A stretch of 32,000 bases of DNA, taken from assembly GCF_018336915.1 (NCBI RefSeq), contig NZ_CP064923.1, positions 4,320,001 to 4,352,000 of the forward strand, written 5' to 3'. Positions 1 through 32,000 of this stretch are shown piece after piece. The DNA is from Acaryochloris marina S15. Its GTDB lineage: Bacteria; Cyanobacteriota; Cyanobacteriia; Thermosynechococcales; Thermosynechococcaceae. The notes below the pieces were generated by a model. That model had not been told where the DNA came from and made no database searches. It worked only from the letters and a program-made list of their open reading frames with translations. Within the stretch, counting starts at the first letter, position 1. Each line of letters begins with the position of its first letter. The translations under genes and the position numbers were made by a program.

Positions 1-1
1 G

Positions 2-526
2 GCGATCACCCAGGTTTTACCCACTCAAACCCTGAAGGGAGAACCTCTGAGTCGGATTGGTGTTTTTGCTAATGCGGATCTAGACCTGATTCAACAAACC
101 GTAGAAATCGGCCAATTAACAGGAGTCCAACTCCACGGGGACGAGTCACCAGAGTTCTGCCAGCAGGTCAAAGCGAAACTGCCCGAGGTTGAGTTAATTA
201 AAGCGTTTCGGGTTCGTAGCGCTGAAACCCTTGCTCAGATCACCCCCTATGAATCGATTGCGAATACCCTATTACTCGATGCCTATACGCCTCAAGCCTT
301 AGGCGGAACGGGACATACTTGGGATTGGACTCTGCTCAAGACCTTTGCACCAAAGTTGCCTTGGTTCCTCGCAGGGGGCTTGACGCCAGATAATGTGAAT
401 CAAGCGGTAACGACTTTAACGCCACCAGGCATTGATCTATCAAGTGGGGTGGAACTAGCTCCAGGCAACAAAGATCTCAAAAAGGTAAAACAGCTCTTTC
501 AACAACTGATGATTCTGCAAGCATAA
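2..526 (+). CDS. trpF: phosphoribosylanthranilate isomerase (5' end cut by window edge)
   Basis: The frame is open from the window edge (codon phase from nt 2) to TAA at 524-526. It is absent from the ORF track because no start codon lies in the window. The translation ...RIGVFANADLDLIQQTVEIGQLTGVQLHGDE...LLLDAYTPQALGGTGHTWDW...FLAGGLTPDNV...GIDLSSGVELAPGNKDLKKV carries the TrpF hallmarks (LHG, GGTG..DW, LAGGL.P.NV, D.SSGVE). Confidence 0.85.
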   Translation, partial: AITQVLPTQTLKGEPLSRIGVFANADLDLIQQTVEIGQLTGVQLHGDESPEFCQQVKAKLPEVELIKAFRVRSAETLAQITPYESIANTLLLDAYTPQALGGTGHTWDWTLLKTFAPKLPWFLAGGLTPDNVNQAVTTLTPPGIDLSSGVELAPGNKDLKKVKQLFQQLMILQA

Positions 527-565
527 TCCCACAAGTTTATGTACCTAAAATTACTGAGAATGCAC

Positions 566-1714
566 CTATTTTTGACCTACAATCTCAGAAATTTGCTGAA
601 TGCCTTCCTCCTGCATTTTTGCCAGCAAGCCTTCCAAAATTCGGCGCACTATCCATGGTCCTTCATAGACCCAGCCTGTATAGACCTGTAATAAGCTGGC
701 TCCAGCAGATAATTTTTCCCAGGCATCCTCAGCCGTAAAGATGCCACCCACACCGATAATCGGCAGTTGACCTTGGGTGTGTTGGTGGATAAATCGAATC
801 ACGTCTGTTGAACGCGATCGCACCGGGGCACCACTAATTCCACCTGCTTCTTCACTAGGTGCATTACCCGTAACGGCAATCCGCTCCGTTTTCAGATCCC
901 GCCGTATCGTTGTATTCGTGGCAATAATACCTGCGAGCTGATGCACTTGAGCCAAATCTACAATCGCGGCAATATCTTCCCACTCTAAGTCTGGAGCAAT
1001 CTTTACCAGCAGAGGTTTAGCCTCTGTATTCTCGGCTTGTAGACCTGCCAAAATAGGGGCCAATTGTTCGACTGCTTGGAGCGATCGCAACCCTGGGGTA
1101 TTCGGTGAACTCACATTCACCACAAAATAGTCCCCATAAGTTTTGAGGAGTCGAAAACTTCCTACATAATCTTCTACTGCTTGGTCGAGGGGTGTCACCT
1201 TTGATTTGCCTAAATTGATCCCTAGGGGATAAGAGCGCACTTGACGCTCTTGGGAAGCAGCAATCACCTCTGCCATCTGGGCAGCACCTTGGTTATTGAA
1301 TCCCATTCGGTTTAGGGCAGCTTGATCTTCAGGCAAACGAAACAAACGAGGTTGAGGATTTCCCGGTTGGGCATGGAAGGTTACGGTTCCCACTTCCGCA
1401 AATCCAAAGCCAAAACGAGGCCAAATATTTGTTGCTACGCCATCTTTATCAAACCCTGCAGCCAATCCGATGGGGTTCGCAAACGAAAGGCCCCACAAGG
1501 ATTGTGAGAGCTGAGGATCTTCCACCTGTAAAGATGAGGCCAACTGCTTCTGCAGTCCCTGAGAGAATCCCTGCTCCACGTTCTGATCCAGCCAGGCACA
1601 GGTCCGCATCAACTGGCGATGGACCGTTTCTGGATCGGCCTTCAGAGCCGAAAATAAAAGAGGTTGTAATCCTTGTTGATATATATCCACAGTTCTCTCA
1701 GGCCAGCGTCGCAC
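566..1714 (-). CDS. pyrD: dihydroorotate dehydrogenase (quinone), class 2
   Basis: The 382-aa ORF has a GTG start. Motifs GLAAGFDKDG, NRMGFNN, NVSSPNTPGLR, IATNTT and GVGGI are typical of class-2 PyrD. Confidence 0.9.
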   Translation of the reverse strand: MRRWPERTVDIYQQGLQPLLFSALKADPETVHRQLMRTCAWLDQNVEQGFSQGLQKQLASSLQVEDPQLSQSLWGLSFANPIGLAAGFDKDGVATNIWPRFGFGFAEVGTVTFHAQPGNPQPRLFRLPEDQAALNRMGFNNQGAAQMAEVIAASQERQVRSYPLGINLGKSKVTPLDQAVEDYVGSFRLLKTYGDYFVVNVSSPNTPGLRSLQAVEQLAPILAGLQAENTEAKPLLVKIAPDLEWEDIAAIVDLAQVHQLAGIIATNTTIRRDLKTERIAVTGNAPSEEAGGISGAPVRSRSTDVIRFIHQHTQGQLPIIGVGGIFTAEDAWEKLSAGASLLQVYTGWVYEGPWIVRRILEGLLAKMQEEGIQQISEIVGQK

Positions 1715-1730
1715 TGAGAGTATAGCCCGG

Positions 1731-2465
1731 CTAAGGTGCAGAACCAGATGATTGGACGACGGGCCAGCCTAACCGAGTGGGCTGTTGATACACCCGCTTG
1801 AGGGTATTCATATCCCTAGCCGATATGGGGGCGGGTGTCCGCACTTGAGAAAAATAGAGGGCATCTGTCTTGAGGCGACTATGGCCCCAAATTCCCAAGG
1901 CATGACCTAACTCATGGCGAATCGCTGCCGCAATATAGGTCTCTGTTTGGTTCGTGCGCACTTGAACCATGCAGCGATGCGATAACCGCTGCTGGTCATT
2001 TACATAGAGCTTAAAGCGAGTCTCCGCTGAGCGAATACGCCCCTGGCTGCGCTGGGTGGGATCAACTGCCGAGATCATGATATCGGCCTGGTTCGAATCG
2101 GTCGTCACTTCGAGGGGAAAATAAGCTTGCCACGCCTGAATGGCTTGGTCAACCGCCTGGGGCCATTTCTCTTGGATTAACGGCAAAGACTTAGAAGTGG
2201 GCTGGGCATACACTTTGACGGGAAATTGGCTCCAGACCAAATACCCCACACGAGTCACTTTAATCTGATCAAAATAATCCCCTTGTTCCTGGGGATCTTG
2301 CCACTGTTCCAAAACCGCTGGCAACGGATGCACTTGGGCAGCAGGCACTTGCAGAGCAGCATTAATAGGGTAAACCCATCCTAAATGCACAAAAACGGCG
2401 GCTAAAAGGCCCAGAAGACCTAAGCCCATAACCGCAGGCCACTTCTTCAGGTTAGGCCACCGCAT
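1731..2465 (-). CDS. membrane-anchored metzincin/matrixin-like zinc metalloprotease
   Basis: The 244-aa ORF has an N-terminal hydrophobic anchor (AVMGLGLLGLLAAVFV). It carries the extended zinc motif HELGHALGIWGHS (HExxHxxGxxH). It ends 16 nt upstream of the pyrD start on the same strand. Confidence 0.7.
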   Translation of the reverse strand: MRWPNLKKWPAVMGLGLLGLLAAVFVHLGWVYPINAALQVPAAQVHPLPAVLEQWQDPQEQGDYFDQIKVTRVGYLVWSQFPVKVYAQPTSKSLPLIQEKWPQAVDQAIQAWQAYFPLEVTTDSNQADIMISAVDPTQRSQGRIRSAETRFKLYVNDQQRLSHRCMVQVRTNQTETYIAAAIRHELGHALGIWGHSRLKTDALYFSQVRTPAPISARDMNTLKRVYQQPTRLGWPVVQSSGSAP

Positions 2466-2483
2466 AATAAGTCAAACAATCCG

Positions 2484-2711
2484 TTAACCGAGCCAGCCCG
2501 CACTGAGAACCACTGTTAACCCCATAAACATTAGAGTCAGGGTCCAAGTGATCCGATTGAGGGTCTTTTCTGCACTCTTAGCACTGGTGAAGAGTTGGCC
2601 TTGACCACCAATCCCCCCCAAACCATCTCCTTTGGGGCTGTGCAACAGTACCAAGGCAATGAGCCCCACGGCAGAGAAAAACCATATGCCTTGAATCACA
2701 TTAGTCAGCAT
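2484..2711 (-). CDS. secG: preprotein translocase subunit SecG
   Basis: The 75-aa ORF has two TM segments flanking the Gly-rich loop LLHSPKGDGLGGIGG, which is the typical cyanobacterial SecG pattern. Confidence 0.8.
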   Translation of the reverse strand: MLTNVIQGIWFFSAVGLIALVLLHSPKGDGLGGIGGQGQLFTSAKSAEKTLNRITWTLTLMFMGLTVVLSAGWLG

Positions 2712-2816
2712 TCAACTGAAACCCTAGTAAACGATAAAAAATACTGACGGCAAATCAATAGCCGCACGACTGTCAACCCATTTTATTGGGCAAGACATAC
2801 TCACAAAGTATAACCT

Positions 2817-4421
2817 TTAGCGATGAATCCGGACAGGACTCTTGTTCTTACGAACTTCATACCCTGCAGGCTGAATTAAGCTTGTTCCCGTCATTTCCTC
2901 CGGCTTAGGGAGTTGCAAAATATCTAAGATCGTCGGGGCAATGTCAGCCAAGCAACCATCTGCTCGCAACTGCACATCAGTGCCATGGCCCGGAATTTTG
3001 CGACCTTCTCCCTCTACCAAAATCAAGGGAACGGGGTTAGTGGTATGGGCAGTCCAAGGATTGCCGTTCTCATCCCACATCCGTTCGGCATTGCCATGGT
3101 CAGCCGTGATTAACAGTGTGCCCCCGACGTCAATCACTTGGTTTAGCAGGATGCCGATACATCTATCCACGGTTTCAACTGCTTGGATCGTGGCATCCAT
3201 CAGGCCCGTATGACCCACCATATCGGTATTAGCGTAGTTGATCACCATTAGAGAATAGATGTGTTTACCTAAGGCTGCGATCGCTTCTTTAGTCACCTTA
3301 TCCGCCGACATGGGTGGGTCCTGGTCATAGGTAGACACCATAGGACTAGGAACCAAAACCCGATCCTCTCCTGGCAAGGGATCTTCAATCCCACCATTGA
3401 AAAAATAGGTGACATGGGCATACTTTTCGGTCTCTGCTAATCGCAGCTGCTTCAAACCATTATTGGAGACAATCTCACCCAAAATATTGTCTAAGTTTTG
3501 GGGCTTAAATGCGATATCGGTTGACAGATATGAATCATATTGAGTGAACGTGACAAAGTGAAGGGGTTTCACCTGTTCTCGCTCGAACCCATCGAACTTG
3601 GGATCAACTAAAGCCTGGGTGAGCTGACGGGCTCGATCGGGCCGAAAATTAAAGAAAATGACGCCATCTTCTGCCTCGATTGCCCCAGGAGCAATGCGAA
3701 TGGGGGGAATAAACTCATCCGTCGTTTTGTGATCATAGGCATCGGTGATGGTATCTAGGGCAGACCAATCCCGAGGAACCGCCACCTGATCGTTCACCAT
3801 GACCTCATAGGCTTGCTGAATGCGATCCCATCTGCGATCGCGATCCATCGCAAAATATCGACCACTCAAGGTCACAATTTGCCCCACGCCAATATGGGCG
3901 ACCTGTTGCTGTAATCGCTGAATCTCATCCTTAGCGCTTTTGGGAGGTGTATCCCGCCCATCCAAGATGGCATGGATACAAACCTGGGAAATATTATGTT
4001 CTTTGGCAAGCTTAAGTAACGCTAACAAATGGTCGGAATGGGCATGAACGCCTCCTGGAGAGCACAGTCCGATCAAATGCAGCTTGGTGTTGGCTTGAGA
4101 CACTTGCTTGCAAACGTTATCCAAAGCAGGATTGGTCGCTAAGCTACCATCTTCGATCGCATCTGCAATGCGAACCAACTCTTGGGGGACGGTGCGGCCA
4201 GCACCTAAATTAAGGTGGCCTACCTCAGAATTACCCATCTGACCTGCAGGTAAGCCCACGGCTTTACCAGAGGTTTGAATAAAAGTACTAGGATAAGCTG
4301 TCCAGAGGCTGTCAATAATTGGGGTTTTTGCGGCAGCGATGGCATTACCATCTGAGTTTTCTTGGTAGCCCCAACCATCTAATATGACTAGCACCACCGG
4401 GGATACAGGTGTCGACGTCAT
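2817..4421 (-). CDS. gpmI: 2,3-bisphosphoglycerate-independent phosphoglycerate mutase
   Basis: The 534-aa ORF starts with VLVILDGWG and contains NSEVGHLNLGAGR, DGRDT and ITADHGNAE motifs of iPGM. Confidence 0.92.
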   Translation of the reverse strand: MTSTPVSPVVLVILDGWGYQENSDGNAIAAAKTPIIDSLWTAYPSTFIQTSGKAVGLPAGQMGNSEVGHLNLGAGRTVPQELVRIADAIEDGSLATNPALDNVCKQVSQANTKLHLIGLCSPGGVHAHSDHLLALLKLAKEHNISQVCIHAILDGRDTPPKSAKDEIQRLQQQVAHIGVGQIVTLSGRYFAMDRDRRWDRIQQAYEVMVNDQVAVPRDWSALDTITDAYDHKTTDEFIPPIRIAPGAIEAEDGVIFFNFRPDRARQLTQALVDPKFDGFEREQVKPLHFVTFTQYDSYLSTDIAFKPQNLDNILGEIVSNNGLKQLRLAETEKYAHVTYFFNGGIEDPLPGEDRVLVPSPMVSTYDQDPPMSADKVTKEAIAALGKHIYSLMVINYANTDMVGHTGLMDATIQAVETVDRCIGILLNQVIDVGGTLLITADHGNAERMWDENGNPWTAHTTNPVPLILVEGEGRKIPGHGTDVQLRADGCLADIAPTILDILQLPKPEEMTGTSLIQPAGYEVRKNKSPVRIHR

Positions 4422-4597
4422 ACAGGGTCGTTTTCCTCAAGGATTTATTTGTGATGCAATCATAACACTCAGAATTCCGCTTAGAACAGACCACAGCTTG
4501 GATCTAAAGGAAAAAGCAAGATTATCCTGACACCGATATAAATATCACTCTCAGGTTAAGACTAGGTTGCTGGTGAAAGAGCGAGTTTAACGCTGAA

Positions 4598-5494
4598 TTA
4601 TGGGTGGGTAGGCAACAAGTCAGCCCCATCCTCTTGCTTAACCAGGTTTATCTCTGAAGAAGATTCCGCAGATATAGGTGGGGTGGCCCAGGTGAAGCGA
4701 GGGGCAGGCCAAATTCGATCGAAAAGAACCGTTAAGGGGGCTAAGCTAAACAGTGCCCAGAAAATCCCTGTGGACAAGAAAAACTTCGTTTGCAGCCCAA
4801 ACGTCACGACGGCAATAATGCCAGACCATAAAAGCCGGGCCACCCGAGCATCTGGAATTGAGCGGGGATCCGTGAGCATAAACAGAGCAAATAAGATCAA
4901 AGAGCCACTCGATAAGCTGTGGTACCAAACATCCCAGCTCCATCCCAACCACATATCTCGAATAGAAAGACAGGTCGCATAGGTGGCCAGAAACATCACA
5001 GACGTGTCCCATCGCCCCACCCGATGAAGTACTAATCCACCCGCTCCAGCAAATAAGAGGCCATACCAGCCCACGGCTCCCCATTGCCCAGGGGAGACCC
5101 AAGCATCAGAGGTCAACACAAGGGCAGCAATAATGCCAAAGTTGGCTGGATTAAAAAAATGCTTGCCCTTCCATTTGCACACAAATTTACTGAGGATCGC
5201 CAAGGTCGCGGCCAACATCATGGTGCTCCAATGATCCGTTCGCAGCAGCAAGCTCAGTCCTAATGCCGTAATTAAGGCACTGCGGATTGAGGGATTAAAG
5301 GCTCGATCTGTGGGCTGAGTCCGTTGTTGATATAGATAGGTACCGTAAGCAGCCAAAGCTTGGACGAGAATTGCGGTTGCGATCGCAACCACAATCATTT
5401 CGGGTCTCAAGGTCCAATCCTTCGTCCCAATTCCTAGCCCTAAAAATAAGCTGAGAAACAGAATTTGGTAATCTCTAGCATCTTGAAAGGACAT
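4598..5494 (-). CDS. polytopic membrane protein, NqrB/RnfD-like family
   Basis: The 298-aa ORF is highly hydrophobic, with about 8 predicted TM segments by eye. Motifs HFFNPANFG and FMLTDPRSIP resemble the RnfD/NqrB NPFNPA and F.ATDP.T.P signatures. No other rnf or nqr genes are adjacent. Confidence 0.5.
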   Translation of the reverse strand: MSFQDARDYQILFLSLFLGLGIGTKDWTLRPEMIVVAIATAILVQALAAYGTYLYQQRTQPTDRAFNPSIRSALITALGLSLLLRTDHWSTMMLAATLAILSKFVCKWKGKHFFNPANFGIIAALVLTSDAWVSPGQWGAVGWYGLLFAGAGGLVLHRVGRWDTSVMFLATYATCLSIRDMWLGWSWDVWYHSLSSGSLILFALFMLTDPRSIPDARVARLLWSGIIAVVTFGLQTKFFLSTGIFWALFSLAPLTVLFDRIWPAPRFTWATPPISAESSSEINLVKQEDGADLLPTHP

Positions 5495-5720
5495 AAACCC
5501 TCAGCTGGATGGAATGGTCCCAATTTATCCCAACTTTCTAGATTGGAAGTCGGCGGTTACCTAAATGGTTACCCGCTCAGACGTTTTTACCGGCATCCTA
5601 ATATTTAGGATTTCTTTAACTCGGTTCCAGACAATCCTCACAAGTTTCTCAAATTAGCTGGATATAAAGAAGACAAATACCCTGTGCCCGATCTTGACAA
5701 GAGAGCGGAACCTAGAAGTC

Positions 5721-8171
5721 ATGCTCCCTATCTCTCCCCAGCAACCGCCAAAGGCCAAACAGCAGTCATTCGTTCTGTGGTTTGATCAAGTCGGAATTAC
5801 AGACATTCCCTTGGTGGGTGGCAAGAATGCCTCCCTAGGAGAGATGATTCAGCAGTTAGGGGCCCAAGGCGTCCAAGTGCCCACCGGCTTTTCCACCACA
5901 GCCCATGCCTATCGCACCTTTCTACAACAATCCCAGCTAGAAGCCCCACTTCGTCAGCTATTGCAAGGGTTAGATGTAGAAGATATTCCTCAACTGCGAT
6001 CTCGGGCGAAGCAAGCCCGAGAACTAATCTTGACCACTCCTTTTTCCCCTAGCTTCGAACTGGCTATTAGTGAAGCCTATTCCAGACTGTGTCAACACTG
6101 TGGTAGAAATTCATCTTTAGATGTAGCCGTTCGCTCTAGTGCCACAGCCGAAGATTTACCGGATGCCAGCTTTGCGGGCCAACAGGAAACCTATCTCAAT
6201 GTTCAAGGTATTCGCGGCGTCTTAGAAGCCTGTCATAAATGCTTTGCCTCTCTATTTACCGATCGGGCTATTTCCTATCGCACCTTAAAAGGGTTTGATC
6301 ACTTCACGGTAGCCTTGGCGGTAGGGGTACAGCAAATGGTGCGGTCGGGCACTGCTGGGGTAATGTTCTCCATCGACACAGAAACCGGGTTTGATAAAGC
6401 AGTCTTGATCACGGCGGCCTACGGGCTCGGGGAAAACGTGGTCCAAGGCGCTGTCAACCCTGATGAATACTTGGTGTTTAAACCAACCCTCCAACAGGGC
6501 TATCAGCCGATATTGTCTAAACGACTCGGCAGTAAAGAGATCAAAATGGTCTACGACCAAGAGGGCAGTAAACTCACTAAAAATGTGCCCGTGCCCGAGG
6601 GCGATCGCCAGAAATTCACCCTGACCAACACCGAAATTCTCACCCTCGCTCAATGGGCCTGCAAAATTGAAGATCATTATTCTGCTGTGCGGGGCACCTA
6701 CACCCCCATGGATATTGAATGGGCACAGGATGAATTCACCGGGGAACTCTATGTGGTCCAAGCCCGGCCAGAAACGGTACAGTCTCAAAAATCTGACACC
6801 CTACTAAAAACCTATCAGTTAGATGAGCTAGGGCCAGTCCTCAGCACCGGCCGAGCCGTGGGGGAGTTGATTGGCCAGGGGCGCGTGCAAATCATTCAGG
6901 ATGTCAGCCAAATCAGTGCGTTCCAACCAGGGGATGTCTTGGTAACCCACAAAACGGATCCCGATTGGGAACCCATTATGAAGCAGGCAGCAGCCATCGT
7001 TACGAACCAAGGAGGGCGCACTTGCCATGCTGCCATTATTGCCCGCGAGTTAGGCATTCCCGCCATTGTCGGTTGTGGCCATGCCACCCGCCAGATCCCT
7101 AACGGTCGGTTGGTCACGGTTGCTTGTTGTGAAGGGGAAGCAGGCCATGTTTACGATGGGCTACTGTCCTTTAGGGTTCAAGAAACTCATCTAGAACAAC
7201 TCCCCACAACCCAAACTCAAGTCTTGCTCAATGTGGGAAATCCCGACCAAGCCTTTAGACTGGCAGCACTGCCTTGCGATGGTGTTGGCCTTGCCCGCTT
7301 AGAATTTATCATTGCCAACCATATCAAAGCCCATCCCCTGGCCTTAATCCATTTCGATCAGCTAGAAGATCCGTTAGCCCAGCAAGAAATTGCCCATCTC
7401 ACGCGTCACTATCCCTACAAACCTGACTTCTTTGTTGATCAGCTCACCCATGGTGTGGGCATCATTGCCGCAGCGTTTTACCCCAAGCCCGTCATCGTCA
7501 GGCTGTCTGACTTCAAGAGTAATGAATATGCAAACTTGCTAGGCGGCAAGCAATTTGAGCCTCAGGAAGAAAATCCCATGCTGGGATGGCGAGGGGCCTC
7601 GCGTTATTACGACGACAATTTTCGAGAGGCGTTCGGCTTGGAATGTAAAGCCCTCAAAAGCGTCCGAGACGAGATGGGTTTAACCAACGTGATTCCCATG
7701 GTGCCGTTCTGCCGCACACCAGAGGAAGGTCGTAAAGTCATGGCAGAAATGGCGAATTATGGATTGGTCCAGGGAGAGAATGGTCTCCAGGTTTACGTCA
7801 TGTGTGAAGTGCCCAGCAATGTCATTTTGGCGGATCAATTCAGCCAAATCTTTGATGGGTTTTCCATTGGCTCCAACGATCTCACCCAATTAGCCCTAGG
7901 CATAGATCGGGACTCAGCCTTGGTGGCTCACCTCTTTGATGAACGTCATGAGGGCGTGCAGTCCCTTATTCGCCAAGTCATCGATCAGGCCAAACGTCAT
8001 AACTGCAAAGTCGGCATTTGCGGCCAGGCCCCTAGCGACTATCCAGAATTTGCCCATTTCCTAGTTGAACAAGGAATTGACTCTATCAGTCTTAATCCAG
8101 ATTCAGTGCTTAAAACACTGTTCGTTGTCGCTCAAGCAGAAACACACGTGTCATCGTCTCACTCGTCCTAA
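5721..8171 (+). CDS. ppsA: phosphoenolpyruvate synthase (pyruvate, water dikinase)
   Basis: The ORF track opens at a TTG at 5694. The ATG at 5721 gives MLPISPQQ...FVLWFDQVGITDIPLVGGKNASLGEM, which fits the usual PpsA N-terminus. The phosphohistidine swivel motif GGRTCHAAIIARELGIPAIVG and a C-terminal PEP-utilising TIM barrel (GSNDLTQL) are present. Confidence 0.92.
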   Translation: MLPISPQQPPKAKQQSFVLWFDQVGITDIPLVGGKNASLGEMIQQLGAQGVQVPTGFSTTAHAYRTFLQQSQLEAPLRQLLQGLDVEDIPQLRSRAKQARELILTTPFSPSFELAISEAYSRLCQHCGRNSSLDVAVRSSATAEDLPDASFAGQQETYLNVQGIRGVLEACHKCFASLFTDRAISYRTLKGFDHFTVALAVGVQQMVRSGTAGVMFSIDTETGFDKAVLITAAYGLGENVVQGAVNPDEYLVFKPTLQQGYQPILSKRLGSKEIKMVYDQEGSKLTKNVPVPEGDRQKFTLTNTEILTLAQWACKIEDHYSAVRGTYTPMDIEWAQDEFTGELYVVQARPETVQSQKSDTLLKTYQLDELGPVLSTGRAVGELIGQGRVQIIQDVSQISAFQPGDVLVTHKTDPDWEPIMKQAAAIVTNQGGRTCHAAIIARELGIPAIVGCGHATRQIPNGRLVTVACCEGEAGHVYDGLLSFRVQETHLEQLPTTQTQVLLNVGNPDQAFRLAALPCDGVGLARLEFIIANHIKAHPLALIHFDQLEDPLAQQEIAHLTRHYPYKPDFFVDQLTHGVGIIAAAFYPKPVIVRLSDFKSNEYANLLGGKQFEPQEENPMLGWRGASRYYDDNFREAFGLECKALKSVRDEMGLTNVIPMVPFCRTPEEGRKVMAEMANYGLVQGENGLQVYVMCEVPSNVILADQFSQIFDGFSIGSNDLTQLALGIDRDSALVAHLFDERHEGVQSLIRQVIDQAKRHNCKVGICGQAPSDYPEFAHFLVEQGIDSISLNPDSVLKTLFVVAQAETHVSSSHSS

Positions 8172-8209
8172 TCACTTGCCGTTTTCCACGGCCCCTAGAG
8201 GTACTCACC

Positions 8210-8764
8210 ATGTTTCATAAAGTTTTAGTTGCCCTTGATCATTCAGAAACGGCTCTGGACGTCTTCGATCAAGCCCTTGATTTGGCTGCCACAACCCAGG
8301 CTAATTTGATGCTGTTACATGTGTTGTCCACCGATGACCAAGATGCTCCGGATGCCCCCACTCCCTTTCCTAGCATGTATTACTATCCTGGGCTATCAGC
8401 AACCTCGATTAGCGTTTATCAACAACAGTGGGAGCAATATACCCACACAGCCCAAGATATTCTGCAGGCCCAATCCGAAGAGGCAAGATTAGCAGGAGTC
8501 TCTGTCAAAATCACCCAAAAACAAGGTTCTCCCGGTGAAACCATTTGCGAAGTGGCCAAGGAATGGCAGGCAGACTTGATTTTGCTAGGGAGCCGAGGAC
8601 GGGCCGGTCTCAGTGAATGGTTATTAGGCAGTGTCAGTAATTACGTTATGCATCATGCCCCCTGTTCAGTGCTGATCTGTAGAGAAACTGAGACGCCTCC
8701 CCCCAACTCCATTCCAGATCATCTCAACCAGCAACTCATGTCTAACTTAGCGGGTTGGCAATAG
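8210..8764 (+). CDS. universal stress protein (UspA family)
   Basis: The 184-aa ORF shows MFHKVLVALDHSE...LMLLHV...DLILLGSRGRAGLSEWLLGSVSNYVMHHAPCSVLI, the classic USP ATP-binding G-2x-G-9x-G(S/T) pattern. It lies 38 nt downstream of ppsA on the same strand. Confidence 0.85.
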   Translation: MFHKVLVALDHSETALDVFDQALDLAATTQANLMLLHVLSTDDQDAPDAPTPFPSMYYYPGLSATSISVYQQQWEQYTHTAQDILQAQSEEARLAGVSVKITQKQGSPGETICEVAKEWQADLILLGSRGRAGLSEWLLGSVSNYVMHHAPCSVLICRETETPPPNSIPDHLNQQLMSNLAGWQ

Positions 8765-8767
8765 CCT

Positions 8768-8801
8768 AAAGGAGCTAGCTGGCTTTCTGACTAGCTCCTT
8801 T
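8768..8801. terminator. perfect 11-bp hairpin between convergent genes (no clear U-tract)
   Basis: AAAGGAGCTAG (8768-8778), a 12-nt loop, then CTAGCTCCTTT (8791-8801). It sits just after the usp stop and overlaps the last codons of the convergent lipoprotein gene. Neither side has a T-run, so terminator function is uncertain. Confidence 0.35.
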
Positions 8802-9479
8802 GGGCTGCATCCAGTCTATTTGCAAAGGCTTGATTAGCCCCGCCTCAGTGACTTGAACCGTCATTAAGAATATATCCTCTTCAAAGGTTTTGACCACCAA
8901 TTGCGGTGGGTCACTGGCCTGGATGTAGTAGGTCCTGTCGGGAATAAACTGGCTAATGATGGCCCGCTGGCCCAACTGTTTAGGACCAATATGGCGCGCA
9001 TAAATCATCTGCTTCAATCTGAGGGCAACATCTCCGGGTGTTCTGCCATAGAAGAGGGGGAGAAAGTTGTCCAAGACTTGTCCAGAATTAGCTTGGGAAA
9101 AGCCAGACATTTCCTTCTCCAAATCTCTAATATTCAGGGATTCTTTAACCTGATAGCTGGATAAGATTTGAGTCTCTAAGGCGGGCATTTGCTGTAAATC
9201 AAACAAAGCTTTTTGCTTCATCAGCTGTGGGTGAGCCCCATACACTTTCTTAGAGGCTTGCAACGCAATATCAGACAACTCTTTGAAGCTGTAGTCATCA
9301 AGATTTTTTTGAGCCAGCTGAGCTTTCATTTCTTGCTCAAACTCAGTTTGTAATGCTGCAATTTTGCTCTGATCAGGAGGTTGCGTGGTGGAAGGGGCTT
9401 CGCTAGCTTGCAGTTGACAGGCCGTCAGGCAGCCCACCAACAAGAATTGAAACAACGAACGCCGCATAGCATTACCCAC
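8775..9479 (-). CDS. hypothetical lipoprotein
   Basis: The 234-aa ORF has an N-terminal signal peptide with a lipobox-like LLVGC / LTAC. I recognise no catalytic motifs. Confidence 0.6.
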   Translation of the reverse strand: MGNAMRRSLFQFLLVGCLTACQLQASEAPSTTQPPDQSKIAALQTEFEQEMKAQLAQKNLDDYSFKELSDIALQASKKVYGAHPQLMKQKALFDLQQMPALETQILSSYQVKESLNIRDLEKEMSGFSQANSGQVLDNFLPLFYGRTPGDVALRLKQMIYARHIGPKQLGQRAIISQFIPDRTYYIQASDPPQLVVKTFEEDIFLMTVQVTEAGLIKPLQIDWMQPKGASQKAS

Positions 9480-9628
9480 AACTGTGGTTCCAGTCTACTC
9501 ACCCTCCCTAGCAATGACTACCCACAAGCTTGAGCAGCAAGAATGGAACTTGCGACCAATGAGCTTTGTTGGGTGATTTCACCAATAGCGATGAGGCAGC
9601 GATTACTGTGTGCATCCACCCTGCAATG

Positions 9629-10774
9629 CTACATCTGGGAAACTGCTGCACCTTCAGCCGACAGTTTTTGCACCAATGCCAACAATTCTTGGGGATTAAA
9701 GGGCTTAGTCAAATAGGCCGTACATCCAGACATTCGGGCTCTCATGCGGTCAATCAGGCCTTCTCGCCCCGTCAGCATCACGACAGGGATTTCCTTGAGC
9801 ATATCGACTTGGCGAACCATGCGACATAGCTCATAACCATCCATCTTCGGCATTTCAATGTCCATCAAGATGACATTAGGTTGCTGCTCAATTAAGACCG
9901 TTAATGCCTGTTTCGGATCCATTAACTGCAGTACTTCAAAACCTTCTGCCTCTAGAGATAGCTTCACAAACTGCTGAATGGTTTGACTATCATCTACACA
10001 AGCGACAACGGGGCGAACTTGTTCTTCGATGACTTGATAAGGGTGCAGACTGATTGCTCCAGCCTGAACCATCGGCGCTAGATCAGTCGCCAGCGTTAGG
10101 ACATCTATATCTGCCTGGGTTGCCACCTCGTAGAAGCAAAGGCCTTGCTCTAATAAATTGACAATATTTTGTAAGTGTCTTCCTTGACCATTTTCCTTCC
10201 AAGCTAATTTCAGGAATTGATCGGGATCTTCTAAACGTGGCTTTTGGAACGGAGAACCAATGACAGCCTGCAGCTGTGCCCATTGATTAATTTGATCACG
10301 AACCGGTAGAACAAGCTGCCGAAACGGAGCAGATAGAAGTAGCGGATCTAGTCCCACATTAGGCTCAAATTCTAAGTAGCCTTGAGGGAGGGCTAAGAAC
10401 TGCATGAGTGCTTCTTGAGTCAGAATAGCCAGCAGTTTTCGGAAGAAATTTAGGGGTAAATTATTGGCCTGCCAATACTTGCACAGATAGGAATACTCTG
10501 ACGTATTATTCGGTAGAGACTCAGATAAATCAAAGTCGGGTAGCTGCTTTTTGAGCACGTAGGGTAATCGCTCAGCATGCCCCATTGTGCTTTCTGCAAA
10601 ATGCATTTGCCCACCGCCTAGATACACCCGCCAGCTAATCGACGGATCACGAGAATCAGTGATAGTGATGCGGCCAGACCGTTGCTCAGAGATCACTTTC
10701 TGCAGCACTTTAGCAGGTGCAACCTGTGGTTTGTCCTGTTGGGTGGGTGTTGGAAGACTGGAGGTATAGGTCAT
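9629..10774 (-). CDS. PatA-type response regulator (N-terminal PATAN/DUF4388 domain + C-terminal receiver)
   Basis: The 381-aa ORF has a C-terminal REC domain (VVACVDDSQT...ILMDIEMPKMDGYELC...LTGREGLIDRMRARMSGCTAYLTKPF). The N-terminal region SGRITITD...WRVYLGGGQMHFAE is typical of PATAN domains. Confidence 0.8.
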   Translation of the reverse strand: MTYTSSLPTPTQQDKPQVAPAKVLQKVISEQRSGRITITDSRDPSISWRVYLGGGQMHFAESTMGHAERLPYVLKKQLPDFDLSESLPNNTSEYSYLCKYWQANNLPLNFFRKLLAILTQEALMQFLALPQGYLEFEPNVGLDPLLLSAPFRQLVLPVRDQINQWAQLQAVIGSPFQKPRLEDPDQFLKLAWKENGQGRHLQNIVNLLEQGLCFYEVATQADIDVLTLATDLAPMVQAGAISLHPYQVIEEQVRPVVACVDDSQTIQQFVKLSLEAEGFEVLQLMDPKQALTVLIEQQPNVILMDIEMPKMDGYELCRMVRQVDMLKEIPVVMLTGREGLIDRMRARMSGCTAYLTKPFNPQELLALVQKLSAEGAAVSQM

Positions 10775-11106
10775 AAACTAACTGATTTGGTAGTTAATAG
10801 TCAGAGCATTGGCAGTTACCAGCTCAGCAAGATGGCAAGTGGCAGATTTGATCTAGAACAACTTTTTCAGGTGCATGCCCTCATTCTTAGGATGGACCGT
10901 TTACCCTTGAGAACATATGCGTAAAATCACGTATTTTTGCCCTAGGAGCGAATTATTAGTAACAATTAGCAGCAATATACGGGGGATTCTTAGTATTAGT
11001 ATGGACTAAAAACTCATCAGAATTTACTTTTGAGTAAAACTTCAAATAGTAGGAAGCACAAAGGTATTTTGTATATTCATCTTCAGCTCATCTAAGATGT
11101 TCAGGC

Positions 11107-13368
11107 TTACTGGGACCTGAGTTTTTCCCTGAGGGTTTGAAATCTAAGATGAACATCGCTCAAGTCATAGGTTTGATGTCCATATCGCCAACTCACATAA
11201 CTCTGAGAAATCTCAGTCACTAGGTCAGCGATCGCCCCTTCCCCCTTTTGATGCAAACGACGAGTATATTCAAATGGAGTTTCATGGGGGTGTTTCGGTA
11301 CACCCCGATTTGCTAACAAATGCAGCATTCGCTGATATAACTTCTCCATCGGTGGCAAAGTTGCAAGGCGTCGCCGATAGCGCCACCATTGCCAACCTTG
11401 CGGGGCCAGCCAGCCAAGAACGGCCATCCCACTCAGAACTAGCAATCCAGCACCCCAACCTTGCCAGCCACCGGTAAAAAATCCTAATGCTTTGGCCAAC
11501 CCTTCACCGATCAGGGCGAATATTGCTGTCAAGCCGTTCATCATGGGCGAGGGGAGCCAACCTGCCACCCAGTTCCATAAGGTCTTCAACACAGAGAAAG
11601 TATAGTCATCATCCACAGAAGGGGGAACCAAGTCATGACCTGGAATGGGATCAAATGTAAACCAACCAAACTGGGGGATATAGACCTCAGCCATGGCAAA
11701 GGCATCCACATTTTTCACTTCATAGAGCCCCGTGAACGCATTAAATTCCCCGGGGCCAAATCCCGTCACCAGGCGGGCGGGGATGCCGATGGAGCGCAAC
11801 ATCATCGTTAAGGCTGTCGAAAAATGATCAGGATAGCCCCCCTGATATTTGAATAGGAAGGCACTCACTAAATCTTCTTCTGACTCAAGCACCGGCAGAT
11901 CAAGCTGAAGTGAATAAGCTTGTTTGACGCTTTGAGCTAAATACAGGGCTTTCTCATAAGCCGAAATGGGGGGACGATTGGCTTTCTCCAAGAGTGCGTC
12001 TGTCTGCTCTTTAACCTGAGGCGCAATATCATCGGGGATTTGCAGATAATGCTGGCGAATAAAGGGTGGATACTGGCGGGATACTTTGCGTAGCTGCTTG
12101 CGATCGCGATATGGAACATCAGAAATGACCGAGTAGGTCAGTCCATCCTGGAGCTGCACGGGGGATCGGAATCCCCCTTCTGGATCTCTAGCAATTTCAC
12201 GGGTGGGAAAATAAACTTCACGGGCTTGACTCAGGGCTGGAATCAGGTTGGGGAACCGAGCAACAATGGAATAGGTTTGAATTACTTCTTTGGTTCGGCC
12301 TCGCTGTCCTAGTTGAGGCACCACAAACCGATAGGACCAAGCCGGTCGACTCAAGGTCTCAGATTTGTCATTGCGAGACATCTTCCAGCCTTGACCGGTA
12401 TATTCGTCAAAGGCTAAGACGCGCCAAAATCCAGGGGCTTGCGATCGCACCCGCATCACAATTTCAGGCTTGAGAGCACCTCGCAAATTCTGGTTGATGC
12501 TTTGACTGAACCCGTAATAGAACTGATCATCAAAGGCAATCTCTCCCTGGAGGTCTTCGCCATCTTGCCCTGTTCCGTCCCAAGTGGCACTATCTCCTTG
12601 ACCATAGCCAGGATTAACGATTTGCTGGGCATCAAACTTACCCGGAATATCAATCGCAGCACTCACGGGTAACGTTCTCAGCTGGTATCCGGGTAAACGC
12701 GGTAGCAAGGCAAAAATCACTAGCCCCACCGTCACCACTGCCACTAGCATCTTGCCCATCTGGACTGGTGGCAGGCTTATCGATCGACGTTTGAGCAGTT
12801 TCAAACCTAGGCGCGATCGATAATCCAGGATGAGGACGGGCAACGCACAAGCAATAAAGAGTAAGAGCCATCCCCCGAACACCATCGTTTCGCTGACGGT
12901 GGCTGCGACTCCAACCAAAATGATGCCGATAACGGCTGAGTACCCCAAGTCTTTGCGTCGGGGTAGGTCAAAGGCATGCAGAATTTGAACCTGAATCAGT
13001 AACTCCGTCAATAGGATACGGGAGTCACCTGCTTGGCCCGCTAAACGGCTGAGGAAAACCGCCAAGACGAGGATCATGCCAATGGCAATCCCACATTTGG
13101 CTGCAATATTTCGACGATGCCGCTGTCGCCAACTCCAGGTGGCCCCCATCAAACTCAGGGGAATCGCCCATAAACTATGCCAGCTCCCTGTTGCCGAATC
13201 CGTCGCCAGGATTCCCACACAAACGAGGATTTGCACGCCTAAACGCAACGCCATAGAGTCTTCTGGCGGCAGCGGCCGAGGCTGCAGCCGTTGAGAGACC
13301 TGTTGCCACCAAGATTGAGATAGGAAAGAGCGCTGCATCAATTGTTCAAGGTAATGGCTGAGCCCCAA
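11107..13368 (-). CDS. TgpA-like membrane protein with transglutaminase-like core (catalytic Cys/His not conserved)
   Basis: The 753-aa ORF has an N-terminal multi-TM region, a central transglutaminase-core-like block (GGYPDHFSTALTMMLRSIGIPARLVTGF...DAFAMAEVYIPQFGWFTFDP) and a C-terminal TM segment plus DUF4129-like tail. Confidence 0.75.
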   Translation of the reverse strand: MGLSHYLEQLMQRSFLSQSWWQQVSQRLQPRPLPPEDSMALRLGVQILVCVGILATDSATGSWHSLWAIPLSLMGATWSWRQRHRRNIAAKCGIAIGMILVLAVFLSRLAGQAGDSRILLTELLIQVQILHAFDLPRRKDLGYSAVIGIILVGVAATVSETMVFGGWLLLFIACALPVLILDYRSRLGLKLLKRRSISLPPVQMGKMLVAVVTVGLVIFALLPRLPGYQLRTLPVSAAIDIPGKFDAQQIVNPGYGQGDSATWDGTGQDGEDLQGEIAFDDQFYYGFSQSINQNLRGALKPEIVMRVRSQAPGFWRVLAFDEYTGQGWKMSRNDKSETLSRPAWSYRFVVPQLGQRGRTKEVIQTYSIVARFPNLIPALSQAREVYFPTREIARDPEGGFRSPVQLQDGLTYSVISDVPYRDRKQLRKVSRQYPPFIRQHYLQIPDDIAPQVKEQTDALLEKANRPPISAYEKALYLAQSVKQAYSLQLDLPVLESEEDLVSAFLFKYQGGYPDHFSTALTMMLRSIGIPARLVTGFGPGEFNAFTGLYEVKNVDAFAMAEVYIPQFGWFTFDPIPGHDLVPPSVDDDYTFSVLKTLWNWVAGWLPSPMMNGLTAIFALIGEGLAKALGFFTGGWQGWGAGLLVLSGMAVLGWLAPQGWQWWRYRRRLATLPPMEKLYQRMLHLLANRGVPKHPHETPFEYTRRLHQKGEGAIADLVTEISQSYVSWRYGHQTYDLSDVHLRFQTLREKLRSQ

Positions 13369-13529
13369 GGGGCAGCCTTAGTTTACCCAGCGACCCCACG
13401 CATATTCGCTAAAACGAACCTCCCAGATGCAGAAGTAGAGCATTGGGTTGCATTAAAGGACCGCTGAGCATGGCTGAAATCTACAGTGAATTTCGTCAAC
13501 GGAGTGCCCAACACTCTCGTCTGTGGATG

Positions 13530-13838
13530 CTATGCAGCGGCAAAATCCAATAGCTCATCTTCTTGCTTAACTAGAATCGTGCAATTCGCGCGGGCATAAG
13601 CACAGCAGGTCAGCATAAAACCGGCCTCTTCTTCGGCATCACTCAAGATAGAGTGATCATGCTCGACTTCACCATTGACAACCCTGCCTACACAGGTAAT
13701 GCAAGATCCAGAACGACAAGAGGCAGGGAGTTCTATTCCTTCTAACTCTGCTGCATCATAGATATATTCATCCGCTGGGACACAAATAGTGTTCTCTTCC
13801 CCAGTGGTCTCATCCCGAAACGTGACGTCATAAACCAT
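13530..13838 (-). CDS. plant-type [2Fe-2S] ferredoxin
   Basis: The 102-aa ORF carries the cluster ligand pattern CRSGSCITC...LTCC (C-x4-C-x2-C...C). Confidence 0.85.
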   Translation of the reverse strand: MVYDVTFRDETTGEENTICVPADEYIYDAAELEGIELPASCRSGSCITCVGRVVNGEVEHDHSILSDAEEEAGFMLTCCAYARANCTILVKQEDELLDFAAA

Positions 13839-14242
13839 GGCTAGTGCTTATCTCCGTGTTAAATAACTCAGTGCTCTAATGTGGGGTAAACATCTACTCC
13901 CCCCTGCCCTGAAGATCGGTAGAAGGCAGGTAAAATCGCTCAACTACTTATTAATTATTCACAATTCTTTACAAATCCCCCTCAGGGAAAATACTGAATA
14001 CTGAAGATTTCAAGGAATGACTTCTTATTCATCAGCTTTGATATAACGGTGATTGGACGTTCCTTTTAGCCGTTATCGTCGTCATTGAGATGGATCAACA
14101 TAGGATTGAGCAATTCACGCCCGAAGATGGGGAACTCCGTTCGTTCAATTGAGGGGGAAGAAGTGAACAGAAGCCCTGGATTTCGTGTAAGTTTAGGGTA
14201 AGTAATTTTGCATCCACCAACACTCAGGATAATTTTCTTCTT

Positions 14243-14698
14243 ATGCCATTGCTTGCGACCGGGAAAAAATTTATTCGCACCATTGAACAGTCGGGCGCTG
14301 TTGGCATTTATGTTCCGTCTGAAGGTGGATTTGAAGGCCGCTACAAGCGCCGGCTCCGGGCAACAGGGTATCTAACACTATTTGTATCCGCCCCAGGTAT
14401 GGGCGACTTAGCCTCTTACTTCACCGATGTCCACGGGGTGCGCCCTCCTCATTTAGGTAAAAACCAAATTCGCACGTATTTCCTGCCCCCCTTCGTTAAT
14501 TATCAACTAGAGAACTTACCGCCCCAGGCGAAGGGTTTAGCCCTATGGCTCTACGACGGTAAACGGTTAGCGAAGCAAGAACTAGCCTATCTAGATGCGA
14601 TTACTGCCACTGAACCTCGCCTAAAAGTTGTGATTGAGTTAGGCGGTGCCCGGACCTTTGAATGGCAGCCCCTTTCCGAGATTATAGCGGCAGCGTAG
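14243..14698 (+). CDS. ndhN: NAD(P)H-quinone oxidoreductase (NDH-1) subunit N
   Basis: The 151-aa ORF has the N-terminus MPLLATGKKFIRTIEQSGAVGIYVPSEGGFEGRYKRRLRATGY, characteristic of cyanobacterial and plastid NdhN. Confidence 0.88.
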   Translation: MPLLATGKKFIRTIEQSGAVGIYVPSEGGFEGRYKRRLRATGYLTLFVSAPGMGDLASYFTDVHGVRPPHLGKNQIRTYFLPPFVNYQLENLPPQAKGLALWLYDGKRLAKQELAYLDAITATEPRLKVVIELGGARTFEWQPLSEIIAAA

Positions 14699-14770
14699 AA
14701 GCTTCGATCTACCGTTAAGACAAAGCAAAATGTTCACCCAGCACTAATCGATTCGGATTAGGCTTATAAG

Positions 14771-15907
14771 GTGAATGATTTTGCTTCTCCTCTCCAATCC
14801 CTCGATCAGGGCAACTGGTTCAAGTTAATTTGTGGGGCCAGCTATCAGCATTTGCCTGCTGTCCGCAATCTGGTTTTGGCCTATACCTTGGCAGGTGCAG
14901 ATTGTATTGATGTCGCTGCGGATCCAGCCGTGATTGCAGTTGCCGAAGATGCGATCGCAACCGCAATCCAACTCTCCCCCACCCACCCCCGGCCCCTATT
15001 GATGGTCAGTCTCAATGCTGGGGAGGATCCACATTTTCGCAAGGCGACTCTCCAGCCTGAACAGTGCCCCTCCGACTGTTCTCAACCCTGTGTGGGCGTT
15101 TGTCCTGCAGATGCGATCGCATTCCCCAGCCCCGGCGTAGTGACCGATCGCTGCTATGGCTGCGGACGCTGTTTACCCGTTTGCCCCATTGAACAAATCA
15201 TCACGGTTTCCCACGCCGCTAAACCGGACATCGTCGGCCCCTTCATTCAGGCTGGCGTGGTACAAGCCTTAGAAATTCACACCCAAGTGGGGCATCTGGC
15301 AGAGTTTAAGCAGCTGTGGCAAACACTCAACCCCTTTGTACCCCACTTACAGGTCTTAGCGGTGAGCTGTCCCGATGGCCCTGGCCTCCTGGAGTATCTA
15401 GCGAGTCTCTACCAACTCATGGAACCGTTACCCTGCACCCTAATCTGGCAAACCGATGGCCGCCCCATGAGTGGAGACATTGGGGATGGCACCACCCGAG
15501 CAACGGTACTCCTAGCAGAAAAAGTATTAAAGGCACAGTTACCCGGTTATGTCCAACTGGCCGGCGGCACAAATCGGCATACTATTGCTAAACTCAAAGC
15601 CAAAGGGTTACTGCATCCTAGGTTGATGAGTCCAGCCATGAAGATCCAGGCATCCTACATCGCGGGTGTTGCCTACGGCAGTTTTGCGCGGAACCTACTC
15701 GCCCCCCTTCAAACCCAACTGGAAACCTTTTCAACCCATCAGGTAGAACATCATGCTCAATTACTCCATGAGGCCGTCTCTCTAGCCTCATCACTAGTGG
15801 CCCAGCTGAAACCTGTTTTGAATCAACCTCAGGCCAGAAGCGACCTAGGCCAAGATTTACCGTTAGTCCCACAGATGAGACGGGGGAACTCATCTCGGAT
15901 CTGCTAG
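14771..15907 (+). CDS. ldpA: light-dependent period protein LdpA (iron-sulfur redox sensor of the circadian input pathway)
   Basis: The 378-aa ORF has a GTG start. WFKLICGASYQHLPAVRNLVLAYTLAGADCIDVAA is the conserved LdpA N-terminus. Two Cys clusters are present: CPSDCSQPCVGVCP and CYGCGRCLPVCP. Confidence 0.85.
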   Translation: MNDFASPLQSLDQGNWFKLICGASYQHLPAVRNLVLAYTLAGADCIDVAADPAVIAVAEDAIATAIQLSPTHPRPLLMVSLNAGEDPHFRKATLQPEQCPSDCSQPCVGVCPADAIAFPSPGVVTDRCYGCGRCLPVCPIEQIITVSHAAKPDIVGPFIQAGVVQALEIHTQVGHLAEFKQLWQTLNPFVPHLQVLAVSCPDGPGLLEYLASLYQLMEPLPCTLIWQTDGRPMSGDIGDGTTRATVLLAEKVLKAQLPGYVQLAGGTNRHTIAKLKAKGLLHPRLMSPAMKIQASYIAGVAYGSFARNLLAPLQTQLETFSTHQVEHHAQLLHEAVSLASSLVAQLKPVLNQPQARSDLGQDLPLVPQMRRGNSSRIC

Positions 15908-15947
15908 CTCGCAGCTAGCCCTTTGTTATTTCATTTACTGCAAATTC

Positions 15948-17681
15948 ATGGTTGAACAAGCATCAGGAGAAAACCAGCACATCACCGATAATCTTGAACA
16001 ATTGCTCGATATTTTGCCCGAGACATTGCGATCTCACCTGCAACAACACCCCCAACGCAGTGTGATGATTGAAGTGGTGATGGATCTGGGTCGCCAACCG
16101 GAAGCTCGCTTCCCAGGCCAAGCCGAATATTTATCCACAGAACCCATTAGCCGAGACGATTTAGACTATTGCATTCAACGGGTCAGTCACTTCAGTGGTG
16201 ATAACCGGGCCGGTATCGAGCGGACCCTACATCGGATTAGCGCCATGCGCAACCGCCAAGGAGAAGTGATTGGCCTCACCTGTCGAGTGGGTCGTGCCGT
16301 GTTAGGCACCACTGAAATTATTCGCGACCTCGTGGAAAGTGGTCGTTCAATCCTCATGCTGGGACGCCCTGGTGTCGGTAAAACGACAGCCTTGCGAGAA
16401 ATTGCTCGGGTCCTAGCCGATGACCTCCTGAAACGGGTCGTTATTATTGACACCTCTAACGAGATTGCCGGGGATGGCGATATTCCCCACCCTGCCATTG
16501 GTCGCGCCCGACGGATGCAGGTGGCCCGCCCCGAATTACAACATCAGGTCATGATCGAGGCGGTGGAGAACCACACCCCAGAAGTCATCGTAATTGATGA
16601 AATTGGCACCGAATTAGAAGCGGCGGCGGCCCGCACCATTGCTGAACGAGGGGTGCAGTTAATTGGTACCGCCCACGGCAATCGCATCGAAAACCTGCTG
16701 AAAAATCCCACCTTATCTGACTTAGTGGGCGGCATTCAGTCTGTCACCCTGGGAGATGATGAAGCTCGTCGTCGGGGCAGCCAAAAAAGTGTGCTAGAGC
16801 GGAAAGCTCCCCCGACCTTTGATATTGCTGTCGAAATGTCAGAGCGGTCCCGCTGGATTGTGCATGAAGAAGTCGCCAACACGATTGATAATCTCCTGAG
16901 AGGTCGAATTCCCAATCCTCAAGTCCGTACGGTCAGCGATAGCGGCAAGGTCACCATTACCCATGAACTGTCTACTACGCCCATCGCCGAGCCGACCCCC
17001 ATTGAGTCCGCCCCCAGTGGCTGGCGAGCCTCAGGTCGGATGCAGCCCGTTCCAAATCCCGTTGCTCCAGCCAAAACAGATTTCAATGAGTTTCAAACCC
17101 TATTGGATGCATCCTTGCAGCAGCAAGATCAGTATGGCAATACCCTCAATTTCACCGCAGGTCCCAACGGCGAGGATCTGCCCCTCCATGTCTATCCCTA
17201 TGCCGTCAGTCGGTCTCAACTCGATCAGGTGATTACAACCCTGAATTTACCGATTGTGCTCACCAAGGATATGGATCATGCAGACGTGATCTTTGCCTTG
17301 CGATCGCATCTTAAGCATCATTCCAAATTGCGCAATTTAGCCAAGACCCGCCAGGTTCCCATCCACACCGTTAAGTCGAGTACCATTCCTCAAATTGCCA
17401 GAGGTCTACGCCGCCTGGTAAATATGGACGATCCAGGCACCCCAGAGCTGGTGGATCTCAAGCTGTTTTCCGGCAGTAATGATGACGATGAGATGGAAGC
17501 TCTAGAAGAAGCCAGACTTGCGGTTGAGCAAATCGTTATTCCCAAAAAGCAGCCCGTAGAGTTACTGCCCCGATCTGCCAGCATTCGCAAAATGCAGCAT
17601 GAGTTGATTGAGCATTACCGTTTGCAGTCTCGCAGTTTTGGCGAAGATCCGAATCGCCGACTTCGGATTTATCCTGCTTAG
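15948..17681 (+). CDS. Ycf45-like P-loop ATPase with C-terminal R3H nucleic-acid-binding domain
   Basis: The 577-aa ORF has Walker A GRPGVGKTT and Walker B VIVIDEIG of a SpoIIIAA/ycf45-like ATPase core. The C-terminus ...RLQSRSFGEDPNRRLRIYPA is R3H-like. Confidence 0.75.
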   Translation: MVEQASGENQHITDNLEQLLDILPETLRSHLQQHPQRSVMIEVVMDLGRQPEARFPGQAEYLSTEPISRDDLDYCIQRVSHFSGDNRAGIERTLHRISAMRNRQGEVIGLTCRVGRAVLGTTEIIRDLVESGRSILMLGRPGVGKTTALREIARVLADDLLKRVVIIDTSNEIAGDGDIPHPAIGRARRMQVARPELQHQVMIEAVENHTPEVIVIDEIGTELEAAAARTIAERGVQLIGTAHGNRIENLLKNPTLSDLVGGIQSVTLGDDEARRRGSQKSVLERKAPPTFDIAVEMSERSRWIVHEEVANTIDNLLRGRIPNPQVRTVSDSGKVTITHELSTTPIAEPTPIESAPSGWRASGRMQPVPNPVAPAKTDFNEFQTLLDASLQQQDQYGNTLNFTAGPNGEDLPLHVYPYAVSRSQLDQVITTLNLPIVLTKDMDHADVIFALRSHLKHHSKLRNLAKTRQVPIHTVKSSTIPQIARGLRRLVNMDDPGTPELVDLKLFSGSNDDDEMEALEEARLAVEQIVIPKKQPVELLPRSASIRKMQHELIEHYRLQSRSFGEDPNRRLRIYPA

Positions 17682-17767
17682 TTCGGACACTCAGCCTCAA
17701 AAACGGGTGGGATAGCACCACCGTTTCAGGTAAGATTCTCTGGCAAGGCTTACTAAGGATTGGCTTA

Positions 17768-18418
17768 ATGTACCTGTTTTTAGACACTGCAGATATTAAG
17801 GCCTGGGACTTTTGGCTGAGTAAGGGCTTATTTTATGGGGTCACAACCAATCCCACCTTATTGGAACGAGCACATATCCCTTGCACCCTCGACCAACTCA
17901 AAAAGCTAGCTATAGAAGCCTTTCAGCGAGGCGCTCAAGAAATTCATTTACAGACCTGGGGCACTGAAGTTGAAGATTTAGTTCGTCGGGGATGTGCGAT
18001 CGCAGCCATCGATTCCCGCGTAGTGGTTAAAGTGCCCATTACTTTGGCTGGTACAGAAGCAGCTGCACAGTTAATTCAGCAAGGAATTCGGGTTACTTTG
18101 ACTGGAGTATATGCCGTTCATCAAGCATTGATTGCTGCAGCCCTTAAGGCTGATTATGCTGCCCCCTATTTGGGGCGAATGACGGATCTGGGGCAAGATG
18201 GCAGGCAAGATATCATTTCGATGCAAAGAGGCTTGAATGGTGTCAATAGTTCCACAAAGCTTTTGGTGGCAAGTATCCGAAGTGTTGATGACATCACTGA
18301 TCTAACTCAGGAAACCCTCGATACGTTTACGGTATCACCTGCGATCGCAGAGCAACTCTTCCAAGTCGATGCAACTATAGATGCTGCACTAGCCTTTGAA
18401 AAAGCGGCACAAAATTAA
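17768..18418 (+). CDS. tal: transaldolase / fructose-6-phosphate aldolase family (short type)
   Basis: The 216-aa ORF begins MYLFLDTADI...GVTTNPTLL and contains VKVP (the Schiff-base Lys region) and APYLGR, as in small transaldolases. Confidence 0.85.
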   Translation: MYLFLDTADIKAWDFWLSKGLFYGVTTNPTLLERAHIPCTLDQLKKLAIEAFQRGAQEIHLQTWGTEVEDLVRRGCAIAAIDSRVVVKVPITLAGTEAAAQLIQQGIRVTLTGVYAVHQALIAAALKADYAAPYLGRMTDLGQDGRQDIISMQRGLNGVNSSTKLLVASIRSVDDITDLTQETLDTFTVSPAIAEQLFQVDATIDAALAFEKAAQN

Positions 18419-21400
18419 TGGGACTCAATTCCTAACGATTCTGCAGTAATGGGTAGTTTGACGATAAAAGTTGTTCCTTGACTAGCAATACTCTCAAAGG
18501 TGATCGTCCCTTGGTGAAGCTCTACAGACTTTTTAACAATTGCTAGCCCTAGTCCAGTTCCTTGTATCTGACCAACATTTGTGGCGCGTTGGAAAGATTC
18601 AAAAAGATGTGGTTGATCAGATTCAGGAATACCAATTCCCTGATCCTTAATCAAAAATATAACCTCATCATTAGAGAAAGTTACAGTAAAACAAACGATA
18701 GAACTTTCTGGAGAGTATTTAATTGCATTAGAAAGCAAATTACTTAGGATTTGTCTCAGTATCTTTTCATCTGAGAAGCAAGTAGTTTGTTTTCCTTCTA
18801 AAACATATTCAATGTTTTGACCACGCTTAGTATTCAACTGAAACTCTTCAACTAAGCTACTACAAAAAACTGTGAGATCTATAGATACGGGGTTAAACTC
18901 TGTCTTACCTACATCTGCTTTACTAAGGACTAAGACATCATCTAGTAGCCCAGTCATATGTTTCACATTTCTCTGTATACGGTCAAGATAAGAATGCTGC
19001 TTCTCCGTTTCCCATCCCTGACCATAATGTTTTATCAATTCCGTCGTCCCCAAAATTGCTGTTAATGGTGTACGAAATTCATGAGATGTCATAGAAATAA
19101 AACGAGATTTCAACTCATTGATTTCTCGTTCAGCTTGTTCTCTAGCTTGTGACTTCTGTAAATCTTCATAGAGATATGCATTTTCCAGAGAAATAGCTGC
19201 TTGTGTACATAGAATTTTCAGTATTTCAAGATGATCATTTCTAAAAGAGTCATAAGCTGCATTATTCTCCATATAAACCATCCCTACTACAGATGCTTGA
19301 TTAACTAAAGGAATACAAAGTAAAGACTTGACAGACTTATCAACAAAATATTCATCATTAAAAAAAACAGATTCATTTGAAGAAGTGCTTAATACTATAG
19401 ATTTTGAAGTGCGGCCAACATAATTAATTATTGACAATGGCAAAACACTGCTATCACACAAACTCACAGATTCTCTAATTGATATTTTATTATCGACAGA
19501 AGATGCTTCCAACAAATAATTATCTTCTCTTTTTATAATCAAAAAACCAATTTGTGCCCCTGCATTCAGCATTAATACTTTAATCATTTTTTCAAGAAGA
19601 TTCTCAAGTACAATCTCTTCTGAAATTGTTTGAGAGGCCTTTAGTATAGATGCTAAATCTAGATCAGTAAGACTAGAAGTAGTAGACAATAAATTCTTAG
19701 CTGATTGAGGCTTTAAAAAAAGATTGCTATTAGAATTATCATTAAAAATCGTAGAATAAAGCTTTTGTAAATGTTTCAATTTAGCAAAAGCTCCCCAGTT
19801 AAAATATGTATAATATGCTTCTGTTATATACAGTTCTCCTATCTTATTTCTTTCTAATGAAAAGTAATATTCTGCTGCTAATTCATAAGCGATTGCTTCT
19901 TCATATTGAAAGCAAGTCTTGTTAACAGCTTTCAGAGCTTTTTCATATAAGTCAGATGCTTTATTATCACCTAGAACTCTTAAAATCTCAGCTTTAACTA
20001 AAAAATATTTATGCAAACAGTTACTAGGAGAATTTTTTGACCAGACTTTCAGCTTATCAAGGTTAATATTTGCTTGTCGAAGTACACTTGACTTTGACTT
20101 ACTGTCTACAGTTTTCAATAAAGCTAAAGCATATATGAAAACATATAAAGGAATATAAGCTATGCCAAGTGCAGTTTCCTCTATTTCAGATGAATACTTA
20201 GAATACTTTAATGAAGTACTATAATCATGAAAAATAAAAGACAAAAAAGATTTTGATAAATAAACAGAAAATATCGCTACATTATTTTTCGCATTAACTA
20301 TTGCTGGAAAATCAACATTCTCATTAAAGCTGTCCCCTTCTAAAAGACAACATTCTTTCTCTTTAAAGGCAAGGTTTACTGCTACTTGCTTCCATAACTT
20401 TGCATGAATTAATTGAAATTCTTGTTTTTGCTTTGAGATCAGTTCGATATAATTAGTATGTTCATTAACAACATTACTAATGTTTTCTCCAGCTAAAAAT
20501 AAATAGCTACAATAAAATGAAGCGCAATGGCATGCATTTTCAGTATCGCCAAATGATAAGCCATAATTTATTCCTTCTTGAAGAGGGGAAAGTGAATGAG
20601 TGATATCTTCACACCAATGCCTGATAAAAACATTAAAAACCAGAAAGATTTTTGAGAACTGATCTTTAGCTCCTAACTGTTTAGCTATCTCAATAGCAAC
20701 CTGACCAAATTGATAGCCACTTACCATTTGATTAAGCTTTCCACATAGAATAACTCCATAGCTAGCATATGCAAAGCTAGATAAACTAGAATTCCCATAC
20801 TTTAGAGATATATCGACCATCCTAAATATTACTAAAGGGAATAATTTTGGTGAATAGATAAAAATCGCAGGTACTACATTAGTTAAAATTCTCATCGCTG
20901 ATAGATATTGCTTATTATCCATCTTCTTAATTAGTAAAAGTTGAGATGGCTTTCCGGCTAACATTAGTTTTACTTTAATAAGCAATAAATTTATCAAAAT
21001 TATAAATTCGGATTCATTCTTGGAAAATTTTACATTAATCTTTTCAAGAAATTCAAATGCTTTTCTAATTGCTATATCCATCCTATTTTGAGCAATATCT
21101 GAAAGCACTTGAATTTCAACAATTTTAGCTATATCTAATACATTATTCGAAGATTCAATTACTTTGGTAGAATATTCTTCAACTTTTTCATAGTCTGTCG
21201 ATAAATATGCAGACTCAACAAATTCAGTATAAATTTCAAGAAAGAGAGAATAACAATTATCCCAAGAGTAATCAGACAAAAAATCCAAACTGATTTGAAA
21301 ATATATATTCGCAGCTTCATATGAGGTTGATTCTTTTGCTTTCTTGCCAGCAATTAAATTAAGCTCAGAAAGATATAGCCTATTAATATCTTCATCTACT

Positions 21401-23637
21401 AATGAGACACCATAATTCAATTGATTCACTATATCGAAGATATATGTACTTAAGTCATCTTTCCTCAAATGATTCAATAGGATTTTTCCTATCTTGTAAT
21501 GAGTTAGTTTTGTTTTAGAAGAAGAAACTGAAGTATAAGCAGCTTGCTGCACCCGATCATGCAAGAATTGGTATTCTACATTCTCTACATCTTCTTGCTT
21601 AAATCTAGAAGGTAGATTATTTATAACCAGTGCTAGCTTATACGACTTACTAACCGGCAATATCAATCCACTCTGTAACGCTGGCCATAGCTTTACAACA
21701 ACATCTTTTGGTTGAGAAGAAGAGACAACTGACAGAAAATTTAAATCAAATTTATTGCCTATACATGATGCAAGATATAAGAGATTTTGAGTATCAGTAG
21801 GAAGTTGAAAAATGCTATTTTGCATCAACTCAACTATACTTAGACTAACAAGGTCAAGGTTTTGAACTTTGTTTTCATAGAAACTCCATTTCCCTTCATT
21901 AAAATCGAACTTAATTACTTTTTTTTCATAAAAAATCTTAATTAGCTGACTAATATGAAAAGGATTACCTTTTGACATATCAAATATGATTTTAACTAAT
22001 GGCTCAACGGAAGAATAAGTAAGGTCAAAAGTATCTTCAATAATCTCTTTAACATATTCATTCCCTAAACTTTTTATATTTATATGCTTGATATTGATTT
22101 TTAAATTCTCTATATTTTTAATAAAAAATCTTAGGGGGTGTGTTTTAGATATTTCATTATCTCGATAAGATAAGATCATTAAAAGATGACTATCAGAAGC
22201 ATCTACAAGCAATTCCTCTAAGAACTTAATTGAAGAGAAATCGAACCATTGTAAATCATCTAAAAATACAACAATAGGATGTTCAGATTGTGTAAAAACA
22301 TTTACAAATTTTTTAAATACTCTTAAATACCGCTTTTGTGACTCTATAGCATTTAGCTCTTTCACTTCTGGTTGAGGCCCAATAATTAGCTCAAGATCAG
22401 GAATATTATCAATAATAATATTCGCATTTTCACTGAGTTCTTGAACAAGAATTTCTTTCCAAAAAATGATTTTATGTTCTGGTTCTGAAAGTATTTGCTG
22501 AATTAAATTCTGAAAAGCGTTTAGGATGGCTGAGTTAGGAGTATCTCTTTGAAATTGATTTTGTTTCCCCTGTACAAAATACCCTCTATTTGTGATAGCC
22601 GATTTATTTAATTCTTGAATTAGACTAGTTTTTCCTACACCTGAATAGCCACTTACAAGAACAACTTCGCCAATTCCTTGAGATATATTATCGAATGACA
22701 ATAATAGTTCACTCATCTCAAATTTTCTGCCATAAAGTTTTTGTGGCAGAAAAAATTGACTTCTCTTATCTAACTTACCTGGCACAAAACCAAGTACTAT
22801 TTCACTTCTAATATATTCATTTTTAAACCATTCTAAATCCGACTTCAAACCCAATGCACTTTGATAACGATCTTCTGCATCTTTCTCAATTAATTTCATA
22901 ATAATGTCTGATATAGGTGAAGGAATACTTTCATCTAGAACTATCGGAGCCTTCGGAGTATCAGACAAATGGGAATAAACCATTTCTAATAAGTCTATTG
23001 CTTGAAATGGGCATTGCCCTATGAGTAATTCATAGAACGTTATACCTAAAGAATAAAGGTCAGATCGATGATCAACACAGCGATTCATTCTTCCTGTTTG
23101 CTCAGGCGATATATATGCTGGAGTACCTTCTATTGAATAAGAGCTTTCATAAAATGTTACTTCTTGTGGCAAACAAGAAGCAATGCTTAGATCCGTTATT
23201 TTAACCTGCTTTGTAACTGGATTAATTAATATATTTGATGGATTTATATCTTTATGAATAATATCTTTTGAATGGAGCTCACTTACAGCTTGAGCTAATT
23301 GAGTTGATATTTCAAGAAAATCTTGTAAACCAACTGAATTATTTATAATATATTCTCGTAAAGATATAGAATCAAAATATTCCTTAATCAATAAAGTAGT
23401 ACTTTTATCACTTTCAATACCAATGACTTTTATAATATTATTTGATGAAACAGTATTTGTAACTTTATATTCATAGTGCAATCGACTTATTTCAGAAAGA
23501 GATGGATATTTAGATCTGAGCGTTTTAACAACTACTTGCTTGCCAGACTTTTTCTCAAAACCTTTATAGATAATTATTGACAGCCCACAATATAGTTGTT
23601 CTAATAGAATATATTTTCCATCATAATCTAAATGCAT
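18415..23637 (-). CDS. multidomain sensor: Ser/Thr protein kinase-like domain + P-loop (AAA_16/STAND) + long helical repeat region + GAF + HisKA/HATPase_c histidine kinase
   Basis: The 1740-aa ORF has GGAGGA 3 nt before its ATG. The kinase domain spans aa ~8-280 (VVVK38, HKD130INPSN, SPE177-179). The P-loop is GYSGVGKT (aa 330-337) and the Walker B is VVFLDD (aa 456-461). The H-box SH1519EFRTPL, N-box NLLSNAIKY, G1 DQGIGI and G2 GTGLGLAIV are all present. The gene is very AT-rich. Confidence 0.9.
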   Translation of the reverse strand: MHLDYDGKYILLEQLYCGLSIIIYKGFEKKSGKQVVVKTLRSKYPSLSEISRLHYEYKVTNTVSSNNIIKVIGIESDKSTTLLIKEYFDSISLREYIINNSVGLQDFLEISTQLAQAVSELHSKDIIHKDINPSNILINPVTKQVKITDLSIASCLPQEVTFYESSYSIEGTPAYISPEQTGRMNRCVDHRSDLYSLGITFYELLIGQCPFQAIDLLEMVYSHLSDTPKAPIVLDESIPSPISDIIMKLIEKDAEDRYQSALGLKSDLEWFKNEYIRSEIVLGFVPGKLDKRSQFFLPQKLYGRKFEMSELLLSFDNISQGIGEVVLVSGYSGVGKTSLIQELNKSAITNRGYFVQGKQNQFQRDTPNSAILNAFQNLIQQILSEPEHKIIFWKEILVQELSENANIIIDNIPDLELIIGPQPEVKELNAIESQKRYLRVFKKFVNVFTQSEHPIVVFLDDLQWFDFSSIKFLEELLVDASDSHLLMILSYRDNEISKTHPLRFFIKNIENLKINIKHINIKSLGNEYVKEIIEDTFDLTYSSVEPLVKIIFDMSKGNPFHISQLIKIFYEKKVIKFDFNEGKWSFYENKVQNLDLVSLSIVELMQNSIFQLPTDTQNLLYLASCIGNKFDLNFLSVVSSSQPKDVVVKLWPALQSGLILPVSKSYKLALVINNLPSRFKQEDVENVEYQFLHDRVQQAAYTSVSSSKTKLTHYKIGKILLNHLRKDDLSTYIFDIVNQLNYGVSLVDEDINRLYLSELNLIAGKKAKESTSYEAANIYFQISLDFLSDYSWDNCYSLFLEIYTEFVESAYLSTDYEKVEEYSTKVIESSNNVLDIAKIVEIQVLSDIAQNRMDIAIRKAFEFLEKINVKFSKNESEFIILINLLLIKVKLMLAGKPSQLLLIKKMDNKQYLSAMRILTNVVPAIFIYSPKLFPLVIFRMVDISLKYGNSSLSSFAYASYGVILCGKLNQMVSGYQFGQVAIEIAKQLGAKDQFSKIFLVFNVFIRHWCEDITHSLSPLQEGINYGLSFGDTENACHCASFYCSYLFLAGENISNVVNEHTNYIELISKQKQEFQLIHAKLWKQVAVNLAFKEKECCLLEGDSFNENVDFPAIVNAKNNVAIFSVYLSKSFLSFIFHDYSTSLKYSKYSSEIEETALGIAYIPLYVFIYALALLKTVDSKSKSSVLRQANINLDKLKVWSKNSPSNCLHKYFLVKAEILRVLGDNKASDLYEKALKAVNKTCFQYEEAIAYELAAEYYFSLERNKIGELYITEAYYTYFNWGAFAKLKHLQKLYSTIFNDNSNSNLFLKPQSAKNLLSTTSSLTDLDLASILKASQTISEEIVLENLLEKMIKVLMLNAGAQIGFLIIKREDNYLLEASSVDNKISIRESVSLCDSSVLPLSIINYVGRTSKSIVLSTSSNESVFFNDEYFVDKSVKSLLCIPLVNQASVVGMVYMENNAAYDSFRNDHLEILKILCTQAAISLENAYLYEDLQKSQAREQAEREINELKSRFISMTSHEFRTPLTAILGTTELIKHYGQGWETEKQHSYLDRIQRNVKHMTGLLDDVLVLSKADVGKTEFNPVSIDLTVFCSSLVEEFQLNTKRGQNIEYVLEGKQTTCFSDEKILRQILSNLLSNAIKYSPESSIVCFTVTFSNDEVIFLIKDQGIGIPESDQPHLFESFQRATNVGQIQGTGLGLAIVKKSVELHQGTITFESIASQGTTFIVKLPITAESLGIESH

Positions 23638-23946
23638 ATGTCCTCCAGTACTTACTCAATTACTAAATCTATTATTTAAAGATATATATTATTCCTAAAA
23701 ATATCTTTTTTCATATCTCATTCATGATTTATATATATTATCTTCTCCCATATATCATTTCATTCTTTTATTTCTTGATATCTATAGAGATCTGACGTGA
23801 GTTGTGAGACTTATATTTAACCTAAATGGACACTGGTAAAGATTTCAGCCTCTCTACATCTCACGATTGATTTCAGATTGCTATAGATCTTTAAACAGCA
23901 TCCTTCCCCTTGAATGGAATGAGTCTATTTAGCAATGGATATAAGA

Positions 23947-23955
23947 CACTCGAAG
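23947..23955. repeat. left 9-bp target-site duplication (CACTCGAAG) of MITE copy A
   Basis: The identical 9-mer recurs at 24169-24177, immediately outside the two terminal inverted repeats. Confidence 0.8.
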
Positions 23956-24168
23956 CTGACTGCCTGACATATCTCTGAAAGCCTTTTCCTCGTATGGGTT
24001 TGCACTGTAAGAATAGCAACGTTGCCTCCTAAGGCAAGAGAGTTGGTAGTACGGTTTGGTTGCGTTTGACGTGCGAACAATGCCAAAAGTTAGCCTTATA
24101 CACCCTGCTATTCAGCATCCAAAAGCCACGTATCTAAAAGCTTTGAGGCACTTATGTCAGGCAGTCAG
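23956..24168. mobile_element. MITE-like non-autonomous element, copy A (213 bp, intact ends)
   Basis: It has perfect 16-bp terminal inverted repeats: CTGACTGCCTGACATA at 23956-23971 and TATGTCAGGCAGTCAG at 24153-24168. Weaker inverted similarity extends inward. It is flanked by the 9-bp direct repeat CACTCGAAG, has no coding capacity, and has a second diverged copy about 80 bp downstream. Confidence 0.8.
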
Positions 24169-24177
24169 CACTCGAAG
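24169..24177. repeat. right 9-bp target-site duplication (CACTCGAAG) of MITE copy A
   Basis: See the left duplication at 23947-23955. Confidence 0.8.
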
Positions 24178-24249
24178 ACTTGCTGAACACCATGAATAGC
24201 TTTGATTTCGCTATTATTCTGCTGAGTTAAGGTTTTCAAATTGATGGTA

Positions 24250-24460
24250 ATCCAAGCCTGATATATATCTGAAAGCCTTTTACTTGTATGGATTTACACT
24301 GTGAGAATAGCAACGCTGCCCCCTAAGGTAAAAGAGTTGGTAATACGGTTTGGTTGTGTTTGACGTGCGAACAATGCCAAAAGTTAGCCTTATACCCTGC
24401 TATTCAGCACCCAAAAGCTATGTTTCTAAAGGCTTTAAGGTACTTATATCAAGCAGTCAG
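24250..24460. mobile_element. MITE-like element, copy B (diverged, left terminus degraded)
   Basis: It is collinear with copy A and in the same orientation. My hand alignment gives about 22 substitutions plus one 2-nt indel over about 207 aligned nt. The right end TATATCAAGCAGTCAG is recognisable. The first 6 nt (ATCCAA versus CTGACT) do not match, and I found no flanking duplication. Confidence 0.7.
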
Positions 24461-25308
24461 TATGAAAGCATCTATCGCAAACCAACCCATCAATCTTATA
24501 GATAAAATTCTTCTTACCATTTTATCTATGAGCCCCTGACAAATGCATTTTCTATCCATAGAGTTAATAACAAGTTCGTACTATCACTCTGATATCCGGT
24601 AACTATCACCATCTATCGCAACAGCATCCACAATGGATACGAACGACCATTAAGCAACCAATAACTTGCTTCACAGCATTGATCTGTTCTTAGATCTCTC
24701 AACCATCATTCTATAGGGCCATCTTAGTTTTTTTGCAAATAACTTAAATCAGCCTTGATCAACTTTGGCTCACATCAAAGCTAGATAATTTTCACATATG
24801 ATGATCCAACTATCGATTCACATAATATAAAGATATTGGCAATTCTATATTGCTCATTCTCATAGCCAATATAATCGAGTATTAAACAAAAAAAGTTTTT
24901 AAGATTTGACGTTTAAGATATAAATTTTTTTTGTTGCCTGAAAAGTCTGTATTTGAGTAAGTACAAAAGATATTTCTAAATAGAATACCTATATAAAAAC
25001 CTTATATTTCACCATATTTACATTGCAGGCTAAACATTATAGTTAATATTTTTTACAAGAAGATTAAAGCTTAACAACTTGTTACAATACTAAGAAGTAT
25101 CTACGCGTTATTACTTATATCTAGTCAATGCTCATCACTTTCAATACGTATTTTTACTGATGAATCATCAATAGTAATTAGCTTATTCTTTCATATAAGT
25201 TCTTAACTATGAGAGCCAAATAAATTTACTTATTCTTGTGTAATTGAATACAATTTTCATGAGCTATTATATCAATTTAAAAATATAAAATTCATGAAAT
25301 AGTCAGCA

Positions 25309-25324
25309 CTTAATAATTATTAAG
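25309..25324. promoter_or_regulatory. perfect 16-bp palindrome CTTAATAATTATTAAG about 83 bp upstream of the 892-aa gene (candidate operator)
   Basis: Perfect dyad symmetry was read directly from the sequence. AT-rich context raises the chance expectation, so function is unproven. Confidence 0.3.
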
Positions 25325-25406
25325 ATATTCAAGATAAATATTATTAAAAGTGAAATATATATCTTGATCTTCCATAGCCTATCTTTAACTTCAAGGGGAT
25401 TTAGAA

Positions 25407-28085
25407 ATGCAAGAGATTCTTAGTTTAATCGAAATGCGAAAAAGTATATTTTCAAAATTACCATTCTTTAAATATTTACAAGATGATAGAATTAATCCTA
25501 GACAGAGATTAGCTTTTGCTCCATGTGCAGCTCATTTCATAATGAGTTTTGGTGATTTAAATAAGCATATTCTTAGAGTAGAACCAACAAAAGACCCAAT
25601 TCAGAAATTAGTTAATAAGCATACATATGAAGATGATAATCATTGGGAATGGTTTCTTGAAGACATTGAAAATCTTGGTTTCAATAAAACTCAAAACTTC
25701 AGTGATACATTACGCTTTCTATGGAGTAATGAGACAAAAACTCCTAGATGGATTAGCTTAGAATTATATAAGCTAGCTAGCTATGCATCACCTGAGTTAA
25801 AGCTAGTAATGATTGAAGCAATTGAGGCTACTGGTAGTATTTTTCTTTCTATTGTTCATACAGTAGCAGATGAGCTACAAAACTCAACCAAGCAGAAATA
25901 TAAGTATTTTGGAGCACATCACTTTCAAGTTGATTCTAATCATAGTATTGTTTCCAATAGCTCTGAGAACAATCTAGATAAAATCAATTTGTCTCTTGAA
26001 GATAAAGAAGAAGCGATTGAAATAGTCAATAAAGTTTTTGATGTTTTCACAGATTTCACAAATGAGCTTTTAAACTTTGCTAAAGACCATAGTCATAAAA
26101 GGCTCACATATAGTGAATCAATTATTGAACATGAATATTTAATAATTGGCGGAGGCCCTGCTGGTTTGCAGCTAGGATATTATCTTCAAAAATCTGGAGA
26201 TGATTACGCGATTTTGGAGGCAGGAAGCTCTCCAGGAACTTTCTTTAAAAAGTACCCTCGCCATCGAAAACTTATATCAATCAATAAAAGAAATACTGGA
26301 TATAGCGACCCTGAGATAAACTTACGTTGGGACTGGAATTCATTATTGAGTGATAATAAAGATCTGCTATTCAAGAATTATAGTAAAAAATATTTTCCTG
26401 ATGCTGATTCCCTAGTTAATTATCTAGAAGATTATGCAAATCACTTTTCTCTAAATATTCAATACGGTGTCAAAATCACTCAAATCACTAAAGACAAAAA
26501 GTTTATATTAACTGATCATCTTGGAAAAGTTTACTCTTGCAAGCATTTGATAATAGCTACTGGTTGTTCTAAACTTTATCTTCCTGATATACCCGGCATT
26601 GAATTAGCTGAGAAATATACTAGCGTATCAGTAAAACCAGACAACTTTGAGAATCAAAGAATTTTAGTTATTGGCAAAGGAAATTCTGCATTTGAAACTG
26701 CTGACAATTTAATTGATACTGCAGCAACAATACATATTTGCAGCCCCAATCCAATCTCTATGGCTTGGAAGACCAAGTATGTTGGGCATCTCCGTGCTGT
26801 AAACAACAATTTTTTAGATACTTATCAACTTAAATCTCAAAACCTGATTCTTAATGCTCATATTAATAATATCAAGCAAAATGAGCATGGTAAGTTCATC
26901 GTCAATGTTTCTTACACCCATGCAAATGGTGAAGTAGAAGATCTCGAATATGATCGGATTATCGCTTGTACTGGTTTCCGCTTTGATGACAGCATTTTTG
27001 ATAACTCATGTAAACCAAATCTTACGATTAATAATCGTTTCCCTGATCAAACAAGTGCTTGGGAATCTACTAATGTAAAAGATCTATTTTTTGCAGGTAT
27101 TCTCATGCATATGAGAGACTTTAAAGAGAACCAATCAGGCTTTATTCACGGCTTTAGATACAATATTAAAGCTCTCCACCAAATTTTTGAGCGCCGTTTC
27201 CACCACAAAGCCTGGCAGCATCAAAACTTAGAATTAATTCCACAAACATTCACCGATGTAATTCTTAAGCGAGTGAATCAAAGTTCTGCATTATGGCAGC
27301 AAACAGGCTTTCTATGTGATGTCATCTTTGTATCCGAAGATCAGCAGCAAGGAAAGTATTACCAAGAAGTTCCTCAAGACTATCTTTTTGACAGTGATTT
27401 AGGAAAACACAACCACTACTACACTATTACGTTGGAATTCGGACATGAATACCTAGATGCCTTTCCTGATCCATTCGCCATTGAGCGAGTTCATAAAGAT
27501 GACATACATAATGCAGAGCAAAGTCCCAGTCTTCACCCCATCATCCGGCGTTATTACCAAGGCAAATTAGTAGCTGAGCATCATATTATCGAAGATATCG
27601 CCAGTGAATGGAAAGAAGAGGTACATATTCAACCACTGTTAAAGTTTATGACTGAGCAGCTAAACGACTCCCAAGGAATCGGTACTCATCTTCTTGCGGC
27701 AGGACTGCTCACGTCAGAGCAGTTGGAAGTCGCCTTAGCGGAACAAGAACTGGAAACATCAGCTCGTTTAGGAGATGTTATACAAAAACGGGGTTGGGTA
27801 CAAAAACGAACCATTCAATTTCTATTGCATCAAGTCAACAATACGTTGGTTGATAATCCAGAACTTAGCGCCTGTGCTCAGTTGGGAGCAAATCTAGTTG
27901 AAGCAGGCTTAGTAACATCAACACAAGTTGACGAGGCATTACTAGAACAGCAAATCTCGAACAAACGCTTAGGAGAAATTTTGGTAAACCACGGCTGGGT
28001 AACTCCACAAACCGTTGAATACATGATGAAGCATCTCTCCCAGGCAAACGTTACTGTTCAGCCTGAAGTCGCTGTACTGAATTAA
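25407..28085 (+). CDS. three-part fusion protein: heme-oxygenase-like diiron oxidase (HDO)-like domain + FAD/NAD(P)H flavoprotein monooxygenase-like core + two C-terminal MshEN/T2SSE_N-like modules
   Basis: The 892-aa ORF has the SD-like AAGGGGA about 9 nt before its ATG. Aa 1-232 are all-helical with E75-x3-H79, E137/E140 and H172-x3-D176-x2-H179. Aa 243-590 carry GGGPAG (248-253), ATG (384-386), GKGNSA (423-428) and FFAG (561-564). Aa 757-877 hold four 24-residue RLGxxLLxxGLLxxxxLxxxLxxQ-like repeats. Confidence 0.85.
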   Translation: MQEILSLIEMRKSIFSKLPFFKYLQDDRINPRQRLAFAPCAAHFIMSFGDLNKHILRVEPTKDPIQKLVNKHTYEDDNHWEWFLEDIENLGFNKTQNFSDTLRFLWSNETKTPRWISLELYKLASYASPELKLVMIEAIEATGSIFLSIVHTVADELQNSTKQKYKYFGAHHFQVDSNHSIVSNSSENNLDKINLSLEDKEEAIEIVNKVFDVFTDFTNELLNFAKDHSHKRLTYSESIIEHEYLIIGGGPAGLQLGYYLQKSGDDYAILEAGSSPGTFFKKYPRHRKLISINKRNTGYSDPEINLRWDWNSLLSDNKDLLFKNYSKKYFPDADSLVNYLEDYANHFSLNIQYGVKITQITKDKKFILTDHLGKVYSCKHLIIATGCSKLYLPDIPGIELAEKYTSVSVKPDNFENQRILVIGKGNSAFETADNLIDTAATIHICSPNPISMAWKTKYVGHLRAVNNNFLDTYQLKSQNLILNAHINNIKQNEHGKFIVNVSYTHANGEVEDLEYDRIIACTGFRFDDSIFDNSCKPNLTINNRFPDQTSAWESTNVKDLFFAGILMHMRDFKENQSGFIHGFRYNIKALHQIFERRFHHKAWQHQNLELIPQTFTDVILKRVNQSSALWQQTGFLCDVIFVSEDQQQGKYYQEVPQDYLFDSDLGKHNHYYTITLEFGHEYLDAFPDPFAIERVHKDDIHNAEQSPSLHPIIRRYYQGKLVAEHHIIEDIASEWKEEVHIQPLLKFMTEQLNDSQGIGTHLLAAGLLTSEQLEVALAEQELETSARLGDVIQKRGWVQKRTIQFLLHQVNNTLVDNPELSACAQLGANLVEAGLVTSTQVDEALLEQQISNKRLGEILVNHGWVTPQTVEYMMKHLSQANVTVQPEVAVLN

Positions 28086-28112
28086 ATTAACTCATTCTTT
28101 CCTTTGAATGAT

Positions 28113-28153
28113 GACCTTTCCTCCATATTTCTTTGGAGGAAAGGTCTATTTTG
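28113..28153 (+). terminator. rho-independent terminator of the 892-aa gene
   Basis: Perfect 12-bp stem GACCTTTCCTCC (28113-28124) / GGAGGAAAGGTC (28135-28146) with a 10-nt loop, followed by TATTTTG. It lies 28 nt after the stop codon. Confidence 0.7.
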
Positions 28154-28215
28154 AATGAGTCGATGTTGCAAGCTGAGGACAAGCCAAAGTCTTCATTGCA
28201 ACATTTTAATTGGTC

Positions 28216-30252
28216 TTAAGACTTGAGATAGGTATAGCCTCTGAGACTACGCTCATAATTTTTTAGGAGAAGTTGGGCTTCTGGTAATGTGATGTGCTGT
28301 TCTTGCAATGCGGCTTCAGACTGTTTCCGAATTTCTTCTATCAGATCATCAGCGTCATATTGGACATATTCCAGTACCTCGGTGATCGTGTCGCCCTTGA
28401 CCACATGGGCAATGTGGTACCCCATCGGGGTTAGATCAATATGAACGACATTGGTATCACCAAATAAATTATGGAGATTGCCCATGACCTCTTGATAAGC
28501 CCCATTTAGAAACATCCCTAAGTAATAGGGTTCATTGGGCTTTAAGGTATGTAGTTCCAGGATTGGTTTTGTGTCGCGAGAGTAGATAAATTGATCGATT
28601 TTGCCATCACTATCGCAGGTGAGATCGACGAGAGTGCCCCTTTGAGTTGGCTCTTCTTCAAGACGGTGAATCGGCATAATCGGAAATAGCTGACCAATTG
28701 CCCAGGTATCGGGGGCAGATTGAAAAACAGAAAGATTGGTGTAATACAGTGACGCCATCCGACGTTCGAGATCTTCTAAGTCAACGGCAACGTCATCGTC
28801 TTGCCGTGCGATCGCAAGTATCTTCTGACAACAGGCCCCACATAATCGCTCTACCCTGGCCCGCCCCTGCAGACTCAGATAGCCAAACCCAAACAGACTA
28901 ACCGCTTCTTCCTTGAACTGCAAAGCATCATGATAGGCTTCCTGATAGTTCTCGGCATCAATAGTTTGATAGGTTTCCCAGAGATTCCGAATAATCAGAT
29001 GTTCATCAGCTTGGGCCGGTTCTGGCGTCAGGTCTAGGGTTTCACTACTACCCAACACATTCATAATCAGCACAGACTGGTGAGAGGCGATGGCTCGCCC
29101 ACTTTCACTCACCAATGTGGGCACGGAGATATCCGCTTCAGCACAGGCTTCTTTAACCTCGGCAACCACATCATTGGCATAGTTCTGCATGTTGTAGTTT
29201 TTAGACGCTGCCGAGTTGCTTTTCGATCCGTCGTAATCAACCCCTAGGCCACCGCCCACATCCAAGAACTTCATGTTGGCTCCTAATCGGGCCAGCTCGA
29301 CATAGATTTGGCTGGCTTCCCGCAGGGCATCTTTGATCACACTGATGGCTGAGATTTGAGAGCCAATATGGAAATGGAGCAATTGTAAGGAATCAAGTAG
29401 ATTAGCGACCCGCAGATGCTCAATGGCAGCCACGACTTCTGGAATGTTGAGACCGAATTTGGCGCGATCCCCCGCACTCGTTCCCCATCGACCAATTCCC
29501 TTGGCACTGAGCTTGGCCCGCACCCCCAAAATGGGCTGAATCTGAAGCCGACGGCTGGCTTCGATCACTAGATCCACTTCTTCTAATTGTTCAATGACAA
29601 TAATCGCCTGATGCCCCAAACGCTGGGCCAGCATGGCGGTTTCGACATATTCCAAATCTTTATAGCCATTGCAAATCAGCAATGCACCTGGGGTTTTAAG
29701 GGAGGCAATGGCAATTAGTAATTCCGGTTTGGAACCTGCCTCTAATCCAAACTGGTGGGGCTGACCAAAGCGAACTAGATCTTCGACTAGATGACGCTGT
29801 TGGTTACACTTGACGGGAAAAACCCCTCGGTAGCGCCCCGGATAGCTGTAGCGTGCGATCGCTTTAGCGAAACAGGCATTTAAGCGCTCAATTCGATCCG
29901 CCAAAATGTCTGAAAACCTGATCAGCAAAGGAGCATGGATATCTCGCTGCTGCAGGGACTGGACTAGCTCATACAGGTCTAAAGAGCCCCCTCGATCGGC
30001 TTTGGGCGATACCGTCACATGGCCTGCTGCATTAACGGAAAAATAGGGTTCTCCCCACCCCCGAATCCGGTAGAGTTTTTCGCTTTCCTCAATCGACCAA
30101 GCAACCGCTGAGTCTGCTTCAAGGCTATCTTCTGGAGGCGATAGATGTTCTGGACGCATCGATGCTGTTGGCGGACTACTATTACTCAACTCTGCCGCTA
30201 GGGTTTGAGGAATTTTGGTAGCCTTATCTTCACGGTTTCGACCGTTTTCCAT
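28216..30252 (-). CDS. speA: biosynthetic arginine decarboxylase
   Basis: The 678-aa ORF reads W.IEESEKLYRIRGWGEPYFSVNAAGHVTVSP, then FPVKCNQ (PLP Lys region), HFHIGSQ and GGGLGVDYDG, typical of SpeA. The true start may be an internal Met (for example M32). Confidence 0.9.
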   Translation of the reverse strand: MENGRNREDKATKIPQTLAAELSNSSPPTASMRPEHLSPPEDSLEADSAVAWSIEESEKLYRIRGWGEPYFSVNAAGHVTVSPKADRGGSLDLYELVQSLQQRDIHAPLLIRFSDILADRIERLNACFAKAIARYSYPGRYRGVFPVKCNQQRHLVEDLVRFGQPHQFGLEAGSKPELLIAIASLKTPGALLICNGYKDLEYVETAMLAQRLGHQAIIVIEQLEEVDLVIEASRRLQIQPILGVRAKLSAKGIGRWGTSAGDRAKFGLNIPEVVAAIEHLRVANLLDSLQLLHFHIGSQISAISVIKDALREASQIYVELARLGANMKFLDVGGGLGVDYDGSKSNSAASKNYNMQNYANDVVAEVKEACAEADISVPTLVSESGRAIASHQSVLIMNVLGSSETLDLTPEPAQADEHLIIRNLWETYQTIDAENYQEAYHDALQFKEEAVSLFGFGYLSLQGRARVERLCGACCQKILAIARQDDDVAVDLEDLERRMASLYYTNLSVFQSAPDTWAIGQLFPIMPIHRLEEEPTQRGTLVDLTCDSDGKIDQFIYSRDTKPILELHTLKPNEPYYLGMFLNGAYQEVMGNLHNLFGDTNVVHIDLTPMGYHIAHVVKGDTITEVLEYVQYDADDLIEEIRKQSEAALQEQHITLPEAQLLLKNYERSLRGYTYLKS

Positions 30253-30289
30253 GCTGTTTGCCTATGCGCGACCCGACACTTCAGACATC

Positions 30290-30529
30290 TTAGCTGAGTT
30301 TCAGGGCGCAGGCGGGAACATCATCCCAGGACTCCACGGTTCTCAAACGGGCCACCCATCCTGCTTGCTTTTGATACTCCGTCAAATTGTCTTGAAAAGA
30401 AGTGTGGCAGTCTTGGGCATGTTGGGCATCACAACAGGCAATACAGGCATACATTAACCCAGCCGGATCGAGCTGTTCATTTACCCAAATCGTCTTTGAT
30501 TGGCTCATATCGTCCGCCGTCAAATCCAT
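30290..30529 (-). CDS. hypothetical small Cys-rich protein
   Basis: The 79-aa ORF lies between psaC and speA on the same strand and contains the cluster CIACCDAQHAQDCH. Its codon pattern looks native. I recognise no family and see no obvious SD. Confidence 0.45.
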   Translation of the reverse strand: MDLTADDMSQSKTIWVNEQLDPAGLMYACIACCDAQHAQDCHTSFQDNLTEYQKQAGWVARLRTVESWDDVPACALKLS

Positions 30530-30541
30530 AGCTAAAACACG

Positions 30542-30569
30542 AAAAGAGGAAGCCGAGGCTCCCTCTTTT
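30542..30569 (-). terminator. rho-independent terminator downstream of psaC
   Basis: The minus-strand RNA reads AAAAGAGGGAGC-CUCG-GCUUCCUCUUUU, about 12 bp including one G-U pair, followed by CGUGUUUU. It lies 55 nt after the psaC stop. Confidence 0.55.
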
Positions 30570-30623
30570 TAAAAATGCAACACAGCAAAATTGACTCAAG
30601 ATTTACGATGAAAGCGAAAACGC

Positions 30624-30929
<306 letters not shown>

Positions 30930-31076
30930 TCAAAGACAACTGTATAGTCAAGGATCCTATAACGAGTTTAGTTTACAGCAGTGCATTTGCCACTTCGACA
31001 AAAATGAGAGGAAACTTCAAACAATGTTACTTAACGAAAGTCTCTCTAAGCCTTCTATCTAGACTCTTTGTATCCC

Positions 31077-31778
31077 TCAAGGCCGCCGAATAAACAGCTG
31101 TGTGAAGAAATATTCTTCGCCCTGACGCACTACACCTACTCCCGTATCGGTCACTTCGGCCCGAAGCATATTCCGCCGATGACCTGGGCTATCCAACCAT
31201 CCTTTAATGGCAATGGATACCGGATCCGGTGCATTATCATTCAGGGCCAAGTTTTCGGCTACTAAATTGAACGGCACCCCTGCATTTAATAATCGTTCCA
31301 AAGCCGTATTGCCCTGGGGGTCCGCATGACTAAAGAAGTTATGGTCCGCCATATTCCGGCTATGCTGACGGGCCACATGGGCGACGTTTGCATTCCACTG
31401 CAGGGGCTGTAAACCATAGGACTGGCGAATATCATTGACTTCTGCATAAATCAGTTGAGAGAAGTTCCCTTGGGCACCCACTATGGGATTAGGCCTTGAT
31501 TTCTGAGGCGGGATGGGGGCGGGGACTTCTAGTACGGGTTCAGGCCCAGGCCGGGGCACTGACTGCCGCCGTCGCGGCTGCCGACGGATCGTAGGGGCTT
31601 GGCGGGGCATTTTGCAGTCAAACGGGGTAGGAAACGGCAGCTTAATGGGCAGAGAGATACAGCCCATTAGCAACCAGGACAATGACTTCTTAAAAGCCGG
31701 CTGTAGGCGTTTTTTCTGGTCTTCAACCTCAAAAGGGTCAGACGCCGTCAGGGCCAGAGACAAGCTGGACTTAGCCAT
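31077..31778 (-). CDS. CAP/SCP (PR-1-like) domain protein with N-terminal anchor and Pro/Arg-rich linker
   Basis: The 233-aa ORF has a C-terminal block HSRNMADHNFFSHADPQGNTALERL...GWLDSPGHRRNML typical of bacterial CAP (YkwD-like) domains. The hydrophobic stretch LSWLLMGCISLPI is followed by RRQPRRRQSVPRPGPEP. Confidence 0.75.
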   Translation of the reverse strand: MAKSSLSLALTASDPFEVEDQKKRLQPAFKKSLSWLLMGCISLPIKLPFPTPFDCKMPRQAPTIRRQPRRRQSVPRPGPEPVLEVPAPIPPQKSRPNPIVGAQGNFSQLIYAEVNDIRQSYGLQPLQWNANVAHVARQHSRNMADHNFFSHADPQGNTALERLLNAGVPFNLVAENLALNDNAPDPVSIAIKGWLDSPGHRRNMLRAEVTDTGVGVVRQGEEYFFTQLFIRRP

Positions 31779-31871
31779 AGGAGTGGGTCACACGCAACGG
31801 TGATGAGTTGGGGATTATTGTACCGAATAAACCCTGCACTCCACTGGCAGATTGCCAAACCTTATGCCCAC

Positions 31872-32000
31872 TTAAGCTGACGTCAACATTTTTTCCGGTG
31901 CACCTTCCCTCACTTCAGCTCGCTCTGCTTCTGAGGGGGGAACCACCTGCCAAAACTGTGGTAGATACTCGGACCAATGCTCCAAAAGGTCTTTGCCTTT
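31872..32000 (-). CDS. 3' end of an unidentified gene running off the window edge
   Basis: The minus-strand frame is open from nt 32000 to the TAA stop (complement of 31872-31874). It translates as [42 protein letters not shown]. At 42 codons it is too short to assign. Confidence 0.35.

Follow-up and report, generated by a model that had tools for sequence, protein, structure and literature searches.

The gene at positions 25407..28085 (+) of the window, as we call the whole 32-kb stretch of DNA analysed, is predicted to encode in a single 892-residue chain a heme-oxygenase-like diiron oxidase (HDO) domain of the AetD/SktA family, a flavoprotein core, a family-specific C-terminal domain (CTD) and two MshEN-type modules, in that order. 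The original prediction had named three of these parts, and all three were found at about the residues given, well beyond chance (matches to AetD PDB chains, to Pfam Pyr_redox_3 and to NCBIfam NF053729, detailed below), whereas the fourth, conserved domain at aa 591–757 had been overlooked. In the reading that we prefer, and that we hold with about even confidence, a tryptophan-cleaving HDO is joined to an indole-oxygenating flavoenzyme, the whole being c-di-GMP-gated and linked to a kinase. A search of the literature returned no account of the HDO-flavoprotein-MshEN architecture or of its kinase neighbour, in agreement with the earlier statement that the combination was not recognised as a described one.

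The open reading frame and its translation comprise 892 codons plus a stop, uninterrupted from an ATG start. The gene has its own signals, as had been proposed: a Shine-Dalgarno-like AAGGGGA read from the sequence at 25393..25399 (+), 7 nt 5' of the ATG, and a terminator-like hairpin at 28113..28146 (+) with a 13-bp stem and a T-rich tail, which separates the fusion gene from a convergent arginine decarboxylase gene. No significant RNA element was detected by Rfam in the region 23000–28600. An Acaryochloris marina protein at NCBI (P0001) is 100% identical and is annotated merely as "NAD(P)-binding domain-containing". The annotation of a 492-aa fragment alone (P0023) in the near-identical strain 'Moss Beach' could point to a sequencing frameshift, misjoined genes or a decaying, functionless pseudogene. 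We consider such an origin extremely improbable and reject it: full-length homologues form about 44 clusters from independent genomes and metagenomes, the DNA of eight fused loci has the frame open across the junction, catalytic and cofactor motifs are intact, and the AlphaFold2 (AF2) model of the 892-aa protein is confident (mean pLDDT 81.5).

The assignment of aa 1–232 (25407..26102, +) to the HDO family proved stronger than originally claimed. In phmmer searches, aa 1–231 aligned without gaps to the PDB chains of AetD (E 3e-50), with 37% identity to AetD and 52% to SktA-type proteins. The AF2 model, whose pLDDT over aa 1–228 is mostly 76–97 with the exception of the loop at aa 182–187, adopts a seven-helix heme-oxygenase-like fold and matches AetD chains in Foldseek with TM 0.90–0.95 and rmsd 1.8–2.8 Å. 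Profile and structure searches, which had been named as a possible refutation, thus place the domain within the HDO family; judged from its alignment and model (TM 0.93–0.95, rmsd about 2 Å), it is a true homologue, over the full length of the domain, of the diiron nitrile synthase AetD and a predicted iron enzyme. AetD had been invoked as an analogy only, together with the flavoenzyme AetF of the same pathway; the first half of the parallel is real homology, and the second does not hold, our flavoprotein not being AetF-like. AetD is a stand-alone protein encoded in a toxin gene cluster that also holds AetF, AetA, AetB and AetE, unlike the fused HDO of the window.

For the nitrile synthase AetD of the aetokthonotoxin pathway (PDB 8TWW, 8JI2; PMC11611611, PMC10654658), the metal ligands are D76, H79, E140, H172, E176 and H179 (PMC11611611). 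The full 3-His/3-carboxylate candidate set proposed for our protein, D76, H79, E140, H172, D176 and H179 (codons within 25632..25943, +), was recovered by alignment at exactly these positions, five residues being identical and Glu176 being replaced by Asp. Across the family (alignment A2) the same five ligands are invariant, with either Glu or Asp at position 176, the Asp recurring in several members. F44, F48 and Y167, which contact the substrate in AetD, are also kept. The pocket differs from that of AetD at positions 139, 142 and 214, which are I139, T142 and F214 here and M139, A142 and S214 in AetD, where S214 contacts the C7 bromine. Instead, the pocket residues resemble those of the skatole synthase SktA from Nostoc punctiforme NIES-2108 (Adak et al., JACS 2025, PMC11869266), a member of the same HDO family, likewise cyanobacterial and with the same ligand positions, which shares T142 and F214 and has T139; a check against the genuine SktA locus (L024) confirmed this numbering. 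The window protein departs from SktA in Asp176 (Glu in SktA) and in Ile139, a residue found in most HDO family members, so that at these two positions it is unlike both characterised enzymes, which counts against a firm assignment of its product. By close homology, the domain would bind its substrate, L-tryptophan or a near analogue, at Fe1 by the amino-acid end, activate O2 and cut or rearrange the side chain to give a one-carbon-substituted indole, skatole with HCN and CO2, as for SktA, being a more likely outcome than the nitrile of AetD.

SktA is a free-standing protein of 237 aa whose gene forms a cluster of three with those of the halogenase SktB and the flavin monooxygenase (FMO) SktC, whereas tblastn returned no homologue of SktB or SktC in the 32-kb window; here a flavoenzyme of another family is covalently fused to the HDO, and a c-di-GMP-type tail is added. 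Among the 35 loci with both parts, they are fused in 8 and encoded by separate adjacent genes in 27, the HDO gene being followed 87–551 nt downstream by the gene for the flavoprotein with its CTD (flavoprotein-CTD). The window gene can therefore be regarded as the fusion of a conserved gene pair, whose two members stand side by side as separate genes in most cyanobacteria. An HDO and another catalytic domain already share one chain, and one pathway, in SznF (PMC13108848), which differs from our protein in its cupin partner, its arginine-derivative substrate, its 3-His/4-carboxylate ligands and the absence of a signalling tail.

The flavoprotein class had been correctly recognised from its likeness both to FMOs and to TrxR-type reductases. 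Pfam, PDB profile searches and Foldseek agree on an FAD/NAD(P)H two-Rossmann core at aa 243–590 (26133..27176, +), with the motifs GGGPAG (248–253), ATG (384–386), GKGNSA (423–428) and FFAG (561–564), which include both dinucleotide-binding motifs expected of a class B FMO (GGGPAG and GKGNSA). The expected Pfam families were obtained, Pyr_redox_3 over aa 245–564 (E 5e-50) and FMO-like as a marginal and partial match (23.2 bits, cut-off 22). The best of the 60 PDB profile matches listed are the small FMOs 4usq, 4a9w, 4usr and 3d1c (E 1e-15 to 1e-13), followed in that list by YpdA, TrxR and FNR (about 1e-9), and Foldseek placed the core at TM 0.76 to YpdA and 0.74 to SMFMO, with TrxR-type FNR at similar scores. 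By sequence profile and model, the nearest relatives of the core thus appear to be YpdA and the small bacterial monooxygenases of class B. The two-Rossmann architecture is common to SMFMO (4A9W), CFMO (4USQ), PSFMO (4USR), 3D1C and YpdA/Bdr (7A7B), with which the window protein shares about 19% identity and to which it adds a CTD of 167 aa.

Membership in three families was considered and rejected. No AetF-named chain occurred among the 52 single-sequence or the 60 listed profile matches in the PDB, or in the top 50 of Foldseek, and an SktC-type FMO is merely 26% identical over 125 aa. YpdA/Bdr bacillithiol-disulfide reductases have a conserved catalytic Cys in the FAD motif GGGPCG; the window protein has GGGPAG instead and scores 80 with the NCBIfam YpdA model against a cut-off of 340.

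The CTD (aa 591–757; 27177..27677, +) is a family-specific alpha/beta domain. Its invariants in alignment A4 are WQQT, YY, VHKDD, HP, EHH, ED and EW...E..H. It has no match in Pfam, a dedicated AF2 model of it (pLDDT 79) gave no significant fold match in the PDB by Foldseek (best E 0.12), and a word-indexed homologue search returned fragments alone. At 50% identity its carriers nevertheless form 317 clusters, and in every one inspected the domain follows a Pyr_redox_3 core. Flavoprotein-CTD is a widespread and highly conserved family. Its non-cyanobacterial members are 55–66% identical and occur without any HDO; their commonest neighbour, and sometimes fusion partner, is an adenylation/carrier-protein didomain. 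Another fusion partner of the unit is a tryptophan dioxygenase domain of the IDO-like type, and in some loci the unit adjoins halogenase-like flavoproteins.

What the flavoenzyme does for the HDO is suggested by these associations. Over 80 HDO loci, a halogenase and SktC accompany the HDO in 34, flavoprotein-CTD in 9 and no flavoprotein in 29, while the two kinds of partner occur together only in one of the 80 (L083), plus a metagenome locus (L098). Flavoprotein-CTD thus takes the place of the SktC FMO in skt-type loci, and would be its functional analogue rather than its homologue. From its fusions, gene order and relatives, flavoprotein-CTD is most likely an NAD(P)H/FAD tailoring enzyme that oxygenates the indolic substrate or product. 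Its main rival is a built-in reductase, in line with the self-sufficient oxidase of the original prediction, in which flavoprotein-CTD would return the diferric HDO centre to the diferrous state at each turnover and leave the substrate untouched. SktA and AetD were assayed with Fe(II) and ascorbate, so that an external reductant is needed in vitro, and no physiological one is known. Moreover, by our own atom balance the conversion of tryptophan into skatole, HCN and CO2 releases two electrons, and O2 reduction would thus need two more. The Foldseek neighbourhood of YpdA and TrxR-type ferredoxin reductases fits a reductase as well, and so do the partners of flavoprotein-CTD elsewhere: IDO has a metal centre that must be reduced, and halogenase-like flavoproteins likewise need reducing equivalents. 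However, 29 of the 80 HDO loci lack any flavoprotein, from which it follows that the HDO needs no dedicated one, and 34 have an unrelated FMO instead. Flavoprotein-CTD is in turn widespread without an HDO, and its commonest partner there, the adenylation/carrier didomain, needs no electron donor. The many invariant polar residues of the CTD, kept across phyla and partners, are more readily explained by a conserved small ligand than by docking to a partner, and the nearest relatives by sequence profile, among the 60 matches listed, are monooxygenases. The self-sufficient oxidase is therefore a possibility that we keep as the less probable reading, not the best-supported one.

The FMO-identifying motif FxGxxxHxxxY/F was not found in the flavoprotein, the segment FAGIQLHSAHY of SMFMO aligning to the His-less ELAEKYTSVSV. 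This absence favours the reductase and, together with the similar scores of true reductases (YpdA and TrxR-type FNR), counts against oxygenation.

An inverted order of events, in which the flavoenzyme would first N-hydroxylate or ring-oxygenate tryptophan, free or carrier-bound, and the HDO would then process the modified amino acid, appears improbable to us. It could draw on a partial Pfam match to Lys_Orn_oxgnase, a family of N-hydroxylating monooxygenases (37.3 bits, cut-off 21.3), on the adenylation/carrier association elsewhere, which recalls pathways loading modified amino acids, and on the use of tryptophan by both fusion partners, HDO and IDO. Yet HDO-only loci are common, SktA takes plain or halogenated tryptophan directly, the HDO leads in both gene and domain order, and the pocket residues touching the amino-acid moiety of tryptophan are unchanged. 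Oxygenation of an indolic substrate or product by the flavoenzyme thus remains the reading that we prefer. AetD (2022–2024) and SktA (2025) established that one diiron enzyme is enough to convert tryptophan to a nitrile or to skatole and cyanide, and a natural fusion bears on where the electrons come from, what the accompanying flavoenzyme does and why cyanobacteria make such compounds. It names a partner enzyme for the HDO and offers a single polypeptide in which "reductase" and "tailoring oxygenase" could be separated.

The tandem MshEN/T2SSE_N-like tail that had been predicted is present. NCBIfam NF053729 (MshE-related c-di-GMP motif) matches it in two stretches with E 7.5e-25 and 86.5 bits against a cut-off of 38, most strongly at aa 825–873, and its PDB matches are the N-domains of PilF and MshE, with MshE 5htl matching module 2 at E 1.3e-3. 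On this basis we delimit module 1 at aa 757–810 (GIGTHLL..., RLGDVIQ...; 27675..27836, +) and module 2 at aa 825–878 (QLGANLV..., RLGEILV...; 27879..28040, +). As in the published receptors MshE, PilF and NfrB (Wang et al. 2016, PMC5013675), each module consists of two 24-residue half-motifs, for which the consensus is RLGxx(L/V/I)(L/V/I)xxG(L/V/I)(L/V/I)xxxxLxxxLxxQ. None of our four half-motifs matches this pattern in full, strictly or relaxed. The hydrophobic/Gly core is intact in all four; the Arg is found in the second halves alone and the terminal Gln in the first halves alone, so that each module keeps one of two Arg and one of two Gln. The second-messenger control proposed earlier is thus favoured by the curated model and weakened by the motif comparison, and we regard the tail as a probable c-di-GMP sensor, whose two modules may bind the nucleotide and gate activity or assembly. 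Every fused form with its 3' end present carries the tail, which is also found on HDO-only and flavoprotein-only proteins of the pathway, and GGDEF-EAL genes occur in two related loci. The glycosyltransferase NfrB, like the window protein, has MshEN joined to an enzyme; for MshEN on enzymes of oxidative secondary metabolism, no case was found in the literature searched.

Divergent from the fusion gene lies a gene for a giant protein of 1740 aa (18415..23637, −) in which Pfam recognises Pkinase, AAA_16, a repeat region, GAF, HisKA and HATPase_c. End to end, it shares 34% identity with the kinase beside an skt-type cluster; the same giant kinase adjoins the real skt locus (L024), and a homologue is encoded within 10 kb in 66 of the 80 HDO loci, the window locus included. 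From this context, the enzyme may act with, or be controlled by, the divergent Ser/Thr-kinase/STAND/GAF/histidine-kinase protein. A role in anti-phage defence found no support, PADLOC giving nothing but generic Ser/Thr-kinase-domain matches for the kinase and no match for the fusion protein. Together, the c-di-GMP-type tail and the giant kinase that is almost always nearby suggest that signals control this chemistry or that it belongs to a signalling process itself, and either case would alter the reading of these "biosynthetic gene clusters".

The two genes lie in what had been described as a foreign-looking island. The low GC is real, 0.28–0.41 over 19–28 kb against about 0.49 in the flanks, but in four Acaryochloris-type genomes the locus is found at an identical position, with low GC in each, which argues against a simple recent foreign insertion. 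By blastn against the related loci L010 and L172, DNA identity is 83–96% outside a block at 19255..26250 (no strand assigned) and about 55–70%, or not alignable, inside it. Within this low-GC block, shared by Acaryochloris-type genomes, lie residues 1 to about 1460 of the kinase, the HDO domain and the stretch between the two genes; the island is a resident locus of very high variability, not an insertion peculiar to one strain. Acaryochloris genomes exchange the sensor part of the kinase and the HDO domain jointly, as a single polymorphic cassette, and keep the transmitter of the kinase and the remainder of the enzyme conserved. A specific co-variation of HDO and kinase sensor was not borne out over 62 loci, HDO identity correlating no better with the sensor regions (Spearman 0.50–0.60) than with the transmitter (0.69), so that joint exchange can for now be claimed for Acaryochloris alone. 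It is a rather speculative idea that the HDO enzyme and the giant kinase are partners in small-molecule signalling, in which the enzyme, gated by c-di-GMP, makes a volatile from tryptophan (an indole of the skatole type, cyanide or both) that the variable N-terminal part of the kinase senses. Quorum-sensing loci of the ComQXP type show a synthase/receptor "pherotype" polymorphism, which the Acaryochloris cassette of HDO and kinase sensor recalls by analogy. In a 74%-GC bacterium, the flavoenzyme fused to the tryptophan dioxygenase, which is unrelated to the HDO, has as neighbours a sigma factor, a Ser/Thr kinase and a protein with AAA_16 and TPR, which suggests that the link between enzyme and kinase is older than the cyanobacteria.

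The fusion gene is a single open reading frame of 892 codons, with an ATG start and no interruption (window 25407–28085, forward strand), and its translation matches an Acaryochloris marina protein at NCBI (P0001) with 100% identity. The original reading of one uninterrupted polypeptide holds. The gene had also been credited with its own translation and termination signals, and both were located: AAGGGGA, a Shine-Dalgarno-like sequence, precedes the ATG by 7 nt on the same strand, and between the stop codon and the convergent arginine decarboxylase gene there is a hairpin with a 13-bp stem and a T-rich tail. Database annotation is generic only, P0001 being labeled "NAD(P)-binding domain-containing protein" and nothing further. 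The individual parts of the protein are of known kinds, and in the literature searched we found no description of their combination, namely a SktA-like heme-oxygenase-like diiron oxidase (HDO), a flavoprotein with a C-terminal domain (CTD) that matches no known fold, and c-di-GMP-type modules, encoded beside a conserved giant kinase. The GC content is 0.28–0.41 from about 19 to 28 kb vs about 0.49 in the remainder of the window, where the other genes are housekeeping ones (DHO dehydrogenase, iPGM, PEP synthase, NdhN, LdpA, transaldolase and arginine decarboxylase). In Acaryochloris sp. 'Moss Beach', a 99%-identical protein (P0023) is annotated with 492 aa only, covering 55% of the query; a truncation, a frameshift or a wrongly called start of the gene in that strain may be the reason.

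A phmmer search of PDB sequences aligned the nitrile synthase AetD with residues 1–231 of the fusion protein without a single gap (E-value 3e-50), and in the AlphaFold2 model (mean pLDDT 81.5) the HDO domain (aa 1–232) superposed on AetD crystal structures with TM-scores of 0.90–0.95 and an rmsd of about 2 Å. The relationship to AetD, first put forward as an analogy only, is thus one of true homology. The metal ligands of AetD, D76, H79, E140, H172, E176 and H179 (PMC11611611), correspond to D76, H79, E140, H172, D176 and H179; five of these positions are invariant among 21 aligned family members and position 176 is Glu or Asp according to the subfamily. Both the homology and this ligand set support the assignment of the domain as an HDO. 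The substrate-holding residues F44, F48 and Y167 of AetD are also kept. The pocket residues that tell the enzymes apart are M139, A142 and S214 in AetD and T139, T142 and F214 in the skatole synthase SktA (PMC13108848, a 2026 review); the fusion protein has I139, T142 and F214, a numbering validated on the true SktA locus of Nostoc punctiforme NIES-2108 (L024), which gave T/T/F in agreement with the publication. Identity is 52% to SktA-type proteins vs 37% to AetD. By homology, we therefore assign the N-terminal domain as a predicted diiron tryptophan oxidase of the AetD/SktA type. SktA converts tryptophan or 5-bromotryptophan into skatole, cyanide and CO2 (PMC11869266). No halogenase is encoded within the 32-kb window, so the fusion protein probably acts on plain tryptophan.

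The flavoprotein core (aa 243–590) is covered end to end by Pfam Pyr_redox_3 (E-value 5e-50), and its GGGPAG, ATG, GKGNSA and FFAG motifs lie where they had been placed originally. A family profile compared with the PDB gave small bacterial class-B monooxygenases as best matches (4USQ, 4A9W, 4USR and 3D1C, E-values 1e-15 to 1e-13), with YpdA next at about 1e-9, alongside thioredoxin reductases and ferredoxin reductases of the TrxR type. In fold, the core is equally close to YpdA, SMFMO and 3D1C (TM-scores of 0.76, 0.74 and 0.73). The core contains neither the FMO motif FxGxxxHxxxY nor the YpdA cysteine, and class membership therefore cannot decide between an oxygenase and a reductase. Two named candidates were ruled out as its identity: AetF, absent among the PDB matches listed, and SktC, the FMO of the skt cluster, which shares 26% identity over 125 aa. 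Two near-invariant stretches of the family, aa 452–476 (…WKTKYVGHLRAVNNNFLDTYQLKSQN…, nt ~26760–26834) and aa 567–580 (…HMRDFK..QSGFIHGFRYN…, nt ~27105–27146), are the lowest-confidence regions of the AlphaFold model and may form mobile active-site or partner-binding loops.

A fourth domain, the CTD (aa 591–757), had been overlooked. It is conserved in every relative, with many invariant polar residues (WQQT, YY, VHKDD, HP, EHH at 724–726, ED and EW..E..H, with H696 and H710 among the invariant positions), has no Pfam match, and its dedicated model (pLDDT 79) found no significant fold match in the PDB (best E-value 0.12). An exhaustive search returned 317 clusters (50% identity) that contain the domain; short fragments aside, these are mostly proteins of about 515–567 aa with the CTD at the C-terminus, preceded by a Pyr_redox_3 core in all full-length members inspected.

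The tail (aa 757–878) had been described as MshEN-like, and it passed the NCBIfam MshE-related c-di-GMP model in two stretches (86.5 bits, cut-off 38), with the N-domains of PilF and MshE as PDB matches. None of its four half-motifs matches in full, even in relaxed form, the published motif RLGxxhhxxGhhxxxxLxxxLxxQ, which occurs in two copies per 53-residue module (PMC5013675): the first halves begin with G or Q rather than R, the second halves have no terminal Q, and the glycine/hydrophobic core is kept in all four. The tail is a plausible candidate for c-di-GMP binding. The tail occurs in every fused HDO-flavoprotein form for which the 3′ end is available, and because it is also found on HDO-only proteins (two modules in P0144 and P0128, one in P0136 and P0212) and on flavoprotein-only proteins (P0052), it is a property of the pathway and not of one enzyme. 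GGDEF-EAL response regulators also occur in related loci. In Altericista sp. CCNU0014 (L006/L034, 10001–21199), a 406-aa HDO carries two MshEN modules directly, without a flavoprotein; next come genes for an O-methyltransferase, for a kinase of 2041 aa that includes a receiver domain, and for a receiver-GGDEF-EAL protein, an arrangement that would place c-di-GMP turnover within an HDO locus. The MshEN tails of the fusion protein's family also give faint Pfam PatA_N matches, and about 15 kb from the fusion gene (9629–10774, reverse strand) lies a gene for a PatA-type response regulator (DUF4388/PatA_N and a receiver domain).

Cyanobacteria frequently encode stand-alone HDOs (about 237 aa), and flavoprotein-CTD proteins of about 530 aa, 62–66% identical to the matching part of the fusion protein, are likewise common. 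In Lusitaniella, Rivularia, Nostoc PCC 7524, Scytonema and others, an HDO gene is directly followed by a flavoprotein-CTD gene on the same strand. Both parts are present in 35 loci, split in 27 and fused in 8, the latter from Acaryochloris, Pseudanabaena PCC 6802, a Thermosynechococcus MAG and metagenomes. Gene order and sequence thus identify the fusion protein as a joined conserved gene pair.

Species-representative genomes were scanned for HDO loci, and the best 80 of 240 were retained. The HDO lies beside a SktB-type halogenase and a SktC-type FMO in 34 of them, a flavoprotein of the fusion protein's family in 9 and an O-methyltransferase in 7, and nothing recognisable as an accessory gene was found in 29. 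A homolog of the 1740-aa Pkinase/AAA_16/GAF/HisKA/HATPase protein, the giant kinase divergent from the fusion gene in the window (18415–23637, reverse strand), occurs within 10 kb of the HDO in 66 of these 80; at least 6 of the 14 kinase-less loci are contigs that break off some 4 kb or less from the HDO. The kinase is the most constant neighbor of AetD/SktA-family HDO genes (L011–L090), irrespective of the accessory enzymes and including the published skt locus (L024). A kinase adjoining an skt-type cluster shares 34% identity with the window kinase along the entire length of the latter, and the SktA paper makes no mention of a kinase (PMC11869266).

Among 80 metagenome loci scanned for the flavoprotein-CTD unit (aa 243–757), 19–22, depending on the score threshold, have an HDO directly upstream, all with a GC content of 0.32–0.49. 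The other 58–61, mostly at 0.5–0.7, are without HDO, and their flavoprotein core is still 55–66% identical. Their commonest neighbor is an adenylation/carrier-protein didomain (15 loci); TauD also recurs, as does an ABC transporter in which the ATPase and a halogenase-like FAD domain form one fused protein. Fusion partners of the unit include the adenylation/carrier didomain (P0259, P0272), a Na/H exchanger (P0349) and, in the 918-aa P0322, an IDO-like tryptophan dioxygenase domain. The latter gene, on a metagenome contig of 74% GC (L173, 8001–17792), is directly followed by Ser/Thr kinase-TPR, sigma-70-family and AAA_16-TPR genes, whose kinase and AAA_16 signaling domains are those united in the cyanobacterial giant kinase. 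By its gene content, L173 would represent an independent tie, outside cyanobacteria, between a tryptophan oxygenase, the flavoenzyme and kinase/STAND signaling. Recurrent clusters in high-GC loci outside cyanobacteria (L113, L121, L124, L148 and others in L107–L170) also include a binding protein of the NMT1 type, an ABC permease and a 550-aa radical SAM protein, and tandem duplicates of the flavoprotein are found there as well.

Since the unit is widespread without HDO and often paired with a carrier-protein system, stands at the locus position that the SktC FMO otherwise fills, is missing from many HDO loci, which have no flavoprotein at all, and has monooxygenases as nearest sequence-profile relatives, we favor, at roughly even chances, an NAD(P)H/FAD enzyme that would transform the indolic substrate or product of the HDO. 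The self-sufficient oxidase proposed originally, with the flavoprotein as reductase, is the main rival, somewhat less likely: in vitro, SktA and AetD depend on ascorbate and Fe(II), atom balance calls for two external electrons in the conversion to skatole, the core fold is as close to true reductases as to monooxygenases, and IDO, the other fusion partner, likewise requires reduction of its metal centre. That the flavoenzyme acts first, modifying tryptophan before the HDO, appears improbable.

The kinase and fusion genes occupy the same site in four Acaryochloris-type genomes, with the transaldolase gene on one side and differing downstream genes on the other. The 3′ ends of the transaldolase (17768–18418, forward strand) and kinase genes are convergent and overlap by 4 nt (18415–18418), an arrangement also found in the related loci L010, L171 and L172. 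Between the window and L172, flanking proteins are 97–99% identical and the flavoprotein core (90%), CTD (99%), tail (97%) and kinase transmitter (94%) are conserved, whereas the HDO domain (48%) and the Ser/Thr-kinase (50%), repeat (40%) and GAF (56%) parts of the kinase diverge; DNA identity falls at ~19255 and recovers between ~26250 and 26850. Compared with L010, L171 and L172, the divergent part is a hypervariable low-GC cassette (~19255–26250) made up of the N-terminal ~1460 aa of the kinase, the HDO domain and the intergenic sequence between them, with breakpoints near domain boundaries. In 22 full-length homologs, HDO domain and CTD are shuffled independently of each other, at 45–80% and 51–99% identity to the window, respectively. 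This pattern resembles synthase/receptor specificity polymorphisms. As no co-variation of HDO and kinase sensor beyond shared ancestry was found across 62 loci from many genera, we hold the analogous idea that enzyme and giant kinase might form a signaling pair to be of low probability. The 1.77-kb kinase/fusion intergenic region also contains two direct copies of a ~207-nt element (23962–24168 and 24256–24460; 88% identical, 294 nt apart). None of the related loci contains this element, so it may be a MITE-like insertion; its terminal inverted repeats measure 10 nt (GCCTGACATA...TATGTCAGGC), and it folds into a long hairpin (z = −2.7).

What the first reader, a model, noticed from the sequence alone, without database searches (positions are those of the whole stretch)
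25407..26102. N-terminal domain carries the HDO diiron ligand spacing H-x3-D-x2-H plus upstream Glu/His pairs
Counting residues directly gives YE75DDNH79WE81WFLE85D, then IE137AIE140ATG, then GAH171H172FQVD176SNH179. In characterised HDO/CADD-type proteins the last core helix contributes H-x3-D-x2-H (CADD H174/D178/H181; UndA H194/D198/H201). A Glu lies about 32-35 residues upstream (CADD E142, UndA E159). Here E140 to H172 is 32 residues and E137 to H172 is 35. The first helix pair supplies a Glu and a His, as in the UndA E101/H104 pattern. The complete set argues for a metal-binding, catalytically competent domain rather than a degenerate relic.
Basis: partly seen in the sequence, partly recalled or inferred. 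Interest (0 to 1): 0.7.

Follow-up and report, generated by a model that had tools for sequence, protein, structure and literature searches.

The report
AetD/SktA-type diiron oxidase fusion enzyme
The first 231 residues of this 892-residue Acaryochloris protein are an intact two-iron, tryptophan-cleaving type of oxidase, and unusually that domain is fused to a flavin enzyme and a probable c-di-GMP sensor and always sits beside a giant sensor kinase.

Summary
Residues 1-231 of the ORF at 25407..28085 align without a gap, in identical numbering, to the nitrile synthase AetD (E = 3e-50). An AlphaFold model superposes on iron-loaded AetD at TM 0.88-0.94.

All six AetD iron ligands are present: D76, H79, E140, H172, D176 and H179. 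They are essentially invariant in 166 relatives. One correction applies: the helix-1 carboxylate ligand is D76, not E75. E81, E85 and H171 are variable bystanders.

The domain is 51% identical to the skatole synthase SktA but lies outside its clade.

The whole gene encodes three parts: the diiron oxidase, a Bdr/SMFMO-like NAD(P)H flavoprotein, and two MshEN-like c-di-GMP modules. In 69 of 80 cyanobacterial genomes the oxidase gene lies beside an orthologous giant Ser/Thr-kinase/STAND/GAF/His-kinase gene, as it does here.

In Acaryochloris the pair forms a 30%-GC island. Its centre diverges to 37-53% protein identity between strains whose flanking proteins are 91-98% identical.

Verdict: a real, intact member of a known enzyme family, in an architecture and gene context I did not find described.

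The parts
25407..28085 (+). Whole ORF, 892 aa: HDO domain, flavoprotein domain, two MshEN-like modules. It is 100% identical to an Acaryochloris marina protein annotated only as 'NAD(P)-binding domain-containing protein'.
25407..26099 (+). Residues 1-231: heme-oxygenase-like diiron oxidase domain of the AetD/SktA family.
   Evidence: phmmer vs PDB gives AetD at E = 3e-50, ungapped. AF2 model pLDDT 90.4; Foldseek TM 0.88-0.94 and rmsd 1.1-2.3 A to AetD. No Pfam or NCBIfam model covers it.
25632..25643 (+). Core helix 1 ligands D76 (25632-25634) and H79 (25641-25643).
   Evidence: Equivalent to AetD D76 (Fe2, bidentate) and H79 (Fe1) in PMC11611611. Conserved as D in 164/166 (the other 2 are E) and H in 166/166.
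25824..25826 (+). Core helix 2 ligand E140.
   Evidence: Equivalent to AetD E140 (Fe2). Conserved 166/166.
25920..25943 (+). Core helix 3 motif H172-x3-D176-x2-H179.
   Evidence: Equivalent to AetD H172 (Fe1), E176 (bridge) and H179 (Fe2). H172 is conserved 165/166, position 176 is E in 112 and D in 54, and H179 is conserved 163/166. Model confidence drops at 180-190, matching the flexible part of AetD helix alpha-3 (PMC11611611).
25536..26048 (+). Substrate-site residues F44 (25536), F48 (25548), Y167 (25905) and F214 (26046).
   Evidence: In AetD, F44 and F48 stack on the indole and Y167 hydrogen-bonds the substrate carboxylate. F48 replaces the extra Glu ligand of the non-substrate-triggered HDOs (PMC11611611, PMC10654658). 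Conserved here and in the family.
26133..27101 (+). Residues 243-565: flavoprotein core with two dinucleotide-binding motifs, GGGPAG (248-253, nt 26148-26165) and GKGNSA (423-428, nt 26673-26690).
   Evidence: Pfam Pyr_redox_3 at 5e-50. Foldseek hits: Bdr/YpdA 7a7b TM 0.79, SMFMO 4a9w 0.76, 3d1c 0.75. Motifs located.
27102..27611 (+). Residues 566-735: conserved alpha/beta C-terminal extension of the flavoprotein, of unknown role.
   Evidence: Many invariant columns in 38 orthologues. No family hit. Secondary structure.
27675..28040 (+). Two MshEN-like c-di-GMP-binding modules: residues 757-810 (nt 27675-27836) and 825-878 (nt 27879-28040).
   Evidence: NCBIfam NF053729 c-di-GMP_motif scores 86-93 bits against a cut-off of 38, in two stretches. 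PDB hits to PilF and MshE N-domains. Motif compared with PMC5013675.
18415..23637 (-). Divergently transcribed 1740-aa partner gene: Pkinase, AAA_16 (STAND), a long middle region, GAF, HisKA, HATPase_c.
   Evidence: Pfam. An orthologue lies next to the HDO gene in 69 of 80 genome loci.
23638..25406 (.). 1.77-kb non-coding spacer between the two divergent genes. It carries two direct repeats of about 210 nt (23962-24168 and 24256-24460).
18415..28085 (.). Low-GC island (about 30-36% GC against about 50% in the flanks) holding only the kinase gene, the spacer and the fusion gene.

Best explanation
Residues 1-231 form a functional heme-oxygenase-like diiron oxidase of the AetD/SktA family. Shown by homology, conservation and modelling: a seven-helix bundle whose three core helices present D76 and H79, then E140, then H172, D176 and H179 around a two-iron site. 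F48 occupies the position where non-substrate-triggered HDOs carry an extra Glu, which leaves Fe1 open. Inferred from AetD and SktA: an aromatic L-amino acid, most likely tryptophan or a close derivative, chelates Fe1 through its amine and carboxylate. Y167 holds the carboxylate, and F44, F48 and F214 pack on the ring. Substrate binding triggers O2 activation to a peroxo-diferric species, which cleaves or rearranges the alanyl side chain. The product cannot be assigned. The domain is 51% identical to SktA and shares T142 and F214 with it, but it sits in a different clade with its own pocket (I139, F146, H171, D176). The fused flavoprotein (243-735) binds FAD and NAD(P)H. My preferred reading (about 0.45) is that it oxygenates the indole substrate or product. 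The alternative (about 0.3) is that it returns the two electrons per turnover needed to re-reduce the diferric site. The two C-terminal MshEN-like modules probably bind c-di-GMP and tie activity to that messenger. The enzyme works as a module with the neighbouring giant sensor kinase.
For: Identity and fold: AetD E = 3e-50, ungapped over 1-231; TM 0.88-0.94 and rmsd 1.1-2.3 A to Fe2- and substrate-bound AetD; model pLDDT 90.4. The next-best folds are UndA, CADD and BesC at TM 0.56-0.73. Ligands: all six AetD ligand columns are conserved in 163-166 of 166 relatives, counting D or E at positions 76 and 176, across free-standing and fused forms. Ligand roles and loss of activity in Ala variants are reported in PMC11611611 and PMC10654658. 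Substrate site: F44, F48, Y167 and F214 are conserved. Independent links of the family to tryptophan: neighbouring Trp halogenase genes in 34 of the 80 genome loci, N-terminal Trp dimethylallyltransferase fusions P0277 and P0293, and SktA itself recovered as L023. Coupling of the parts: among 240 hits the architectures are N-F-C 43, N-C 24, F-C 7 and N-F 1. All three free-standing F genes examined directly follow an HDO gene. Flavoprotein: Pyr_redox_3 at 5e-50 with both nucleotide motifs. c-di-GMP: NF053729 above its cut-off here, and also on partner methyltransferases and on free F and HDO proteins. Kinase: adjacent in 69 of 80 loci, and 5 of the other 11 are cut by a contig end.
Against: Nothing here measures metal binding, O2 activation or turnover. 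No model coordinates were available, so side-chain geometry at the site was not measured, only backbone superposition. The domain is not in the SktA clade and differs from both characterised enzymes at pocket positions 139, 146 and 171. AetD crystals also accept Tyr and Phe (entries 8zvg and 8zvh), so the substrate could be another aromatic amino acid. The flavoprotein's closest structures include a disulfide reductase (Bdr) as well as monooxygenases, so its role is open. Both MshEN-like modules lack the first Arg of motif I (G757, Q825) and the final Gln of motif II. c-di-GMP binding is therefore plausible but unproven. Full-length pTM is only 0.59, so domain packing is unknown.
Confidence: 0.78

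Rival explanations
1. Self-sufficient HDO. The fused flavoprotein is not a tailoring oxygenase but the dedicated NAD(P)H-dependent reductase that re-reduces the diferric cluster. The protein would then be a natural oxidase-reductase fusion, comparable to self-sufficient P450s.
For: The top structural neighbour is the NADPH-dependent reductase Bdr/YpdA (TM 0.79). TrxR-type ferredoxin-NADP reductases and IruO are also hit. The linker to the HDO is only about 10 residues. F was only ever seen fused to, or directly downstream of, an HDO gene. SktA-type chemistry is a 2-electron substrate oxidation using O2, so two external electrons are needed per turnover. Only ascorbate or Fe(II) have been used in vitro (PMC11869266, PMC11611611).
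Against: Many family members have no F at all: the Nostoc skt-type, Microcoleus and OMT-type loci. SktA works without F. In gene order F takes the slot otherwise held by tailoring enzymes such as the halogenase or the O-methyltransferase. The equally good hits to SMFMO, 3d1c and 4usq and the NCBIfam ArsO hit point to monooxygenases. A conserved 170-residue extension looks more like a substrate-binding element.
Confidence: 0.3
2. The HDO domain acts on a substrate other than tryptophan, for example Tyr, Phe, a modified aromatic amino acid or a non-amino-acid carboxylate. It would perform chemistry unlike both AetD and SktA.
For: The domain lies outside the SktA clade. Its pocket signature at positions 43/47/139/142/146/171/176/214 is HSITFHDF, against HNTTMFEF in SktA and ANMAISES in AetD. 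AetD crystallises with Tyr and Phe bound. No halogenase or prenyltransferase is present in this locus.
Against: The residues that hold the amino-acid head group and stack on the indole (Y167, F44, F48, open Fe1) are conserved. Family-wide links are all to tryptophan enzymes.
Confidence: 0.25
3. The N-terminal domain is a non-catalytic relic or a ligand- or metal-sensing regulatory domain attached to a flavoenzyme.
For: The domain is unrecognised by Pfam and NCBIfam. It is the fastest-diverging part of the protein between Acaryochloris strains, at 47% identity.
Against: All six ligands and the substrate-anchoring residues are retained, even in the 47%-identical allele, and in 163-166 of 166 relatives. 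This is the signature of purifying selection on an active site.
Confidence: 0.04
4. The heme-oxygenase-like fold here belongs to a different branch, for example a TenA thiaminase, a PqqC-like protein, a true heme oxygenase, or a CADD-type Mn/Fe self-sacrificing pABA synthase.
For: These folds do appear in the structure search, at TM 0.43-0.73.
Against: They are far weaker than AetD (E 1e-2 to 1e-4 against 1e-15; 9-16% against 37-38% identity; rmsd 4-8 A against 1.1-2.3 A).
Confidence: 0.02

Closest known systems
SktA, skatole synthase of Nostoc punctiforme NIES-2108 (PMC11869266)
   Same: It is the closest characterised relative, 51.5% identical over 231 ungapped residues. It has the same six ligand positions and shares F44, F48, Y167, T142 and F214. 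Its gene is also flanked by an orthologous giant Ser/Thr-His kinase gene (L023).
   Different: SktA is a free-standing 237-aa protein encoded with a Trp halogenase (SktB) and an FMO (SktC). Here there is no halogenase. The fused flavoprotein is not SktC-like (22% identity over a partial alignment). The HDO domain falls in a different clade with I139, F146, H171 and D176 in place of T139, M146, F171 and E176.
AetD, nitrile synthase of Aetokthonos hydrillicola (PDB 8ji2-8ji7, 8twn/8twt/8tww; PMC11611611, PMC10654658)
   Same: It is the only solved structure of the family. The match is E = 3e-50 with identical residue numbering, TM about 0.9, the same ligand set and the same flexible helix alpha-3.
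   Different: Identity is 37%. AetD has E176, S214 (which contacts the 7-Br), M139 and A142, whereas this domain has D176, F214, I139 and T142. AetD is single-domain and belongs to a toxin gene cluster.
SznF (HDO domain fused to a cupin domain)
   Same: It is a multi-domain protein in which an HDO is fused to a second catalytic domain. The 2026 HDO review notes this as exceptional among characterised HDOs (PMC13108848).
   Different: SznF is an N-oxygenase with an extra Glu ligand (3-His/4-carboxylate) and is not substrate-triggered (PMC11611611). Its partner domain is a cupin, not a flavoprotein, and it has no nucleotide-messenger module.
UndA, BesC and CADD (other HDOs)
   Same: The same fold and the 3-His/3-carboxylate logic, including the H-x3-[D/E]-x2-H motif on core helix 3. 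They are hit at TM 0.56-0.73.
   Different: Only 11-15% identity and different substrates (fatty acid, 4-Cl-lysine, a protein Tyr/Lys). In AetD the order of the Fe1 ligands in the sequence differs from these enzymes (PMC10654658).
MshEN c-di-GMP receptor domain (V. cholerae MshE, PilF, NfrB; PMC5013675)
   Same: Two 24-residue half-motifs with the conserved Leu/Gly/hydrophobic pattern and a spacer of 5-6 residues. It scores above the NCBIfam cut-off.
   Different: Here it is attached to an oxidase rather than to a secretion ATPase or a glycosyltransferase. It is present in tandem. Motif I lacks the Arg and motif II lacks the terminal Gln.
Bdr/YpdA, SMFMO (4a9w) and 3d1c small two-dinucleotide-binding flavoproteins
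   Same: These are the best structural matches of residues 243-565 (TM 0.75-0.79), and both nucleotide-binding motifs are present.
   Different: Identity is only 18-20%. There is an extra conserved 170-residue C-terminal domain and no CxxC motif. It is not AetF-like: AetF is absent from the top sequence and structure hits.
Polymorphic signal-synthase/receptor cassettes such as comQXP and agr (comparison from my own knowledge, not tested here)
   Same: It is a two-gene cassette at a fixed chromosomal site. Divergence between strains is concentrated in the putative synthase domain and the non-output part of the kinase, while the His-kinase output end stays conserved.
   Different: No signal molecule or receptor-ligand relation has been shown. 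The pattern was seen only in Acaryochloris and not in Microcoleus. The enzyme classes are unrelated.

Membership tests
[quoted passage not shown] | Seven-helix heme-oxygenase-like bundle | tested here: met
   AF2 model pLDDT 90.4. Foldseek TM 0.88-0.94 to AetD and 0.56-0.73 to UndA, CADD and BesC.
[quoted passage not shown] | 3-His/3-carboxylate ligand set spread over three core helices, with H-x3-[D/E]-x2-H on core helix 3 | tested here: met
   D76 and H79 lie in the helix spanning 64-90, E140 in the helix spanning 129-161, and H172, D176 and H179 at helix 170-179. They are column-equivalent to the AetD ligands and conserved in 163-166 of 166 relatives.
[quoted passage not shown] | Binds two Fe (or Mn/Fe) ions and activates O2 | not testable with these tools
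   Requires purified protein, with ICP-MS, Mossbauer and stopped-flow measurements.
AetD/SktA family (substrate-triggered, amino-acid-chelating HDOs) | Significant full-length sequence homology to AetD and SktA | tested here: met
   E = 3e-50 to AetD. Identity is 37% to AetD and 51.5% to SktA, ungapped.
AetD/SktA family (substrate-triggered, amino-acid-chelating HDOs) | Hydrophobic residue (F48), not a carboxylate, on auxiliary helix 2, leaving Fe1 open; Y167 to hold the substrate carboxylate; F44 stacking on the ring | tested here: met
   F48 is invariant in alignment A2. Y167 is conserved 159/166 and F44 161/166. Roles are taken from PMC11611611.
SktA orthologue (skatole synthase) | Falls in the SktA clade and shares its pocket residues T139, T142, M146 and F214 | tested here: not met
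   The NJ tree places the query in a separate clade of fused proteins. The pocket is I139, T142, F146, F214.
SktA orthologue (skatole synthase) | Encoded with the SktB-type Trp halogenase and the SktC-type FMO | tested here: not met
   Neither is present in the window. The fused flavoprotein is only 22% identical to the SktC-type FMO over a partial alignment.
AetD orthologue (nitrile synthase) | AetD-specific pocket: M139, A142 and S214 (the 7-Br contact) | tested here: not met
   The query has I139, T142 and F214. S214 occurs in only 4 of 166 relatives.
MshEN-type c-di-GMP receptor | Tandem 24-residue motifs RLGxxhhxxGhhxxxxLxxxLxxQ joined by a short spacer | tested here: inconclusive
   NF053729 scores 86-93 bits (cut-off 38) and the hydrophobic and Gly positions are kept. 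However, motif I starts with G757 or Q825 instead of Arg, and motif II lacks the final Gln. Binding itself cannot be tested here.
Group B flavoprotein monooxygenase / two-dinucleotide-binding-domain flavoprotein | FAD and NAD(P)H Rossmann motifs plus the fold | tested here: met
   GGGPAG at 248 and GKGNSA at 423. Pyr_redox_3 at 5e-50. TM 0.75-0.79 to Bdr, SMFMO and 3d1c.
Group B flavoprotein monooxygenase / two-dinucleotide-binding-domain flavoprotein | FMO signature FxGxxxHxxx[Y/F] between the two Rossmann motifs | tested here: not met
   The only pattern match (FAGILMHMRDF at 562) lies after both motifs, not in the canonical place. Monooxygenase or reductase chemistry is therefore undecided.
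AetF-like single-component Trp halogenase | Sequence or structural similarity to AetF (group B2 FMO with catalytic Lys258) | tested here: not met
   AetF is absent from phmmer and profile hits against the PDB and from the top 50 Foldseek hits. The AetF relatives AncFMO and ZvPNO score only TM about 0.58.

The most novel reading that the evidence does not exclude
The kinase gene and the HDO-fusion gene together form a strain-variable signal-synthase/receptor cassette. Under c-di-GMP control, the diiron oxidase (with its flavoprotein) would make a tryptophan-derived small molecule, an indole or skatole type, possibly with cyanide as co-product. The neighbouring giant Ser/Thr-kinase/STAND/GAF/His-kinase would sense that molecule. 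The SktA-type 'natural product' enzymes of cyanobacteria would then primarily be signalling enzymes. The Acaryochloris locus would behave like a pherotype locus: the synthase domain and the sensor part of the kinase diverge together, while the output ends stay conserved.
Probability: 0.15. Interest if true: 0.85.

Novelty: new variant of a known kind. Interest (0 to 1): 0.6.

Why it matters
Only two members of this HDO family (AetD and SktA) have been characterised. Both were treated as stand-alone natural-product enzymes. The SktA paper states that all other homologues are of unknown function (PMC11869266).

This gene shows the same catalytic core hard-wired to a NAD(P)H flavoprotein and a probable c-di-GMP receptor. 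The genome survey shows that the family as a whole, including the skt cluster itself, is almost always encoded beside one orthologous giant sensor kinase. That shifts the question from 'which metabolite' to 'which signal or response'.

It also offers three directly testable ideas:
- c-di-GMP control of a small-molecule-forming oxidase in cyanobacteria, where few c-di-GMP effectors are known (PMC10124867).
- A natural candidate for the unknown physiological electron donor of HDOs.
- A possible synthase-sensor pair.

In practice, annotation pipelines name this protein only 'NAD(P)-binding domain-containing protein'. No Pfam or NCBIfam model recognises the HDO domain, so the family is invisible to routine annotation.

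Tried and rejected
- Pfam and NCBIfam on the N-terminal domain found nothing, even at E <= 1. Only the PDB sequence search identified the family.
- The first homologue search, using the N-domain alone, did not return the window's own protein or the other full-length (N-F-C) fusions. This is probably a limit of the word index. The full-length query did return them.
- SktA-SktC fusion hypothesis: rejected. The fused flavoprotein shares only 22% identity over part of its length with the SktC-type FMO. In Tolypothrix both occur side by side as separate genes.
- AetF-like single-component halogenase hypothesis for the flavoprotein: not supported by sequence, profile or fold searches.
- Thioredoxin-reductase-type disulfide reductase: no CxxC motif.
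- Anti-phage defence island: PADLOC gave only generic Ser/Thr-kinase-domain hits for the kinase and nothing meaningful for the fusion.
- RNA element in the 1.77-kb spacer: no Rfam match at E <= 1.
- Generality of the hypervariable-island pattern: tested in 13 Microcoleus loci and not found. At most there are mild dips of a few percent.
- Ligand geometry and inter-domain contacts in the model could not be measured. Coordinates and PAE are not exposed, and full-length pTM is 0.59.


Full report
**1. The observation**

The ORF at 25407..28085 (+) encodes 892 aa. The motif HFQVDSNH is H172-x3-D176-x2-H179.

The motif alone is weak evidence. H-x3-[D/E]-x2-H turns up in 5% of composition-preserving shuffles of the domain. 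The full composite with its spacings turns up in 0.15% of shuffles, and in no other ORF of the window.

Homology makes it real. Residues 1-231 align to the nitrile synthase AetD with E = 3e-50 and no gap, so the two proteins share residue numbering.

**2. The ligand set**

AetD crystal structures with iron assign these ligands (PMC11611611):
- H79 and H172 to Fe1.
- D76 (bidentate), E140 and H179 to Fe2.
- E176 as the bridging carboxylate.

Ala substitution of the iron ligands abolishes activity (PMC10654658).

The window protein has D76, H79, E140, H172, D176 and H179. I aligned 166 family members, both free-standing and fused. The ligand columns read D/E76 166/166, H79 166/166, E140 166/166, H172 165/166, E/D176 166/166 (112 E, 54 D) and H179 163/166.

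E75 (162/166) and E137 (156/166) are conserved but are not ligands in AetD.

One ligand was mis-assigned (E75 instead of D76), and E140 rather than E137 is the helix-2 ligand.

**3. Structure**

An AlphaFold2 model of the domain (pLDDT 90.4, pTM 0.88) matches all AetD entries at TM 0.88-0.94 and rmsd 1.1-2.3 A over about 228 residues. The same holds for the domain inside the full-length model.

The next neighbours are a fold of unknown function (3dde), UndA, a TenA homologue, CADD and BesC, at TM 0.56-0.73 and 11-16% identity.

Confidence drops at residues 180-190. This is where AetD's helix alpha-3 is disordered until Fe2 binds (PMC11611611).

I could not measure side-chain geometry because model coordinates are not exposed.

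**4. Which HDO is it?**

I recovered SktA itself from the Nostoc punctiforme NIES-2108 genome (L023). Its 39.4% identity to AetD matches the published 39% (PMC11869266). The window domain is 51.5% identical to SktA and 37.2% to AetD.

It keeps these residues:
- F44 and F48, which stack on the indole. F48 also replaces the extra Glu ligand of non-substrate-triggered HDOs.
- Y167, which hydrogen-bonds the substrate carboxylate.
- T142 and F214, as in SktA. AetD has A142 and S214 (PMC13108848).

A neighbour-joining tree places it in a clade of fused proteins, apart from the SktA clade. Its pocket signature is I139, F146, H171 and D176.

The family assignment is therefore firm, an aromatic amino-acid substrate is likely, and the product is open.

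Independent evidence links the family to tryptophan:
- Trp-halogenase genes lie next to the HDO gene in 34 of the 80 genome loci surveyed in section 7.
- Some members are fused to a tryptophan dimethylallyltransferase domain (P0277 and P0293).

**5. The rest of the protein**

Residues 243-565 are a two-dinucleotide-binding flavoprotein:
- Pfam Pyr_redox_3 at 5e-50, with GGGPAG at 248 and GKGNSA at 423.
- The best structural matches are Bdr/YpdA (TM 0.79), the Stenotrophomonas FMO 4a9w (0.76) and 3d1c (0.75).

Residues 566-735 are a conserved extension with no recognised family.

This flavoprotein is not SktC-like and not AetF-like. It has no CxxC motif.

Residues 757-810 and 825-878 match NCBIfam's MshE-related c-di-GMP motif at 86-93 bits against a cut-off of 38. 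They also match PilF and MshE N-domains in the PDB.

I compared them with the canonical motif RLGxxhhxxGhhxxxxLxxxLxxQ (PMC5013675):
- The Gly and hydrophobic positions are kept.
- Motif I begins with G757 or Q825 instead of Arg.
- Motif II lacks the last Gln.

That paper reports that the hydrophobic positions matter most for affinity. Binding is therefore plausible but unproven.

**6. The parts belong together**

Among 240 retrieved proteins the architectures are as follows:

| Architecture | Count |
|---|---|
| HDO alone | 97 |
| Flavoprotein (F) alone | 69 |
| HDO-F-MshEN | 43 |
| HDO-MshEN | 24 |
| F-MshEN | 7 |
| HDO-F | 1 |

All three free-standing F genes I examined directly follow an HDO gene.

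The MshEN motif also heads the methyltransferase genes of related loci. It scores 50 bits on L003 and 36.7 bits, just under the cut-off, on L006.

The same c-di-GMP module has therefore been attached repeatedly to different enzymes of this locus type.

**7. Conserved neighbour**

A scan of one genome per species found 277 genomes with a relative, and I fetched 80 loci.

- In 69 of the 80 loci the HDO gene lies beside an orthologue of the window's 1740-aa gene at 18415..23637 (-). Its domains are Pkinase, AAA_16, a long middle region, GAF, HisKA and HATPase_c.
- Five of the other 11 loci are cut by a contig end.
- This holds for the published skt cluster too (L023). That cluster was described as a three-gene BGC, with no kinase among its genes (PMC11869266).

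What lies between or after the two genes varies:
- halogenase plus FMO in Nostoc;
- the F flavoprotein in Scytonema, Tolypothrix, Stigonema and Aliinostoc;
- an O-methyltransferase in other lineages;
- nothing in Microcoleus.

**8. The island in Acaryochloris**

The window is Acaryochloris marina (100% match). The kinase gene, a 1.77-kb spacer and the fusion gene form a block of about 30-36% GC. It sits between core genes of about 50% GC, a transaldolase-like gene and arginine decarboxylase.

Two related assemblies have identical synteny. Compared with the more distant one (L091), identities are as follows:

| Region | Protein identity to the window |
|---|---|
| Flanking proteins (LdpA, AAA/PTPase/R3H, transaldolase-like, arginine decarboxylase) | 91-98% |
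| Kinase, whole | 49% |
| Fusion protein, whole | 63% |
| Kinase Pkinase / AAA_16 / middle / GAF | 49 / 51 / 37-40 / 53% |
| Kinase HisKA / HATPase_c | 94 / 83% |
| HDO domain | 47% |
| Flavoprotein | 62-66% |
| MshEN modules | 81 and 91% |

One further flanking gene, encoding a CAP-domain protein at 31077..31778, is only 74-75% identical in both relatives.

Divergence therefore peaks at the centre of the island and decays to both outer ends. The DNA profile shows the same shape. All ligand residues survive in the divergent allele.

The pattern fits either allele replacement by recombination or co-diversification of a synthase and its sensor. Microcoleus loci do not show it, so I treat it as an Acaryochloris observation.

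**9. Mechanism**

The committed mechanism, with its split between what is shown and what is inferred, is given in the Best explanation section. In brief, the intact diiron site and the AetD/SktA family assignment are shown. The aromatic amino-acid substrate, the flavoprotein's role (monooxygenase about 0.45, reductase about 0.3) and c-di-GMP gating are inferred.

**10. Novelty**

The catalytic domain is a new member of a known family. The three-part fusion, the recurrent c-di-GMP module and the near-universal kinase neighbour were not found in the literature held here. Among characterised HDOs only SznF is noted as multi-domain (PMC13108848). I therefore rate the finding a new variant of a known kind, with interest 0.6.

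Noticed in passing
window 18415-28085: This is a low-GC island (about 30-36% GC against about 50% in the flanks) holding only the kinase gene, a spacer and the fusion gene. It sits at the same chromosomal position in two other Acaryochloris-like assemblies (L090, L091). Between strains the flanking proteins are 91-98% identical. The island centre falls to 37-53% protein identity and 50-65% DNA identity, with a gradient towards both outer gene ends (HisKA 94%, MshEN-2 91%).
   Followed up: partly
window 23962-24168 and 24256-24460: Two direct repeats of about 210 nt (86-91% identical, period about 293 nt) lie in the 1.77-kb spacer between the divergent kinase and fusion genes. The 24-nt core occurs nowhere else in the window, and there is no Rfam match. 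This spacer is the least conserved stretch between strains, at 26-54% identity.
   Followed up: partly
window 25620-25643 (residues 72-79): The same H-x3-D-x2-H spacing occurs a second time on core helix 1 (H72 T Y E D76 D N H79). H72 is conserved in 157 of 166 relatives, but H72 is not among the six iron ligands reported for AetD. Its role is unknown; it could be a second-sphere residue or a metal-entry residue.
   Followed up: no
L003 10751-11701; L006 9351-10598: Methyltransferases encoded next to HDO genes in Lusitaniella and Altericista carry an N-terminal MshEN-like c-di-GMP motif (50 bits and 36.7 bits against a cut-off of 38). The messenger module has therefore been attached to several different enzymes of this locus type.
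   Followed up: partly
P0277, P0293 (about 605 aa); P0284, P0301 and others (about 500-543 aa): Other architectures occur in the family. One is a tryptophan dimethylallyltransferase domain fused upstream of the HDO domain. Another is a set of proteins with two tandem HDO domains. The exhaustive profile search found 834 representative clusters at E <= 0.001.
   Followed up: partly
P0143 (Acaryochloris sp. 'Moss Beach', 492 aa): A 99%-identical protein covers only the C-terminal 55% of the fusion (part of the flavoprotein plus the MshEN modules). The gene is apparently truncated, disrupted or mis-called in a near-identical strain.
   Followed up: no
L065 13625-14389: One Microcoleus locus carries a second HDO paralogue about 3 kb downstream of the first.
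   Followed up: no
L023 (Nostoc punctiforme NIES-2108), 14104-19728 minus strand: The published three-gene skt cluster (SktA, SktB, SktC) is followed by a convergent giant Pkinase/AAA_16/GAF/His-kinase gene. This gene is orthologous to the window's kinase (1036 bits). The SktA paper does not count it as part of the cluster.
   Followed up: yes
window 14771-18418 and 28216-31778: The flanking genes are ordinary core genes. On one side are LdpA (a circadian input Fe-S protein), an AAA/PTPase/R3H protein and a transaldolase-like protein. On the other side are arginine decarboxylase and a CAP-domain protein. The CAP-domain protein is itself only 74-75% identical between strains.
   Followed up: no
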